A DNA stretch of 64,000 nt, from NCBI GenBank assembly GCA_030431515.1, contig JAUIIX010000001.1, positions 133,366 through 197,365 of the forward strand, written 5' to 3'. Origin of the DNA: a bacterium (GTDB taxonomy: Bacteria > Bacteroidota > Ignavibacteria > Kapaibacteriales > UBA2268). Made by a program: the position numbers and the translations under genes. This document shows, piece by piece, positions 1 through 64,000 of this stretch (position 1 is its first letter; each line of letters opens with the position of its first letter). The notes below the pieces were generated by a model. It saw only the letters and a program-made list of their open reading frames with translations. It was not told where the DNA came from and searched no databases.

Positions 1-467
1 GAAAATGGTGCTTTATATTGCCAAGGGAGAGTTCTCTCGAATGGTAGCCCTCCAACATAGCATTTATATTCTTCTATTTCGGAGAAAGTGCTTTGATGAC
101 CTAAAAACATATTGCATAAGCCAGGTGCAACCCCACAATCAACAATTAATTGGGTATTATGTTTGGTAGCGAGTTCATTAAGTAAGGAGGCATTTTCTGG
201 GAAGAAGGAAATATCAACAATTTTTTTACCAAGAGGAATTATTCGTTCAAGGGCTTTAAATGCAATTGAACCGGGAACTGCTAATACAATGATTTCTGCT
301 TTATTTAATATTGCAATGTCATCTTCTAAGATGTTGAATTTAATATATCTAATTCCGTCAACTTGATTATTAATGTTCAAGTCAAATACTGAAACATCGT
401 GATTCTCATTCAAGTCTTTGGCAATTACATTACCAACTAAACCATTTCCAATAACATATATTTTCAT
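1..467 (-). CDS. Saccharopine dehydrogenase-family NAD(P)-binding protein (N-terminal part; gene runs off window start)
   Basis: Absent from ORF track (no stop in window). Reverse complement from ATG at 467..465 reads MKIYVIGNGLVGNVIAKDLNENHDVSVFDL...LAVPGSIAFKALERIIPLGKKIVDISFFPE...VDCGVAPGL...YVGGLPFERTLPWQYKAPFS. It has a GxGxxG Rossmann start and motifs typical of the Sacchrp_dh family. Confidence 0.6.
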   Translation of the reverse strand, partial: MKIYVIGNGLVGNVIAKDLNENHDVSVFDLNINNQVDGIRYIKFNILEDDIAILNKAEIIVLAVPGSIAFKALERIIPLGKKIVDISFFPENASLLNELATKHNTQLIVDCGVAPGLCNMFLGHQSTFSEIEEYKCYVGGLPFERTLPWQYKAPF

Positions 468-632
468 TTTACTTCCTTTTTAAAATAATTTTAATTCAAT
501 TACGTTTGATGTTAATGTTTTATTATAAATATTTTCAATTTTTTTCAAATTTAATTTTGAAAATTAAAGAAAGTCTGTTAATTTAGAGCATATTTTTAGA
601 ATAAATTACAAATTAAATAAAAGATAAAATAA

Positions 633-1106
633 ATGTCAGATAAACCATACATATTAGTAGTTGATGATAACAAAATCACAACGAAGTTATTAAGAAGATA
701 TTTGGAAGCAAACGGATTTGAAGCAAGTGAAGCTTATGATGGAATTGATTGTTTAGAAAAGTTAAAAGAAAGAAAGCCAAATGCTGTGGTTTTAGATGTA
801 ATGATGCCGAGAATGGATGGATATGAAACAGTTAAAAATATAAAAGATAATCCTGAAACTAAAGATATTCCTGTAGTAATTGTAACTGCTCTGAACGATG
901 TAGCTAACCAATTGAAATCAATCGAAGCTGGGAGCGATGACTTTTTAAGTAAGCCAATTGAAGAAAAATTACTTGTTGCTAAAGTTAATTTATTGTCAAC
1001 TTGGAATATAAGCCAAACGAAAGCAAATAAATTAGAAGAGATTTTAACAAAGGTAATCTCAGAAACTAATTATGGTAAATCTGTTGAAGAGTTGATGAAT
1101 GCATAA
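633..1106 (+). CDS. Stand-alone response regulator receiver protein (CheY-like REC domain)
   Basis: ILVVDDN...VVLDVMMPRMDGYE...PVVIVTA...GSDDFLSKP: acidic pocket, phospho-acceptor Asp and conserved T/K positions of REC domains. No output domain and no adjacent kinase. Confidence 0.85.
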   Translation: MSDKPYILVVDDNKITTKLLRRYLEANGFEASEAYDGIDCLEKLKERKPNAVVLDVMMPRMDGYETVKNIKDNPETKDIPVVIVTALNDVANQLKSIEAGSDDFLSKPIEEKLLVAKVNLLSTWNISQTKANKLEEILTKVISETNYGKSVEELMNA

Positions 1107-1716
1107 AAATATATTTAAATATTCTTTAGTCTTTGTATTATTTCTATCATTAGCATCTTGTGCTCAGATTGGAGATATTACAAAAGCATTGATGGATTTG
1201 AAGAATCTTGATTTTCGATTGTCTGGAATTGAGCAAGTTCGTCTTGGTGGAGTTTCTTTTACTAAAGACATGAAAGTTGATGACTTATCTATAATGGATA
1301 TAGCTAAATTAACAAGTGCTGTTTCTAAAAATAGTATTCCTATCGACTTTATTTTAAACCTGGAAGCAAGAAACCCAAATGAAGATAAAGGTAAGAAATA
1401 TAAAACTACTGCAACTTTAGAAAGTTTTGATTTTGATGTGTTCTTAGATAATTCTAAAGCTTTTACTGGTGGCTTGGCTGCTCCTGTGAAAATAGAAAGT
1501 AATGGTGGAACTAAAGTTATTCCGTTGAAAATATCATTTGACTTGACAAAAGTAGTTAATGATAAGCAATATACTAAATTTGCAAATATAGCTATGAATT
1601 TAGCTGGATTTGATACCCAAAAAACGAAAATAAAAGTTGAAGCAAACCCTGTTGTTAGTACTGCTATCGGTAAATTGAAACCTGGTAGAATTAATATAAC
1701 TGAAACAGAGTATTGA
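1099..1716 (+). CDS. Lipoprotein, possibly LEA_2/WHy-like
   Basis: Lipobox-like LSLASC after a hydrophobic N-terminus. LNLEARNPNED and following beta-rich pattern resemble bacterial LEA type-2 lipoproteins. 8-nt overlap with the upstream REC gene. Confidence 0.45.
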   Translation: MHKNIFKYSLVFVLFLSLASCAQIGDITKALMDLKNLDFRLSGIEQVRLGGVSFTKDMKVDDLSIMDIAKLTSAVSKNSIPIDFILNLEARNPNEDKGKKYKTTATLESFDFDVFLDNSKAFTGGLAAPVKIESNGGTKVIPLKISFDLTKVVNDKQYTKFANIAMNLAGFDTQKTKIKVEANPVVSTAIGKLKPGRINITETEY

Positions 1717-1751
1717 TTATGTTAAACATATTGGATTTAATTAAAAAATAA

Positions 1752-2765
1752 ATGGAAAGTGATAGTTATTATTCGATTTTATTAATATTAATTGGCTCCT
1801 TCGTTTCGACTTTATCCGCATCTGTGTCTTATATGACGCAACAAAGTCTCAATGATGAAATTAAACTCAATTCTGAAAAAGTAAATTTACTCAATAAAGT
1901 AAGAGACCGCTATGAAGAAACTATTAATGGTTTATTTATAGTAGAGTTTCTTTTTTATTTATGTGCTTTTTTCTTTATTTTTTCAAATATTAATATTGCA
2001 AACTTTGAAAGTTTATTTTTATTAATTGCTACAATTGCAATAATAATTTTACTTAGAATTAACTTTTATGCTTTGGGTATTAGGTTTGCAGATAAAATTG
2101 CACTTGCTAATGCAACTCTGATAAGTATGCTTAGTGCAATGACTTACTTTATACCAAAAACTGCTCTTTTAATAAATGATTTATTAGGTGGGAAAGATAC
2201 TCCTGAAGAAGCTAAAGAAGAGATCAATGCAGTTGTTCAGTCTGCGAGAGATGATGGTTCTATCGATGAAGATGAGTATCGTTTGCTTAAGCGAGTGATT
2301 GAGTATAGTAAGTTCCCAGTTAGTCAGAAGTTTACGCCAAGGACAAAAGTATTTTCTTTAAAAGCAGATATGACTGTATCTGATGTGAAAGATTTGGCTG
2401 AGTTGAAGCAGTTTTCTCGTATTCCTATTTGGGATGGTGAGAATATTGATGTTGGTTTGAAAGGATATGTTTTATCTCGTGATGTGCTTTATGCTGCATT
2501 GCAAGGTGATAATGATAAGGAACTTATTGATTTATCTAAGAAAATATATGTAGTTCCAAATGATGAAACTATGGATGAAGTATTAGAGAAGTTCTTGAAA
2601 AACAAACAGCATCTATTTGCAGTAGTTGATGATTATGGTGGATTTGATGGAATTGTAAGTTTGGAAGATGTGATGGAGTTTATATTAGATACTAATATAT
2701 ATGACGAAGCAGATTTGGATAAGGATTGGCTGCAAGAAGCTAAGAAAAGAAAATCTAATAGATAA
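1752..2765 (+). CDS. DUF21 + CBS-pair membrane protein (CNNM / HlyC-CorC family-like)
   Basis: Hydrophobic N-terminal half, then EDEYRLLKRVIEYSKFPVSQKFTPRTKVFSL and a second CBS-like segment (LFAVVDDYGGFDGIVSLEDVMEFIL), typical of CorC/TlyC-type proteins. Confidence 0.7.
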   Translation: MESDSYYSILLILIGSFVSTLSASVSYMTQQSLNDEIKLNSEKVNLLNKVRDRYEETINGLFIVEFLFYLCAFFFIFSNINIANFESLFLLIATIAIIILLRINFYALGIRFADKIALANATLISMLSAMTYFIPKTALLINDLLGGKDTPEEAKEEINAVVQSARDDGSIDEDEYRLLKRVIEYSKFPVSQKFTPRTKVFSLKADMTVSDVKDLAELKQFSRIPIWDGENIDVGLKGYVLSRDVLYAALQGDNDKELIDLSKKIYVVPNDETMDEVLEKFLKNKQHLFAVVDDYGGFDGIVSLEDVMEFILDTNIYDEADLDKDWLQEAKKRKSNR

Positions 2766-2790
2766 GATTAAAATAATTTGAAAAGTAAAA

Positions 2791-2817
2791 AGACCTTATT
2801 CATAAGGTCTTTTTTTT
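2791..2817 (+). terminator. Rho-independent terminator after the CBS gene
   Basis: AGACCTTAT-TC-ATAAGGTCT perfect inverted repeat followed by a T7 run, 26 nt after the stop codon. Confidence 0.7.
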
Positions 2818-3104
2818 GCTAATAGTTGAATTTACTTTAAAATTTTAAAAGTTGCTTGATTAGAAAAAATAAATACACACCATTTGGTTGAATAGAAAAA
2901 ACAATTTCTGATATATTATTATAATAATTTGTATTACAATGTACTATTTCACCTAAAGTATTGTAGATTTTAAGATCGTCTAATTGTTGATTTACAAGAA
3001 ATATATTATCAATTATTTTTAGTATTTTATTTTTTATATAAAATATTTTATATAAGTTTGTAATAGTATGAATTTAAATTTTTTAAAGTTAGTTTATATA
3101 AACG

Positions 3105-4184
3105 ATGAACTTATTAGTAAAACATATCAATTTACATGATTTTAAAATAAATAAAGTTATTTTAACCTTAATTATTTTTGTTTTTGTTTCTTGTTCAACC
3201 ATAAAACAACAAGAAATTGTTCAATTAGACAACCCGATTTATAACAAAGCATTTCAGAAACTTGTTGCAATGAATAGGGATGAAATACCATTTAATTTTA
3301 AAGATGCAGTATTTTCTATTGAAAAGGCATTTCATGACGATACCTTAAATTTGAATTACTATAATAATAAACTTGATTCTATAGTAGATATTATGAATAA
3401 GTTTATTAAAATCAATGGTTATGATACTCTTAAAACTGGTGCAAACTTTGCAGCATACCATTGGATGACTCAAAAATCCCCTATGAACAAGAATACAGTA
3501 TGCTCTTATGATTTTGAAGACTTTTTTGGGGATTCATCTTATTCAAGTATGTTCGTTTCAAAACTCTTAGACACTAAAACTGGAAATTGTGTTTCACTAC
3601 CTTATTTATATAAAATTATAACAGAAGAACTTGGTGGCGAAGCTTTTATTGCTCGTGCACCTCAGCATGTTTATATCAAACATAAAACTGAAGATGGAAG
3701 TTGGACTAATGTTGAACTTACAAATGGTGGTGATTTTCCAAGAGATGTTTGGATTAGAGCAAATACTCCAATAACAGATTTATCAATTGAAAAAGGGTTA
3801 TATATGAAACCTTTAAATGATAAGGAATCTCTTGCTCAAATTATTGCTAGTCTTGGTAATTCTTACAGTAGAAAGTATGGAAAGAATTTAGATGTTTTAA
3901 AAATTGTTAATTATGCATTAAATATTGATTCTCTTTGTATTACTGCATTACTTTTAAAAATGAATTATTATAATGATCAATGTATAGAGCTAGAAAAAAC
4001 TATGTATATAAAGCCAAATAATAATGAAATATTGGATTCAATAAATAAGATTTGGTTAAGTCTTGATACTACTCTTTCAGATTATGGTTATATTAAAACT
4101 GATGATAGTTATTATAGAGATTTTATTGAAAAGAATCACCCAGAAGCTAAAAAAAAATTAAGAGAGATTAAATATGTTGAATAA
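3105..4184 (+). CDS. Transglutaminase-like (SirB1/YchA-like cysteine protease fold) lipoprotein
   Basis: N-terminal anchor with VFVSCST lipobox-like site. TGNCVSLPYLYKIITEELGGEAFIARAPQHVYIKHKTEDGSWTNVELTNG matches the G-x-C...P-x-H...polar residue arrangement of transglutaminase-like superfamily proteins. 3-prime end overlaps the next gene by 11 nt. Confidence 0.5.
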   Translation: MNLLVKHINLHDFKINKVILTLIIFVFVSCSTIKQQEIVQLDNPIYNKAFQKLVAMNRDEIPFNFKDAVFSIEKAFHDDTLNLNYYNNKLDSIVDIMNKFIKINGYDTLKTGANFAAYHWMTQKSPMNKNTVCSYDFEDFFGDSSYSSMFVSKLLDTKTGNCVSLPYLYKIITEELGGEAFIARAPQHVYIKHKTEDGSWTNVELTNGGDFPRDVWIRANTPITDLSIEKGLYMKPLNDKESLAQIIASLGNSYSRKYGKNLDVLKIVNYALNIDSLCITALLLKMNYYNDQCIELEKTMYIKPNNNEILDSINKIWLSLDTTLSDYGYIKTDDSYYRDFIEKNHPEAKKKLREIKYVE

Positions 4185-4577
4185 AATATGTTTTTTATTA
4201 TTCCTAATAGGAAGTTTCGCAAATGCTCAAAATCCTTACGAGCAGTTTGGATTTGATAATACAGAATTAGAAACTGAAATAGAAAAACTGAAAAATAATA
4301 ATTTCATTTTAGTTAATACAGATACAACTTCAAATATATCTGCCTTAAAATTTGATTTTAATGTTGGTAAAGTTATTATTGTTTATAATAATGGAGTTAC
4401 AGAAGAAAAGCTAATTCCAAAAGAGATGGTTCTTAGGTGGCTAAGTGTTGACCCAAAAGCTGACCAGTTTCCACATCAAAGCCCTTATAATTCTATGTCA
4501 AATAATCCTATTAATCGAATTGATCCTGACGGACAAGCTGACTATTATGCAAAAGATGGTAATCATATAGGGAATGA
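4166..4577 (+). repeat. Direct repeat copy A (5-prime module of toxin-like gene 1)
   Basis: Aligns without indels at constant offset 2113 bp to 6279..6690, with scattered substitutions. The match starts 8 nt upstream of both ATGs and ends just after codon 131. Confidence 0.9.
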
Positions 4578-5265
4578 TGGTATAATTGATAACAAAACAA
4601 TGTTAGGAAACCAATCTGATTTTACAGTTCAAGATGGTATGATTACTTCTATGTCAGTGAATGCAAAAATTACTGATTTAAATATAGATCATGATGTTTT
4701 TTTAGGATTAGCAGCAGCTATTAATAAAGAAACTGGAGCTAATAAATCCAAGAATGAAGCAATGGCTATTGGAAATTCTATATTTAATATTGCTAATCAA
4801 GGTGCAGGAAAGTTGAAAACATTGGAAGATTTAGTTATGTTTGATAATACCGTAGTTCAAGGTGCAACTAAATCTAACTATAATGAATTTATAAACTCTA
4901 ATAATAAGACACAGAATTCAAAAAATGCATTAACTTCTGCTGTAAATGCTGTTGGCTTTAATAACGGTTTGTCTGGATTTAAAGATTACTCAAATGGAGC
5001 AGATGGTTGGGATGGGAAAGATTTAATTTTATTAAAACATACAAATAATCATCGCTCATATATATGGACAGAAGATTCAAAAAGTTTAATTGAAAATTAT
5101 ACTAAAATGTATAAAGGTGATGTCCCAATCAGCACATATACCTTCAAAAATAAAGGTGCTCAAATTGAAGCCACTAAAATAATTGGTGAAACTTTATTTC
5201 AAAATATTTTAACACCTTTAGGCGGCGATTTTGACAGAAAAAATAAATTAAGATTTGTTCCATGA
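4174..5265 (+). CDS. Secreted polymorphic-toxin-like protein 1 (signal peptide + RHS-core-tip motif + variable C-terminal domain)
   Basis: Signal peptide MLNKICFLLFLIGSFANA/QNP. RWLSVDPKADQFPHQSPYNSMSNNPINRIDPDGQ resembles the terminal segment of the RHS repeat-associated core. The C-terminal ~230 aa is unrelated in detail to its paralog. Confidence 0.6.
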   Translation: MLNKICFLLFLIGSFANAQNPYEQFGFDNTELETEIEKLKNNNFILVNTDTTSNISALKFDFNVGKVIIVYNNGVTEEKLIPKEMVLRWLSVDPKADQFPHQSPYNSMSNNPINRIDPDGQADYYAKDGNHIGNDGIIDNKTMLGNQSDFTVQDGMITSMSVNAKITDLNIDHDVFLGLAAAINKETGANKSKNEAMAIGNSIFNIANQGAGKLKTLEDLVMFDNTVVQGATKSNYNEFINSNNKTQNSKNALTSAVNAVGFNNGLSGFKDYSNGADGWDGKDLILLKHTNNHRSYIWTEDSKSLIENYTKMYKGDVPISTYTFKNKGAQIEATKIIGETLFQNILTPLGGDFDRKNKLRFVP

Positions 5266-5870
5266 TAAAGTTAATAATACTAATAAATTTATTTGTTGCT
5301 TATCTCAATTCACAAGAACATGAAGAAGAAGAGTTACTGAGATTTAAGGAATCAGTATTTACTATATGGAGAAATGATACATTAAACAGTTTAAATAGTT
5401 ATTTTAATGATTCTTTGAAATTTCAAATGAAATCATATACTTTTTATCCTTCTGATAGTTTAAAGAAAATAGATTCAAATTATATTTTTGAATTTGAAAA
5501 AGCTGAGATTACTTATAGTGTTTATGATAATACATTTCTAGATTTAAGATATTACTATACTAAACAAATAGATAAAGATAGTATAGAAAATGAAAAAGGC
5601 AAAATAGGAGTTGTATTGTCAATGATACAAGAAGTTGATGTTTTACCTAATAATTTCATAATTTCATTTTCTGAATATGTCTTGTATTACCCATCTCCAA
5701 CAATAAATCTTAAATATGATTTTGTTACTGAATACAAAGACATAAAAATATCTTCATACTCAAAAGTAAATGAATATATTGAATATGGGTATATTAGAGG
5801 AAGAATAGATAGCAAAAAGATATTTAAATCTGTAAATGCACCATTAAGAATTGAATTAAAAGATGATTAA
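5262..5870 (+). CDS. Hypothetical exported protein; candidate immunity protein for toxin 1
   Basis: ATGA start/stop overlap with the toxin gene. N-terminal signal-like segment MIKLIILINLFVAYLNSQ. Very AT-rich. No recognisable domain. Confidence 0.45.
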   Translation: MIKLIILINLFVAYLNSQEHEEEELLRFKESVFTIWRNDTLNSLNSYFNDSLKFQMKSYTFYPSDSLKKIDSNYIFEFEKAEITYSVYDNTFLDLRYYYTKQIDKDSIENEKGKIGVVLSMIQEVDVLPNNFIISFSEYVLYYPSPTINLKYDFVTEYKDIKISSYSKVNEYIEYGYIRGRIDSKKIFKSVNAPLRIELKDD

Positions 5871-6262
5871 TGAAAAAGAAAATCATATACATATTCTTAA
5901 TATTTCTACTAATTATTACAATTCTTTATCAATTTGATAATATTATAGAATCCTTCAAACCCAATAGAGTATTATCTGCATATAATAACGAAGGTTTAGG
6001 TGGTATAAGAATTGTACTTAGAGAGGATAAATCATTTGAATATATATTAATATCATTTTTAGGAACTGAAGAAATTATTAAAGGACAATTTATAATCTAT
6101 GATAGCACTTTAATATTAAATACGAATATTGATATTCTATCAAATACTTATTCAATAAATAAAAACGAAATAAAATTTTTAGATAAGTATAATCATATTA
6201 ATTCATTTAAAGTTTATGAATTGAATGAAAGCTATTTTAATGATATATTATTCGATGAATAA
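5870..6262 (+). CDS. Hypothetical membrane-anchored small protein; second candidate immunity/accessory ORF
   Basis: TAATG overlap with the upstream ORF. N-terminal TM/signal anchor KKIIYIFLIFLLIITILY. No recognisable domain. Confidence 0.4.
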   Translation: MKKKIIYIFLIFLLIITILYQFDNIIESFKPNRVLSAYNNEGLGGIRIVLREDKSFEYILISFLGTEEIIKGQFIIYDSTLILNTNIDILSNTYSINKNEIKFLDKYNHINSFKVYELNESYFNDILFDE

Positions 6263-6278
6263 AAAAAAAATAAATAGG

Positions 6279-6690
6279 GATTAAATATGTTGAATAAAAT
6301 ATTGATTTTATTATTCCTTATAGGAAGTATCGCAAATGCACAAAATCCTTACGAACAGTTTGGATTTGATAATACAGAGTTAGAAACAGAAATGGAAAAA
6401 CTGAAAAGTAATAATTTCATTTTAGTAAATACTGATACAACTTCAAATATTTCTGCTTTAAAATTTGATTTTAATGTTGGTAAAGTTATCATAGTTTATA
6501 ATAATGGATTTGCAGAAGAAAAGCTAATTCCAAAAGAGATGGTTCTTAGGTGGCTAAGTGTTGACCCTAAAGCTGACCAGTTTCCACATCAAAGTCCTTA
6601 TAATTCTATGTCAAATAATCCTATTAATCGAATTGATCCTGACGGGCAAGCTGATTATTATGCAAAAGATGGTAATCATTTGGGTAATGA
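6279..6690 (+). repeat. Direct repeat copy B (5-prime module of toxin-like gene 2)
   Basis: See copy A: same length, constant 2113-bp offset, divergence begins abruptly after ...DPDGQADYYAKDGNH. Confidence 0.9.
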
Positions 6691-7396
6691 CAACGTTGAT
6701 GACAATAGAACCATGTTATCTACAGGAATAAAAAAAGATAAAGATGGGAATATTACTTTTGAGAATCCTATGGATTTGAAAATTAAGCATAATGAATTTG
6801 CAACAATTTCTAATATTATTAAACATGAAGGTGATTCTGAAGACCCAAATGAATATTTATTTTTCTCACATGCTACGAACAATGAAGTAGGAGGTAAATC
6901 ATCAAAAATGTATGATAAACTTATGTCAGGGTTTAGTTCTGTACCTAAAAGTAAAAAAGTACCAATATCAACTTCAAATAATTATAAAAACAATATGGCA
7001 AGATCTGGAGTGATTGATGTTATAAATGGTGGTATAGATCCAACTAATGGAGCAAGAAGATGGGATGGTACAGATTTTTTAGCTTGGGGGTTAAACGCTC
7101 CTAATGGTAAACCACATAATAAATTTAGTGAATACGGTTCAATATTAATTCACGGAGATCATTTCTCAAATTATTATATTGGAAATGTTGCTAAATGGGG
7201 AAACACAGTCAATTATGGATCTAATAAATATCAAATTCCTGCTGATGTATTTATAAATAATATGCAAATTTTAGTTAATGATGTTAATGGTGTAACTGAG
7301 TGTACAATTAAAATAAATAATAATAACAATATAAAAAACAAACTAGAATCTTCAGCGGCTGCTGGTAATACAATATTTTGGAAAGTGGTTAAATGA
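6287..7396 (+). CDS. Secreted polymorphic-toxin-like protein 2 (same N-terminal module, different C-terminal domain)
   Basis: The first 131 aa differ from toxin 1 at about 7 positions (manual alignment). Same RWLSVDP...NNPINRIDPDGQ motif. Distinct C-terminus containing DPTNGARRWDGTDFLAWG. Confidence 0.6.
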   Translation: MLNKILILLFLIGSIANAQNPYEQFGFDNTELETEMEKLKSNNFILVNTDTTSNISALKFDFNVGKVIIVYNNGFAEEKLIPKEMVLRWLSVDPKADQFPHQSPYNSMSNNPINRIDPDGQADYYAKDGNHLGNDNVDDNRTMLSTGIKKDKDGNITFENPMDLKIKHNEFATISNIIKHEGDSEDPNEYLFFSHATNNEVGGKSSKMYDKLMSGFSSVPKSKKVPISTSNNYKNNMARSGVIDVINGGIDPTNGARRWDGTDFLAWGLNAPNGKPHNKFSEYGSILIHGDHFSNYYIGNVAKWGNTVNYGSNKYQIPADVFINNMQILVNDVNGVTECTIKINNNNNIKNKLESSAAAGNTIFWKVVK

Positions 7397-7896
7397 TACT
7401 TTATATAATTATATTTTTAATAATAAACATATCTTATGTACTTACTAATAGTAAGGAAAATATAATTAATGAATTATCTTTTGATATAAATAGAGATTAT
7501 ATAATAGATAAGATTAGTATATTGGAAAATGTTAATAGTAGAGACAGAATATTATTGTTAAGTTTAAGTAATAAGAATTTAAAAGCAGTTAATATTAGAA
7601 ATAAAAAAGCTATTCCAAACTATCAAGAAACATACTTGTCTTGTAACGAATTGTTTATAGATTCCTTAGGTTTTTATTTTACTATTGAATCAGGAAATGG
7701 AAATAATTATATTTCAAGAAAATTCTTTTTTAAATATTACGAAAATGATATTGTTTTATATAAAATTAAAGAGTTTATTATTTACGAGCATCATTTCATT
7801 AATGAAGAAAATACAATCTATTTCCAATTTGAAAATGTTAATGAATACGATTCTAAGTATAGTATTTATAATTTTGATTATAAGAATTTTTGGTAA
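7393..7896 (+). CDS. Hypothetical membrane-anchored protein; candidate immunity protein for toxin 2
   Basis: ATGA overlap with toxin 2. N-terminal hydrophobic anchor MILYIIIFLIINISYVL. Extremely AT-rich. No recognisable domain. Confidence 0.45.
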   Translation: MILYIIIFLIINISYVLTNSKENIINELSFDINRDYIIDKISILENVNSRDRILLLSLSNKNLKAVNIRNKKAIPNYQETYLSCNELFIDSLGFYFTIESGNGNNYISRKFFFKYYENDIVLYKIKEFIIYEHHFINEENTIYFQFENVNEYDSKYSIYNFDYKNFW

Positions 7897-7985
7897 ATTT
7901 AATAAACAAATAAAATAATTTCTGCTATAATAAGAAGCAAATTTTATTTTTAAAAAATATATTTTTTTTTCAACATATTTTATTT

Positions 7986-8672
7986 TTAAACTAATTTTTT
8001 ATCTTTGATAGTATATATAGTTTTGGAGTTTTGGGCTATTTCTTGGGAGTGGGTAGCCGTGATAATAGTTAATTGTTTTTCGGATTGTAGTTCTTTAAGT
8101 AGATTAACTATATTTTTAGAGTTTAGTTCGTCAAGGTTTCCTGTTGGTTCGTCAGCGAATATAATTTCTGGTTCGTTTATTAAACTACGAGCAATTGAGA
8201 TGCGTTGTTGCTCGCCACCGGACATTTCATCTGGTTTGTGAGTAGCTCTATTAGTCATATCTACTCTATCGAGTAATGCTTCGGCTTTTTGTTTAGAAGT
8301 TTCTTTTTTAGCACCAGCAATTATTGCTGGCATCATTACATTTTCAAGCGCTGTGAACTCTGGTAATAAATAATGAAATTGAAATATAAATCCGAATTTG
8401 GTATTTCGTTGCTGTGATATTTCTTTATCATTTAATTTTAATAATTCTAATTGCTTATTATTATCAAAGTAGATTAATTTGCCTGAATCAGGTTCATCAA
8501 TTGTAGCAAGTATATTAAGCAAAGTACTTTTACCAGAACCCGATGCACCAATAATTGATATAAAATCATTCTTATGAATATCCAGAGAAATATCGTCCAA
8601 AACAAGTAAATTCTCACCGAGTTTACTTGTGTAAGTTTTAGATATATTTTCTATTTTGTATAATATATTCAT
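7986..8672 (-). CDS. lolD: ABC transporter ATP-binding protein, LolD/MacB-ATPase type
   Basis: Walker A GASGSGKST, LLPEFTALENVMMP (LolD-type motif), signature SGGEQQR, Walker B IIFADEPTGNLD. Start moved to the ATG at 8672 because the track start at 8684 lies inside the rplQ terminator hairpin and T-run. Confidence 0.75.
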   Translation of the reverse strand: MNILYKIENISKTYTSKLGENLLVLDDISLDIHKNDFISIIGASGSGKSTLLNILATIDEPDSGKLIYFDNNKQLELLKLNDKEISQQRNTKFGFIFQFHYLLPEFTALENVMMPAIIAGAKKETSKQKAEALLDRVDMTNRATHKPDEMSGGEQQRISIARSLINEPEIIFADEPTGNLDELNSKNIVNLLKELQSEKQLTIITATHSQEIAQNSKTIYTIKDKKLV

Positions 8673-8702
8673 AAAAAAAAGCATCCTGTTTTATCAGAAT
8701 GC
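8673..8702 (-). terminator. Rho-independent terminator of the alpha operon (after rplQ)
   Basis: Minus strand reads GCATTCTGA-TAAAA-CAGGATGC (one mismatch) followed by T8, 25 nt after the rplQ stop. Confidence 0.6.
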
Positions 8703-8726
8703 TTTCTAATTTTAAGTTAATTAAGA

Positions 8727-9440
8727 TTAATCTTTTTTAGCTTCTTCTGAATCTGTAGTATCTTCAGATTTAACATCTTCATTTGTTTCTTCTGATACTT
8801 CCTCAGATGTAGCTTCTTCTACTACTTCTTCAACTGTATCAACAACTGCTTCAGTAGTTTCAACAGCTGCCTCAGCAACTACTTCAACTGTTTCTTCTAC
8901 AGTGTCAACTACTGTTTCAGTAACTTCTTCAACAACTTCCGCTATTGGTTCAACTACTTCAGCAACAGGAGCAGAAACATTTTTAGCTGGTTTTGCTTTT
9001 TTCTTAGCTTTTTTAGGAGCATTACCAACTATCTCTCTATTATAATCAACTAATTCTATTAATGCTGCACGCCCAGAATCACCTCTTCTAATACCAGTTT
9101 TTACAATACGAGTGTAACCACCTGGTCTATCGCCGATTTCAGGACAGATTTCATCAAAAAGAGCTTCAATAACTTCTTTTTTTCTAATATCTCTACCTAA
9201 TAATCTACGAGTATGAACATCATATTTTTGTCCATCATCTAATAAACCTTGTTGCTCTCTTTGATATGCAAGTCTAGCTTTAGTAATCATTTTCTCAGCA
9301 TAAGGGCGAAGTTCTTTAGCTTTAGCTTCAGTAGTATGAATACGTTTGTATTCAAGCAATTGAGTAAGTAAAGTTCTCATTAACGCTCTTCTATGACTTG
9401 AAGTACGATTTAGTTTTCTACCTTTTACGTTGTGTCTCAT
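8727..9440 (-). CDS. rplQ: 50S ribosomal protein L17 with ~115-aa basic-then-acidic C-terminal extension
   Basis: MRHNVKGRKLNRTSSHRRALMRTLLTQLLEYKRIHTTEAKAKELRPYAEKMIT is canonical L17, and it follows rpoA. The tail is KKAKKKAKPAKN followed by V/E/T-rich low complexity. Confidence 0.95.
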   Translation of the reverse strand: MRHNVKGRKLNRTSSHRRALMRTLLTQLLEYKRIHTTEAKAKELRPYAEKMITKARLAYQREQQGLLDDGQKYDVHTRRLLGRDIRKKEVIEALFDEICPEIGDRPGGYTRIVKTGIRRGDSGRAALIELVDYNREIVGNAPKKAKKKAKPAKNVSAPVAEVVEPIAEVVEEVTETVVDTVEETVEVVAEAAVETTEAVVDTVEEVVEEATSEEVSEETNEDVKSEDTTDSEEAKKD

Positions 9441-9463
9441 TTTATTATCAACCTAAATATTCA

Positions 9464-10468
9464 TTAATTAAGATGTTTAGTTTCTTCAAGGAATTTGTCA
9501 ACATTCATTCCAAATTCTAATCCGAAGTTTACAACTACATCGGCAAGCTCTGTTAAAGATTTTTTACCGAAGTTTCTAAATTTCAATAATTCAGACTCTT
9601 GCAATCTAACAAGTTCGCCAAGAGTTTTTATGTCAGCAGCTTTCAAACAGTTGTGAGCTCTAACAGATAATTCTAATTCCTCAACAGGAGTTAAAATTAT
9701 TTTTCTAATTTTAGTAAGTTCTGCAATTTTTTGTTCATCTTCAGCAGAAGGTTGTGGAACAACTTCTTCTTCCATTTCAAAAATATTTAAGAACAACTTA
9801 ACGTGATCAAATAATATTTTAGAAGCATAATGAACAGCCTCTTTCGGGCTAATTGAAGAATCAGTAGAAACTTCTAAAACAAGTTTTTCATAGTCAGTTC
9901 TTTGACCAACTCTAAAAGGTTCTACTTTATATATAGCATTTTTAATTGGACTAAAAATGGCATCTATAGGAAGCATATTAATAGGGAAGTCAACAGTTGG
10001 TTGTTCTTCCGCAGGAACATATCCTTTTCCTTTACCAATTCTTAATTCCATTTCAAATTCAGCATCTTCAGCTAAATTACAAATAACTTGTTCAGGATTA
10101 AGAACTTCTAATCCAGGAGTAGATTTTTCTAAATCAGCACCCGTGATAGTACAAGGACCATCAGCTTTTATTACTGCTTTAGTTAATTTTTTATCTAGAG
10201 GTTTTAATCTAATAGTTTTAAGATTAAGAATTACTTCTGATGTATCTTCGATAACACCAGGAATAGTCTCAAACTCACTTAAAACATTTGAGATTTTAAC
10301 ACCAACGATGGCATTACCAGGTATAGAAGAAATAAGAATTCTTCTAAAAGAGTTACCGATAGTTGCACCGTATCCAATCTCAAGAGGTTGAAGTGTAAAA
10401 ACTCCGAAATCACAGCTTGAATTTTCATCAATTAAGATGCTTTCAGGCATTTGTATTGAAATATTCAT
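9464..10468 (-). CDS. rpoA: DNA-directed RNA polymerase alpha subunit
   Basis: N-terminal domain (GYGATIGNSFRRILISSIPG) and C-terminal domain (ELELSVRAHNCLKAADIKTLGELV). ATG at 10468 preferred over the TTG at 10483 used by the track. Confidence 0.95.
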   Translation of the reverse strand: MNISIQMPESILIDENSSCDFGVFTLQPLEIGYGATIGNSFRRILISSIPGNAIVGVKISNVLSEFETIPGVIEDTSEVILNLKTIRLKPLDKKLTKAVIKADGPCTITGADLEKSTPGLEVLNPEQVICNLAEDAEFEMELRIGKGKGYVPAEEQPTVDFPINMLPIDAIFSPIKNAIYKVEPFRVGQRTDYEKLVLEVSTDSSISPKEAVHYASKILFDHVKLFLNIFEMEEEVVPQPSAEDEQKIAELTKIRKIILTPVEELELSVRAHNCLKAADIKTLGELVRLQESELLKFRNFGKKSLTELADVVVNFGLEFGMNVDKFLEETKHLN

Positions 10469-10497
10469 AGTATAATGAGCCAATATTTATTTAAAAA

Positions 10498-10878
10498 TTA
10501 TACTCTTCTTCTTTTAGGTGGACGACACCCGTTATGCGGAATAGGAGTTTTATCCATAATGCTATGGATTTCTAAGCCTGCTTGAGAAAGAGCTCTAACA
10601 GCTGCTTCTCTCCCAGAACCTGGACCTTTAACAAATACTTCCACTTTTCTTAAACCCATTTCAAAAGCATCAGTTGCTGCTTTTTCTGCTGAAACTTGGG
10701 CTGCATATGGAGTATTCTTTTTAGATCCTCTAAAGCCATTTTTACCAGCAGAAGACCAGCACAAAGCATTTCCATACATATCCGTGATAGTAACTTGAAC
10801 GTTGTTAAACGTAGCACGGATAAATGCTTTACCATGTATATCACTGACCGTCTTTTTTTTAATTTTTCTTTTAGCCAC
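10498..10878 (-). CDS. rpsK: 30S ribosomal protein S11
   Basis: [28 protein letters not shown]...[11 protein letters not shown] is canonical S11; operon position. Confidence 0.95.
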
Positions 10879-10908
10879 TTTAAAGTACCTTTAAAAATCG
10901 TGTTAAAA

Positions 10909-11286
10909 TTATTTAGTAACTTTCTTTTTACCAGCGATAGTTTTTCTTCTACCTTTTCTGGTACGAGCGTTAGTTTTAGTTCTCTGACCTCTAACTGGAA
11001 GACCTCTTCTATGACGAAGACCTCTGTAGCATCCAATATCCATCAATCTTTTGATATTTATTTGAATTTCAGAACGTAATTGTCCTTCCACTTTTGTAGT
11101 ATTTTCAATTTCTTGACGAATGATTAATACTTCATCGTCAGTCCATTCACTTACTTTTTTGTTTTCATCGATATTAACAGCTGCTAAGATTTTAGATGCT
11201 GTAATATTTCCAATTCCAAATATATAAGTAAGAGCTATAACGCTTCTTTTATTTTTCGGTAAGTCAACTCCTGCTATACGAGCCAC
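10909..11286 (-). CDS. rpsM: 30S ribosomal protein S13
   Basis: [26 protein letters not shown]...[24 protein letters not shown] is canonical S13. Confidence 0.95.
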
Positions 11287-11302
11287 TTTTTTCTCCTTTT
11301 AA

Positions 11303-11419
11303 TTAACCTTGTCTTTGTTTTAATCTAGGATTTTTCTTGTTAACAATATAAATCCTACCTTTTCTTTTGACGATTATGTCGTCAGCTGATCTTTTCTTTA
11401 CAGAAGCAGATACTTTCAT
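11303..11419 (-). CDS. rpmJ: 50S ribosomal protein L36 (Cys-less form)
   Basis: Not in ORF track (too short). Reverse complement gives [38 protein letters not shown], lying between infA and rpsM as expected. Confidence 0.9.
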
Positions 11420-11432
11420 TTTATTATACCTA

Positions 11433-11651
11433 TTATTTGTATCTATAAACTATTCGACCTTTTGTCAAGTCATAGGGAGATATTTCAACCGTAACTTTAT
11501 CACCTTGTAAGATCTTTATAAAATTCATTCTCATCTTTCCCGACACGTGAGCCAAGATAATATGCCCATTTTCCAATTTTACTTTAAATTGCGTATTAGG
11601 CAATGTATCTTCAATCGTTCCGTCAACTCTTATTAATTCTTCTTTTCCCAT
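11433..11651 (-). CDS. infA: Translation initiation factor IF-1
   Basis: 72 aa S1-like fold sequence: [62 protein letters not shown]. Confidence 0.95.
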
Positions 11652-11665
11652 AATTTTTCTAGAGC

Positions 11666-13006
11666 TTATATATTAGCTCTTCCTTTTAATTTACCAGATT
11701 TCATAAATCCATCATAATGACGCATTAACAAATGTGATTCTATTTGTTGTAATGTATCAAGTGCTACACCTACTATGATTAACAAACTTGTTCCACCAAA
11801 GAATTGTGCGAATGTAGTTGTTATTCCAAATATATTAGTAATAAATGTAGGTAGTATCGCTATGATTGCTAAGAAAATAGAACCAGGTAATGTAATTCTT
11901 GTCAATATATTTTCGATAAATTCGGCTGTAGGTTTTCCTGGTCTAACACCAGGTATAAATCCACCTTGTTTTTTCATATTATCTGCTATTTCTTTAGGAC
12001 TAAATACTATTGCAGTATAGAAGTATGTAAAGAAAACTACCATTAAACCGTAGATAGCAGCATAAAAGAATGAATTGTATGAAAATAATTGTGCTAAATA
12101 TGTTACAGTCGGACTTTCTGGGAAGAAACTAAGTACTGTATTAGGTATAAACATTAATGATTGAGCAAAGATAATAGGCATTACACCAGCAGTATTTACT
12201 CTTAATGGAATATACTGAGTAGTTCCACCATATTGTTTATTACCAATTTGTCTTTTTGCATATTGAACTGGTATTCTTCTAGCACCTTGAGTTAATAAAA
12301 TAACTGATGCGATAATTCCAGCAAGTAATACAAATATAACAATTTCAATAAAAGGATTTCTAGCACCAGAAGCAATTAGCTCGTATTCTTGCATTAAAGC
12401 ATTAGGCAATACAGCTATAATTCCGATAAAGATAATTAATGAAATTCCGTTTCCAATTCCTCTTTCAGTTATTTGCTCACCTAACCACATTAAAAATACT
12501 GTACCTGCAGAAAGCAAGAATATAGTAGTTAATGTAAACATAACAACATTAGCTTCTGGAACAACCGGCATTCCATTGTAATTTTGACTAAGTAATTTGA
12601 TACTAATTCCTATAGACTGAAGTGCAGCTATAAAAACAGTAGCAACTCTTGTATATTGATTAATTTTTCTTCTTCCATCTTCACCATCTTTTTGCATTTT
12701 TTGTATTTGAGGAACAACTACACCAGCAAGTTGAAAGATAATAGAAGCTGTAATATAAGGCATGATTCCTAAAGCAAAAATAGCTGCATTAGAGAATGCA
12801 CCACCGACAAATAAATCAAAAAATCCGAACAGGGTATCAGAGCTACCAGCTGCAACGGATTGTTGTAATAGTTCAATATCAATACCCGGAAGAGTAATAA
12901 AAGAACCAATTCTAACAATTAAAAGAATAAAAATCGTAAAAAGGATACGATCTTTTAATTCTTCAATTTTAGTAATGTTTGATACTGTTTCAAAAAAATT
13001 AGCCAT
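11666..13006 (-). CDS. secY: Preprotein translocase subunit SecY
   Basis: 446 aa, 10-TM pattern, [11 protein letters not shown] and [10 protein letters not shown] motifs. Lies at the end of the spc operon. Confidence 0.95.
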
Positions 13007-13472
13007 TGTTACTTATTTTCCCTCCGGCAGATTCAATTTTGCTAATTGCTGATGCACTTAAAGTAACATCAGAAACTGTTAACGCAATATTGATATCTCC
13101 ATTTCCAAGAATCTTAATAGGTTCTTTAGTTTTTAAAATACCAGAACTTCTCAAAGCTTCATCACTGATGTTATTAGCATTTAATCTTCCAGCATCAATA
13201 AACTGTTGAAGCTTATTCAAGTTTATAGTTTGAAAATTTTTCTTAAATCTATGATTTGAGAAACCAAATTTAGGTAATCTACGAGCAAGTGCTGTTTGTC
13301 CACCTTCAAATCCGATAGCTACTGTAGCACCAGAACGAGATTTTTGACCTTTGTGACCTCTAGTTGAAGTACCACCGTGTCCAGACCCTTGTCCTCTACC
13401 TATTCTTTTTTTCGAGTGCTTAGCACCTTCTGTATAACTTAAATTTCCAACGTGTTTCATAGTCTTATTCAA
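12999..13472 (-). CDS. rplO: 50S ribosomal protein L15
   Basis: KKRIGRGQGSGHGGTSTRGHKGQKSRSG is canonical L15; operon order. Confidence 0.95.
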   Translation of the reverse strand: MNKTMKHVGNLSYTEGAKHSKKRIGRGQGSGHGGTSTRGHKGQKSRSGATVAIGFEGGQTALARRLPKFGFSNHRFKKNFQTINLNKLQQFIDAGRLNANNISDEALRSSGILKTKEPIKILGNGDINIALTVSDVTLSASAISKIESAGGKISNNG

Positions 13473-13477
13473 TTTAA

Positions 13478-13660
13478 TTATTTAACTTCTTCTACATTTA
13501 CTAAATGACTAACTTTGTTAATCATTCCTCTTATTGCAGCATTATCTGGCAATATATTAAAATAGTTAGGTCTTCCAAGACCAAGAGATTCGATTACCAA
13601 TTTTTGTTTTTTTGGTCTATCAATAATACTTCTTACTTGCGTAACTTTTAATTTACTCAT
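13478..13660 (-). CDS. rpmD: 50S ribosomal protein L30
   Basis: 60 aa, LKVTQVRSIIDRPKKQKLVIESLGL; operon order. Confidence 0.9.
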   Translation of the reverse strand: MSKLKVTQVRSIIDRPKKQKLVIESLGLGRPNYFNILPDNAAIRGMINKVSHLVNVEEVK

Positions 13661-13676
13661 TTTAATACTCTCGTTT

Positions 13677-14183
13677 TTATCCTTTTAGAACTTTAGATAC
13701 AGGAATACCTCTTCTTTTAGCAACCATGTTAGCATCTTCCAAAGCAGAAAGACCTTGAATAGCAGCTTTAACAGTATTGTGAGGATTCGAAGAACCTAAG
13801 TTTTTAGTTAATATGTCTTGTACTCCAGCCAATTCTAATACAGCTCTAACTCCACCAGCTGCAATAACTCCTGTACCAGGTGTTGCTGGTTTTAATAATA
13901 CTTTACCAGCACCATATCTTCCGATAACTTCGTGAGGAATAGTATTATTATGAAGTCTAATTTTGACAATACTTTTTTTAGCTGCATCTGTTGCTTTATT
14001 AACAGCATTAACAACTTCACTTGCCTTACCTAAACCATACCCAACATGCCCATTACCATCACCAACTACTACTATTGCAGAGAAGTTAAAACGTCTTCCA
14101 CCTTTAACAACTTTTGCAGTTCTTCCTACATATACTAATTTATCTTGTAAATTTAATTCTGATGTTCTTACATTTGCTTTCAT
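13677..14183 (-). CDS. rpsE: 30S ribosomal protein S5
   Basis: [36 protein letters not shown] is canonical S5. Confidence 0.95.
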
Positions 14184-14201
14184 TGAAAACCTAATATATT
14201 T

Positions 14202-14573
14202 TTAAAAATTCAAACCTGCTTCACGAGCAGCGTCGGCTAAAGCTTTTACTCTACCTCTGAAGACGTAACCGTTTCTATCAAAACCAACATCTTTTATACC
14301 TTGTTGATTTGCTTTTTCTGCTAAATGACTTCCTACAAGTTTAGCTTGTTCGATTTTAGTCATTTGAGTATTTAATTTTGTTTTCAAATCTTTATCAATT
14401 GAAGAAGCAGAAATAATAGTTGCTTTTGTATCATCATTTATCAATTGAGCATAGATATTTGTCGTACTTCTATATATCGACAAGCGAAGACGAGAATCAG
14501 TTCCATAAACTTTTTTTCTGATTCTAAGTTTTCTTTTTATTCTACGATTTTTTAAATCTCTAGTTATTGACAT
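14202..14573 (-). CDS. rplR: 50S ribosomal protein L18
   Basis: RLSIYRSTTNIYAQLINDD...GFDRNGYVFRGRVKALADAAREAGL is canonical L18. Confidence 0.95.
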   Translation of the reverse strand: MSITRDLKNRRIKRKLRIRKKVYGTDSRLRLSIYRSTTNIYAQLINDDTKATIISASSIDKDLKTKLNTQMTKIEQAKLVGSHLAEKANQQGIKDVGFDRNGYVFRGRVKALADAAREAGLNF

Positions 14574-14583
14574 TTAGTAACCT

Positions 14584-15126
14584 TTATTTTTTAGATGCAG
14601 ATTTACCTGCTTTACGTCTAATATATTCACCTTGATATCTAATACCTTTACCTTTGTAAGGTTCTGGTTTTCTTAATTTTCTAATTTTAAAAGAAACTTC
14701 ACCAACTAATTGTTTATCGCGACCTTCAATTTCAACTGTTGTTGCATTTGGTGTAGCGAAAGTAATACCATCTGGAGGTAATACTATAATCGGATGTGAG
14801 AAACCTAAACTTAAGAAAAGTCTAGAGCCTTTCATTTCTGCTTTAAAACCTACTCCTTCAATTTGAAGAACTTTTTTGTATCCAGTAGATACTCCATTAA
14901 CCATATTAAATACTAAAGATCTAGTTAAGCCATGAAGACTTCTTGATGTTCTATCATCACTATTTCTTTTAACATGAAGAGTATTACCATCTTGCTCTAA
15001 ACTAATAAGTTCAGATTTTACAAAACTCAATTCTCCTTTTGGTCCTTTAGCAGTAATATTATCACCACTAATTTGGACTTGTACTTTATCTGGAATAGAA
15101 ATTGGATTTTTACCAATTCTTGACAT
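14584..15126 (-). CDS. rplF: 50S ribosomal protein L6
   Basis: MSRIGKNPISIPDKVQV...GPKGEL...EGVGFKA...PEPYKGKGIRY is canonical L6. Confidence 0.95.
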   Translation of the reverse strand: MSRIGKNPISIPDKVQVQISGDNITAKGPKGELSFVKSELISLEQDGNTLHVKRNSDDRTSRSLHGLTRSLVFNMVNGVSTGYKKVLQIEGVGFKAEMKGSRLFLSLGFSHPIIVLPPDGITFATPNATTVEIEGRDKQLVGEVSFKIRKLRKPEPYKGKGIRYQGEYIRRKAGKSASKK

Positions 15127-15143
15127 TTTTATACCTCAATTTT

Positions 15144-15542
15144 TTACCAAACGGTACAAATTATTTCACCGCCAACATTTAACTTACTTGCTTCTTTAAC
15201 TGTAACTACACCGCTCGAAGTTGATAAGATAGAAATACCTAATCCATTTCTCACTCTTTGTAATTTATCAGAAGAAACGTATATTCTTCGACCTGGTTTA
15301 GAAACTCTTTTAATTTCTTTAATAACAGGTTTTCTGTTAAAATACTTTAAAGTAACAAGAACTTTACCTTGAACATCATCTTTTAAGTCTTGATAGTCTT
15401 CGATATATCCTTGATCTTTTAATAATCTTGCAATTTCAACCTTTATATTAGAACGAGGAGCTTCAACTGTTTTATGTCCAGCTTGTCCAGCATTTCTAAT
15501 TCTTGTGATGAAATCTCCAATTTGATCTGACACTATTGCCAT
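15144..15542 (-). CDS. rpsH: 30S ribosomal protein S8
   Basis: DQIGDFITRIRNAGQAGH...GLGISILSTSSGVVT...GGEIICTVW is canonical S8. Confidence 0.95.
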   Translation of the reverse strand: MAIVSDQIGDFITRIRNAGQAGHKTVEAPRSNIKVEIARLLKDQGYIEDYQDLKDDVQGKVLVTLKYFNRKPVIKEIKRVSKPGRRIYVSSDKLQRVRNGLGISILSTSSGVVTVKEASKLNVGGEIICTVW

Positions 15543-15576
15543 AATTAAAATCCAAATTTATTTTTTAACTTCTAAA

Positions 15577-15846
15577 TTACCAACTAGCTTTTCTTACACC
15601 AGGGATTTTCCCTTCAGATGCAAGTTGTCTGAAAATATTACGACATATTCCAAACTTTCTATAGACAGCTCTACCTCTACCCGTAACAGAACATCTGCTT
15701 ACTACCCTAGTAGGAGATGAATTACGAGGTAATTTTTGTAGCCCTTCGAAGTCGCCATCTTTTTTAAGTTGTTCTCTTCTTTCAGCATACTTATTAACTA
15801 ATCTTTTTCTTTTATCGTTTCTTGCAGTAATAGACTTTCTTGCCAT
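15577..15846 (-). CDS. rpsN: 30S ribosomal protein S14 (long form)
   Basis: 89 aa, [17 protein letters not shown]...[39 protein letters not shown]. Confidence 0.95.
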
Positions 15847-15857
15847 AAAATACCAAT

Positions 15858-16493
15858 TTAATTATTATCTTTTCTTCTAAAAGGAAAACCAAATTCTTTC
15901 ATAAGTGCTCTTGCTTCTTCATCTGAATTGCTTGAAGTAACAAAAGTAACGTCGATTCCATTGATTCTATTTACTTTATCAACATCTAATTCTGGAAATA
16001 TAATTTGCTCTTTAACACCTAAAGTGTAATTACCTCTACCATCGAAACTTTTATCAGAAAAACCTCTAAAGTCTCTAATACGAGGAGCAGCAATATTCAC
16101 AAATCTATCTAAAAATTCATACATTTTTGTTCTTCTTAAAGTAACCATACACCCAATAGGCATACCTTCACGAAGTTTAAAATTAGATATTGAAGTTTTT
16201 GCTTTTCTTATAGCAGGTCTTTGACCAGTAATCAATTCCATTTCAGTAATTGCACTTTGCAGAGTTTTTGGATCAGACACAGCTGCACCAATACCCATAT
16301 TAAGTACAATTTTTTCAATTTTAGGAACTTGCATTACAGAACTATAATTAAATTCTTTTATTAGATTAGGGATTACTTGTTCTTTATAAAAACCATACAG
16401 TCTAGGTGCTGGTATTTCATGAGGTTCAAGATCCTCTACTCTACTACCTTCCATTTGGAAGTTTAATTTCTTACTTACTTGTACTTTCGCCAT
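15858..16493 (-). CDS. rplE: 50S ribosomal protein L5 (with ~30-aa N-terminal extension if ATG 16493 is used)
   Basis: [40 protein letters not shown] is the canonical L5 start region. The ATG at 16493 lies 2 nt after the rplX stop. Confidence 0.9.
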
Positions 16494-16495
16494 TT

Positions 16496-16825
16496 TTATA
16501 TCTCACTGCCATTTGTTTTAGCAATTCTAACTTTGGTTTTAACACCGTTTTTTTCTTCTTTAATCTTAGTACCGATACGAGTTGCTTTCCCAGCAGAATC
16601 CATAAGCATTACATTCGAATAATGAATTGGTAATGATTTAGTTTTTCTTCCACCTTGCTGATCACTTTGAGAAGGTTTTAAGTGAACAGTTCTAATATTC
16701 ACTTCTTCAACAAGAACACGCATCTTTTTAGGATAAACTTCTAAAACTCTACCAGTTTTTCCTTTATCTGCACCGGCAATAACTGAAACGTTGTCGCCTT
16801 TTTTAATTTTTAACTTTGTAGCCAT
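16496..16825 (-). CDS. rplX: 50S ribosomal protein L24
   Basis: [28 protein letters not shown] motif. ATG at 16825 preferred over the TTG at 16837 used by the track. Confidence 0.9.
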
Positions 16826-16837
16826 TATTTTGCCCAA

Positions 16838-17206
16838 TTATAATACTTCTGGAGCTAATGAAATAATTTTCATATAGCTTTTATCTCTCAATTCTCTAGT
16901 AACAGGTCCAAAGATACGAGTACCTCTTGGATCGCCTTTTGCATTTAGTAAAACTGCTGCATTATCATCAAATCTGATGAAAGTTCCATCGTTTCTACCG
17001 AACTCTTTTTTAGTTCTTACGATTACTGCAGTTGATACATCACCTTTTTTAACAGCACCATTTGGTATTGCTGCTTTTACAGAAACAACAACTTTATCTC
17101 CAACGCGAGCGTACTTTTTACCATGTCCACCAAGGACTCTGATTACACGTACTTTTTTCGCACCTGAGTTATCTGCGACTGCTAAATTTGCTTCTTCTCT
17201 AACCAT
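16838..17206 (-). CDS. rplN: 50S ribosomal protein L14
   Basis: [20 protein letters not shown]...AVIVRTKKE...FDDNAAVLL...[11 protein letters not shown] is canonical L14. Confidence 0.95.
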
Positions 17207-17217
17207 TTTTTAATACC

Positions 17218-17484
17218 TTATTTAGCTCTTTCAACAATATCAACCAAAACCCATCTTTTTAATTTACTTAATGGTCTTGTTTCTTGAATTTTCACAATAT
17301 CACCAATATTACATTGGTTAGTTTCATCATGCGCATGCATTTTTTTGCTACGCTTGAAATATTTTCTGTAAAGAGGGTGTTGCACTTGTCTTTCTACCAA
17401 TACAGAGATTGACTTATCACCTTTATTAGAGGTAACTTTACCTTGCAATACCTTTTTAGAACCTTTTTTAATCTCTTCAGACAT
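17218..17484 (-). CDS. rpsQ: 30S ribosomal protein S17
   Basis: [42 protein letters not shown]...[14 protein letters not shown] is canonical S17. Confidence 0.95.
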
Positions 17485-17496
17485 TAATGCCTCAGT

Positions 17497-17700
17497 TTAA
17501 ATAGTAATGTTTTTTTCATTTAAAATCGTTTTCATACGAGCTACGTCTGCTTTCAATATTTTTAAATAAGCTGTATCTTGTAACTGCTTTAATTCATTTT
17601 GAAAACGTTGTTGTGCAAGAGTATCTATTGACTCTTTGCAAAGATTAAGTAACTCTTCGTTGCTTAATTCTCTTAAATCTTTTGCTTTTCTAGCTTTCAT
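17497..17700 (-). CDS. rpmC: 50S ribosomal protein L29
   Basis: 67 aa helical protein, [16 protein letters not shown]...; sits between rplP and rpsQ. Confidence 0.9.
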
Positions 17701-18118
17701 TGTACATCAAATCCCTTCTTGCAACAAATTTAGTTTTTATAGGTAATTTATGAGATGCAAGACGAAGTGCTTCTTCAGCTCTTTCTCTACTTACACCATC
17801 AATTTCGAATAATATTCTACCTGGTTTAACAACAGCAACCCAAGCTTCAAATCCACCTTTACCTTTACCCATTCTTGTTTCTAATGGTTTTTTAGATATT
17901 GGTTTATCTGGAAATATTTTTATCCAAACTTTACCTTCTCTCTTTAAATACCTATTAATAGCAATACGCGCAGACTCTATAGTTCTATTAGTTATCCAAT
18001 GTGGCTCTAAAGCTTTTAGACCATAAGAACCGAATGCTAATTGAGAACCTCTAAGGGATTTCCCTTTCATTCTCCCGCGATGCGAACTTCTTCTTTTTAT
18101 TCTTTTAGGACTTAACAT
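17690..18118 (-). CDS. rplP: 50S ribosomal protein L16
   Basis: [19 protein letters not shown]...[10 protein letters not shown]...[24 protein letters not shown] is canonical L16. Confidence 0.95.
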
Positions 18119-18133
18119 TTTTAATCACTTTTA

Positions 18134-18772
18134 TTAATTATCTCTTTTACCAATAACTTCGCCTTTACATATCCATACTTTAACACCAATCGCACCATAA
18201 ATAGTGTGAGCAGTTGCTGTACCATAATCGATATCAGCTCTCAAAGTATGTAAAGGAGTACGACCTTCTTTATATTGTTCTGTACGAGCCATTTCCGCTC
18301 CACCCAATCTACCAGCAGCCATAACTTTTATTCCTTCGGCTCCCATTCTCATAGTAGATGAGATTGCTTGCTTTAATGCTCTTCTGAACGATACTCTACC
18401 TTCTAATTGGTTAGCAATATTTTCAGCTACAAGTAAGGCGTCTAATTCTGGTCTTTTGATTTCGTGAATCAATATTTTGATAGCTCTTCCAGTCAATTTT
18501 TTTAGTTCTTCTTCAAGAGAAGTAATGTCTTTTCCAGACTTACCGATGATAACACCTGGTCTTGAAGTATAAACTGTAATACGGAGTTGTTTTGCAGTTC
18601 TTTCTACAATAATTCTAGAGATGCCGGCTTTTTGCTTACGAGTTCTGATATATTCTCTTACTCGTAAATCTTCATATAGCTTTTCAGCCATTTCTTTTTC
18701 ATCAAACCAGTTTGCATCCCAGCTTCTTGTGATGCCTAATCTTATTCCAATAGGATTAACTTTTTGTCCCAA
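18134..18772 (-). CDS. rpsC: 30S ribosomal protein S3
   Basis: MGQKVNPIGIRLGITRSWDANWF... KH domain and C-terminal GRLGGAEMARTEQYKEGRTPLHTLRADIDYG. Confidence 0.95.
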   Translation of the reverse strand: MGQKVNPIGIRLGITRSWDANWFDEKEMAEKLYEDLRVREYIRTRKQKAGISRIIVERTAKQLRITVYTSRPGVIIGKSGKDITSLEEELKKLTGRAIKILIHEIKRPELDALLVAENIANQLEGRVSFRRALKQAISSTMRMGAEGIKVMAAGRLGGAEMARTEQYKEGRTPLHTLRADIDYGTATAHTIYGAIGVKVWICKGEVIGKRDN

Positions 18773-18782
18773 AACTAACTCC

Positions 18783-19136
18783 TTAATTCTCTTTTGTTGC
18801 TACAACAATTGTTAAATGATTAGATCTTTTTCTAATTCTATATGCTCTACCTTGTGGGGCAGGTAACATTCTTTTCATAGTTACACCTTGATCAACTGTA
18901 ACCGTTTTCACATAAATTTTATCATCATGAATATTCTCTTCTTTCTCAAAAGCTTTGTTTGTCAAGTTGCTTATTGCAGATTTTAAAGTCTGTTCAGCCA
19001 CATGAGAAGCTAATTGAGGAGATAATCTTAAAATATTCAGAGCATCATTCACTTTTTTTCCTCTGATTAAGTCAATGACTAATCGCATTTTACGAGGTGA
19101 TGATCTTATGTGTCTTTTTATAGCTTGAGCTTCCAT
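18783..19136 (-). CDS. rplV: 50S ribosomal protein L22
   Basis: IRSSPRKMRLVIDLIRGKKVNDALNIL...QGRAYRIRKRSNHLTIVV is canonical L22. Confidence 0.95.
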   Translation of the reverse strand: MEAQAIKRHIRSSPRKMRLVIDLIRGKKVNDALNILRLSPQLASHVAEQTLKSAISNLTNKAFEKEENIHDDKIYVKTVTVDQGVTMKRMLPAPQGRAYRIRKRSNHLTIVVATKEN

Positions 19137-19152
19137 TTGCCATTAACCTAAT

Positions 19153-19434
19153 TTATTTTTTTCTATCTTCTTTTCTGTGACCAGAGTGACCTCTATAAAG
19201 TCTTGTCGGAGCGAATTCACCTAATTTGTGTCCAACCATATTTTCAGTTACATATACAGGAATAAAATTTTTCCCATTATGAACAGAAATAGTATGTCCT
19301 ACAAATTCTGGTGTAATCATAGATGCTCTTGACCACGTTTTAACAACTTCCTTCTTGTTAGATTCATTTAATTTATCAATCTTACTTTGAAGTTTATAAT
19401 ATACAAAAATACCTTTTTTAAGCGATCTTGACAT
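19153..19434 (-). CDS. rpsS: 30S ribosomal protein S19
   Basis: [11 protein letters not shown]...[46 protein letters not shown] is canonical S19. Confidence 0.95.
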
Positions 19435-19446
19435 AAATTTTATCCA

Positions 19447-20286
19447 TTATTTATCTTTTCTACGTCTTATAATTAGACTTGAACTTGCTTTTTTAGTTCT
19501 TCTAGTTTTCAATCCTTTAGCTAATTGACCCCAAGGTGAACGTGGATGTTTTCTACCACCACCTGATTTGGATCTACCTTCACCACCACCCATAGGGTGA
19601 TCGACAGGGTTCCTAACCATACCTCTTGTTACAGGTCTTCTACCCAACCATCTACTTCTACCAGCTTTTCCTAATGACAAGTTAAAGTGTTCAGAATTAC
19701 TAACAGTTCCTAGAGTAGCCCAACATAATTTCGGAACTAATCTCATTTCACCTGATGGTAACTTAATTTGAGCATATTTACCTTCAAATCCTACTAAACT
19801 TACAGATGAACCTGCACTTCTTGCCATTTGACCACCTTTTCCTGGTTTCATTTCCACATTGTGGATAATCAAACCAACAGGTATTTTTTCTAATGGAAGA
19901 GCATTACCATCGTTGTATTCAGCTGTTTCACTTGCTATAATTTTTGAACCTACTTTTAATTTATCAGGTGCAATTATATAACAGTGTTCACCATCTTCAT
20001 ACTTTACAAGAGCTATTCTTGCAGTTCTATTTGGATCATACTCAATAGATACAACTTCCGCAAACATATCTTTTTTGCTTCTTTTGAAATCTATAATTCT
20101 ATACTTTCTTTTGTGTCCACCACCTTTTCTACGAGAAGTAATTCTACCATAAGAGTTTCTACCACCTGATTTCTTAAGTGGTTTCAACAATGGAGCATAA
20201 GGCTTACTTGTAGTAACATCTGTGAAGTCATCTACAGAGTAAAATCTCGTTCCTGGTGTTATTGGTTTTAATACTCTTAATCCCAT
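19447..20286 (-). CDS. rplB: 50S ribosomal protein L2
   Basis: [29 protein letters not shown]...[17 protein letters not shown] is canonical L2. Confidence 0.95.
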
Positions 20287-20304
20287 TTTAAATCTTCTAT
20301 TTTA

Positions 20305-20604
20305 TTAATCGTTAGTAGTGCCAGAAACTAAATCAATTTCATGGCCTTCTTTTAATTTTACAAACGCTTTTTTTCTTAAAGCTGTTTTCCCTCTCATCAA
20401 ACCTTTTTTGGTATGCTTTACAGATCTTTTGCCTTTAACATTAGCAGTGCGAACATCTTCCACTTCTACATCAAACATTTCTTTAACGGCTTGTTTAATC
20501 TGAATCTTATTAGCTGAAGGTTCCACATAAAAGTGATATTCTCTATCACCATTTCTGCTCATACCTTTTTCAGTCAATATAGGTTTTCTTATTATGGATA
20601 TCAT
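20305..20604 (-). CDS. rplW: 50S ribosomal protein L23
   Basis: IIRKPILTEKGM...FYVEPSANKIQIKQAVKEMFDVEVEDVRT is canonical L23; 4-nt overlap with rplD. Confidence 0.95.
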   Translation of the reverse strand: MISIIRKPILTEKGMSRNGDREYHFYVEPSANKIQIKQAVKEMFDVEVEDVRTANVKGKRSVKHTKKGLMRGKTALRKKAFVKLKEGHEIDLVSGTTND

Positions 20605-21242
20605 ACTGTTTCACTCTTATATTGCAAATTTTCTTCAATACCTTTAATCGCACTTTCCATTATGAATACTTTCTTGTGAGATAGTAAATCATAAGTAGAT
20701 ACTTGATTATATGGTCTAATATCGAATTTAGGAATATTTCTACCTGATAAATACATATTATTGTTTGAATCTGAAGTTATAAATAACAATGATTCACCTT
20801 TATAATCCAAATTCTTTAAAATTGTATTCATCTCTTTTGTTTTCGGGCTATCAAATTTAAAATCTTGTATAAATTTTGCATTATTTTCTGATATTCTTAA
20901 TGAATATGCAGACATTCTACTCAACTTATTAAGTTTTTTTGGTAACTTATAAACATAATCTCTTGGATGTGGACCATGTATGGTTCCACCACCAACCCAT
21001 AAAGGCGATCTAGTTGATCCAGCTCTTGCAGTTCCTCTACCTTTTTGTTTCCATGGTTTTTTACCACCACCAGAAACTTCGCTACGTATTTTAGTTTTAG
21101 CATTACCTTGTCTTTTATTAGCAAGGTGTGCTACAACTGCTTGATGCATAGCATTTTCATTAGGTTCGATAGCAAAAATACTATCGTTTAGTTCTAACTG
21201 ACCGGATACTTTACCGTCTTTATTATAAAGATCTACTTGCAT
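20601..21242 (-). CDS. rplD: 50S ribosomal protein L4
   Basis: SGGGKKPWKQKGRGTARAGSTRSPLWVGGGTIHGPHPRDY is canonical L4. Confidence 0.95.
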   Translation of the reverse strand: MQVDLYNKDGKVSGQLELNDSIFAIEPNENAMHQAVVAHLANKRQGNAKTKIRSEVSGGGKKPWKQKGRGTARAGSTRSPLWVGGGTIHGPHPRDYVYKLPKKLNKLSRMSAYSLRISENNAKFIQDFKFDSPKTKEMNTILKNLDYKGESLLFITSDSNNNMYLSGRNIPKFDIRPYNQVSTYDLLSHKKVFIMESAIKGIEENLQYKSETV

Positions 21243-21246
21243 ATTC

Positions 21247-21870
21247 TTATTTCTTTATAATTTCTAAATAACTATTTCTTGCGCCAGGAACACTACCTTT
21301 CACAATAATTATATTGTGTTCAGATATTACCTGGATAACTTCTAAATTTCTAACTGAAATATTGTTTCCACCAGTTCTTCCACCCATTCTCGTACCTTTA
21401 AGTACCCTAGAAGGATATGAAGATTGTCCAATTGAACCTGGGTGTCTTTGTCTGTCTGACTGACCGTGAGTTGCCATTCCTACTCCAGCAAATCCGTGAC
21501 GCTTCATAACACCTTGGAAACCTTTTCCTTTTGACTTACCTGTTATTTTAATTTTATCACCAGCAACAAATTGCTCAACTGTTAAAATCTCTCCAACACC
21601 TAAAGTAGATTCATAATCTCTAAATTCTTTAAGTAAGTAAGTTGGTTTTACTCCGGCTTTATTAAAATGACCCATTATAGGTGAATTTACATTCTTAGGT
21701 GATTTTTCATCAAATCCTAATTGAATTGCCGAATAACCATCATTTTCTTTAGATTTAACTTGCACAACAGGGCAGGGTCCTGCTTCTATTACGGTACATG
21801 GGTGTAATTTTCCCTCTGGACCGTAAACACTTGTCATGCCTACTTTTTTACCTAATATAGCTGCTTTCAT
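21247..21870 (-). CDS. rplC: 50S ribosomal protein L3
   Basis: ILGKKVGMTSVY...GKSKGKGFQGVMKRHGFAG...THGQSDRQRHPGSIG is canonical L3. Confidence 0.95.
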   Translation of the reverse strand: MKAAILGKKVGMTSVYGPEGKLHPCTVIEAGPCPVVQVKSKENDGYSAIQLGFDEKSPKNVNSPIMGHFNKAGVKPTYLLKEFRDYESTLGVGEILTVEQFVAGDKIKITGKSKGKGFQGVMKRHGFAGVGMATHGQSDRQRHPGSIGQSSYPSRVLKGTRMGGRTGGNNISVRNLEVIQVISEHNIIIVKGSVPGARNSYLEIIKK

Positions 21871-21884
21871 TTTATATCTAATCC

Positions 21885-22193
21885 TTAAACTTTTACTTCC
21901 ACATCAACACCAGCTGGTAACTCAAGATTCATTAAAGAATCTACCGTTTTCTGTGTGGAGCTAAAGATATCAATCAATCTTTTGTGTACTTTTGTTTCAA
22001 ACTGTTCTCTTGACTTCTTATCTACGTGAGGTGATCTATTTACAGTATAAACAGTTCTTTTAGTAGGTAATGGAATTGGTCCACTTACTACTGCACCTGA
22101 TTGTTTAACTGTTTTCACAATCCTTTCACTTGATTTATCAATCAAGTTATGATCATAAGACTTCAACTTAATTCTAATTTTTTGAGTCGCCAC
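21885..22193 (-). CDS. rpsJ: 30S ribosomal protein S10
   Basis: [42 protein letters not shown]...[14 protein letters not shown] is canonical S10. Confidence 0.95.
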
Positions 22194-22207
22194 TATAATT
22201 TCCTTTT

Positions 22208-22248
22208 AAAATAAAAAGTATAGAGATAGTAGATATTACTATCTCTAT
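22208..22248 (-). terminator. Hairpin/terminator between tuf and rpsJ
   Basis: Perfect 12-bp inverted repeat ATAGAGATAGTA / TACTATCTCTAT (22220..22231 and 22237..22248) with a 5-nt loop. On the minus strand it is followed by ACTTTTTATTTT and begins 8 nt after the tuf stop. Confidence 0.6.
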
Positions 22249-22255
22249 TACATTA

Positions 22256-23464
22256 TTATTCAATAATACTAATTACAACACCAGCACCAACAGTTCTTCC
22301 ACCTTCTCTAATCGCAAAGTTTAATCCATCTTCCATTGCTATTGGAGCAATTAATTCGATAGTTACTTTGTCTAAGTTATCACCAGGCATAACCATTTCA
22401 GTTCCTTCTGGTAAATGCAATGAACCTGTTACATCAGTTGTTCTAAAATAAAATTGTGGTCTGTATCCAGAGAAGAATGGTGTGTGTCTTCCACCTTCAT
22501 CTTTTTTCAATACGTAAACTTGAGCCATAAATTTATGGTGAGGAGTGATTGTACCTGGTTTACAGATTACCATACCTCTTTGAATTTCAGCTTTATCTAC
22601 ACCACGTAATAATAAACCTACGTTATCACCAGCTTGACCTTGATCTAATAATTTTCTAAACATCTCTACACCTGTACAAGTTGTTTTCTTTTTAAGACCA
22701 AATCCTACTAACTCAACCTCTTCGTTTACATTTACAATTCCTCTATCAATCTTACCTGTTGCAACTGTTCCTCTACCTGTGATAGAGAAAACGTCCTCAA
22801 CTGGCATCAAGAATGGTTTTTCAACGTCTCTGATTGGCTCAGGGAAGTATTCATCTACAGCATCCATAAGATCATAGATACATTTTAAATCTGGATGATT
22901 TACATCAGTATCTGGCGACATACCAGCGTCTAATGCTTTTAAAGCAGATCCGTAAACGATTGGAATATCGTCACCTGGGAAGTCGTAAGAACTTAATAAT
23001 TCTCTTAATTCCATTTCAACTAATTCTAATAATTCAGGGTCAGCTATATCAACTTTGTTCAAGAAAACTACAATACGAGGAACACCTACTTGACGAGCTA
23101 AAAGGATATGCTCTCTTGTTTGAGGCATTGGTCCATCAGTAGCAGCACATACTAAAATAGCACCATCCATTTGAGCAGCACCTGTAATCATGTTCTTAAC
23201 ATAATCGGCGTGACCAGGACAATCTACGTGAGCATAGTGTCTGTTATCAGTTTCATATTCAACGTGTGAAGTTGCAATAGTTATACCACGTGCTTTTTCT
23301 TCTGGTGCGTTATCGATTGAATCAAACGATCTACCAGCTCCACCCATTTTCTTTGCTAACGCTACAGTTATTGCAGCTGTTAATGTTGTTTTACCATGGT
23401 CAACGTGGCCAATTGTTCCTACGTTAACGTGTGGTTTACTTCTTTCAAATTTTTCTTTAGCCAT
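22256..23464 (-). CDS. tuf: Elongation factor Tu
   Basis: [22 protein letters not shown] GTPase motifs; full-length 402 aa, canonical EF-Tu throughout. Confidence 0.97.
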
Positions 23465-23509
23465 CTTTGAAAGCTCCCTAATTTATTTAGTTAAATAAAA
23501 TTATTTTAA

Positions 23510-25555
23510 TTATCTTTTTTCTGCGGCTTCGTAGTGTGAGAATATCATTGAATATGATGCTCTACCCTGACTAACCGACCTTAATTTAGTTACATAACCG
23601 AACATTTCTGATAAAGGTGCTTTTGCACTTATAAATTGCTGCACTCCTCTTTGCTCTACGTTTTCAACGCGACCACGTCTTGAGTTTATATCAGCAATTA
23701 CTTCACCAAGATATTCATTCGGACTTGTGATTTCTACTTTAAATATTGGTTCTAATAACTGAGTACCTAAACTCCTTGTCGCTTCTTTTACTGCAAGCGA
23801 TCCCGCTATCTTCATCCCTATTTCAGTTACTTTATCTTTTTCAACGTTTGTAGATAATATTTTAACTACTACATCTTCTATTGGGTAACCTTGAGGTCCA
23901 ATATTTAGAGCTTCTTTAACTCCATTTTCACAAGATTTTAATATCATACTATTAAGAACTTTTTCGCTAATCTCGTTTATAACTTCGATTCCTTTCCCTC
24001 TATCATTCGGACTTATTTCTATTTGAACATTACCAAACTGATTTTTTCCAGCAATCACGTTTTCGAAATTTGCTTCCTGCTTCATAGAAGCAGTTATTGT
24101 TTCTCTATAAGAAACTTGTGGTTTTCCAACTCTTACAGGAATTTTAAATTCCCTCATTAGTCTATCCACAACTATTTCTAAATGAAGTTCCCCAACACCG
24201 CTTAATATTAATTGACCACTCTCTTCATCAAATGAATATTTCAGAGTTGGATCTTCGTCGCTAATTTTCTCTAAAACAACTAACAACTTATCCTGATCAG
24301 CTAATGTTTTGGCTTCTATTGCTTGATTGATTACCGGTACAGAGAACTTTATATTTTCATAAAGCAAAGCACCATTTAATTCAGTCAATGTATCACCAGT
24401 CTTAGTAAACCTAAGTGATGGTAATGCTACAATATCGCCAGAGTAAGCTTCTTTTAGTTCTAACCTTTTGTTAGACTCCATTTTAATTATTTTAAGAACT
24501 TTTTCTTTTTTATTTTCACCAACATTAAGAATACTTTCGCCGACAGATAACTTACCAGAATAAATTCTAATATATGTTAACTTGCCCACAAAAGGATCAG
24601 TTGTTGTTTTAAATGCTAAACTTGAAAATTTTTCATCGTCAGTTGCTTTTCGTATGATAGACAAAGAAGTATCGTTAGGATCAAATCCTACAAACTCCTC
24701 TATGTCCGCCGGTGAAGGTAAATAATAGGTAACAGCATCCAATAGGGGCTGTACACCAATATTTTTAAGAGAGGAGCCACACAATACAGGGATAATAGAA
24801 TTATTAAGCACTCCTTTTCTAACAAGACCTCTAAGATCTTCTTTAGAAATTGCTTCACCATCTAAATACTTCATCATTAAAGTTTCATCTAGTTCAACTA
24901 AGCTTTCTATCATTGCCTGCTGCAATAGCGATGCCTTTTCTTTATAACTCTCCGGAACTTCAAGCAATTCGAAACTAACACCAAAATCAGAATTATCAAA
25001 TGTAATTGCTTTGAATTCTATCAAATCAATTATACCTTTAAAACTGTCTTCAGCTCCCATAGGAAAGAAAATTGGAATTGGGTTTGCACCTAATTTTTCT
25101 CTCATCGTTCCTAAGACTCTTTCGAAGTCTGCTCCAAGACGATCCATCTTATTTATATAAGCAATCCTTGGCACATTATACTCATCGGCTTGATGCCACA
25201 CAGTTTCCGTCTGCGGCTCTACTCCACCCACTGCACAAAATACGGCTATAGCACCATCAAGAACTCTAAGAGATCTTTGTACTTCAGCAGTAAAATCTAC
25301 GTGACCAGGAGTATCAATTATATTGATAAGGTGACCTTTCCAATAGCAAGGAATAGAAGCAGAAGTAATAGTTATACCACGTTCTTTTTCTTGCTCCATC
25401 CAATCCATAAAAGCCGTACCGTCATCAACTTCACCGATTTTGTGTAGATATCCAGAATAAAACAACATACGTTCAGTAGTAGTAGTTTTACCGGCATCTA
25501 TATGTGCCATTACACCAATATTTCGAGTATTTTCTATGTTTATTTGTCTCGACAT
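23510..25555 (-). CDS. fusA: Elongation factor G
   Basis: [25 protein letters not shown] motifs and domains II-V pattern. Sits between rpsG and tuf. Confidence 0.95.
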
Positions 25556-25601
25556 AAAGTGTTAGGCATTTAAATTAAATTTCAAAGAACTATTAAACTT
25601 T

Positions 25602-26069
25602 TTACCACTTAAAATGAGCAAAAGCTTTGTTTGCTTCAGCCATTCTATGTGTATCGTCTTTCTTCTTAACAGAAGCACCTTCGCCTTTGTAAGCTGACAT
25701 CAATTCATTAGCCAATTTTTGAGACATAGTTTTTTCTCTTCTAGCACTAGAATAAGTTTTTAACCATCTCAAAGCTAAAGCAATTCGTCTATCTTCACGA
25801 ACCTCTACAGGAACTTGATAAGTAGCACCACCAACACGTCGAGATTTAATCTCTAATAATGGAGCGATATTAGATAACGCTTTTTTAAAGACATCCACAG
25901 GATTTTCTTCTAACTTCTCTTGAATTAAATCAAAAGAATCATATACAATTTTTCTTGCAGTATTTTTCTTACCATCGATCATAACACTATTAATGAAACG
26001 TGAAATTAACACGTCATTAAACTTAGGATCTGGCATTCTTTTTCTTTTTTCTGCTCTTTTTTTTCTCAT
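25602..26069 (-). CDS. rpsG: 30S ribosomal protein S7
   Basis: PDPKFNDVLISRFINSVMIDGKKNTARKIVY...RRVGGATYQVPVEV...MAEANKAFAHFKW is canonical S7. Confidence 0.95.
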   Translation of the reverse strand: MRKKRAEKRKRMPDPKFNDVLISRFINSVMIDGKKNTARKIVYDSFDLIQEKLEENPVDVFKKALSNIAPLLEIKSRRVGGATYQVPVEVREDRRIALALRWLKTYSSARREKTMSQKLANELMSAYKGEGASVKKKDDTHRMAEANKAFAHFKW

Positions 26070-26079
26070 TTCAATCTCT

Positions 26080-26454
26080 TTATTTTTTAGCTCGTTTAGT
26101 ACCGTACTTACTTCTACTCTTCAATCTTCCACTTACCCCTTGCGTATCACCCGCTCCACGAACGATATGATATTTAACACCTGGCAAATCCTTAACCCTT
26201 CCACCACGTACAATAACCATAGAGTGCTCTTGCAAATTGTGTCCTTCTCCACCAATATATGCAATAACCTCAAATCCACTACTTAATCTAACTTTAGCCA
26301 CCTTTCTTAAAGCCGAATTAGGCTTTTTAGGAGTAGTTGTATATACTCTTGTACATACACCTCTTCTTTGTGGGCATGACTTTAAAGCAACAGATTTAGA
26401 CGTGCTAACCTGCTTCTTTCTTCCTTTTCTTACTAATTGACTTATCGTAGGCAC
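26080..26454 (-). CDS. rpsL: 30S ribosomal protein S12 (GTG start)
   Basis: [13 protein letters not shown]...[31 protein letters not shown]...[18 protein letters not shown] is canonical S12. GGAG lies ~10 nt upstream of the GTG. Confidence 0.95.
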
Positions 26455-26504
26455 TTAAAAAACTCCAATATAAATCTTTTTTAAATCTGCTCGTTTAGAG
26501 CTTA

Positions 26505-26536
26505 CAAAATTAGGTAAAAGATAAATAACTACCAAA
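26505..26536 (-). promoter_or_regulatory. Candidate Bacteroidota-type promoter of the str operon (TTTG-N20-TAATTTTG)
   Basis: Minus strand: TTTG (26536..26533), 20-nt spacer, TAATTTTG (26512..26505), ~50 nt upstream of the rpsL start. Matches the published -33 TTTG / -7 TAnnTTTG consensus. Confidence 0.4.
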
Positions 26537-26716
26537 CTATTTTTTAAAAAAGATTATATTATTTTATAATATCCTTGTTTTTTTTAACATTTCCATTGAT
26601 GTTTACAAGTTTAAACGAATATAAACAAAGATATATCAACAAGATAAAATTACCATACTTTTGTTTGTCGATTTTAATATTTATTAAAAAATTTTAAAAT
26701 ATTTTTTTAATTATTC

Positions 26717-29700
26717 TTATTTCGAATATAAAACTTTCAAATTCTTACTTCTACCATTCAATTTTAATTGAATATTATACATAGAATTTGAAGTAATATT
26801 CTCATTTTTCCAAGGATTCCATTCAAAATAGTATTTTCCAGCACTATAAATTTGATTTTCAATTGTTTCAACTTCTCTACCAAACAAATCATAAACTATT
26901 ATTTCTAATTCTCCACTTTCAGGTAAGGTCGCAGAAAAAGTAACAAAATCATCAAATGGATTTGTAGAAGTCAATTCAACTACAAATTCAATATTACTCT
27001 CATTTATTAAAGTCACAATTCCAGAGGAAGTATTATCTATAGTCCCATCGATATCTTCTTGATGTAACCGATAATTATATTTTACATTAGCAAGAATGTT
27101 CTCATCAGTATATTCATATCTCTTCCCTACTGTATGATTACCTGCTCCTTGTCCATTAATCCAAGTTAATCTTTCCCAACTGTCTTCCCTTTGACTATCG
27201 AGTTTCCTCTCAAGATAAAATCCCTTATTATCAATTTCACTTTCTGTTTCCCAATATAATTCAGCTTTATTATTTCTAATGATACCATCAAATTCTGCTA
27301 ACTCAACAGGCCAATCTTCGTTTGGCAACAATCCTACTAACTTATAGCCTAATACAAGTCGAATCATAGGAATCCATATTCCTCTTGATAAGGTAAAAGT
27401 CTGTTTATCAACAGGAGATAGACCTACGAAATTATTATGTGGGAAAGCAGGATTTCCAACGTTAGGTAAAAATTGAATCCATTCATTTGAACCAGTCCTA
27501 TTTTCCATAGCAAAATGATTATCATTTAATTTTTGAGTACCTAATGTATTTAACCTTTTAAATCCATCAAACAAAGATAATTGAATATTACCTAATCCAT
27601 GAGGTTCATTTTCCTTGTCATAAACATTAGTAATTCTTGTTCCTCCTCTAAATTTACTTGCCCCAAGATTTAAAGGTGTTTGCCCTAACTGTGTTACAAC
27701 AACCCAAAATTTTCTATTGTAGAAATCAAATATATATTCTTTGTCTAATTTATATTCAACATAATCATCAAATATAATTAAAGGATTTTCATTATCATCA
27801 AACAAAACATCAGATACGCCTTTTTTTCTGTAAAAACGTGTATCTCTAATCTCTCTTCCAGGTATTCCATTTGCATCATCGTATAAGGCAATGGAAATAT
27901 CATCAGTGCTATTTCCAATTGATGGGAAATAACATCTTACACCTTTTATAGTATCATTATTTTGCAATTCAAAACGAACTGCTATTTGACCCGAACCAGA
28001 ACCACCTATGTCTCCTGTTTCTTCTTCTTGCATATTCCACAAGAAATAATCTTGATTTTGTGAACCATTGTTTTTACCCTTCAGTTTTAACCCACTCGAA
28101 AAACCATCACTTTTTATTATTTTTGGTATATCGTTATTTTGTGGATAGCTATCATAAGCCATTTCGTCATTCACGTTAAACATACCAAAACTAGACTCTC
28201 CATCACCAACTACTATATTCTTTACAAAAACATCATTATCTGGGAACCTATCAGAGTCACCAGGAAAGATGATTTTTGAACGTATTTCAAATTCACCTGT
28301 TCCAAAATGTCTAAAATTTATTGTTTGGAGATTCTTAACATAATATGACATTCCATAATGAACAGGAACGACATCAAATCTATTATAACTTGCAAAATTA
28401 TAACCTTTCTTAGTTATTCTTGTATTAATATAATATGATGGAGCCCCTCCAATCGTATTATTACTTAATGTTATACTCATTGGAATTCTTACAATTTGCG
28501 AAGGTGGTGATGAAGTATTTATTACTTGAATATTTATATCATTAATCCCAATATCTGTTGCCTCTAAATCTGAATCTCTCAGTTCAATATTATCAACAAA
28601 GAAATTATCATCATCATCAGGAATAGTATTTTTAATTCCATGTTTTGCTAATAGAGCATCATCATTAGCAAGCACTCTTACTCTAAATCTAAAATTCTCA
28701 GACATATTAAAAGGCATATTTTTAAATGTATCTGGAATTGCTATCCAATATCTTTTATAAGTTCTATCTATTCCTTCATCAAATACATTAGCTCTTAATG
28801 AATTTACATTAGGTGATTCTGGATTAGATAAAGCAGAATCAGGGTCCTCTTCCAAAAATCCTCTTCTATATCCACCAGCACCAAATACTTCTAAAGCAGC
28901 TACTTCTGTCTCAGTTTCTGCTCCGCCCCTTCTGAAGTGCATACGCCATCTCGATTCATCTGGGTTTGTAATATGAACACTCTTATCTTTTTCATCTTTA
29001 ACATAAGGATTTAGAAACTCAACCACTATTTTATCAGGGAATTGTGAACTTGCATTAGTATGGTCGAAAGTTGTAAAGATATTATTATTAAATAATACCC
29101 TTGGTTCAGGTCCAACTAATACATCATCACACCAACCAAGATCCCAATTATTTCTTTTCTCTGTTCTTTGTATAGATATTTGTATTCTCGGATTGGATGA
29201 TATTTTATTCATTCCGTCTTTTGATAATTTCTTAATATTAATAGGAAAAGAAGTTATAACATCTCCCCCTGGATTAGTTCCTGGTTCTAAACCATCTAAT
29301 GTTTTTCTATTCATTTTAATAGTTGGTGAGTGAAGTCTATAATTTTTAGCTGCGGCTATTTTTTCAGGTATCCAAGCATTTATTGAATCTTTGTTGTTAT
29401 CTATATATGATGCAAAATAAATTCCGTGTGGAGGTAAAGGGTTATCAGAAACAACATTACCATCAACAACTTCAGCACCTTTGTTTACCCATTTCATTAC
29501 AGATGGCACGGCTCTATTGTCAATAAGATGGTATTCCGTTGTATTATCATATAGTTCATCTAATCTTCTAATTACATATAAGTTTCTTGATAAAGTATCA
29601 TCATAAGTCCAGTCTTGTTCAATTATCTCGCCATTTGAACTTTCAGGAATAATAAATGCTTTAACCTCTAAATTCCCAATATGATTTATATCATCTTTAG

Positions 29701-31585
29701 AAGCAGTCCATTCTGGAAAAGTAACTTCAACAAAACTGTAAGGTGGCATTCCGGCATAAGCTTTGCCATAAGGAGAATCTTTTCCATCACTTGGGAAAAA
29801 TAAATTGTTATTAGGAAATTCCTCAGGATTTTGATACCTACTTACTTCATAATTGTTATTTAATTTCGATAAATTAACTAATCTAATATAAGCTCCATCT
29901 TCTCCAGTACAATTTGATGATAACTTACTAGCCAAACAGGTCGAGTCAATCTTAATTGTTTTATTATAAATTATTCTACCAGATGCTTTATTAATTATTT
30001 GAAATGCAGTTTTAAAATCAACAAATTGTTTTTGATAATTAATTCCATCTGATCCTTGAATATCATTAGACAAATTTTGAATAATAGCAACAGGTTGAAT
30101 TGTATTTAATCTTTCGTCATTTGCAAATAATTCATAATTATCAACTTTTGTAGTCTTCACTCTATTTTTTAATTCTAAATCATCGCCAGATTCATCACGT
30201 ATATTGTATTGAATATCAACAACTCTAAATACATTCTTCCATTGTTTGAATTTAATTAAATGTGGAAGAGTATTTTTGTACTTAGTATTATTTATTTCAT
30301 TTAAAGAATAGTGAGTAAATTGTTCATATTCATATCCATCTCCATCTTCGTAAGTCTCAAACTCTTCCTTTAAATTATATAATTCTCTCTTTTTACGAAT
30401 ATTATTATTATGCCGAGCAAATCCCCTTACCCCAATTGTAGTGTTTAATCTAAATAATTCATTAGCATCTACTCTACATTGTCCATATAAAAACCCATTA
30501 AAAGATCTATAATAAATAGTAATATCATTATTTTTATTATCTATAATAACTTGTACATTACATGAAATATAATTATCATCCCCTGGACGTAAATCTTTTT
30601 CTACATTGACATCATTACAAGTTATACTTTCTACTCTCCCTTTAAGTTGAGCATTAACAATATAGATATGTAACTTAGTATTCGAATCAGATCTTGCATA
30701 ATATACTTTTCCATGGTCATCTTTTTTATTAGATGATATTGAAAATTGAGATAAATGTAAATCACCCCAAATAGGAGCAATAACAGCTGTCCTCATTGTA
30801 TTTTTCCAACCAATTTCGCTACCATTTAGCGATTTATTTCCTCTTGCTCTAATTCCAGCATATTTATTATATGGGTCTTTAGCTAAGGCACTATGAAAAT
30901 AACCATAATCGTCTTTAGTATTATCTACATTACCTCTTGGTACACTATCTCTTACGAAATAGTCTTGCGATTCTTTATTATAAATTGAGCCATTAATAGT
31001 TGTTCTATTTCCGAAACTATCATAGTTATATCTTCTATTAGAAAATGAAATTAAACCATTAGTAGAAACATAAAAACTATCATACTTTATTCCATTGAAC
31101 CTAAAGCCGCCATCTAATCCTAATGGAATAGGACCTGCAAACGCTTCATCTGTTGAATCAATTTCACCTTTATAACTATGATTATAAAAATCTATTTCAG
31201 ATGTACTTTTTAAATCATCAGCAGGATTACGAAAATACCTATGACCTTCTTTATTGGATGAAGACGACCAATATGATTGATTAAATTGTCTTGGTCCAGA
31301 TATAATTCTAAGCCAAGTTAACTCTGAGTCAGTAGTATCTTTAAAAATATTTTCATTTAAAAATATATTAGAGTTGGAATTAACAAAATAATATCCAGTC
31401 GATATTGCTGGTTGACTATCTTCCCACCAATAATCATTAATAATATCTAAGAAGGGAGAAGGAATAGTATTATACTTCTCATTATAATTAGAAATATTTC
31501 TTTGTTTTATATCATTTTTCAAACTAAGCGATTGTGATTTAGCTAAACAAGCAAAAAGCACAAATATCATTATTATTCTAAACAT
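26717..31585 (-). CDS. Very large secreted protein (1622 aa), unknown function, T9SS-type C-terminal sorting domain; paralog of 32056..36903
   Basis: N-terminal signal peptide MFRIIMIFVLFACLAKSQ. C-terminus LTSTNPFDDFVTFSATLPESGELEIIVYDLFGREV...SMYNIQLKLNGRSKNLKVLYSK fits the T9SS CTD pattern. Collinear conserved blocks with the upstream paralog. Confidence 0.75.
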   Translation of the reverse strand: MFRIIMIFVLFACLAKSQSLSLKNDIKQRNISNYNEKYNTIPSPFLDIINDYWWEDSQPAISTGYYFVNSNSNIFLNENIFKDTTDSELTWLRIISGPRQFNQSYWSSSSNKEGHRYFRNPADDLKSTSEIDFYNHSYKGEIDSTDEAFAGPIPLGLDGGFRFNGIKYDSFYVSTNGLISFSNRRYNYDSFGNRTTINGSIYNKESQDYFVRDSVPRGNVDNTKDDYGYFHSALAKDPYNKYAGIRARGNKSLNGSEIGWKNTMRTAVIAPIWGDLHLSQFSISSNKKDDHGKVYYARSDSNTKLHIYIVNAQLKGRVESITCNDVNVEKDLRPGDDNYISCNVQVIIDNKNNDITIYYRSFNGFLYGQCRVDANELFRLNTTIGVRGFARHNNNIRKKRELYNLKEEFETYEDGDGYEYEQFTHYSLNEINNTKYKNTLPHLIKFKQWKNVFRVVDIQYNIRDESGDDLELKNRVKTTKVDNYELFANDERLNTIQPVAIIQNLSNDIQGSDGINYQKQFVDFKTAFQIINKASGRIIYNKTIKIDSTCLASKLSSNCTGEDGAYIRLVNLSKLNNNYEVSRYQNPEEFPNNNLFFPSDGKDSPYGKAYAGMPPYSFVEVTFPEWTASKDDINHIGNLEVKAFIIPESSNGEIIEQDWTYDDTLSRNLYVIRRLDELYDNTTEYHLIDNRAVPSVMKWVNKGAEVVDGNVVSDNPLPPHGIYFASYIDNNKDSINAWIPEKIAAAKNYRLHSPTIKMNRKTLDGLEPGTNPGGDVITSFPINIKKLSKDGMNKISSNPRIQISIQRTEKRNNWDLGWCDDVLVGPEPRVLFNNNIFTTFDHTNASSQFPDKIVVEFLNPYVKDEKDKSVHITNPDESRWRMHFRRGGAETETEVAALEVFGAGGYRRGFLEEDPDSALSNPESPNVNSLRANVFDEGIDRTYKRYWIAIPDTFKNMPFNMSENFRFRVRVLANDDALLAKHGIKNTIPDDDDNFFVDNIELRDSDLEATDIGINDINIQVINTSSPPSQIVRIPMSITLSNNTIGGAPSYYINTRITKKGYNFASYNRFDVVPVHYGMSYYVKNLQTINFRHFGTGEFEIRSKIIFPGDSDRFPDNDVFVKNIVVGDGESSFGMFNVNDEMAYDSYPQNNDIPKIIKSDGFSSGLKLKGKNNGSQNQDYFLWNMQEEETGDIGGSGSGQIAVRFELQNNDTIKGVRCYFPSIGNSTDDISIALYDDANGIPGREIRDTRFYRKKGVSDVLFDDNENPLIIFDDYVEYKLDKEYIFDFYNRKFWVVVTQLGQTPLNLGASKFRGGTRITNVYDKENEPHGLGNIQLSLFDGFKRLNTLGTQKLNDNHFAMENRTGSNEWIQFLPNVGNPAFPHNNFVGLSPVDKQTFTLSRGIWIPMIRLVLGYKLVGLLPNEDWPVELAEFDGIIRNNKAELYWETESEIDNKGFYLERKLDSQREDSWERLTWINGQGAGNHTVGKRYEYTDENILANVKYNYRLHQEDIDGTIDNTSSGIVTLINESNIEFVVELTSTNPFDDFVTFSATLPESGELEIIVYDLFGREVETIENQIYSAGKYYFEWNPWKNENITSNSMYNIQLKLNGRSKNLKVLYSK

Positions 31586-31634
31586 ATTCTTACCTTAATA
31601 AATATTATAAATAAAAACTAAAAAATATTATCTA

Positions 31635-31976
31635 CTAACCTGGAGGCCATTGCATAGCTCTTCCACCTAATAAATGACAGTGTAAATGATAAACAGCTTG
31701 ACCGCCATTTTTATTACAATTAATAACTAATCTATAACCATCTTCACTTAATCCCATTTCTTTAGCAATCAAACTTGCTCTATGTATAATTTTACCTGTT
31801 AAAAGCTCATGCTCATCACTTAGTTCATTCAAAGTTGCTATTTCGATTTTGGGTATGACAAGAATATGAATTGGTGCCTGTGGCTCTATATCCTTGAAAG
31901 CTAAAATCTCATCATCCTCATAAACTATATCAGCAGGAATTTCTTTATTAATTATTTTATTAAAAATTGTAGCCAT
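31635..31976 (-). CDS. HIT-family (histidine triad) nucleotide hydrolase
   Basis: FNKIINKEIPADIVYEDDEILAFKDI.PQAPIHILVIPK...VYHLHCHLLGG: HxHxHxx histidine triad motif. Confidence 0.9.
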   Translation of the reverse strand: MATIFNKIINKEIPADIVYEDDEILAFKDIEPQAPIHILVIPKIEIATLNELSDEHELLTGKIIHRASLIAKEMGLSEDGYRLVINCNKNGGQAVYHLHCHLLGGRAMQWPPG

Positions 31977-31990
31977 TTTTATTCCTTTTT

Positions 31991-32032
31991 ATAAATAAAA
32001 AACCCTCGCAATAAAAATTTATTACGAGGGTT
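31991..32032 (-). terminator. Rho-independent terminator after the 1615-aa gene
   Basis: Minus strand: AACCCTCG(TAATAAATTTTTATTG)CGAGGGTT followed by TTTTATTTAT, 24 nt after the stop at 32056. The loop region can extend the stem with one mismatch. Confidence 0.6.
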
Positions 32033-32055
32033 AAATAAGAACTATAAGATAAATA

Positions 32056-35000
32056 TTATCTTACAACAGATACTTTCTCAGAAACAGATTGACCGTTTAG
32101 AGAAGCTCTAAGGATGTATGCACCATTAGCAACTTTAGCACCTGTTTGAGTTTCAGCATTCCAAGTGAAACTCATTAAACCACCATTAACTGATTGGTTT
32201 AAGAATTGGTGAACTACATTACCAAACATATCAACAACTTCAACAACCATTTCACCTGATTTAGGAGCAGTTACATTGAAAGTTACATCATTGTCAAATG
32301 GATTTGTAGAAGTCAATTCTAAAGATAAAGGAATGTTGTTAATAAGAGTCTTAGTAACAATTCCAGAAGCTTCACAATTGAACGCACCATCGATATCTAC
32401 TTGTCTTAGTCTATAATTGTAAGTTACATTAGATTTAACTTTGTCATCAACGAATGTGTATTTAGTTTCAGCAGTAAAGTTACCTTTACCTCTACCATTA
32501 ACCCATCCTAATTGAGACCAGTATTCTTCAGTTTCAGAATCTAATTTTCTTTCAACGTAGAATCCTTTATTATCTACTTCAGAAGCAGTAACCCAGAATA
32601 ATTCTACTTTATTATTTCTAGCTACACCATCAAACTCAGTAATTTCCACTGGAACATCACATTCTTCATAAAGTGGATTAGTCTCAAATGATTTTTCGCC
32701 TAAAACTGGTCTTAATAACGGAATCCAGAAACCTCTTGAGTTAGTCATAGTCGCACCGTCATTAGGAGAGAATCCCATGTGGTGTAAGTGAGAGTAACCA
32801 GGATTACCAACATTTGGCATTGATTGTACCCATTCGTTAGAACCTTTAGAGTTTTCGTAAGCAAATCTATTATCGTTTAAAAGTTGCGAACCTAATGTAT
32901 TAGGTCTTCTGAATTCTTTATTAAGAGCTAAGTGAATACCACCTAAACCAAGAGGTTCACCAGGCATATCATAAATATTCATTGTTCTCATACCACCTCT
33001 TGCAGAAGAAGCTCCCAATTGAAGTGGATCTTGACCTAATTGAGCAATAACTACCCAATAATTACCAGGTTGTAATACTAATTCATTGTCAACTTTATAT
33101 TCAACGTACTCACCAAATTTTCTTAAAGGTCTTCCTTGTTGATCAAATTCAACATCAGATACACCTCTTTTTCTATCAATTCTTGAGTTTGGTACTTCTC
33201 TACCAGGGATACCATTTGCATCATCATAAATTGAAATTGCAATATCATCTGGTGACTGATTTAACGTTCCAAAGAAAGCTTTGAAACCTTTAATAGTATC
33301 AGCATTTTGTAAATCGAATCTAGTTGCAATTTGTCCTGAACCAGAACCAATTAGTGCACCAGCTTGGAAGTTCTCAAAATCCCAACCCCATTTAGTTCCA
33401 CCTTGGTTATACCCAAATAAAGTTAAACCTCTACCAGGGATACCATTTGTTAATTCAGGAACATTATTTGTTACGTTTTGAATTGGATCTAATGCAAAAT
33501 CATCACCAAATTCAACTTTAAAGTTAGTATAAGTTGTATCATTTCTAGGATCCTTATCAGAATCACTAGGTAAAATAATTACTGCTTGTATTTTATAATC
33601 ACCAGGTCCAGCTTTTCTCGCATCAAATGAAGGCATATTTTTGCTTAATTGCTCACTACCTCTATGAACTGGAATAGGTTCATATTTACAATATATAGGT
33701 CTATCATCACCATTTTTGAATATTTCAACTTTAACATAGTAAGTTGGAGCTCCAACAGACGTATTATTAGTCAAAGTAACAGAAATTGGTATTCTTGTTG
33801 CCTGAGAAGCAGGAGTTCTATAATAAGGCCATCTTGTCTTAACTGCTGAAACTTCTATATCAGTTGCTTCTAAATCTTGGAATAAGATTTGAACATTATC
33901 AACAAAGAAATCATCATCATCATCAGGAATAGCAGGATTTCTACCCATTTTAGCTAATAGTCCATCATTCCCAGACATTACTTTAATTCTAAATCTAAAG
34001 TTTTCAGAAGTATTAAACGGCATACTGATAAATGTATCAGGAATTGCTAAGAAGAATTTTCTATATTCAAAGTCAATACCGTCATCAAATACATTAGCTC
34101 TTAATGAGTTTATGTTAGGATTAGCAGGATTTGCTAAAGCTGAATCTGGGTCTTCCTCTAAGAATCCAACTTGATACCCACCACCACCAAATAATTTAAG
34201 TACTGGTACATCTTTTTCAGTTGGAGCTCCTTCTCTTCTAAAGTGTTTCTTCCACTGATCATCTTTAATATTAACCACATGATGAAGTCTATTTACCTGA
34301 ACAGGAACCCATGAGTTTGCATACTCAACAGTAATTTCATCTGGTTTCTCAGATACAGATTGTCTATGATTATAGTTATTAAAGATATTGTTATTTAGTA
34401 TTGATCTTGGTTCTGGACCAACTAATCTTGCATCAGCCCATCCTCTTTGCCAGTTTTCATTATGTTGTGCTCTTTGAATAGATAATGATAATACTGATTT
34501 CTTTCTATTAATCATATTAATAGGGAAAGATGAAATTATATCACCACCTGGGTTTGTTGCTGGTTCTTGACCACCAAGTGTTACCCTATTCATTTTAATC
34601 GTAGGTGAATTTAAAGTAAATGCTTTTGCAGCATTAATTTTTGCTTGTAACCATCTTTTTTCTGGAGGAGCTTCAACAAATTGAGCTTGGTATCTACCTC
34701 TAGGAGGTAATGGGTGCTTAGAAACTTCTTCACCAGAAACCATTTCAGCATCAATATTTACCCACTTCCAAACTGAAGGCATAGGAACACCATCAATTAG
34801 ATGGAACTCATTACCATCATCATAAAATGTTTCTAATCTTCTTAAAACGAATAGATTTACAGATGTAGTATCATCAAATGGCCATTCATCTTTAATTTCA
34901 GTTAAATTAGGTCTTCTTGGTATAGAAATGATGTATGCTTCCAATCTACCAATGTGATCATCAATAAACTCTGATGGTGACCATGGAGGGAAGAATAATT

Positions 35001-36903
35001 CAACAAATCCATAAGGAGGAACTCCACCATAAGGTTTTCCAGATTCTGAATCTGAACCATCTCCTGGGAATAAGTAAGGAGCATTTGGATTCTGAGAATT
35101 TGGAATATGATTAGTTACATCAAAATTTCTTCCATTTACAGTAACTTTAGATAATCTAATTCTAACATCTCTATCACCTGAACAATCTATAGCTTTAGCT
35201 TCTGGAAGTGCCATACAAGTTGAATCAATAACTGTTTCTTTTTGATAGATTACTCTACCAGAAGCTTTATTTACGATTCTAAACATTGCTCTAAACTCTA
35301 AATCTTGTGTTACATAGTTTGTTCCATTTTGACCAGTAACATCATTAGTTAAATTTTGGATTAAAGCAACTGGTTGTAAAGCTCCAATTCTTGCTTCACC
35401 AGCTAATAATTCATAATTATTAACTTCTTCCGTTTTTACTCTTACTTTAAATGATAAATCATCAAATAATGGATCTAATGTTTTATCTCTAACTCTATAC
35501 TGAATATCAACTACTCTTAATGCATTTGTCCATTGCTTGTATCTTACTAAATATTGTGAAGTAGGGTACGGTGCATTTGGATTTGCTTCTGATACCCAGT
35601 GATGAGTATATTGTTCATATTCAGTTAATACACCTGTGTTTGTTTTTCTATTGAAGTTAATATGACGAGCAAAACCTCTTACACCAGATGTAGTATTTCT
35701 TAAAAATATTTTATTTGCAGGTTCTTTACAGTTTGGATTTGGTCCAGCCGAACCTGAAAAAGTTCTATATATAATTAAGATATCATTTTCTTTATTGTCT
35801 AATATTACTTGAGCTGAAGATGAAATATAATTTTCTTCACCTGGTCTTAATCCCATTGGTTGATTACCAATTGTTCCACATCTTTGCGTTGCAACTGTTC
35901 TAATTGGTTGAGCATTAATAAAATATATAAATAATTTATCATTTTCTAATGTTCTGTAATACATTACTTTTCCATGAGGATCAACGCTTTCATTGTTTGA
36001 TGAATATTGAGATAACTCTAAATCACCAAAGAATGGAGAAATAACAGCAGTTTTTGTACCACCAAATGCAGAGTTTAACCCCATTCCACCACGTCTTCTA
36101 ATTCCGCCTTGTGCATTCCCTGGATTATTTCCTAATGCAACATATCTCCAACCGTAGTCATCAACAGTGTTATCTTCACTTTCCGTACCATTTCCAGTTC
36201 TACCTCTTACGAACCAATCCATAGACATAGGATCGTGAGCTGTTTCACTTTCTACTCTTCTATTACCGTCCGCATCATAGAAGTATCTTCTGTTAGTTAA
36301 AGCAACTAAACCATTTGTTGTTACATAGAAACTATCATATCTAATACTATTAAACTTGAATCCACCAGACAAACCAATTTTGATTGGTCCTGCAATAGCA
36401 TCATCAGTAGAATCGATAACCCAAGTTTTATCTAAGCCCTCAGATTCATGAATAAAGTATTCTACTTCAGGTGTTCCTGCATTATCATTTGCAGGGTTTC
36501 TAAAGTATGTATACCCTTCAGTATTTTCCGGGGAATCCCAATAAGTAGATACTACTTGTCTTGGACCAGATGTTATTTCAACCCATCTTGATTCATCAAC
36601 ACTTATATCTAAAAATTCTGATGCTTTGGGTCTCCAATTATCATCAGCATTAGATTGGTTAGTTACAAAATAGTAACCAGTTGAAACTGCCGGCTGTGTA
36701 CCAGACCACCAATTTGCAACTTCATTAACAACATTACCCGTCTGTTCAAACGGTTCAGGTTGTGTCTGAATATTTCCTTGCGGATAGTAGCATGATTTTG
36801 CTTTGATCAAACACTCTTGCAACTGTCTTCCAGACTGTGCAGAAGCATCATACATCAATAGCATAAACGCTAAAGCCGAAGTTAGTAAAATAAACCTTTT
36901 CAT
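32056..36903 (-). CDS. Very large secreted protein (1615 aa), unknown function, T9SS-type C-terminal sorting domain; paralog of 26717..31585
   Basis: Signal peptide MKRFILLTSALAFMLLMYDASAQ. C-terminus LTSTNPFDNDVTFNVTAPKSGEMVVEVVDMFGNVV...NGAYILRASLNGQSVSEKVSVVR. AAGGAG lies ~8 nt upstream of the ATG. Confidence 0.75.
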   Translation of the reverse strand: MKRFILLTSALAFMLLMYDASAQSGRQLQECLIKAKSCYYPQGNIQTQPEPFEQTGNVVNEVANWWSGTQPAVSTGYYFVTNQSNADDNWRPKASEFLDISVDESRWVEITSGPRQVVSTYWDSPENTEGYTYFRNPANDNAGTPEVEYFIHESEGLDKTWVIDSTDDAIAGPIKIGLSGGFKFNSIRYDSFYVTTNGLVALTNRRYFYDADGNRRVESETAHDPMSMDWFVRGRTGNGTESEDNTVDDYGWRYVALGNNPGNAQGGIRRRGGMGLNSAFGGTKTAVISPFFGDLELSQYSSNNESVDPHGKVMYYRTLENDKLFIYFINAQPIRTVATQRCGTIGNQPMGLRPGEENYISSSAQVILDNKENDILIIYRTFSGSAGPNPNCKEPANKIFLRNTTSGVRGFARHINFNRKTNTGVLTEYEQYTHHWVSEANPNAPYPTSQYLVRYKQWTNALRVVDIQYRVRDKTLDPLFDDLSFKVRVKTEEVNNYELLAGEARIGALQPVALIQNLTNDVTGQNGTNYVTQDLEFRAMFRIVNKASGRVIYQKETVIDSTCMALPEAKAIDCSGDRDVRIRLSKVTVNGRNFDVTNHIPNSQNPNAPYLFPGDGSDSESGKPYGGVPPYGFVELFFPPWSPSEFIDDHIGRLEAYIISIPRRPNLTEIKDEWPFDDTTSVNLFVLRRLETFYDDGNEFHLIDGVPMPSVWKWVNIDAEMVSGEEVSKHPLPPRGRYQAQFVEAPPEKRWLQAKINAAKAFTLNSPTIKMNRVTLGGQEPATNPGGDIISSFPINMINRKKSVLSLSIQRAQHNENWQRGWADARLVGPEPRSILNNNIFNNYNHRQSVSEKPDEITVEYANSWVPVQVNRLHHVVNIKDDQWKKHFRREGAPTEKDVPVLKLFGGGGYQVGFLEEDPDSALANPANPNINSLRANVFDDGIDFEYRKFFLAIPDTFISMPFNTSENFRFRIKVMSGNDGLLAKMGRNPAIPDDDDDFFVDNVQILFQDLEATDIEVSAVKTRWPYYRTPASQATRIPISVTLTNNTSVGAPTYYVKVEIFKNGDDRPIYCKYEPIPVHRGSEQLSKNMPSFDARKAGPGDYKIQAVIILPSDSDKDPRNDTTYTNFKVEFGDDFALDPIQNVTNNVPELTNGIPGRGLTLFGYNQGGTKWGWDFENFQAGALIGSGSGQIATRFDLQNADTIKGFKAFFGTLNQSPDDIAISIYDDANGIPGREVPNSRIDRKRGVSDVEFDQQGRPLRKFGEYVEYKVDNELVLQPGNYWVVIAQLGQDPLQLGASSARGGMRTMNIYDMPGEPLGLGGIHLALNKEFRRPNTLGSQLLNDNRFAYENSKGSNEWVQSMPNVGNPGYSHLHHMGFSPNDGATMTNSRGFWIPLLRPVLGEKSFETNPLYEECDVPVEITEFDGVARNNKVELFWVTASEVDNKGFYVERKLDSETEEYWSQLGWVNGRGKGNFTAETKYTFVDDKVKSNVTYNYRLRQVDIDGAFNCEASGIVTKTLINNIPLSLELTSTNPFDNDVTFNVTAPKSGEMVVEVVDMFGNVVHQFLNQSVNGGLMSFTWNAETQTGAKVANGAYILRASLNGQSVSEKVSVVR

Positions 36904-36947
36904 AAGGCACTCCTTAATTGTGTATAATTAAATTATAAAAAATATTT

Positions 36948-38633
36948 TTATCGTTTAAAACGCCATCCATTTTCTTCTTTTTCAAATATCCAACCAGCTA
37001 TCTTACCTGGTGTGATTTCATTAAAATTATTCCAATATGTATTATCAAAATAATTTCTTGAAGAAGTTGTGTCGTATTTCATAGTCTCTGAATCAGACAT
37101 GATATTTTTAAATCTATCTTGCCATAACTGCAAATTTGCTTCTCTTAAATCAATCCAACCTTGACTACACCATTTGTCAATGTTTTCACTATTTAAATCG
37201 TAGTTTCCACCTGCTCTTCTAACAGGAACTTTAACAAACTGACCTTTTAAAAATTTATCATCATTTATCAATATTGGTAATCCAATTGATAAAATTTGTT
37301 TTCTTAATCCGTCATTCGATTCAATTAAGTTAAGAACTTTCTCTCTTGTATTTCGTATATTATCATTAATAAACGAATTAAAATCACCATATATCAATTT
37401 TAAAATATGTGATTCAAAAAGAAGTTTAGATAATCTTGGGGGTCCCAATAATTCAAAGGAAACTCCTTCAATTCCTTTTTCTTCCTCTAAATTTTCTAAC
37501 ATTTTAATTGCTTTATTTCTTAAGAAACCACCTCTATATGTTGGTCCTAAAGCAAAAGCATCAATACCTTGAATCATGTCTTTACCAGTATTACCACCCA
37601 TTGCTTCAAATATTAAATAATCTGCAATTTCCTCTGGTGTAACAATCTCCATCTGACCTAAAGAACTAATCGTTTCAAATTCATTCTTTGAGAATATACC
37701 ATTTTCACCTGTATCTATAAATACTGATTTTAAATCCTCACCAGTATCAACTACCCCATCATTATTCTCAAAATCAAACTCACCTTTAGTTTCAAAGGCA
37801 TCCTTCATATCCATATCATAAAGTCTAACAGACTTTCCACCTTTCTTTACAGTATCAAAAGTGATTTTTTTCCATGCTATTGTTGCAGCTGGCTTTATCT
37901 CTTTTACTATAGTAGAATTAGGTGTTCTTGCCATCAAATACATTAACAAAGTTTGAGCACCTGCTACTGCATTTTTAGACATTAGAACTCTTGATGGCTT
38001 ATCTTCACTGTGAGTATAAGGTATATTTAACCCCATACCACCAGTACCACTTGTTCCTACCTTAATATACATTTTAGATTTAGCTTCACTTAAGCCCTCC
38101 GCTAAAAGTTGAATATGTCTAATTAGTTGTGGAATATAAGTACTAGCCATCAACATTTCAACATTATCTTTATCTAAAACTCCATTATCAAAATCATTTA
38201 TTACTGTCAAAGAACTCTTATAAACATCTGAATAAGCTATCCCAGTTGCTGTATTGATACAATCAATAACTAAATCTGGTTTATGTTTTGCAATCAATTT
38301 GAATAAAAAAGAATTTTCTCTAATATTATCATCAAGATCTAAAAAAGTATCTTTGATAATTTCCATTCTTGTTTCAGAATCATTCAATAAAGTAGAATAA
38401 TGAATATCTTTCCATTCTTCTCGAGTAAAAAGATTACCCCATTCCGCCTTTAATTCCGGGCAATTTTCACCGAATTCTTTTCTTAAATCCTTAATAGCAT
38501 CTTCTGCTTCTTCTTGTCTTAAAGAACTAATAATCAAGGTTTTAACATTATGTCCAATTAACTTTTTGGATATTGCTCCACCTACCAAACCCCATCCGCC
38601 TAATATCAAAACTTTTGAATTTTCTAAGTTCAT
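36948..38633 (-). CDS. NAD(P)-binding Rossmann-fold protein of unknown function (~561 aa)
   Basis: From the internal ATG at 38633: MNLENSKVLILGGWGLVGGAISKKL (GxxGxxG), then DLVIDCINTATG and GTSGTGGMGLNIPYTH. I cannot assign the long C-terminal half. The track start at 38711 adds 26 AT-rich codons and is doubtful. Confidence 0.5.
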   Translation of the reverse strand: MNLENSKVLILGGWGLVGGAISKKLIGHNVKTLIISSLRQEEAEDAIKDLRKEFGENCPELKAEWGNLFTREEWKDIHYSTLLNDSETRMEIIKDTFLDLDDNIRENSFLFKLIAKHKPDLVIDCINTATGIAYSDVYKSSLTVINDFDNGVLDKDNVEMLMASTYIPQLIRHIQLLAEGLSEAKSKMYIKVGTSGTGGMGLNIPYTHSEDKPSRVLMSKNAVAGAQTLLMYLMARTPNSTIVKEIKPAATIAWKKITFDTVKKGGKSVRLYDMDMKDAFETKGEFDFENNDGVVDTGEDLKSVFIDTGENGIFSKNEFETISSLGQMEIVTPEEIADYLIFEAMGGNTGKDMIQGIDAFALGPTYRGGFLRNKAIKMLENLEEEKGIEGVSFELLGPPRLSKLLFESHILKLIYGDFNSFINDNIRNTREKVLNLIESNDGLRKQILSIGLPILINDDKFLKGQFVKVPVRRAGGNYDLNSENIDKWCSQGWIDLREANLQLWQDRFKNIMSDSETMKYDTTSSRNYFDNTYWNNFNEITPGKIAGWIFEKEENGWRFKR

Positions 38634-38958
38634 TTTTACTTTTTCTGTATATTTTTCTGAAAATTTTACTCTACGAATTTTCAATTTAAAGTAAATAAAT
38701 GAATTTTCCAAAAAATTTCTTCTAAAATATTTACTTTTGTAACTAAAAAAAGTATTTTTATTTTTTTGGATGAACTTCTATAAACAAAGACACATTTTTT
38801 ACCCAAACATCTCGGAGATTTTTAAATATTTTTACAATTTTCTTTGAATTTCAACTAATATTATCAACTTACTCTATATAATACATATTACTAATACACA
38901 TTATACTTTATATTAATAGTTTGAGTTCTGGTATAAATTATATCAATATGTCTTTTTG

Positions 38959-40257
38959 TCATTTATACTTCTTACTCCATAAGTCTTTTAATCTATTCAA
39001 TATCTTGCTTTCTGAACCAAAGCCCTTTGGTCTATAATATATTTTATCTACTTTTTCAGGGAAGTAATTCTCTTCAACAAAGTTATTTTCAAAGGAATGA
39101 GGGTATTTATAGTTCAAGCTATATCCTTCTTCTTTCATAAGTGCTGTAGGAGCATTTCTAAGATGTAAGGGAACTGTTGTGTCGATACCTTTCTTGATGT
39201 CTTGTAACACTTCATCAATTGCCTCGTAGGACGCATTTGATTTTACTGTAGATGCCAAATACAAAACACCTTGAGCAAGTATTATTCGTGCTTCAGGCAT
39301 ACCGATTTTAGTAACTGCATCAAAAACATTATTTGCCAAATTCAATGCATTAATATCAGCATTACCAATATCCTCCGACGCAAATATTATCATTCTACGA
39401 GCAATAAATTTAGGCTCTTCACCTGCATCAAGCATTTTACCAAGCCAAAATACAGAAGCATTAGGATCAGACCCACGCATTGATTTAATAAATGCAGATA
39501 TTGTATCATAATGATTTTCACCTTTTTTATCATATTTTGTGATTTTTTTCATTACAATTCGTTCAATATCAGATTTGGTAATTAGTATATCGCCTTTACC
39601 TTTAGACTTAATTATTGATTCTAATATATTTAATGCTGTTCTTGCATCACCACCAGATAAATCAATTAAAATATCTAATTCTTTGATACTTATATTAATT
39701 GATTTCAATTGCTCATCTTTTTCAAGAGCATTTAGTATTATTGATTTTAATTGTTCTTTAGATAGAGCATTTAATTTATAAACTCTACAACGACTTAATA
39801 GTGCTGAATTTACTTCAAATGAAGGATTCTCAGTTGTTGCACCTATTAAAATTATACTCCCATCTTCTACTGAATGTAATAAAGAATCTTGCTGTGATTT
39901 ATTAAATCTATGAATCTCATCTATAAATAAGACTGTTTTTTTATCATTCTTTAAATTATATTTTGACTTTTCAATTATTTTACGGATTTCTTTTACCCCT
40001 GACTCAATAGCTGATGTCTTTATAAATTCAGCATTTACTTCATTCGCTAATAAAAAAGCAATTGAAGTTTTACCAGTACCAGGAGGTCCCCAAAGAATAG
40101 TAGAAGGCAAGTAATCTTCTTTCAAAAAAGCAGTCAAAGCTCCATCCTCTCCAATGATATGCTCTTGTCCAACCAAATCATTTAATGACTTTGGTCTAAC
40201 TCTTTCTGCTAAAGGTGAAAATTTATTTTCACTATTTTGTTCTTCAAATAATTCCAT
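38959..40257 (-). CDS. rarA: Replication-associated recombination protein A (MgsA/RarA AAA+ ATPase)
   Basis: PLAERVRPKSLNDLVGQEHI, Walker A GPPGTGKTS, Walker B LFIDEIHRFNKSQQD, C-terminal HYDTISAFIKSMRGSDPNA...RRMIIFASEDIGNAD; canonical RarA. Confidence 0.9.
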   Translation of the reverse strand: MELFEEQNSENKFSPLAERVRPKSLNDLVGQEHIIGEDGALTAFLKEDYLPSTILWGPPGTGKTSIAFLLANEVNAEFIKTSAIESGVKEIRKIIEKSKYNLKNDKKTVLFIDEIHRFNKSQQDSLLHSVEDGSIILIGATTENPSFEVNSALLSRCRVYKLNALSKEQLKSIILNALEKDEQLKSINISIKELDILIDLSGGDARTALNILESIIKSKGKGDILITKSDIERIVMKKITKYDKKGENHYDTISAFIKSMRGSDPNASVFWLGKMLDAGEEPKFIARRMIIFASEDIGNADINALNLANNVFDAVTKIGMPEARIILAQGVLYLASTVKSNASYEAIDEVLQDIKKGIDTTVPLHLRNAPTALMKEEGYSLNYKYPHSFENNFVEENYFPEKVDKIYYRPKGFGSESKILNRLKDLWSKKYK

Positions 40258-40301
40258 TTTCTTAATTTAGTATTTTATAAAACACTAAATTATCAAATTT
40301 T

Positions 40302-41159
40302 ATGAAAATCTTACTTGTTTTCTTATTAATTATTCTTATTTCTTGTAATAACACAAATCTTCAAAAAGATGAAGATAGTAGTTCACTCCTGATTGGAACT
40401 TTCAATATCGAATGGTTGGGCGATGGAATTAACGATAAAAATCCAAGAAACGAAGAAGATTATAAAAATATTGCTTTAGTAATAGAAGATTCTGGTGCAG
40501 AATTACTTGCATTACAAGAAGTTGAAAATCTTGAATCTTTAAAAAGAATATTAAAGCATTTACCAAATTGGAAATTTATTTTTACTGATGAAGATGGGAG
40601 TCAAAATAACTGTTATATATTTAAGTCATATTTGAATTTAGAAGATAATGGCACTTTCGATGATTTACAAATTGATGGTTTTGGAACAAGAAAAGGAGCT
40701 GTCGCTAAACTAAAATATGGAAATTTAGAACTAATTTTACTAAATGTTCATTTAAAATCTACATCTTCTTATGATAATACCGAAGAGAAAAAGCAAATAT
40801 CCTATGAGCTTAGAAGAAAACAATCTATTGAAATAGTAGAATTTAGAGATTCTATTCTTAATAACAACATATCAAATAATATTATAGTATTAGGTGATTT
40901 TAATGATAATCCTCTTAGAAATGAAAAATCTAATATACTAACATTAGACTCAAATTTTTTCTTTGCAACAAAAGGATTGGAAAGTTGCAAATCTCAATAT
41001 TATGATTTAATAGACCACATCATAATTTCAGAGAATTTAATTAATAATTTGGAACCAGTTTCAGCTTATGTCTATGATTTTGCTACAATCTTAACAAAGG
41101 AACAAGTCGATAAAGTATCAGATCATTGCCCTGTTATTGTTAGAATTAATGTGGATTAA
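40302..41159 (+). CDS. Endonuclease/exonuclease/phosphatase (EEP) family lipoprotein
   Basis: Lipobox-like ILISCNN. FNIEWLG, LALQEV, LNVHLKS, VLGDFND, SDHCPV match EEP catalytic motifs. The 3-prime end overlaps the convergent gene by 14 nt. Confidence 0.8.
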   Translation: MKILLVFLLIILISCNNTNLQKDEDSSSLLIGTFNIEWLGDGINDKNPRNEEDYKNIALVIEDSGAELLALQEVENLESLKRILKHLPNWKFIFTDEDGSQNNCYIFKSYLNLEDNGTFDDLQIDGFGTRKGAVAKLKYGNLELILLNVHLKSTSSYDNTEEKKQISYELRRKQSIEIVEFRDSILNNNISNNIIVLGDFNDNPLRNEKSNILTLDSNFFFATKGLESCKSQYYDLIDHIIISENLINNLEPVSAYVYDFATILTKEQVDKVSDHCPVIVRINVD

Positions 41160-42198
41160 CCTTTTTTATTCTTCTAATATCAATATCTAAAGGTAATTCC
41201 GTTTTATTTTGAATTGAGTCGAGTAACAAAGAAGCACAGTAAGGAGCAAGTAAAACAGCCTTTGCCCCCATTCCATTGAAAATATACGCATTATCTTGGA
41301 TAGCAGATTGACCTAAAAAAGGTCTTCTGTCAAAAGTTGCTGGTCTTATTCCTGCTTTATGGTCAACTACTTTATAATCAGACTTTAAGAATTTTTCCAA
41401 ATTATCAAGTAATCTATTCTTTTCAAACTCTGTTGGATCTTCGTCTTCAAAAGTCCATTGAAATGAAGCACCTACTTTATATCTATTTTTTGCAACTGGA
41501 AACATAAATAAATTTTTACTGATAATATGGTCAATCTCAAAATTTTCAACTTCTATTTCAAGAACTTCACCTTTAGCAAAATTATATCGCAGATTTGGAA
41601 ACAAAGGATTTTTTTCACCATAATAACCTTCGGCAAAAATAATATTTGAAAACACTTCATTTTCTAATTTTAATTCAGAATTAATGTGTTTGTATAATAT
41701 CTCGCAAGTCTTTAATTTATAAATTTTGCCAAAATACTCGTGGCTCAAGTCTAAAAACTTATTTGTATCAACAAATCCCGAATTAAAAACTCTTCCAAAA
41801 CCAACATTATTTTCAATTTTATTAGTATATCTATTTGGAATAATATTCTCATCCATAAACATACTGTTTGGAAAATCTTTAGATTTTGTTTTCCATAATT
41901 CTACTTCATTTTCGTTTGATAAGATTTTATAAATATCAATTTTAAAATGAAACTTTTCTTCTAATACACTTTCAATCTTAGAATAAAATTCATCAAGGAA
42001 TGGCACTAATAATTCTGCTTGCCATGACGCAGTAAATCTTTTAAATACTATAGGATTATATATTCCAGCAGCAACCTTAGATGAAGTATTAGATCTCTCA
42101 TTGTTTACTAATAAAAAATCAACATCATTTAGATATAAGTGCCAAGCTAAAATTGTCCCAGACAATCCACCGCCAACTATTAATATTTTATCACTCAT
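41146..42198 (-). CDS. FAD-dependent oxidoreductase (DAO/glycine-oxidase-like family)
   Basis: N-terminal ILIVGGGLSGTILAWHL dinucleotide-binding motif and C-terminal GMGAKAVLLAPY pattern typical of the DAO family. Confidence 0.65.
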   Translation of the reverse strand: MSDKILIVGGGLSGTILAWHLYLNDVDFLLVNNERSNTSSKVAAGIYNPIVFKRFTASWQAELLVPFLDEFYSKIESVLEEKFHFKIDIYKILSNENEVELWKTKSKDFPNSMFMDENIIPNRYTNKIENNVGFGRVFNSGFVDTNKFLDLSHEYFGKIYKLKTCEILYKHINSELKLENEVFSNIIFAEGYYGEKNPLFPNLRYNFAKGEVLEIEVENFEIDHIISKNLFMFPVAKNRYKVGASFQWTFEDEDPTEFEKNRLLDNLEKFLKSDYKVVDHKAGIRPATFDRRPFLGQSAIQDNAYIFNGMGAKAVLLAPYCASLLLDSIQNKTELPLDIDIRRIKKVNPH

Positions 42199-43204
42199 CT
42201 AATTTCTTTTGCCAATAAGTTCTTACAATTCCCATTCCATTAAAGCTTTCTTTAAACTTTAAAAGTGATTTATTTACATATTTGCCAGAATTTTCTGTCG
42301 AAATACCATAATTAAGATACTTATATGATAGCTCTGATAAATGCTTTTTTAAACTAAATAAACAAAAATGTATAGCTTTATACTCAAGCAAATTATAATC
42401 TAAACATGAATAAAAAATATGCCAACCATTTTTATTAATATTAAATATTAAAAAACCGCCAAGAATCTTATTATCAATTTTAGAAACAGCGATTTTAACT
42501 CTATCTGGATATAATTCTAATAATTTAATAATTTCATCTTTTGAATGTACTGGGCTAGTATTATATTTTTTAAGATTATCTTGTAAAATTGAATAAAACT
42601 CTTCAATTTCATTTACACCATCAATAAAATCAAACTTAACACCAAGAGAAATTGCTTTTTTAATATTCTGTCTTGATTTAGTACTTGAATAGTTGTTGTA
42701 ATAATTAATATAATCTAATCCTTTAAGACCTTTAATCTCTTTTAAACTATAGAAAGTAGAAAGTTCTTCAGCTTCTCTAATATAGTTCCTTCTTACCAAA
42801 GCAAAATCTAATTGATCTATTGGATTATTTAAAAATATCTTTGGAGAATGCCTAAATTCAATATAGTTTATTCCATTTTCAATGCAATATTCTTCTATTT
42901 TTTCATAAATAGCATCTATAATTTCATAATTTAAGTTTTCTTTAATTACAATTCCACCATAAGAAGTGCCAGGGTGAGATTTTAATATTTTCTTATCTTG
43001 TTTTACTATTAAAGCTGCAGGAAATACAGCAATCAATTTAGATTTATTATAAATTAAAAGTGAATTATCTTTAAATCTATCTTCTGGGTGGTAAGATAAA
43101 AACTTTCTTTCGTGGAAAATAGTACCGTTAATTGAAGTCTTTACAAATTCTTCATAAGTATCAGTCAAATCATTCTGAAAAACTTGTATTCTCAACTTAA
43201 TCAT
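42191..43204 (-). CDS. FemAB-like / GNAT-fold acyl(aminoacyl)transferase family protein
   Basis: Size and pattern (FHERKFLSYHP...AVFPAA...GGF...Y) resemble the FemAB/BioF2-like acetyltransferase family. Overlaps both neighbours (operon). Confidence 0.4.
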   Translation of the reverse strand: MIKLRIQVFQNDLTDTYEEFVKTSINGTIFHERKFLSYHPEDRFKDNSLLIYNKSKLIAVFPAALIVKQDKKILKSHPGTSYGGIVIKENLNYEIIDAIYEKIEEYCIENGINYIEFRHSPKIFLNNPIDQLDFALVRRNYIREAEELSTFYSLKEIKGLKGLDYINYYNNYSSTKSRQNIKKAISLGVKFDFIDGVNEIEEFYSILQDNLKKYNTSPVHSKDEIIKLLELYPDRVKIAVSKIDNKILGGFLIFNINKNGWHIFYSCLDYNLLEYKAIHFCLFSLKKHLSELSYKYLNYGISTENSGKYVNKSLLKFKESFNGMGIVRTYWQKKLDE

Positions 43205-44214
43205 AGTATTGGCACTAATTGCCCATTATTATTTAAAGATTGATTTGCTGCTTCTAAAATTTTAACAACACGAAGCCCCATCTCACCATCAGTCATTGTA
43301 TTAGTACTACTTTTGATAGATTGATAAAAATGTTCAACCTCTTCTTTTAATGCTTCTTTATTAGAAATTGAAGGCGATACCATATCACCAATTCGATATT
43401 GAATTAATGATTCGTATATATCTTCTTTCTTTTCAATCCTAACACCTGAGTCATAAATTTTAATTTTTTCAGCATTTTCCATATCATCAAAAACAAGCAT
43501 CTTCTTACTTCCGCCAAAAATTATTTTCCTAATTTTAACAGGCGATAGCCAATTAACGTGGATATGTGCAATACTGCCATCATCAAAATTAATATTCAAA
43601 TAAGCAACATTCTCTATATTTTTATCAGAATAAGGCATCACACATTTACCTGTTGCATTAACACTAACAGCTTTCTTCCCAGTGCAATATTCCAAAATTG
43701 ATATATCATGCGGTGCTAAATCCCAAATTACATTAATATCATGTTGAAATAAACCTAAATTAATTCTAACACTATCAAAATAAAGGATATCGCCCAATGC
43801 ACCTTCGTCTATTAATTCTTTAATTTTTTGGACAGCCGAAGTATATATATAAGTATGATCTACATTTAATATCAGATTTTTCTCTTCAGCAATTTTTAAT
43901 AACTCTTCTGCTTCTTTCACAGTCGATGTCAGTGGTTTCTCAACCCAAGTATGCTTCCCAGATAAAAGACTACTCTTAGCAAGTTCAAAATGCGAAAAAA
44001 CAGGTGTTGCTATTGCCACTGCATCAATATCATCTCTTTTAAAAATATCTTCTGGATTACTCGTTAGTTCAACATTTGGATATTGACTTTTTACTTTGTT
44101 TAATTGTTTTTTATCTAAGTCGCAGGCGATAGTAAGATTCCAAGATTCTGAATTGTTAAAATTTCTTAGAATATGAGAACCCCAATATCCGCAACCTATT
44201 ACTGCTATATTCAT
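43201..44214 (-). CDS. Gfo/Idh/MocA-family NAD(P)-dependent sugar oxidoreductase
   Basis: MNIAVIGCGYWGSHILRNF Rossmann start, VEKPL motif, and a C-terminal alpha/beta domain typical of WbpB-like sugar-nucleotide dehydrogenases. Confidence 0.8.
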   Translation of the reverse strand: MNIAVIGCGYWGSHILRNFNNSESWNLTIACDLDKKQLNKVKSQYPNVELTSNPEDIFKRDDIDAVAIATPVFSHFELAKSSLLSGKHTWVEKPLTSTVKEAEELLKIAEEKNLILNVDHTYIYTSAVQKIKELIDEGALGDILYFDSVRINLGLFQHDINVIWDLAPHDISILEYCTGKKAVSVNATGKCVMPYSDKNIENVAYLNINFDDGSIAHIHVNWLSPVKIRKIIFGGSKKMLVFDDMENAEKIKIYDSGVRIEKKEDIYESLIQYRIGDMVSPSISNKEALKEEVEHFYQSIKSSTNTMTDGEMGLRVVKILEAANQSLNNNGQLVPIL

Positions 44215-44269
44215 TATCTATCTTAAAAATTTAATAAAATGGTAGAAATATTATATAAAGTCCAAAATT

Positions 44270-45133
44270 TTATGATGGATTATTTAATTTACTCTCTGCT
44301 ATTCTCAAATTACCTTTGAAAGTAGCATTGTTTGGGTCTAATTTAATTGCATTATTGAAATGATTTATTGCATCTTGAACTTTGTTCAACTGCAACTCAA
44401 TATTTGCTAAATTATTAAAGTAATGAGGATTCCCTTGGAACAACTGAACTGCTCTCAAATACTTTTCATAAGCATTCTCAATAGCATTCTGTTGAGCATA
44501 AGCATTCCCATAATTAAAATATATAGATGCTAAAGTTTCTTTAGTTTTTCCAAAATTTGGAGCAATTTTTATCACTTTTTCATAGTAATAGATTGCTGAA
44601 TCTGCTCTATTTGCTTGAGCAAATACAGTTCCATAGTGTTGCAAATAACTCGGATGCTCAGGTGCTGCAAAATATGAATCTCTCATAACTTGAAAAGCTT
44701 CTTCAAACTTTTTTTGCTGCATCAAGATTTGAGTTTTATTCATCACAGCATTAGTCAACATATCTCTTGCTTGAAATTCAATTTGATTTACAATCCCACC
44801 TTTACCTTCTTCGATAGCAACTTCAAGTTCATCTATTGCCTTGTCAAATTCACCTGCTTGAATATAATAATATCCAACAAACATTCTTAATTTAGCATGA
44901 AAAGGATACTTTTCTTTTAATTCAAGAAGCCATTTTCCACCTCTATCCAAATAGTCTTTCTTCAATTTTATATCATCAGTAGTCCTAGCACTATCAACAA
45001 TAGCAACAGCTGCATACCAATCATCTTTCAATTCTATATCTCTATCTGTCCATGATATTAGAAATAAGAATCCTATAATAAAAGCAGGAATTAAAGCAAT
45101 AATTTTGTCTTTTGTAGTTATGTTGTTTTTCAT
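44270..45133 (-). CDS. TPR-repeat protein with N-terminal membrane anchor
   Basis: Repeated 34-aa A/Y/F-rich helical hairpins (e.g. YFNYGNAYAQQNAIENAYEKYLRAVQLFQGNPHYFNNLANI...AINHFNNAIKLDPNNA). Confidence 0.75.
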   Translation of the reverse strand: MKNNITTKDKIIALIPAFIIGFLFLISWTDRDIELKDDWYAAVAIVDSARTTDDIKLKKDYLDRGGKWLLELKEKYPFHAKLRMFVGYYYIQAGEFDKAIDELEVAIEEGKGGIVNQIEFQARDMLTNAVMNKTQILMQQKKFEEAFQVMRDSYFAAPEHPSYLQHYGTVFAQANRADSAIYYYEKVIKIAPNFGKTKETLASIYFNYGNAYAQQNAIENAYEKYLRAVQLFQGNPHYFNNLANIELQLNKVQDAINHFNNAIKLDPNNATFKGNLRIAESKLNNPS

Positions 45134-45137
45134 AATT

Positions 45138-47414
45138 TTATTTATTTATTACAGCAATTTTTTGAACTGATTGTAAATTACTCACACCAGAAGATGCTAA
45201 AATAAGGTAAACTCCCGACTTTACAAAATTTCCTGAATAATCTTTTCCATCCCAATGGATTTTATCACCTAAAGCATCTATTTTTCTTATTAACTCTCCA
45301 CCCACTGTTGTAATTCTAATATCAGATTTACCAGCTAATCCTTCTATTGTTAATGTAGGATTATTCTTAGTATTAAATGGTTGAGGATAGCAAATAATAT
45401 CATAATTTTGAGAAGGCATTACAGAAACAGATTTAGCAGCATACAAACCTAATTCAGTTGCTATAAATACTTCACCAGTATTTTTATTTATATTTATATT
45501 TTTTACATTATTAGAAGGTAAAGGGGAATTTTCGCTTGTAATATGAGCAATCTCAATAGTTCCATCTGGATTATAAACATAAATTCCTTTTGATGTAGAT
45601 ATCCATTTATAGTTAATCTCATCTACAAATATATGGTTAACATCAAATTCTAAAAACATATTAGGAGAAACTGCTACTAAAGAGCGGGGGTCATCATCAT
45701 ACAAAAAGCCAGACGGATTCAAAAAATAAGTAATCCCAGTTGGAGTACCCACCCATATCCAACCATTTTTATCAAGAGCAATACTTCTAATAGTATTATT
45801 AGCTAATTCAGGAACATTATTCGTTTGTAATTGCATACAAATGTCGTCTGATTTATCATCTAAAGTCCCATTCTCATTAAATAGAACTAATCCTTCTTTA
45901 TCTCTAGATAAATCTGAACCAAGCCATTTAGTTCCTTCATTATCAATTGCTAAGTGCATAAATCCTCTTTTATCCTCACCCGCACAATTTATATATGAAT
46001 AAAACTGCTCACCATCTTTTGCAATCAGTACAGGACCACTATAAAAATCAGCCCAATTTATTGTCCACGAAACATTATTTCTATCAAATTGAGTTTCTGC
46101 GGCTTCTAAATAAGATGGTGGATCTAATGGTCTTGTGCCAACAAAAGCAGAATTAGTATCATTATACACTTTATACTTGTATTCTTCATTTTTTGTATCA
46201 ATTACAAGTAAGCCAGTTCCGTTTCCTCTTCTTCCTACATATACATCATCATCTTTATTTATACTTATATTTCTATAATTATTCTCAGGAATAGAATTAC
46301 CATAAACATCTTTAATAAAATCATTATAATAGGTCCAGTCTTGTCCATCATATTTCATAAATCCACGACCACCAGTGGTTATCCAAAGATTGTTTTTACT
46401 ATCAATATCCATATCAAAAATAGTATTAGAAAAACTTGATTTTGGAGTCTTTATACTTAAAGTTTTATCATTACTTACAAATCCTAAGCCCTCAAACTCC
46501 ATTAGTAAAACTAAATTATCATTAAAAGGAATTACCTTATTATGAGATGATCCAGCTATCGTATCATTACCGAAAAAATCAAATCTGTCTTTATTACTTA
46601 ACCCTTTAAAACCATAAGTATAATCGTAATATAAATTATTATTAAATATGAATAAATGATTAATATTATAAGTGCTTTCTTCGATTAATCTTAAAGTGTC
46701 CGATTCTTGTATATAAATATTCTTTTGATCACATATATATAAATTATTATTCGATATTATTAAATCCTTTGCGTAAGTTAATTCTTCATTATTTAGCAGA
46801 CCTATTCTATTCCAATTCTTTGGATCGCTAATTGTTTTACCTAACTCAATATATGCAACTCCCTTTTGCTCAGTTGCTATATATATTTTGTTATTATAAA
46901 ATTTTAAGGAATTAACATTTGCTAAACGATAAGTATCACCAAAAGTCTGCTCAAACTCACTACCTTCAGGATTCGGATTAAACTCAGAAACACCAAAAGC
47001 ACCTGAGATATAAACTATACCATTAATATATTTTATTCCAGTTATAGTTTTATTTACAATATTCGAATTAACTATATCATATATATTAATAATTCTGCCA
47101 TCATCAAAAATCATATCAATATAACCTTCTTGATTTCCAGCAATAATTAATTTTAAACTGGGAATATATTCTATTGCAGTATAATTTACTGATGAAAGTC
47201 CATTAATATTATCAAAGAATTGATAAGAATCATCAGAAACAGAATATTTTAGGATACCTCCCGAACTAGCACACCATATATTTTCTTGCTCATCTATCAC
47301 AGCATCTTTTATCGAAACAAAAGAAACATGAGATTTCCAATCAAATAATTTAAAGTCTTGGGAGTATAAATTGAGAGATAATAAGCTTGTCAATAATATA
47401 AGTAATCTTATCAT
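45138..47414 (-). CDS. Secreted beta-propeller repeat protein (two-component-regulator-propeller-like) with T9SS C-terminal sorting domain
   Basis: Signal peptide MIRLLILLTSLLSLNLYSQ. Repeated ...W.gT..G...y... units. C-terminus CYPQPFN...IRITTVGGELIRKID...SGVYLILASSG...QKIAVINK. Confidence 0.7.
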   Translation of the reverse strand: MIRLLILLTSLLSLNLYSQDFKLFDWKSHVSFVSIKDAVIDEQENIWCASSGGILKYSVSDDSYQFFDNINGLSSVNYTAIEYIPSLKLIIAGNQEGYIDMIFDDGRIINIYDIVNSNIVNKTITGIKYINGIVYISGAFGVSEFNPNPEGSEFEQTFGDTYRLANVNSLKFYNNKIYIATEQKGVAYIELGKTISDPKNWNRIGLLNNEELTYAKDLIISNNNLYICDQKNIYIQESDTLRLIEESTYNINHLFIFNNNLYYDYTYGFKGLSNKDRFDFFGNDTIAGSSHNKVIPFNDNLVLLMEFEGLGFVSNDKTLSIKTPKSSFSNTIFDMDIDSKNNLWITTGGRGFMKYDGQDWTYYNDFIKDVYGNSIPENNYRNISINKDDDVYVGRRGNGTGLLVIDTKNEEYKYKVYNDTNSAFVGTRPLDPPSYLEAAETQFDRNNVSWTINWADFYSGPVLIAKDGEQFYSYINCAGEDKRGFMHLAIDNEGTKWLGSDLSRDKEGLVLFNENGTLDDKSDDICMQLQTNNVPELANNTIRSIALDKNGWIWVGTPTGITYFLNPSGFLYDDDPRSLVAVSPNMFLEFDVNHIFVDEINYKWISTSKGIYVYNPDGTIEIAHITSENSPLPSNNVKNININKNTGEVFIATELGLYAAKSVSVMPSQNYDIICYPQPFNTKNNPTLTIEGLAGKSDIRITTVGGELIRKIDALGDKIHWDGKDYSGNFVKSGVYLILASSGVSNLQSVQKIAVINK

Positions 47415-47471
47415 TTTCTTACTTCATTGGTGATTAATAAGCAGATATACGATTACTCATAAAAATTGTTT

Positions 47472-47933
47472 TTATAATTTTTGTAATAAATCACACATTT
47501 CTAAACAAGTAACAGCAGACTCATATCCTTTATTGCCGGCTTTGGTTCCAGCTCTTTCAATTGCTTGTTCGATTGTATCTGTAGTTAATACTCCAAAACT
47601 AATTGGAATTGTATTACTTAATGATACTTGTGCAATACCTTTTGTTACTTCAGAAGCAACATAATCAAAGTGAGGAGTTGACCCTCGGATAACTGCACCT
47701 AAAGCAATTATTCCGTCATATTTTTTACTTTCTGCAATCTTTTTGACCGTTAGAGGTACTTCAAACGCACCAGGACATAAAACAGAATCAATATTATCTT
47801 TACTAATTCCATGTCTTACTAAAGCATCAATTGCACCATCTACTAATTTTGTTACTATAAACTCATTCCAACGAGTTGAAACAATCGCAAATTTGAATTT
47901 ATTATTAGTAAAGTTACCTTCTATTATCTTCAT
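47472..47933 (-). CDS. ribH: 6,7-dimethyl-8-ribityllumazine synthase
   Basis: [20 protein letters not shown]...PGAFEVPL...[20 protein letters not shown]...GVLTT...RAG.KAGNKG is canonical RibH. Confidence 0.93.
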
Positions 47934-47941
47934 TGTTTTGC

Positions 47942-48412
47942 CTATTCGTCAGTAAAGTAGTATTCAGTCAAATCATCAAATTTAACATTTGTAACAATCC
48001 AACCAGCACTTGGTGATTTATAAAATGTAAAAATCCATCTCATAGGAAATTTAGTATGCAAGCCAATATAACGAAGTCGGATAAATGATTTTGTGATTTC
48101 TTCAGCATTCACTGGTTCAAATCCCTTAAGCAATCCATAGATTTCAAACGCTTTATGAGTTTGATTTTCTAAAGCTTTCATCTTATCATTCTGAGCAACT
48201 AAAAAACTGCTCTTCATCAATTCATTATAAGCATCAGTTACATTACTATCTAATAAAAAATTAAAGAATTTTGAAGTTTTAACTTTTAATTCTTGTGGTA
48301 CTTTTTTATAAGAATCTGATCTCCCACCGAAAGAACTCTGTAGCTCATCTCCTTGAGAGAAAGCTGTTGAAACTCCGATTAGGAAACATAAGACAAATAT
48401 AATTTTTTTCAT
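47942..48412 (-). CDS. Hypothetical secreted protein
   Basis: Signal peptide [20 protein letters not shown]. No motif I can name. 8 nt upstream of ribH. Confidence 0.5.
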
Positions 48413-48447
48413 TTTTTAAATGTTTTGTTTTGAAAACCTTAGATTTA

Positions 48448-48476
48448 CAAAATTAAATATTTTTTTTAATATACAA
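48448..48476 (-). promoter_or_regulatory. Candidate promoter (TTG-N18-TAATTTTG) for 47942..48412/ribH
   Basis: Minus strand: TAATTTTG at 48455..48448, 36 nt upstream of the ATG. TTG lies 18 nt further upstream. Confidence 0.3.
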
Positions 48477-48528
48477 GTAATTTTCTTTTAAATTAAGTAA
48501 TTTTACTTACAATAAATCTATAAAAAGT

Positions 48529-48555
48529 AAAAAAGCAGACAAAACTGCCTGCTTT
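48529..48555 (-). terminator. Candidate rho-independent terminator after secG
   Basis: Minus strand: AGGCAG-UUUUGU-CUGCUU (6 bp, one G-U) followed by a T-run, ~25 nt after the secG stop. Confidence 0.4.
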
Positions 48556-48576
48556 AATTAATTTTTTTTAATCAAA

Positions 48577-48942
48577 CTACTTAGATTCTTCTGTTTTTTG
48601 TTCAGATTCAGCTGGAGTAGTTGCTGGAGCAACAGGTGTTGCAGCAGGTTGTGACATTGGCTGGCTAACTTTCATTCCTTCTGTTGGTGCTTTTAATTGC
48701 TGACCACCACTGTTCAAGAAAAATAAATTAGTAACTAAAGTCAGAACAATTATAGCAGTAGCTAAAGTCCAAGTAATTTTAGATAATAAATCAGTTGCTC
48801 TTCTGCTACCTAAAACAGAATTGAACTGACCACCCAATCCACTCATGCCCGTAAGCATATCACCTTTACCAGGTTGGATAAGAACTGCAGCTATCAATAG
48901 TAGTGCAACTAACAATAAAATTATACTTATTATGATGTACAT
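48577..48942 (-). CDS. secG: Preprotein translocase subunit SecG (with Pro/Ala/Thr-rich C-terminal tail)
   Basis: LLIAAVLIQPGKGDMLTGMSGLGGQFNSVLGSRRATDLLSKITWTLA is the canonical SecG two-TM pattern. Confidence 0.85.
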   Translation of the reverse strand: MYIIISIILLLVALLLIAAVLIQPGKGDMLTGMSGLGGQFNSVLGSRRATDLLSKITWTLATAIIVLTLVTNLFFLNSGGQQLKAPTEGMKVSQPMSQPAATPVAPATTPAESEQKTEESK

Positions 48943-49012
48943 GTTTTTATTCCCAATTAAAATTATTATTTTTGAAGATTACAAAATTAAAAATTATATT
49001 TTAAATAAAAAA

Positions 49013-50458
49013 ATGAAAATTATAGATAGATACACTTTACGCTTTTTATTTGGTCCATTTATCTTCGGAACTCTGCTCGTAGTCTTCCTTTTCCTTATGC
49101 AGTTCCTTATGCAAAAACTTGATGATTTAGTTGGAAAAGGTCTGGATAATGTACTAATATTACAACTAATAGGATTAAATTTGCCTTGGATGATAGTTTT
49201 AGCTATTCCTATGGGTACTTTATTTGGGTCTTTAATGGCATTTGGAAATATGTCATCTCACCACGAAGTTACAGTTGTAAAAGCAAGTGGAAGTGGATTA
49301 ATAAGAATGATGCGACCAATAATAGCATTTGGTATAATATTAATGTTCGGACTTTACTGGTTTAATAATGTAGTATTACCAGAATCTAATCACCAAGCTA
49401 AAACACTATTGAATGATATTAAACGAAAAAAACCTACTTTCTTAATGGAGTCTGGAAAATTTTCCTCTGATTTAGATGGGTTTACAATATTATCTCGTAA
49501 AGTTGATTCTACATCTGGAGCATTGAATAATGTAACAATTTACGATAAAACTAATGTAAGGTCAAGTAATATAATTTCTGCAGATTCTGGTTATATCAAG
49601 TTCAGTTCAGATTATAGCAAATTAATTATTGAGTTATTTGATGGAGAAATTCATCAAATGGAGTTTAATAATGCAAGAGAATATAAACTTATTAATTTTA
49701 AACAGCACACTATTTATCAAGATGTAACAGGATTTTCATTAGAAAGATCAGAAGAAGACGTATTCCAAAGGGGTAATCGTGAAATGGGAATCGCCGATAT
49801 GGAAGTAGTTCAAAAAGAACTATTTTTGGCAGCAGGTGAAAGAAGAAAGGCAATAAACAAATATGTAAACAATCATTTAGATTATTTATTTAACAAAAAA
49901 GTAGATACAATTCCAGAAAATTCAATCATTAATGCTGGCGACCAAATATCTGGGAATCTTGACGTAAATACTTTACTTCAAAGAAGAGTTATCGAAACTA
50001 AATCAAATGAATTGTCGGAAAAAAATGCAAAGAAAATTAGAACTTTTAATATTCTTGATAATAAGTTAAATCACTTGATAAACATAACTAAAAATGAAAT
50101 TGAACGTGAAAAAAGTAATATCTTAAAAGCAGGTGAATTTGAAGTTGAAATACAAAAAAAATATTCAATTCCAGTTGCATGTTTACTATTTGTTTTTGTT
50201 GGCTGTCCACTCGGAGTACTCACAAAAGGAGGTAACTTTGGGATGAGTGCAGCAATATCACTTGGTTTTTATATACTATATTGGATATTCCTATTAGGTG
50301 GTGAAAAATTAGCTGATAGAGGGCTAATAATGCCTGAAATTAGTATGTGGTTAGGTAACATAGTTATTGGAATCATAGGTATCTTTCTCACATTAAGAGT
50401 AAGCAATGAATCCCTCAATTTTTTAAATCTATTTAAAGCATTTCGTTCGAAAAAATAG
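49013..50458 (+). CDS. LptF/LptG-family (YjgP/YjgQ) LPS export permease
   Basis: MKIIDRYTLRFLFGPFIFGTLLVVFLFLMQ is the typical family start, followed by a large periplasmic insert and C-terminal TMs. The track start at 48845 is antisense to secG and is rejected. Confidence 0.8.
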   Translation: MKIIDRYTLRFLFGPFIFGTLLVVFLFLMQFLMQKLDDLVGKGLDNVLILQLIGLNLPWMIVLAIPMGTLFGSLMAFGNMSSHHEVTVVKASGSGLIRMMRPIIAFGIILMFGLYWFNNVVLPESNHQAKTLLNDIKRKKPTFLMESGKFSSDLDGFTILSRKVDSTSGALNNVTIYDKTNVRSSNIISADSGYIKFSSDYSKLIIELFDGEIHQMEFNNAREYKLINFKQHTIYQDVTGFSLERSEEDVFQRGNREMGIADMEVVQKELFLAAGERRKAINKYVNNHLDYLFNKKVDTIPENSIINAGDQISGNLDVNTLLQRRVIETKSNELSEKNAKKIRTFNILDNKLNHLINITKNEIEREKSNILKAGEFEVEIQKKYSIPVACLLFVFVGCPLGVLTKGGNFGMSAAISLGFYILYWIFLLGGEKLADRGLIMPEISMWLGNIVIGIIGIFLTLRVSNESLNFLNLFKAFRSKK

Positions 50459-50512
50459 ATTGATTTAGAGATAATAAATTTATCTACTTTGATTTTCATA
50501 GAATTTTTTCAT

Positions 50513-50545
50513 TTTGAGGATTTTATTTTTCTTTACTTATATTTG
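50513..50545 (+). promoter_or_regulatory. Candidate promoter of glgA (TTTG-N21-TATATTTG)
   Basis: TTTG 50513..50516, 21-nt spacer, TATATTTG 50538..50545, 29 nt upstream of the ATG at 50574. Confidence 0.35.
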
Positions 50546-50573
50546 TAAATATGAAAATGTCGGATTTAAAAAA

Positions 50574-52040
50574 ATGAATATTATAATTAATGCTTTTGAA
50601 GTATCGCCTTTTGCTAAAACTGGTGGTCTTGCTGATGTAACTTATTCTCTTGCCTCGGAGTTTGATGCTTTAGGTCATAATGTTATTGTTATTATGCCTA
50701 AATTAAAATCAATTAATATTGCAAGTCATAATTTTCAAAAGTTGGATTACAAACTCGAAATTCAGATGGGTTTTTCTACTGAATTTGCTGCAATATGGGA
50801 AGGTGTTGTTCCTAATTCTAAAGCTAAAGTTTATCTTGTTGAACATGACGAGTATTATAGTCGTGATTCTATTTATGGCTCACCTGAAGAATACATGGAT
50901 AACGATAGAAGATTTATTTTTCTTTCGAGAGCAGTTTTTGAAGTAGCTAAAGTGCTTGATTTTACTCCAGATGTTATTCATGCCCATGATTATCATACAG
51001 CTTTTACTTTAGCATTTTTAAAATCATTTTATAGATTAGAAGAGAGATTCTCTAAATGTGCAGGAGTATTTACTATTCATAATTTATCCTTTCAAGGTAA
51101 ATATAACCCATATAGAGTTATGGACTTCTCCTCTTTTGGAATGAAAGAATTTTATGAAGGATCTTGGTTTGAAAAAGACGGCGTAGTTAATTGTATGAAA
51201 GTTGGGATTATGTTCGCAGATAAAATTACAACTGTATCGCCTAATTATTCAAATGAAATTAGAATGGCATATTATTCTGAGGGCTTACAAAATGAATTGA
51301 ATGAACGTGGTGGAGATATTATCGGTGTCCTTAATGGTGTTTATTATCCTGATTGGAATCCTACAAGTGATAAATTAATTGCACATAATTATACTCCTGA
51401 TACTATTGAAATTAAGAAACAAAATAAATATGATTTCCTGAAATCTTATGGATTGAATGAATCAGATAATCTTGATATGCCTCTTTTTGGTATGGTCTCT
51501 CGTTTGACAGAACAAAAAGGTATTGATATTATTAAAGAAAAATTAGATTATTATTTAGGTAATAAAAACATCAGATTTTTATTACTTGGTTCTGGTCAAC
51601 AAGACTATGTTGAGTTTTTTAATTATTTAAAATGGAAATATCCGAAGAATGCTTTTATTAATATTGGCTATGACGAAGCTTTAGCTCATAGAATATTTGC
51701 TTCCTCTGACTTTATTATGGTTCCTTCTCGATTTGAGCCATGTGGTTTAACTCAAATGTATGCTCTTAAGTATGGGACAATTCCTTTAGTTAGGGCAACA
51801 GGTGGTCTGGTTGATACTGTTAGCGAGTATAACACTGAAACTATGGAAGGCACTGGTTTTGTATTTAATAATTTCCACAAAGATGATTTTGCTTATGCTT
51901 TGGAACGTGCTTTATCAGTATATGCCAGCCCAAAAGATTGGGAAAAGTTGAAACAAAATGCAATGAAAGAAGATTTTTCTTCTGTTAGGCAGGCAGTGGA
52001 TTATATTGAAGTATTTAAGTGGGCTTTAGAAAAAACATAA
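50574..52040 (+). CDS. glgA: Glycogen synthase (ADP/UDP-glucose type, GT5)
   Basis: MNIIINAFEVSPFAKTGGLADV..., HDYHTA, SRFEPCGLTQMYALKYGTIPLVRATGGLVDTV are canonical GlgA. ATG at 50574 preferred over the TTG at 50514. Confidence 0.92.
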   Translation: MNIIINAFEVSPFAKTGGLADVTYSLASEFDALGHNVIVIMPKLKSINIASHNFQKLDYKLEIQMGFSTEFAAIWEGVVPNSKAKVYLVEHDEYYSRDSIYGSPEEYMDNDRRFIFLSRAVFEVAKVLDFTPDVIHAHDYHTAFTLAFLKSFYRLEERFSKCAGVFTIHNLSFQGKYNPYRVMDFSSFGMKEFYEGSWFEKDGVVNCMKVGIMFADKITTVSPNYSNEIRMAYYSEGLQNELNERGGDIIGVLNGVYYPDWNPTSDKLIAHNYTPDTIEIKKQNKYDFLKSYGLNESDNLDMPLFGMVSRLTEQKGIDIIKEKLDYYLGNKNIRFLLLGSGQQDYVEFFNYLKWKYPKNAFINIGYDEALAHRIFASSDFIMVPSRFEPCGLTQMYALKYGTIPLVRATGGLVDTVSEYNTETMEGTGFVFNNFHKDDFAYALERALSVYASPKDWEKLKQNAMKEDFSSVRQAVDYIEVFKWALEKT

Positions 52041-52222
52041 TAATTTTATAGAATTATCTCTTGCTTTTGGCAATAAATTTGCTACCCTTATTTTATATTT
52101 AGGGTAATTTATTCGTATTAATTAAACGAAATTTTATTTAAATTCGTTAATTAAAAAGACAGATAATTATATAAGTATTATAAATACAATACCCTATTAA
52201 TTATACAATCAGAATAACAACT

Positions 52223-52822
52223 ATGAATTTATTAAGCCCATTTTTCAATCCAAAAAGAATTTCTATCCCGAAAATTTTTCATTCTACAATTGATAATAAG
52301 CCATTTGAAGAATGTATAATGTGCAAGAAGGGTTTGCATAGTAGCGAAACTCATTACTTTATTGAGAAAGCTGTTAGAAAATATCCAAATGGTCATACTG
52401 ATGCAATTTTTGAATATGCAATTTGTATGGAATGCTCTCTTGAAGTCAGAGATACTCTTTCTAAGGATTCGATGCAAAGAATTGATGAGTTTTTTTCGAA
52501 TAAACTTGACTTGATGAGTAGATGGAATAATTTTAACGAAGATGAGAATTTTAAATTTAATGATTGGATAAGCAATTGTATAGTTACTGGAAAATCAGTT
52601 GATGAGCTTGAAGAATATCAAATTTATGCTCATTGCGAAGGTCAGTATATGCTTTTTTCATTGATGCCATATATTATTTCATCGGAAGTAATTGAAGATG
52701 CTTATGCTTTACTATCCGAACAAACCAAAGATGAACTTGACGACTTTATGGACAAATATCTTGGTCCAGATCCTGAAATTAAAAAACTACTAAAAGACCA
52801 TAAACCAGTATTTATTTTTTAA
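52223..52822 (+). CDS. Hypothetical cytoplasmic protein with CxxC...CxxC motif
   Basis: ECIMCKK ... ICMECS about 35 residues apart suggests a zinc-ribbon-like site. No family recognised. Confidence 0.5.
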   Translation: MNLLSPFFNPKRISIPKIFHSTIDNKPFEECIMCKKGLHSSETHYFIEKAVRKYPNGHTDAIFEYAICMECSLEVRDTLSKDSMQRIDEFFSNKLDLMSRWNNFNEDENFKFNDWISNCIVTGKSVDELEEYQIYAHCEGQYMLFSLMPYIISSEVIEDAYALLSEQTKDELDDFMDKYLGPDPEIKKLLKDHKPVFIF

Positions 52823-52889
52823 ATATTATTAAAAAGTAGCAGTTTAAATTCTAAATGTTAAAATGTTTAGTGTTTTACTTTCCTATAAA

Positions 52890-52921
52890 TTTGAGTTTCA
52901 TTTAAAAATAAGTTAATTTTG
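52890..52921 (+). promoter_or_regulatory. Candidate promoter of ychF (TTTG-N20-TAATTTTG)
   Basis: TTTG 52890..52893, 20-nt spacer, TAATTTTG 52914..52921, 29 nt upstream of the ATG at 52950. Confidence 0.4.
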
Positions 52922-52949
52922 CAAATTATTTATTTAAAATTAGAACAGT

Positions 52950-54059
52950 ATGTCATTAAACTGCGGTATCGTTGGATTGCCTAATGTTGGTAAATCTACT
53001 CTTTTTCAAGCAATAACTTCTGCACCTGCTGAAGCTGCAAACTATCCTTTTTGTACAATAGAACCTAATGTAGGTATTGTAGAAGTACCTGATTCAAGAT
53101 TAAAAAAAATTACTGAATATATTAAACCACAAAAAACAATTCCTACGATTGTAGAATTTGTTGATATTGCTGGATTAGTTAGAGGGGCGTCTAAGGGTGA
53201 AGGGTTAGGAAATAAATTTTTAGGAAATATCAGACAAGTTGGAGCAATTGTCCACGTTGTTAGATGCTTTGATGATGATAATATTGTCCATGTGGAAGGT
53301 AGTATTGACCCTGCAAGAGATATTGATACTATTGAAACAGAACTTGCTTACGCAGATTACGAAACTGTATTAACTCGTATTGATAAAAATCAAAAGCATT
53401 TAAAATCTCAAGATAAAAAAGCGGCTGAAAAAGCTAAAGCTCAACAACCACTTTTAGAAAAATTGAGTGATGTTTTGGGTGCTGGTAAAGCGGCTCGTAC
53501 TTTAGGATTTGATGAAGAAGAATTAGAAATTGTAAAAGATTTACATTTAATCACTTTGAAAAAACAAGTTTATTGCTGTAATGTTGATGAAGATAGCATT
53601 AATAGTGAGAATGAATATGTTAAGCAAGTGAAAGAAATTGCAAAAGGAAATGGCTCTGAAGTTGTAGTTATATCTGCTCAAATGGAAGCAGAAATTTCTA
53701 AATTAGATTCTGCTGAAGAAAAAGCTGAGTTTTTGAGTGATTTAGGATTAGAAGAATCTGGACTTGATAAACTAATCAGAACTGGTTATAATTTACTTAA
53801 TTTAAAAACTTACTTTACTGCCGGTGAGAAAGAAGTTCGAGCGTGGACTTTCAAAGAAGGTTATACTGCTCCTCAAGCAGCGGGTGTAATTCACACTGAT
53901 TTTGAACGTGGATTTATCAAAGCTGAAGTTTATCATTGTGAAGATTTGTTTAAGTTTAAAACTGAACAAGCTATTAAAGAAAATGGTAAATTGAAAATAG
54001 AAGGTAAAGAATATATTGTTAAAGATGGTGATGTTTGTCATTTTAGGTTTAATGTATAA
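52950..54059 (+). CDS. ychF: Ribosome-binding ATPase YchF
   Basis: GIVGLPNVGKSTLFQAIT...ANYPFCTIEPNVG...VDIAGLVRGASKGEGLGNKFL...C-terminal TGS-like FIKAEV are canonical YchF. Confidence 0.95.
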   Translation: MSLNCGIVGLPNVGKSTLFQAITSAPAEAANYPFCTIEPNVGIVEVPDSRLKKITEYIKPQKTIPTIVEFVDIAGLVRGASKGEGLGNKFLGNIRQVGAIVHVVRCFDDDNIVHVEGSIDPARDIDTIETELAYADYETVLTRIDKNQKHLKSQDKKAAEKAKAQQPLLEKLSDVLGAGKAARTLGFDEEELEIVKDLHLITLKKQVYCCNVDEDSINSENEYVKQVKEIAKGNGSEVVVISAQMEAEISKLDSAEEKAEFLSDLGLEESGLDKLIRTGYNLLNLKTYFTAGEKEVRAWTFKEGYTAPQAAGVIHTDFERGFIKAEVYHCEDLFKFKTEQAIKENGKLKIEGKEYIVKDGDVCHFRFNV

Positions 54060-55240
54060 TGGCAGATTTAATCAATAGTAAAATTTGGCTATCAAGGCCT
54101 AAATTAGTCTGTGGAGTAATGACAGGTACTTCATTGGATTCTATTGATATTGCTTTTGCTAAATTTGATGTTGGTAAAAAAGGTGACCATGAATTTAAGT
54201 TTTTGGGTGGTAATGAATATAAGTTACATCCAAAATATGCTAAAACTGCTTTAAAATTAATAAATAAGAATACTCCAATTTCTGATTTTTCATTGTTCCA
54301 AGTTGCATATACCCACTTGATTAAAGGGGCTATCGAAAAAGCGGCTAAGGAATTTGAAATTAAAGAAGATATTGATGCAATTTCTGTTCATGGTCAAACT
54401 CTTTGGCATCAACCAGATAAAGATGAAATGTTTGACTTACAATTACCTCACACTCTTCAAGCTGTGTCAGCTTCAACTTTATCAACTTTATTAGAAATAC
54501 CGGTCGTATTTGATTTTAGGGCAGCAGATATTGCTTTAGGTGGCAATGGTGCACCACTAATTCCGATATTTGATTATAATTTCTTAAAAGACGAGAAAGA
54601 AGATGTAATTTGCTTGAATATTGGTGGAATTTCTAATATTACTTATATCCCAAAAAATTCTTCTGATGAAAATTTAGTTGCATTTGATACAGGAGTTGGG
54701 AATATTTTAATTGATAGTGCTATGTTGAAATATTATCGCAAAAAGTATGATAAAGATGGAAAAATAGCTAAGTCAGGTAAGCTAGATAAAGCTTTACTTG
54801 AATTATTATTAGATGACGAATATTATAAACAAGCACCTCCAAAATCAACTGGTAGAGAAAAATACAGCGATACTTATTTTAAGAAATTAGTTGATTTTAA
54901 AGAAAATAATGATATATCAGATGAAGATTTTATTGCTACTCTTACTCGATTTACTGCCAAAACAATAGCTATTGCTATTAATATGTTCACTAAAAATAAC
55001 GCTAAAATTATTGTGTCAGGTGGTGGAAGAAAAAACAAAGAAATAATTTTCGCATTAAAAAAAGAACTTCCTCAAAACAATGTAGTAATGATAGAAAGCA
55101 TAGGATTGAATGGAGATATGAAAGAAGCATTGGCTTTTGCATATATTGCTTGGAGAAGTATCGGTGGTATGTATAGTAATTTACCAGCAGCAACCGGTGC
55201 ATTTAGAAAAACTCGCCTTGGAGCAGTTTCTTTTAATTAA
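54059..55240 (+). CDS. anmK: Anhydro-N-acetylmuramic acid kinase
   Basis: GVMTGTSLDSIDIA, HGQTLWHQP, FRAADIALGGNGAPL, NIGGISN, GGGRKN match the AnmK family. TAATG overlap with ychF. Confidence 0.88.
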   Translation: MADLINSKIWLSRPKLVCGVMTGTSLDSIDIAFAKFDVGKKGDHEFKFLGGNEYKLHPKYAKTALKLINKNTPISDFSLFQVAYTHLIKGAIEKAAKEFEIKEDIDAISVHGQTLWHQPDKDEMFDLQLPHTLQAVSASTLSTLLEIPVVFDFRAADIALGGNGAPLIPIFDYNFLKDEKEDVICLNIGGISNITYIPKNSSDENLVAFDTGVGNILIDSAMLKYYRKKYDKDGKIAKSGKLDKALLELLLDDEYYKQAPPKSTGREKYSDTYFKKLVDFKENNDISDEDFIATLTRFTAKTIAIAINMFTKNNAKIIVSGGGRKNKEIIFALKKELPQNNVVMIESIGLNGDMKEALAFAYIAWRSIGGMYSNLPAATGAFRKTRLGAVSFN

Positions 55241-55251
55241 CTGAATATAAT

Positions 55252-55662
55252 TTAAACCATTAAGATAATTTCATTGGAATCATCATTATAATTTTGTTTC
55301 ATTTCGTCTAATGCTTCAGCCATTTTATTAATTACTTCTACTTCATTTTCAGAATATTTTGTCATATCAATTGCCCTTAATCTTAAAATAACTGCATCAA
55401 TATGTCCATTATGATCTAAGATATGTTTTACCAGCATAGGAAAAAAGTAAATAAATGCATCATCTGTAAAGTGTTGCCCGTCTAATAATATCATACTTGC
55501 TTTGAAGTAGTCTAATTCTTCTCTTCTAATTTTCTTATACTCAGCGATTATATCATCGTTAAAATTAGCAAAAGTCTCATCTTTTAAGATAAGATCTGGG
55601 CGACCATAGGAAATAAATGTCTCTATGAATTTATAAAATATATCGTTATATTTAATTACCAT
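55252..55662 (-). CDS. Hypothetical protein (136 aa)
   Basis: Clean ORF downstream of mgtE on the same strand. No motif recognised. Confidence 0.45.
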   Translation of the reverse strand: MVIKYNDIFYKFIETFISYGRPDLILKDETFANFNDDIIAEYKKIRREELDYFKASMILLDGQHFTDDAFIYFFPMLVKHILDHNGHIDAVILRLRAIDMTKYSENEVEVINKMAEALDEMKQNYNDDSNEIILMV

Positions 55663-55684
55663 TTACAAAATTAAGAAAAATTAG

Positions 55685-57040
55685 TTAAAAAGGTAAATTC
55701 ATAATAATAATTGCAATATTAAAATAAATGGAAATACCTGTTATATCTATCAAAGTAGTGATTAAAGGAGATGAAACCACAGCTGGATCTAAATTAAATT
55801 TTGTGATAATTATTGGAAGTAAACCACCTATTAAATTTGCCCAAATAAGTAAAATCACAACAGATAAACTCACAACTAAAGCCACTTCGTGATTTTCTAC
55901 ACCTTCCATTATACCCCTTAAATATGTAAATGCTCCAAGCACAGAACCCATCAAAATTCCAAGAATTAATTCTTTCATAAATACTTTTCGCCACATCTTT
56001 ACATTAATTTCACCTAATGCCAAACTTCTAATAATAAGAGTTGCAGATTGTGTCCCTGAGTTACCAGCAGCACCATTTAAAAGTGGTATAAAGCTGACTA
56101 ATGCCATCACACTTGCAATTACTGGTTCGTAATATGAAATAACAGCAGCAGTAATAAAATTAGCAAGTAATAGTGCAAACAACCATGGAAATCTTTTTAT
56201 AAATAATTTACCTATTGATGCTGATAAATAACTTTGATCAACTGGGTTCATACCCCCAATTTTTTGGAAATCTTCTGTTGCCTCTTCTTCAGATACATCA
56301 AATACATCATCAAATGTTACAATTCCTACTAAATTTCCGTCAGAATCTACTACTGGAAGAATGTATAAGTCATACTTTTCCATATATCTAACAGCTTCTT
56401 CTTGGTCGGCAAATGCAGAAATACTAACTACATTATAATCCATTAAATCAGATATTTTAGTATCTTCTTCGCTTAAAATTAATTCTTTTAATAGTATATC
56501 ATCTAATAGTCTTCCTTTCCCGTCAAGAACATAAACTCTATTTATTGTTTCAGAATGTTTGCCATATTTTCTAATTTGATTAAAGGCATCTTTCACTGTC
56601 CAGTTTTCTTTTATTCTAATAAAATCTGGTGTCATCAATCTACCAACACTTTCCTCCGGATAGCCAAGTAAAGTTCTTGCTTCTTTTAAATCCTGAGGAG
56701 AAAGCATATTCATTAAATCTAATGTTACTTTTGCAGGTAATTCAGAAAGTAAATCTGTTCTATCGTCTGGAGATAAATCTGCTAAAAGAAATTTTGTTTC
56801 ATTATCTGTTAAATTACTTAGTAATGCTTCTCTTTCTTCATATTCATATTCTGTAAAAACATCTGTAGCAAAATCTCTTGGTAATGCCCTAAATAGTAGA
56901 ACTCTATCTTTTTTATCAATGCTCAAAAGCAATTCGGCAACTTCCGAGGGGTGCCAACTCGTAACACCATCACGCAGTTCGACCCATCTTCGCTGTTCGA
57001 TTAGTTCTTCTATTTCTGGTTTCAAGAGTTCTTTAAGCAT
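55685..57040 (-). CDS. mgtE: Magnesium transporter MgtE
   Basis: N-domain (WHPSEVAELL), CBS pair, TM domain with PLLNGAAGNSGTQSATLIIR. ATG at 57040 (MLKELLKPEIEELIEQRRW) preferred over the track start at 57130. Confidence 0.92.
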   Translation of the reverse strand: MLKELLKPEIEELIEQRRWVELRDGVTSWHPSEVAELLLSIDKKDRVLLFRALPRDFATDVFTEYEYEEREALLSNLTDNETKFLLADLSPDDRTDLLSELPAKVTLDLMNMLSPQDLKEARTLLGYPEESVGRLMTPDFIRIKENWTVKDAFNQIRKYGKHSETINRVYVLDGKGRLLDDILLKELILSEEDTKISDLMDYNVVSISAFADQEEAVRYMEKYDLYILPVVDSDGNLVGIVTFDDVFDVSEEEATEDFQKIGGMNPVDQSYLSASIGKLFIKRFPWLFALLLANFITAAVISYYEPVIASVMALVSFIPLLNGAAGNSGTQSATLIIRSLALGEINVKMWRKVFMKELILGILMGSVLGAFTYLRGIMEGVENHEVALVVSLSVVILLIWANLIGGLLPIIITKFNLDPAVVSSPLITTLIDITGISIYFNIAIIIMNLPF

Positions 57041-57117
57041 ATATTTATCTTTTTTTTGTATTTTCAGAATTATAAAGTTAAGATATTTTATTTTTTTAAG
57101 CAAAATTATAATTTTTA

Positions 57118-57148
57118 TTTGGTTTATCAAATATTTTTCTTAATTTTG
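57118..57148 (+). promoter_or_regulatory. Candidate promoter of rpsT (TTTG-N19-TAATTTTG)
   Basis: TTTG 57118..57121, 19-nt spacer, TAATTTTG 57141..57148, 40 nt upstream of the ATG at 57188. A divergent TAATTTTG for mgtE sits on the minus strand at 57108..57101. Confidence 0.4.
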
Positions 57149-57187
57149 TAGTTCTTAAAAGAGAAATTCAAAAAATAAGGTTTTTAA

Positions 57188-57448
57188 ATGCCAAATCATA
57201 AGTCATGTCTTAAAAGAATTAGACAAACAAAGAAAAAAAATTATTACAATACAACTAATAAAAAATTAGTTAAAAAAGCTACAAGAACAGTTTTAGAATC
57301 AGAAAACCATGCTGATGCTATGGTTAATCTTAACAAAGCTTATTCTATCTTAGATAAAGTTGCTGCAAGAGGTGTTTATCATAAAAATACTGTGTCTAGA
57401 AAAAAATCTAGATTAAATGCTATTGTTAAGAAAATGATGGCTGCGTAA
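57188..57448 (+). CDS. rpsT: 30S ribosomal protein S20
   Basis: MPNHKSCLKRIRQTKKKN...NKAYSILDKVAARGVYHKNTVSRKKSRL is canonical S20. Confidence 0.92.
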   Translation: MPNHKSCLKRIRQTKKKNYYNTTNKKLVKKATRTVLESENHADAMVNLNKAYSILDKVAARGVYHKNTVSRKKSRLNAIVKKMMAA

Positions 57449-57472
57449 GCTTAAAAATTTCAACAATTTAAA

Positions 57473-57502
57473 GAATCTTCCTAACAAGGAAGGTTCTTTT
57501 TT
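57473..57502 (+). terminator. Rho-independent terminator after rpsT
   Basis: GAATCTTCC-TAACAA-GGAAGGTTC (9 bp, one G-U) followed by T6, 25 nt after the stop. Confidence 0.65.
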
Positions 57503-57580
57503 GCGTTTTAATACTTTATAAAATGAATATTTTAACTAAGTTTTTCTTAATTTAGTAGATATTCAATTAAAATTTCAAAT

Positions 57581-59422
57581 ATGAATTCCAAAGAAAATGA
57601 AAAAGTAAAACCCAAGATTGCCAAAAGAATTATATCTTTTGTTTTACCTTTTAAGAAAATATTAATTTTATCTTTTTTCTTAAATATTTTATTTTCGATT
57701 TTAACTGCAATTACCTTTCCCCTTTTCAAATTTGTTTTAGATCTTGTCTTTAATGAATCAATTCAAATAACACATTCTAATTCTTCTGATATATTTATTC
57801 AGTTCAAAGAATTTGTTTTTAATTCGATTATCTACATTATTAATGTTGAAGGTGATACCGAAGCTACTTTGCTTAATTTCGGATTACTTACTATATCAAT
57901 TTTTATTCTGAAAAACATTGTTAAGTTTTTTACAAATTTTGTTAGTGCTATTCTCCAACAAAATATTGTTAAATCAATCCGAGATAAAGTTTTTGCGAAA
58001 TTATCAAATATATCACTTGATTATTTCTCAAAATCTCGTCAAGGAAATATTATATCAATACTTACTAATGATGTAGAAGTATTAAATAACACTACAGTCT
58101 TAAATTCTCTAAATGTTGTTAGGGAATTTATTCAAGTTATTATTAATATGTTTTTCTTGCTTTCTATTTCGCCTTATTTAACAATGATTGCCTTTTCAAC
58201 AAGTATTTTCACTGTATTTATATTAAGAATTGCTCGTAAATACTTGCAAAGATATTCTAAAAGAATGCAACAATTTATGGCAGATTTTACTTCTACTTTG
58301 CAAGAAACTATTGCTGGTATTAAAGTTATTCAGGCATACAATGCAGAAGAAAAAGCAAATAATAAATTTTATAATGATACATCCAAATTCGTAAAAGCCG
58401 CTGTGAAACATAAAAATATGTTGTCTGTTGTGCCTGGCTTGAGTGAAATATTCGCTATTGCCGCACTTTGTACAGTTCTTGTAATTGGTGGTGGTTTAGT
58501 AATTAATAATCAAATAGAAGCATCAGAATTAATTACCTTTATATTATTACTTTTTGGTATAATGAGCCCAATTAACTCAATGGTAAATTCAATTGCAGGA
58601 TTCCAAAGAGGTTATGTTGCTGCCGAAAGAGTATTTGGTGTTATGGATGCTGAAAGTAAAGTAATTAGCGGAAAAATTCCTGTTAATTCTTTTAAAAATA
58701 ATATTATTATAAAAGATGTATCTTTTGCATATCAAGATGAAATTGTTTTAAAAGATGTTTCCTTGAGTATCGAAAAAGGTAAAAAAATCGCATTTGTTGG
58801 TGCATCAGGTTCAGGAAAATCTACTATTCTTGATTTGCTAATTAGATTTTATGACCCTCAAAAAGGTTCAATATCTTTAGATAATATAGAGATTGCAGAC
58901 TATAATTTGCAAGAATATAGAAATTTATTCAGCACAGTTTCACAAGAAACAGTATTATTTAATGATACAATATTTAATAATATGCTTTACGGAAACGAAA
59001 AAGCAAGTGAAGAAGAAGTAATTGCCTCACTTAAAACTGCTTACTGCTGGGATTTTGTTTCCAAATTGCCCGAAGGAATTCATACTAATATCGGCGATAG
59101 AGGTCTGACTTTATCAGGTGGTGAAAGACAAAGATTAGCAATTGCCCGTGCAATCCTCCGTAATCCAGACATACTTATTTTCGACGAAGCAACATCTGCA
59201 CTTGACTCAGAATCTGAAAAAATAGTACAAGATGCAATCAACAAATCACTTGAAAACCGAACAGCTATCATCGTAGCACATCGCCTTGCAACTATCATCG
59301 ACTGCGATACAATCCATGTATTTGACAAAGGTCGCATAGTCGAATCAGGCAGCCACAAAGAACTACTTGAACTAAACGGCGTTTACAAAAACCTATATAA
59401 TATACAGTTCAATTTTGTTTGA
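57581..59422 (+). CDS. ABC exporter, fused permease/ATPase (MsbA-like)
   Basis: Six-TM N-terminal half, Walker A GASGSGKST, signature LSGGERQR, Walker B ILIFDEATSALD, H-loop AHRL. Confidence 0.88.
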   Translation: MNSKENEKVKPKIAKRIISFVLPFKKILILSFFLNILFSILTAITFPLFKFVLDLVFNESIQITHSNSSDIFIQFKEFVFNSIIYIINVEGDTEATLLNFGLLTISIFILKNIVKFFTNFVSAILQQNIVKSIRDKVFAKLSNISLDYFSKSRQGNIISILTNDVEVLNNTTVLNSLNVVREFIQVIINMFFLLSISPYLTMIAFSTSIFTVFILRIARKYLQRYSKRMQQFMADFTSTLQETIAGIKVIQAYNAEEKANNKFYNDTSKFVKAAVKHKNMLSVVPGLSEIFAIAALCTVLVIGGGLVINNQIEASELITFILLLFGIMSPINSMVNSIAGFQRGYVAAERVFGVMDAESKVISGKIPVNSFKNNIIIKDVSFAYQDEIVLKDVSLSIEKGKKIAFVGASGSGKSTILDLLIRFYDPQKGSISLDNIEIADYNLQEYRNLFSTVSQETVLFNDTIFNNMLYGNEKASEEEVIASLKTAYCWDFVSKLPEGIHTNIGDRGLTLSGGERQRLAIARAILRNPDILIFDEATSALDSESEKIVQDAINKSLENRTAIIVAHRLATIIDCDTIHVFDKGRIVESGSHKELLELNGVYKNLYNIQFNFV

Positions 59423-60089
59423 TGAGGGTAATTACTTTTCATAATTCTTGCTAATTCTTTAAAGCAAATTAAGAATAAATGGTGTAAAGTGCAAAAATGG
59501 GTGGTTAAAATAGATAGTTAATTTTAGAGTTGAAGACAATAAATGAAAAGTCATTATAAATACTAATTCTTATCAGATATATAGAAAATTAAGAACTTTA
59601 TTTTGAAAAAAATGTAAATTGTCATATTAGTCAGATTTTTATACAGCTTTCAAAAAGTAAGAATTTTAGTTTTGAAAGAATTTGGTAATCTTTGAGACTA
59701 ATTAAAAATATATTAGAAGAACTATCCAGCAAAAGTAGAGAGAAAAACACTACTCAAGAATACATCAAAAGAGTGAAAGAGTTTATGAAATAAAGTGATA
59801 TATTCTATACATCCTAACTTATACTATTAAAATATTTTAAATAAATAAGACCTGTTCAATGCAGTAAATACAAGGAATATTGAAAAGTAGTTAAAATTAT
59901 TTTTGGTTTTTTAAAAATAAATTTGCAAAAAAAAAATGATTTGTAAGTTTGCTTTATAGTAAGTGATAAATTTTGCGAATTACTTTTCAAAATTGTTAAC
60001 TTCTCCTACAATTTCAAAATTAATTATAAAGAATTTAAGGAGAAGCACCTACAAGTTTAAATTGTTTAATTAATTTTAGAGAGGTTTTT

Positions 60090-60362
60090 ATGAAAAAGAT
60101 TTTAGCGATTATTTTCTTGCTTTTAATGACTGTCTCGGTTGCTGATGCCATAGTTTTATTAGCACCTGCTGGAAAAACATGGGTTGGTCCAGATAAAAAT
60201 GGGAAAGCGCGATCAATATATGCACATCCTACTGGGGATGCTGTTACAGTTTATTGCGATGATACTGTAACTGGTCAGTGTGTAACAAACCACGGAACTC
60301 ATCTAACCATTGATGTAGATTATGATGAAGGTGGTGTTCCAATATTATATACTGCTCAATAA
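60090..60362 (+). CDS. Small secreted protein (90 aa precursor, ~70 aa mature, two Cys)
   Basis: Signal peptide MKKILAIIFLLLMTVSVADA/IV. Mature part has C-x10-C (VYCDDTVTGQCV). GAGAGG lies 6 nt upstream of the ATG. Visibly less AT-rich than its neighbours. Confidence 0.6.
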   Translation: MKKILAIIFLLLMTVSVADAIVLLAPAGKTWVGPDKNGKARSIYAHPTGDAVTVYCDDTVTGQCVTNHGTHLTIDVDYDEGGVPILYTAQ

Positions 60363-60372
60363 AGATTAATAG

Positions 60373-61554
60373 ATGAATAAAAGTACTTATATGTTTTTTG
60401 AAAAGAAATTGTTAATATTATTAATGATTTCTTTTCTTCTGTTTTTAAATGTAAATTTAAAAATGAATGCAAGAAATTATAAAGTTAGTGATGTTATTAT
60501 AAAACCAACTGACTTTGTAATAGATGACTATGGCAAATTATATTTATATGATGAAGCTAAATTAGAGTTAAACAAAATTGACATAAAAGAAAATAAAGTT
60601 TTATATTCTACTAAAATTGATTTTAAAGACATTGAAAGTTTTTTAATTAAAAATGATTATATAAATAAAAAATATAAATGTTATAATAATCAAGAGAATA
60701 ATTTCTGTAAATTAATCAACTTAGACTATATTAGAAATAAAGGTGTTTCTGAGCAAGTGATAAAAGTAGAAGCAGAAAGAGAGTTGAAAAATTTATTTAT
60801 TGAAAATAATAAAATCTATAGCAGCGGTTTAGTTTATTTGAATTTTGAATGTACAGATAAATGGACAATGATTCCTGATCTGTTTACATTTTCTATAAAA
60901 AATGAAAAGTTAGAACCAATTTATATTCCAGCTAAAAAGGATATTCGGAAATATTTAGGAAAAAGTTCATGTCTAAAAAATAATACTTTTTATTATATAA
61001 ATACTTTTTTAAATGATAATAAATCTTTTGATAAATTGTTATTCAAATACGAAAGTGGTGAATTTTCTTATTTGCCTACCTTAAAAAACTATTCATTAGA
61101 TTTAAAAAGTTTTGATAAACATTTTTTAGTTCTACAATATTATAAAGATAAATTATTGATTTGTGAAAGAAATGGAAATAGAATTTATGATGTTTTTGAT
61201 GATAAATTACATTTGAGTTTAGGTGATAGTGAATTGTTTTACTCAGATACTAACCAAAGAATAATCGTTTATGATTATGATAAAGTTAAAATACGTAATG
61301 AATCTTATACATCAAATGATAATTATTTATTTATTCATCAATGGAAAAAAGTAAATGGGAAAAGAATTAGTTACTTAAAAGTTATTTATAAAGATAAAAT
61401 TCTAAGTAATTTAAATTTTATCAAAATAAATCCTGAAATTTTAGGTGTTGCAAGTATTTTTGCAAAAAAAGATAAATTGTATTATTTATATTTGGATAAA
61501 AATGAAGATTATTATATTGATGATGTTGATATTAACAAGCTCCTCAAGCTTTGA
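60373..61554 (+). CDS. Hypothetical exported/membrane-anchored protein (393 aa), extremely AT-rich
   Basis: N-terminal hydrophobic segment LLILLMISFLLFL. K/N/Y/I-rich. Weak resemblance of DFVIDDYGKLYLYDE...KID to strand motifs of Bacteroidota 6-bladed propeller lipoproteins (unverified). Confidence 0.5.
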   Translation: MNKSTYMFFEKKLLILLMISFLLFLNVNLKMNARNYKVSDVIIKPTDFVIDDYGKLYLYDEAKLELNKIDIKENKVLYSTKIDFKDIESFLIKNDYINKKYKCYNNQENNFCKLINLDYIRNKGVSEQVIKVEAERELKNLFIENNKIYSSGLVYLNFECTDKWTMIPDLFTFSIKNEKLEPIYIPAKKDIRKYLGKSSCLKNNTFYYINTFLNDNKSFDKLLFKYESGEFSYLPTLKNYSLDLKSFDKHFLVLQYYKDKLLICERNGNRIYDVFDDKLHLSLGDSELFYSDTNQRIIVYDYDKVKIRNESYTSNDNYLFIHQWKKVNGKRISYLKVIYKDKILSNLNFIKINPEILGVASIFAKKDKLYYLYLDKNEDYYIDDVDINKLLKL

Positions 61555-61912
61555 TAAAATTGATAAGATTTATATTTATTTTGATGGGTATTCTTGTGTA
61601 AGTTGCCAACCGGGTGTAGTATTTGCCTTTGCTTCTTTATCTGAATTAGGATTAGGCGACAATATAGTACTTGTAAATAAACACAAAAAAGAAAAATATT
61701 TAAAATACAACCTGAAATTGATTAAAGAAAATAGTAATAATTACATAGTTAAAAATATTTCTAATGACACTACTTTCACTAATAATATGGACTATTTTAA
61801 ACCAATTCTTATAAAATTGAATAACAACAAACAAATTGTAATAGAAAGAAATGGTGTACCATATACTAAAGAAAAATGGTCTGATCTTTTAGTTGAAAAA
61901 CTTAAAAACTAA
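61502..61912 (+). CDS. Secreted thioredoxin-fold-like protein with CxxC motif
   Basis: From the internal ATG: MKIIILMMLILTSSSSF signal, then IYIYFDGYSCVSCQPG (beta-strand followed by CxxC, as in thioredoxin-like proteins). The exact start is uncertain (the track start at 61445 overlaps the upstream gene by 110 nt). Confidence 0.4.
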   Translation: MKIIILMMLILTSSSSFDKIDKIYIYFDGYSCVSCQPGVVFAFASLSELGLGDNIVLVNKHKKEKYLKYNLKLIKENSNNYIVKNISNDTTFTNNMDYFKPILIKLNNNKQIVIERNGVPYTKEKWSDLLVEKLKN

Positions 61913-61985
61913 AAATTTCCTTCCATTTGAAACAAAATTTTATTAATTTTGTATATATCATTTTATTACTATCCTTTTAGTTACT

Positions 61986-63260
61986 ATGAAAAAAATTATA
62001 TACTCTTCTTCTGCTTTTGTGGCTTTGCTGCTAGTTTATTTTTTGTTTTTTTATACTAAAGAAGTTGAAAATGACATTATTGTAAAAGCAAAAGAAGGTG
62101 AGTTTAAGGTTTTTGTGAGTAGTACTGGAGAACTACAAGCCCAAAACTCTATTGAAATTAAAGGACCGAGCAGAGTACAGCAAATGGGCATTTACGAGAT
62201 GACTATATCCAAATTAGTACCAGAAGGAACGATTGTAAAAGAAGGAGATTTTGTTGCAGAACTCGATAAAGCAGTGATTGCAGGTAAATTAAAAGAAAGT
62301 TTGATCAATTTAGAAAAGTTAGAATCGCAATATAAACTTGCTAAGTTAGATAGTTCGCTTACACTTTCAAAAGCAAGAGATAATTTAGACAATCTAAAAT
62401 TTGCAATGGAAGAAGCCCAAATAGTTAAAGAACAATCGAGTTACGAAGCACCCTCTATAATCCGAAAAGCTGAAATTGACTACGAAAAATCTATCCGAAC
62501 ATATAATCAAGCAGTTAAAAATTACAAAACCGAAGTTGAAAAATCAATCGCAAATGTATCTGTTACAAATGCTGACCTCCAAAAAGAGCAAAGTACTTAT
62601 GACAAAATGCAAGAGTTAGTTGATGAATTTACAATAATGGCTCCTGCAAAAGGTATGGTTATTTATGCTCGTGAGTGGGGTGGCAGAAGACGTGAAGTAA
62701 ACTCAACTATCCAGCCATGGGATCCAACTGTAGCAACTTTACCTGACCTAAACAATATGGAATCAATATCTTACATAAATGAAATTGATATTCAGAAAAT
62801 CAAAAAAGGACAAAAAGTAAGTGTCGGTTTAGATGCAAACCCTGATAAAAAGTTAAATGGAGAAATATCAAGAGTTGCGAATATTGGTGAACAACGTGGC
62901 TCAAATGATTCTAAAGTTTTTGAAGTAATAATCAAAATAAATGAAAAAGATACAACGCTTAGACCAGCAATGACAACCTCAAATAAAATCCTTACAAATT
63001 ATGTTAAGAAAGCAGTTTATATTCCATTAGAAGCTATTCATTCCAAAGAAGATAAAGGTGTAGTAAGTAATTTCGTTTATCTTAAAAAAGACGGCAATTT
63101 AGTAAAGCAAGAAGTTGAAGTTGGACTAATAAATGAAGAAGAAGCAATCATCAAAAAAGGCATAAAAAAAGATGATGAAATACTATTAAATAAACCAACT
63201 ATTGATGATGAATTAATTGAATATATTGCCTTGAAACAAAGCAAAGATAAAAAACAATGA
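61986..63260 (+). CDS. HlyD/MacA-family periplasmic adaptor (membrane fusion protein)
   Basis: N-terminal anchor, barrel-sandwich/coiled-coil pattern (GTIVKEGDFVAELD ... long heptad-rich segment ... APAKGMVIY ... KVSVGLDANP...LNGEISRVANIG). Confidence 0.85.
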   Translation: MKKIIYSSSAFVALLLVYFLFFYTKEVENDIIVKAKEGEFKVFVSSTGELQAQNSIEIKGPSRVQQMGIYEMTISKLVPEGTIVKEGDFVAELDKAVIAGKLKESLINLEKLESQYKLAKLDSSLTLSKARDNLDNLKFAMEEAQIVKEQSSYEAPSIIRKAEIDYEKSIRTYNQAVKNYKTEVEKSIANVSVTNADLQKEQSTYDKMQELVDEFTIMAPAKGMVIYAREWGGRRREVNSTIQPWDPTVATLPDLNNMESISYINEIDIQKIKKGQKVSVGLDANPDKKLNGEISRVANIGEQRGSNDSKVFEVIIKINEKDTTLRPAMTTSNKILTNYVKKAVYIPLEAIHSKEDKGVVSNFVYLKKDGNLVKQEVEVGLINEEEAIIKKGIKKDDEILLNKPTIDDELIEYIALKQSKDKKQ

Positions 63261-64000
63261 GAAAGTATTTATATAACTTAAGCATTGCTTTTGAATCTAT
63301 GTTACAAAATAAAATGCGTGCTTTTCTAACCTCATTTGGTATCATTTGTGGGGTTGCCTCAGTTATTGCTATGCTGGCAATAGGTAAAGGTGCCGAACAA
63401 GAAATTTTAGATAAAATGAAATTGCTTGGCACTAATAATATCATAATCAAAAAAATCACAAAAGAACAATTAGACAAAAACGCTAAAGAAGAAGAGCAAG
63501 ACGATAATGGAAATAGCACAAGTAATGAAAAATCATTAGCAAAAAGGTTTTCGCCTGGTTTATCTCTTTCTGATGCAGAAGGATTATCAAAAATACCAAA
63601 TGTAAATGCAGTAAGTACCGAAATCGAAAAAGAAAGTGAAGTAATTAGAGATTTATATAAAGTAAATGCACGTTTAATTGGAACTGGAGAGAACTATTTT
63701 AAACTAAATAATCTGCATCTTAATGAAGGTAATATATTTACTTCTGAACACTTTGAATTATCTTCACCCGTTTGCATAATAGGAAATAAAGTAAAAACTA
63801 AACTATTCCCAAAAGAAAATCCAATTGGCAAAAGAATTAAATGTGGCAATACTTGGCTTGTGGTAATCGGCGTAGTTGGCGAGAAAAAAATATCTGACCA
63901 AGTGCTTACTAATCTTGGAATTAGAGATTTTAATTATGACGTTTATACACCTATTCATACTTACTTATTGAGATTTGAAAACAGAGCATTAATTACAAAA
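63257..64000 (+). CDS. MacB/FtsX-type ABC transporter permease (N-terminal part; runs off window end)
   Basis: Not in ORF track (no stop). ATGA overlap with the adaptor gene. MRKYLYNLSIAFESMLQNKMRAFLTSFGIICGVASVIAMLAIGKGAEQEI is the typical MacB TM1 plus start of the periplasmic core domain. The frame is open to base 64000. Confidence 0.8.
   Translation, partial: MRKYLYNLSIAFESMLQNKMRAFLTSFGIICGVASVIAMLAIGKGAEQEILDKMKLLGTNNIIIKKITKEQLDKNAKEEEQDDNGNSTSNEKSLAKRFSPGLSLSDAEGLSKIPNVNAVSTEIEKESEVIRDLYKVNARLIGTGENYFKLNNLHLNEGNIFTSEHFELSSPVCIIGNKVKTKLFPKENPIGKRIKCGNTWLVVIGVVGEKKISDQVLTNLGIRDFNYDVYTPIHTYLLRFENRALITK

Follow-up and report, generated by a model that had tools for sequence, protein, structure and literature searches.

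What are two neighboring proteins with signal peptides and a near-identical N-terminus that ends like an RHS protein, without an RHS shell, and what would carry them out of the cell? The question is raised by positions 3105–7896 of the window, a 64,000-nucleotide stretch of DNA from a bacterium of the Ignavibacteria, which the original prediction had read as tandem toxin/immunity cassettes. We combined sequence searches, structure models, and comparisons of related loci to evaluate this reading.

Organization of the operon

Six plus-strand genes in this region form one operon encoding a partner protein, the candidate toxin T1, I1a, I1b, the candidate toxin T2, and I2. The open reading frames predicted for the toxins and their neighbors are all present in the window, each with an ATG start, and the coupled junctions are as described (ATGA for T1/I1a and T2/I2, TAATG for I1a/I1b). 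The upstream partner gene overlaps T1 by 11 nt. N-terminal signal or anchor segments had been noted on the toxins and downstream ORFs, and we indeed found a single N-terminal hydrophobic segment in all six proteins, with no transmembrane segments further on. The features are as follows.

3105–4184, plus strand: partner, 359 aa; predicted to be exported and lipoprotein-type, with a transglutaminase/papain-like core and, C-terminal to it, helical TPR-like repeats
3588–3716, plus strand: putative catalytic core of the partner, with Cys162 (3588–3590), His188 (3666–3668), Asn202, and Glu204 (3714–3716)
4149–4608 and 6262–6721, plus strand: copies 1 and 2 of a duplicated leader block (25 nt upstream and codons 1 to ~145)
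4174–5265, plus strand: toxin T1, 363 aa; signal peptide 1–18, leader 19–86, RHS tail 87–120, linker 121–145, tip 146–363
4231–4254, plus strand: NPYEQFGF motif of T1, directly after the predicted signal-peptide cleavage site ANA↓Q
4432–4533, plus strand: RHS C-terminal tail of T1, LRWLSVDPKADQFPHQSPYNSMSNNPINRIDPDG, with the PxxxxDPxG motif (TIGR03696 positions 42–76)
4450–4452 and 4522–4524, plus strand: T1 tail aspartates D93 and D117, the latter within PxxxxDPxG
4609–5262, plus strand: T1 tip, predicted SleB-like cell-wall hydrolase fold, candidate catalytic Glu186 (4729–4731)
4996–5016, plus strand: NGADGWDG motif of the T1 tip
5262–5870, plus strand: I1a, 202 aa; candidate exported cognate immunity protein for T1
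5870–6262, plus strand: I1b, 130 aa; small, N-terminal membrane anchor, TAATG overlap with I1a
6287–7396, plus strand: toxin T2, 369 aa; signal peptide, leader, and tail as in T1 (tail 6545–6646)
6722–7393, plus strand: T2 tip, distant paralog of the T1 tip, candidate catalytic Glu181 (6827–6829)
7393–7896, plus strand: I2, 167 aa; candidate exported cognate immunity protein for T2, ATGA overlap with the T2 stop

A constant leader with an RHS tail

T1 and T2 were expected to share 131 residues with about seven differences, and exactly seven were counted. At the DNA level, the 393 nt coding for these residues contain 23 differences, which fall in 15 synonymous and 7 nonsynonymous codons. The repeat starts 25 nt 5' of each ATG, its copies are 93% identical across a 300-nt core, and DNA identity fades past codon ~135–145. 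The two proteins were said to diverge right after the shared module; their tips do differ, but a shared linker keeps the similarity going to about residue 145 rather than 131.

Three constant parts follow one another in both toxins: the signal peptide, the "NPYxxFGY" leader, and an RHS C-terminal tail of 34 aa. The leader comprises the NPYxxFGY motif, one helix, and a four-strand beta-meander. Across its family P21 never varies and Q19 and F25 hardly do, and a long-leader Chryseobacterium class has the variant NPFxxxGY. No significant similarity to RHS core sequence was found in the leader outside the tail. The predicted RHS-like motif was recovered, with residues 86–121 aligning to positions 42–76 of the 76-position TIGR03696 Rhs_assc_core model at a sub-threshold score (E about 2e-4, 22 bits versus a 32.5-bit cutoff), and the absence of a shell was borne out, as no YD/RHS repeat domain was found in T1, T2, or the remaining window. 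Judged by sequence, the 34-residue tail keeps PxxxxDPxG and both RHS autoprotease aspartates without a YD shell. The same motif and two-aspartate arrangement in RhsA includes the catalytic aspartate pair (PMC8765631). Among the leader sequences inspected, D93 and G120 are invariant and position 117 is Asp or Glu in every one; the tail is sometimes degenerate (IDIDG, VDANG, IEFEG), and in T1 it was modeled with low confidence.

Tip exchange at the DPxG junction

A search of relatives for this N-terminal module on other C-termini, set beforehand as a refuting test, returned many different C-termini. Among 46 proteins with the leader–tail module, the C-termini represent eight Pfam toxin families and fall into 28 tip clusters. 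The same leader and tail thus carry a minimum of 28 unrelated tip types, JAB, AHH, REase-7, URI2, Ntox44, and CHAP among them. Leader and partner were near-identical and tips unrelated in 140 pairs, and similarity ended within -12 to +7 residues of the DPxG glycine in 120 of the 131 scorable pairs. In these alignments, tip-swap junctions cluster at DPxG. The tip families also occur on genuine RHS proteins. The reading as polymorphic toxin/immunity cassettes with exported immunity, on a minimal carrier that retains the RHS tail, was supported.

The T1 and T2 tips

Calling the two tips divergent was an overstatement, as both belong to one superfamily, if as distant homologs: with T2 left out of the alignment, an HMM still gave the T2 tip 50 bits (E 1.5e-17), versus a shuffled maximum of 6.4 bits. 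The T1-tip family is large and unnamed (915 representatives) and always C-terminal, and no sequence match to the T1/T2 tips was found in Pfam or PDB. The T1 tip model has a pLDDT of 85–97 throughout. Its Foldseek matches to SleB (4FET/4F55) reached TM-scores of 0.64–0.69 normalized to the target with weak E-values (0.006 to 0.4), about 18 of the top 27 matches in BFVD were phage SleB hydrolases, and hhalign against Hydrolase_2 tips gave a marginal E of 0.013 with three motifs in order. The models thus suggest that the T1/T2 tip family has a SleB-like lytic-transglycosylase fold with a conserved Glu, and such a fold would account for the export of the immunity proteins. Experimental precedent exists for a SleB-like effector that has a catalytic Glu and is paired with periplasmic immunity (PMC11148199).

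Immunity candidates

Homologs of I1a (34–44% identity) lie directly 3' of T1-type tips in two related loci (L001 and L002), and a full-length I2 homolog (45% identity, E 7e-42) in a third, L083, overlaps the end of P0008, a toxin bearing the T2 tip type. By homology, I1a and I2 are each conserved with their own tip type, and, with signal segments present on both, their proposed role as exported immunity proteins stands. The same role for I1b is unsupported because it has no conserved counterpart in relatives; no homolog was found in the corresponding position of L002 or L083, and profile searches returned no family match. Of the six proteins, I1b has the most strongly hydrophobic N-terminal segment, and it could be a second or orphan immunity protein or an unrelated protein. 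Across loci, immunity localization tracks tip type, with cytoplasmic ORFs accompanying AHH, REase-7, and URI2 tips and exported ORFs accompanying JAB1, lipase-like, and T1/T2-family tips.

The partner protein

The gene at 3105–4184 lies inside the coordinates of the original prediction yet was left undescribed, and it is a key component. The statement that the window holds no obvious dedicated delivery machinery overlooked this conserved upstream gene. The N-terminus of its product has a hydrophobic segment and a lipobox-like "FVSC" site, in place of which many lineages have an ordinary signal peptide. The protein matches Pfam Transglut_core2 below threshold (E 0.004), and several of its 317 homologs are named SirB1-N or transglutaminase-like. 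G160-N161-C162, S164, P166, P186, H188, N202, and E204 are conserved without exception across 83 sequences of 30–70% identity. In the AF2 model (pLDDT 88.8, pTM 0.85), the Cys is placed where a helix begins, and successive strands carry the His and Glu. The best Foldseek matches were menin and PNGase, at low TM-scores (0.2–0.4) and E-values of 0.06 and above. These two proteins have the transglutaminase fold in common, to which menin adds helical repeats, and in menin the transglutaminase and repeat parts form a peptide-binding cavity. We take the spacings of the PNGase triad to be similar to those of the Cys/His/Glu positions in the partner. Since the Cys-His-Glu/Asn set is invariant across the family, the partner probably acts as an enzyme rather than only as a scaffold. 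It is predicted to be soluble and alpha-helical and cannot itself form an outer-membrane channel.

The partner lies directly 5' of leader toxins in L001 and L002, with the same gene order, and in about 46 of the 76 sampled genome loci (35 by regex and about 11 by inspection), where a linked locus is one with a signal-peptide leader–tail ORF starting -46 to +82 nt, mostly within 10 nt, from the partner stop. A leader-signature DNA pattern search of 596 Gb returned nine sites, all nine adjoining a partner gene. No gene families besides the partner and the leader toxins are conserved across these 46 loci. Partner distances correlate with leader distances (Spearman r 0.77–0.80) as opposed to tip distances (r 0.22). 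The covariation is equally strong without the tail (r 0.80), which points to the non-tail leader as the recognized part, and co-inheritance alone could produce such a correlation. About 40% of the sampled partner homologs have no leader toxin downstream, so the partner family may have another or broader function. A partner-like domain fused to a toxin was not found in any of the 281 collected toxin proteins. The conserved, non-RHS leader occurs across phyla, and hosts of the leader/partner system are Bacteroidota, Ignavibacteria, and Kapaibacteria. We found no description of this system in the literature.

Comparison with known systems

The closest system in logic is MafA/MafB/MafI of Neisseria. 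Both have the same order, from an exported partner to a Sec-dependent toxin with a constant N-terminus and variable C-terminus and then immunity, both have further toxin/immunity cassettes in tandem, and the partner is non-polymorphic in both. MafB requires MafA for outer-membrane passage (PMC7738311), and Zhang et al. predicted that the Maf constant domain docks on its partner (PMC3482391). MafB has no sequence relationship to T1/T2, in which no DUF1020/MafB-N match was found. Unlike in Maf systems, whose reported hosts are Proteobacteria, the partner here combines a predicted transglutaminase fold with helical repeats and has an intact catalytic set, and an RHS tail forms the junction.

With canonical Rhs/YD toxins (T6SS Rhs, the TcC component of Tc, and Sec-dependent Bacteroidetes RHS proteins), T1/T2 share the final ~35 core residues, PxxxxDPxG, the two aspartates, a variable toxin that starts right after the motif and is exchanged there, the same tip families, and cognate immunity downstream. 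Unlike them, T1/T2 have no YD repeats, cocoon, or plug and miss the first half of the RHS-associated core, the remaining match being below the NCBIfam threshold; the carrier is about 100 residues compared with about 1,000. The RHS toxins of Zhang et al. (2012) carry an N-terminal "inactive transglutaminase" domain with predicted peptide-binding and toxin-anchoring roles (PMC3482391), so that a transglutaminase-fold module is tied to Sec-dependent, RHS-junction polymorphic toxins in both cases. There, the domain is part of the toxin chain, its catalytic residues are gone, and a full RHS array follows it, whereas in this operon the partner is a separate protein with invariant Cys/His/Glu and the array is absent.

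The T1 tip is alike in predicted fold to SleB/CwlJ (Pfam Hydrolase_2) and the T6SS effector T6EC3, with the conserved Glu in an equivalent first-helix motif, and T6EC3 also has an exported immunity partner (PMC11148199). Unlike SleB/CwlJ, the tips have no Pfam Hydrolase_2 match and another delivery context, and their domain is larger (about 220 aa) and includes insertions, a three-strand linker at the N-terminus, and a beta extension at the C-terminus.

Alternative explanations and proposed mechanism

We favor, with reasonable confidence, a Sec-dependent polymorphic toxin system whose constant module has two parts, the partner and the toxin N-terminus. A variant of it that we consider possible, if clearly second in probability, makes the partner a releasing peptidase or toxin-anchoring transglutaminase acting at the conserved tail or leader, with the tail kept as a recognition site and recombination junction rather than as a self-cleaving element. 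Catalysis is suggested by the invariant Cys-His-Glu/Asn set, and the low-TM menin match suggests a transglutaminase-plus-helical-repeat arrangement. Releasing peptidases, including papain-like ones, are a known element of polymorphic toxins (PMC3482391). In canonical Rhs proteins, many repeats make up the plug that houses the aspartyl protease (PMC8765631), a plug which that autoprotease needs and T1/T2 lack, and the degenerate tails fit the variant as well. The invariance of D93 and the restriction of D117 to Asp/Glu would be unexpected for a mere recognition site, however, and the undiminished covariation without the tail also counts against it.

It is improbable that T1/T2 are instead exported by a known secretion machine, such as a T9SS or T6SS, whose genes lie elsewhere in the genome. 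A PorZ-like T9SS component is encoded at 45138–47414, and most host lineages of the leader/partner family have a T9SS and some a T6SS-iii. Yet T1, T2, and 58 family members gave no match to a T9SS C-terminal sorting domain; the C-terminal residues belong to the toxin fold and recur in RHS-borne tips; a cleavable Sec signal peptide is atypical for T6SS effectors, and no linked PAAR, VgrG, Hcp, or adaptor gene was found.

Slightly less probable still, T1/T2 could be housekeeping or predatory secreted peptidoglycan hydrolases (autolysins) with periplasmic inhibitors rather than interbacterial toxins, given the SleB-like fold of the tips, the export of every component, and our finding no delivery machine genes nearby. 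Against this, the same leader–partner module carries AHH, REase-7, and URI2 nucleases whose immunity genes encode cytoplasmic proteins, along with JAB, Ntox44, and further dedicated toxin domains, near-identical modules exchange tips, and elsewhere the tip family occurs at the ends of RHS toxins. Least credible of all is that T1/T2 are orphan RHS C-terminal cassettes, silent until recombined into a full-length rhs gene elsewhere: despite a core end retained as in orphan rhs-CT modules, a tip family shared with real RHS proteins and orphan arrays (e.g., L084), and DPxG as the swap junction, each has its own ATG, signal peptide, and conserved non-RHS leader, the leader changes are mostly synonymous, T1 is translationally coupled to the conserved partner gene, no RHS shell gene was found in the window, and true orphans such as P0017 begin inside the YYPFG core without a signal peptide.

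In the polymorphic toxin system that we favor, tips and their immunity genes would be swapped in through recombination at the DPxG junction. Sec would take the partner, toxins, and immunity proteins to the periplasm, where I1a may neutralize T1 and I2 may neutralize T2. The partner would recognize the constant leader and either process it or help the toxin to the cell surface or medium, a role like that of MafA for MafB, and the shell-less RHS tail may be the cleavage point that releases the tip. Having crossed the outer membrane and entered a target, the tip would then be toxic by degrading the peptidoglycan of neighbors without the matching immunity protein. The partner and leader pair on which this system would be built is widespread in Bacteroidota.

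Operon organization and genomic context

Six plus-strand ORFs, close-packed with overlaps or tiny gaps between them, make up the cassette at 3105-7896 of the window.

3105-4184, plus strand: partner, a transglutaminase-fold and helical-repeat protein, ORF of 359 aa
4174-5265, plus strand: toxin T1, ORF of 363 aa
5262-5870, plus strand: candidate immunity gene I1a, ORF of 202 aa
5870-6262, plus strand: I1b, at most a possible immunity gene, ORF of 130 aa
6287-7396, plus strand: toxin T2, ORF of 369 aa
7393-7896, plus strand: candidate immunity gene I2, ORF of 167 aa

In this order the gene junctions are an 11-nt overlap (partner/T1), ATGA, TAATG, a 24-nt spacer, and ATGA. All six proteins have one hydrophobic segment, at the N-terminus, and no transmembrane segment after it. 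The GC content of the cassette is 18-29% as against ~31% nearby, and its flanks are unrelated genes for a CBS-domain-like membrane protein upstream (by reading of the sequence) and a convergently oriented ABC ATPase downstream. Scans of the AT-rich cassette DNA for sigma-70 promoters, terminators, and the Bacteroidetes -7 motif TAnnTTTG returned nothing better than shuffled sequence did.

The SecY protein encoded in the window is 84% identical to that of one uncultured MAG and 71-74% identical to those of Kapaibacterium, Ignavibacteria, and Chlorobiota MAGs. The minus-strand gene at 45138-47414 encodes a PorZ-like beta-propeller protein, a component of the type IX secretion system (T9SS), and hence the organism has this system. 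Ribosomal protein L17 (8727-9440, minus strand) is unusual in ending with an acidic stretch of ~100 additional residues in which Val, Glu, and Thr are abundant. Two giant paralogous ORFs, also on the minus strand (26717-31585 and 32056-36903; 1621 and 1614 aa, 47% identical), encode proteins with signal peptides whose sole Pfam domain is a C-terminal FlgD-Ig-like domain on one of the two. These were considered as RHS shells; each contains a YD-like motif but has no RHS Pfam match, and they belong to a different protein family.

A constant N-terminus ending in an RHS tail

T1 and T2 had been predicted to share a near-identical N-terminus, and they differ at 7 of the first 131 residues. The corresponding DNA differs at 23 of 393 nt, which changes 15 codons synonymously and 7 nonsynonymously, and the duplicated block begins 25 nt upstream of each ATG. 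Behind the signal peptide lies a constant segment with an NPYxxFGY motif (the leader), followed by a 34-aa RHS C-terminal end (the tail, residues 87-120 of T1) that closes with DPxG and precedes the variable C-terminal domain (the tip). The proposed RHS-like motif was borne out: residues 86-121 align, below threshold (E ~2e-4), with the final 35 positions of TIGR03696, the model of the RHS repeat-associated core. The model's cutoff is 32.5 bits, whereas T1 and T2 score 21.8 and 22.1 and match only its positions 42-76 of 76. The whole N-terminal part spans just ~100 residues. As originally stated, there is no shell, with YD/RHS repeats being absent from T1, T2, and the rest of the window; a Pfam search of both toxins, RHS_repeat models included, gave no match at E<=1.

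The junction of T1 (P112-INRI-D117-P-D-G120), taken together with D93, forms a PxxxxDPxG(L) motif with two aspartates ~22-24 residues apart. D93 and D117 correspond to D1324 and D1346, the catalytic aspartates of the canonical Rhs autoprotease RhsA, for which the PxxxxDPxG junction motif has been described (PMC8765631). D93 and G120 do not vary among the leader sequences inspected, each of which has Asp or Glu at the position of D117.

We weighed several known identities for the leader. Read as a degenerate full RHS core (YYPFG...DPxG), the leader without its tail reached a profile-profile E-value of ~0.1, with unstable alignments and reversed controls at 0.5-0.6, and this reading is not supported. 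DUF1020, the N-terminal domain of MafB, had no Pfam match in T1 or T2. Microscilla-N was ruled out, being located upstream of the signal peptide and restricted to one species. As for the C-terminus, no sorting domain of the T9SS (Por_Secre_tail or type B CTD) was detected in either toxin or in any of 58 family members.

Tips are exchanged at the RHS tail

Two kinds of short protein (~230-600 aa) came up when the database was searched with T1: some have the same signal peptide, leader, and tail and different C-termini, and others are fragments of genuine YD-repeat RHS proteins with a T1-like tip at the end. The tips of the leader proteins, 46 from reference genomes plus metagenomic ones, fall into 28 unrelated clusters and include eight Pfam toxin families: Toxin-JAB1 (12 proteins), Tox-REase-7, AHH, Tox-URI2, Tox-MPTase2, Hydrolase_2, Ntox44, and CHAP. 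In 140 pairs, leader and partner are both >65% identical while the tips are <25% identical. For pairs with leaders >=70% identical and unrelated tips, similarity ends between -12 and +7 residues from the DPxG Gly in 120 of the 131 scorable pairs (mode +4). Swapping therefore takes place at the RHS tail, exactly as it does in canonical RHS loci.

The N-terminal module is clearly not tied to a single C-terminus, the finding that the original prediction had named as refuting it. The interpretation of these genes as polymorphic toxin/immunity cassettes is supported, and it is extended here by the partner, the tip fold, and the immunity pairing. Overall, a constant two-part module (partner and leader-tail) is combined with variable cargo (tip and immunity) that is exchanged at DPxG.

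Several otherwise different tips carry a short 'DYYxxDGxHxGNDGxDDN' module after DPxG, found at 4537-4605 and 6650-6718 of the window and in the related proteins P0019, P0022, P0023, and P0024. It is modelled as three beta-strands, and the tips bearing it include Hydrolase_2 and DUF5675; it may be a subdomain that serves as a small adaptor only in cargo acting on the envelope.

The T1 and T2 tips belong to an unannotated family with a predicted SleB-like fold

The original observation was confirmed with two corrections, both to the claim that the tips diverge right after residue 131: similarity continues through the linker to residue ~145, and the tips beyond are still distant homologs. The T2 tip scored 50 bits (E 1.5e-17) against a profile built without it, the maximum for shuffled sequences being 6.4 bits, and BLASTP of the two tips alone gave 28% identity (E 3e-4). 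An alignment of 16 tips has invariant E66, E75, N85, D151, G155, W159, G161, and G218, counted from the residue after DPDG. The family is large, counting 153 clusters (90% identity) and 915 representatives (50% identity), and its members, which reach 1,327 aa, have the domain at the C-terminus without exception.

Pfam models, including Hydrolase_2, did not match any of the 16 tips, and the tip profile found nothing significant among PDB sequences. The motif 'AxAIxxE(S/T)G ... N' led us to predict a SleB/CwlJ-type hydrolase. The AlphaFold2 model of the T1 tip (pLDDT 85-97) had the SleB catalytic domains 4FET and 4F55 as its only coherent PDB matches (target-normalised TM-score 0.64-0.69, probability 0.80-0.91), and ~18 of its top 27 matches in the BFVD viral library were phage SleB cell-wall hydrolases, with probability up to 1.0; the E-values of these fold matches are weak, from 0.006 to 0.4. 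Alignment of the tip profile to Hydrolase_2-bearing tips with hhalign gave an E-value of 0.08. A deeper profile gave 0.013 against 0.51 for the reversed control and aligned three motifs in order, the catalytic-Glu motif among them. E186 of T1 and E181 of T2, which are invariant in the tip family, align in sequence with the Glu of 'YAEARG' in Hydrolase_2 tips and are candidates for the catalytic residue. We consider it probable that the T1 and T2 tips are SleB-like and peptidoglycan-lytic, a rating held at this level because the E-values are modest. There is an experimentally validated precedent (PMC11148199) in a T6SS effector that is SleB-like, relies on an essential Glu, and is paired with an immunity protein bearing a periplasmic signal.

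Immunity genes follow the class of the tip

Exported immunity had been proposed for this locus, and I1a, I1b, and I2 each have the N-terminal hydrophobic segment that this calls for. In two related loci of other genomes, L001 and L002, T1-type tips are followed by proteins homologous to I1a (34-44% identity). In a third, L083, a T2-type toxin gene ends inside a gene whose product is homologous to I2 over its full length (45% identity, E 7e-42). No I1b homolog was found beside related toxins in the loci examined. The I1b ORF (5870-6262), situated between I1a and T2, is very AT-rich (19.6% GC) and its product is membrane-anchored; it could be an orphan immunity gene left from a lost cassette.

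Across the family, immunity localisation tracks the likely target of the tip. ORFs after AHH, REase-7, and URI2 tips have no hydrophobic N-termini; those after JAB1, lipase-like, Hydrolase_2, and T1/T2-family tips are lipoprotein, signal-peptide, or anchor-bearing, a pattern kept even for a tip on an RHS-type orphan. Because localisation follows tip class, an envelope target for T1 and T2 is supported and their exported immunity is explained.

Two related loci add further arrangements. In L001 (GCA_964464375.1, 1-21095), the first toxin is followed, where an immunity gene would stand, by a gene for an exported LRR protein. In L084 (Flavihumibacter profundi, 3334-9705), several orphan RHS C-terminal cassettes form an array beside a phage-type integrase; these orphans begin inside the YYPFG core, without a signal peptide, and one has a tip of the T1/T2 family followed by an exported but non-homologous immunity candidate.

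The upstream partner

The gene at 3105-4184, overlooked in the original description, is homologous to the gene directly upstream of the toxins in L001 and L002. Its family has 317 or more proteins, some named SirB1-N or transglutaminase-like, and 473 relatives were found among species-representative genomes; the closest homologs in reference genomes come from Ignavibacteriae/Kapaibacterium MAGs. All members have N-terminal signal peptides, of lipoprotein type in the Kapaibacteria branch. G160-N161-C162, S164, P166, P186, H188, N202, and E204 are invariant in 83 sequences. In the AF2 model (pLDDT 88.8, pTM 0.85), the Cys sits at the N-terminal end of a helix, and successive strands bear the His and the Glu; helical repeats come next. 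The partner as modelled thus has a Cys-His-acid triad on a helix/strand/strand framework, a candidate catalytic set.

The sole Pfam signal of the window partner is to Transglut_core2, at 17.2 bits below a cutoff of 23.5; several homologs carry a precomputed PF13369 match. Its best fold matches, menin and PNGase, are weak (TM-score 0.2-0.4, E 0.06 and above). Both are transglutaminase-fold proteins, to which menin adds helical repeats, and in menin this pairing forms a peptide-binding cavity. The partner profile found nothing significant among PDB sequences, and no partner-like domain was fused to a toxin among the collected toxin proteins.

Partner and leader are linked in both directions

Of the 473 partner loci, 80 were sampled, and we examined 76 loci with room downstream. 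A leader-tail ORF with a signal peptide followed the partner in 35 by regex and in ~11 more by eye, starting -46 to +82 nt from the partner stop and mostly within 10 nt. For the reverse direction, a degenerate DNA pattern for AQ[DN]NPYxxFG[YH] was searched in a 596-Gb genome collection, and all nine sites found adjoin a partner gene; a single-sequence leader query of genome contigs gave no match. No other gene family was conserved across 46 loci, an integrase being next most frequent (8 of 46). Partner distances follow leader distances (Spearman r 0.77-0.80) as against r 0.22 for tip distances. The partner-leader toxin linkage is strong in both directions. Tandem toxins with near-identical leaders occur in the window, L001, and L083; a single partner gene stands ahead of them in the window and L001, and L083 begins at a contig end, where the partner is not visible.

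About 40% of the sampled partner homologs have no downstream leader toxin. In five Chryseobacterium loci (L029, L030, L034, L036, and L041), the partner-family gene is followed after ~140 nt by a conserved cytoplasmic protein of 211-217 aa and no leader toxin, so there may be a second context for the partner family, one independent of toxins. The leader-partner module is multi-copy in Chryseobacterium, occurs in genetically tractable Flavobacterium and Chryseobacterium, and carries nucleases, peptidases, lipase-like domains, and cell-wall hydrolases as cargo.

The surroundings of the L001 cassette, which adjoins a 2869-aa PT-HINT/Ntox21 polymorphic toxin, a T9SS-tail protein, and an island of type I restriction-modification and abortive-infection genes, look like a conflict-systems hotspot. 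Seven loci (L012, L027, L067, L085, L089, L097, and L104) have typical Bacteroidota/Kapaibacteria genes in MAG records labelled Glaciecola, Hyphomicrobiales, Clostridia, or Synechococcus; these labels probably reflect mis-binning or mislabelling in public assemblies.

Relation to known systems and a proposed mechanism

Sec-dependent toxins with lineage-specific constant N-terminal domains are part of the grammar of Zhang et al., 2012, who also predicted docking of the MafB N-terminal domain with MafA and noted RHS toxins with a fused inactive transglutaminase domain (PMC3482391). The system described here fits this grammar, differing in four ways. Its leader is neither DUF1020 nor Microscilla-N. 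Whereas the transglutaminase domain of those RHS toxins is fused and inactive, the partner is a separate protein and apparently active. Unlike canonical RHS proteins, the toxins use the RHS junction without any shell, and they fall outside the Rhs family on both counts, its repeats and its core-domain threshold. We found no description of this partner-plus-leader system in the openly searchable literature.

We propose that Sec would export every component and that the immunity proteins would shield the producer's periplasm. The partner may act on the leader by processing or covalent handling, leading to surface display or release; an enzymatic role is favoured because the catalytic set is invariant, and since the protein is soluble and helical it is not itself a channel. 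Its function might be analogous to that of MafA, which MafB needs to cross the outer membrane (PMC7738311). The tail could supply the cleavage point, and the freed tip would lyse the peptidoglycan of cells without the cognate immunity protein. Self-cleavage of the tail is uncertain because the canonical plug of ~14 repeats, the seat of the autoprotease, is absent here. The proposal is also weakened by the sampled partner homologs, ~40%, that no leader toxin follows. The most far-reaching version, which we advance tentatively and regard as rather unlikely, is that the partner and the NPYxxFGY leader form an unrecognised, self-contained route in Bacteroidota/Kapaibacteria by which toxins exported through Sec leave the periplasm and are displayed on the cell surface or released from it, with a transglutaminase-fold enzyme handling the cargo by proteolysis or covalent transfer and a bare 34-residue tail that cleaves itself without a cocoon. 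If true, it would be a Maf-like 'new secretion pathway' able to bring even nucleases to the cytoplasm of the cells under attack.

Much of the competition between bacteria is conducted with polymorphic toxins. For the large Sec-dependent class, to our knowledge, Neisseria Maf offers almost the only account of how a toxin gets from the periplasm to the target cell. Our analysis delineates a large unannotated toxin domain family, with 915 representatives, a predicted peptidoglycan-lytic fold, and two immunity families. The module that carries it combines wide distribution with small size and lends itself to experiment; the way in which it delivers its cargo is a proposal. It lets one ask how a 40-kDa toxin with ~100 constant residues gets out of a diderm producer and into a target, whether the RHS aspartyl junction is functional without a shell, and what role an exported transglutaminase-fold enzyme has in toxin delivery.
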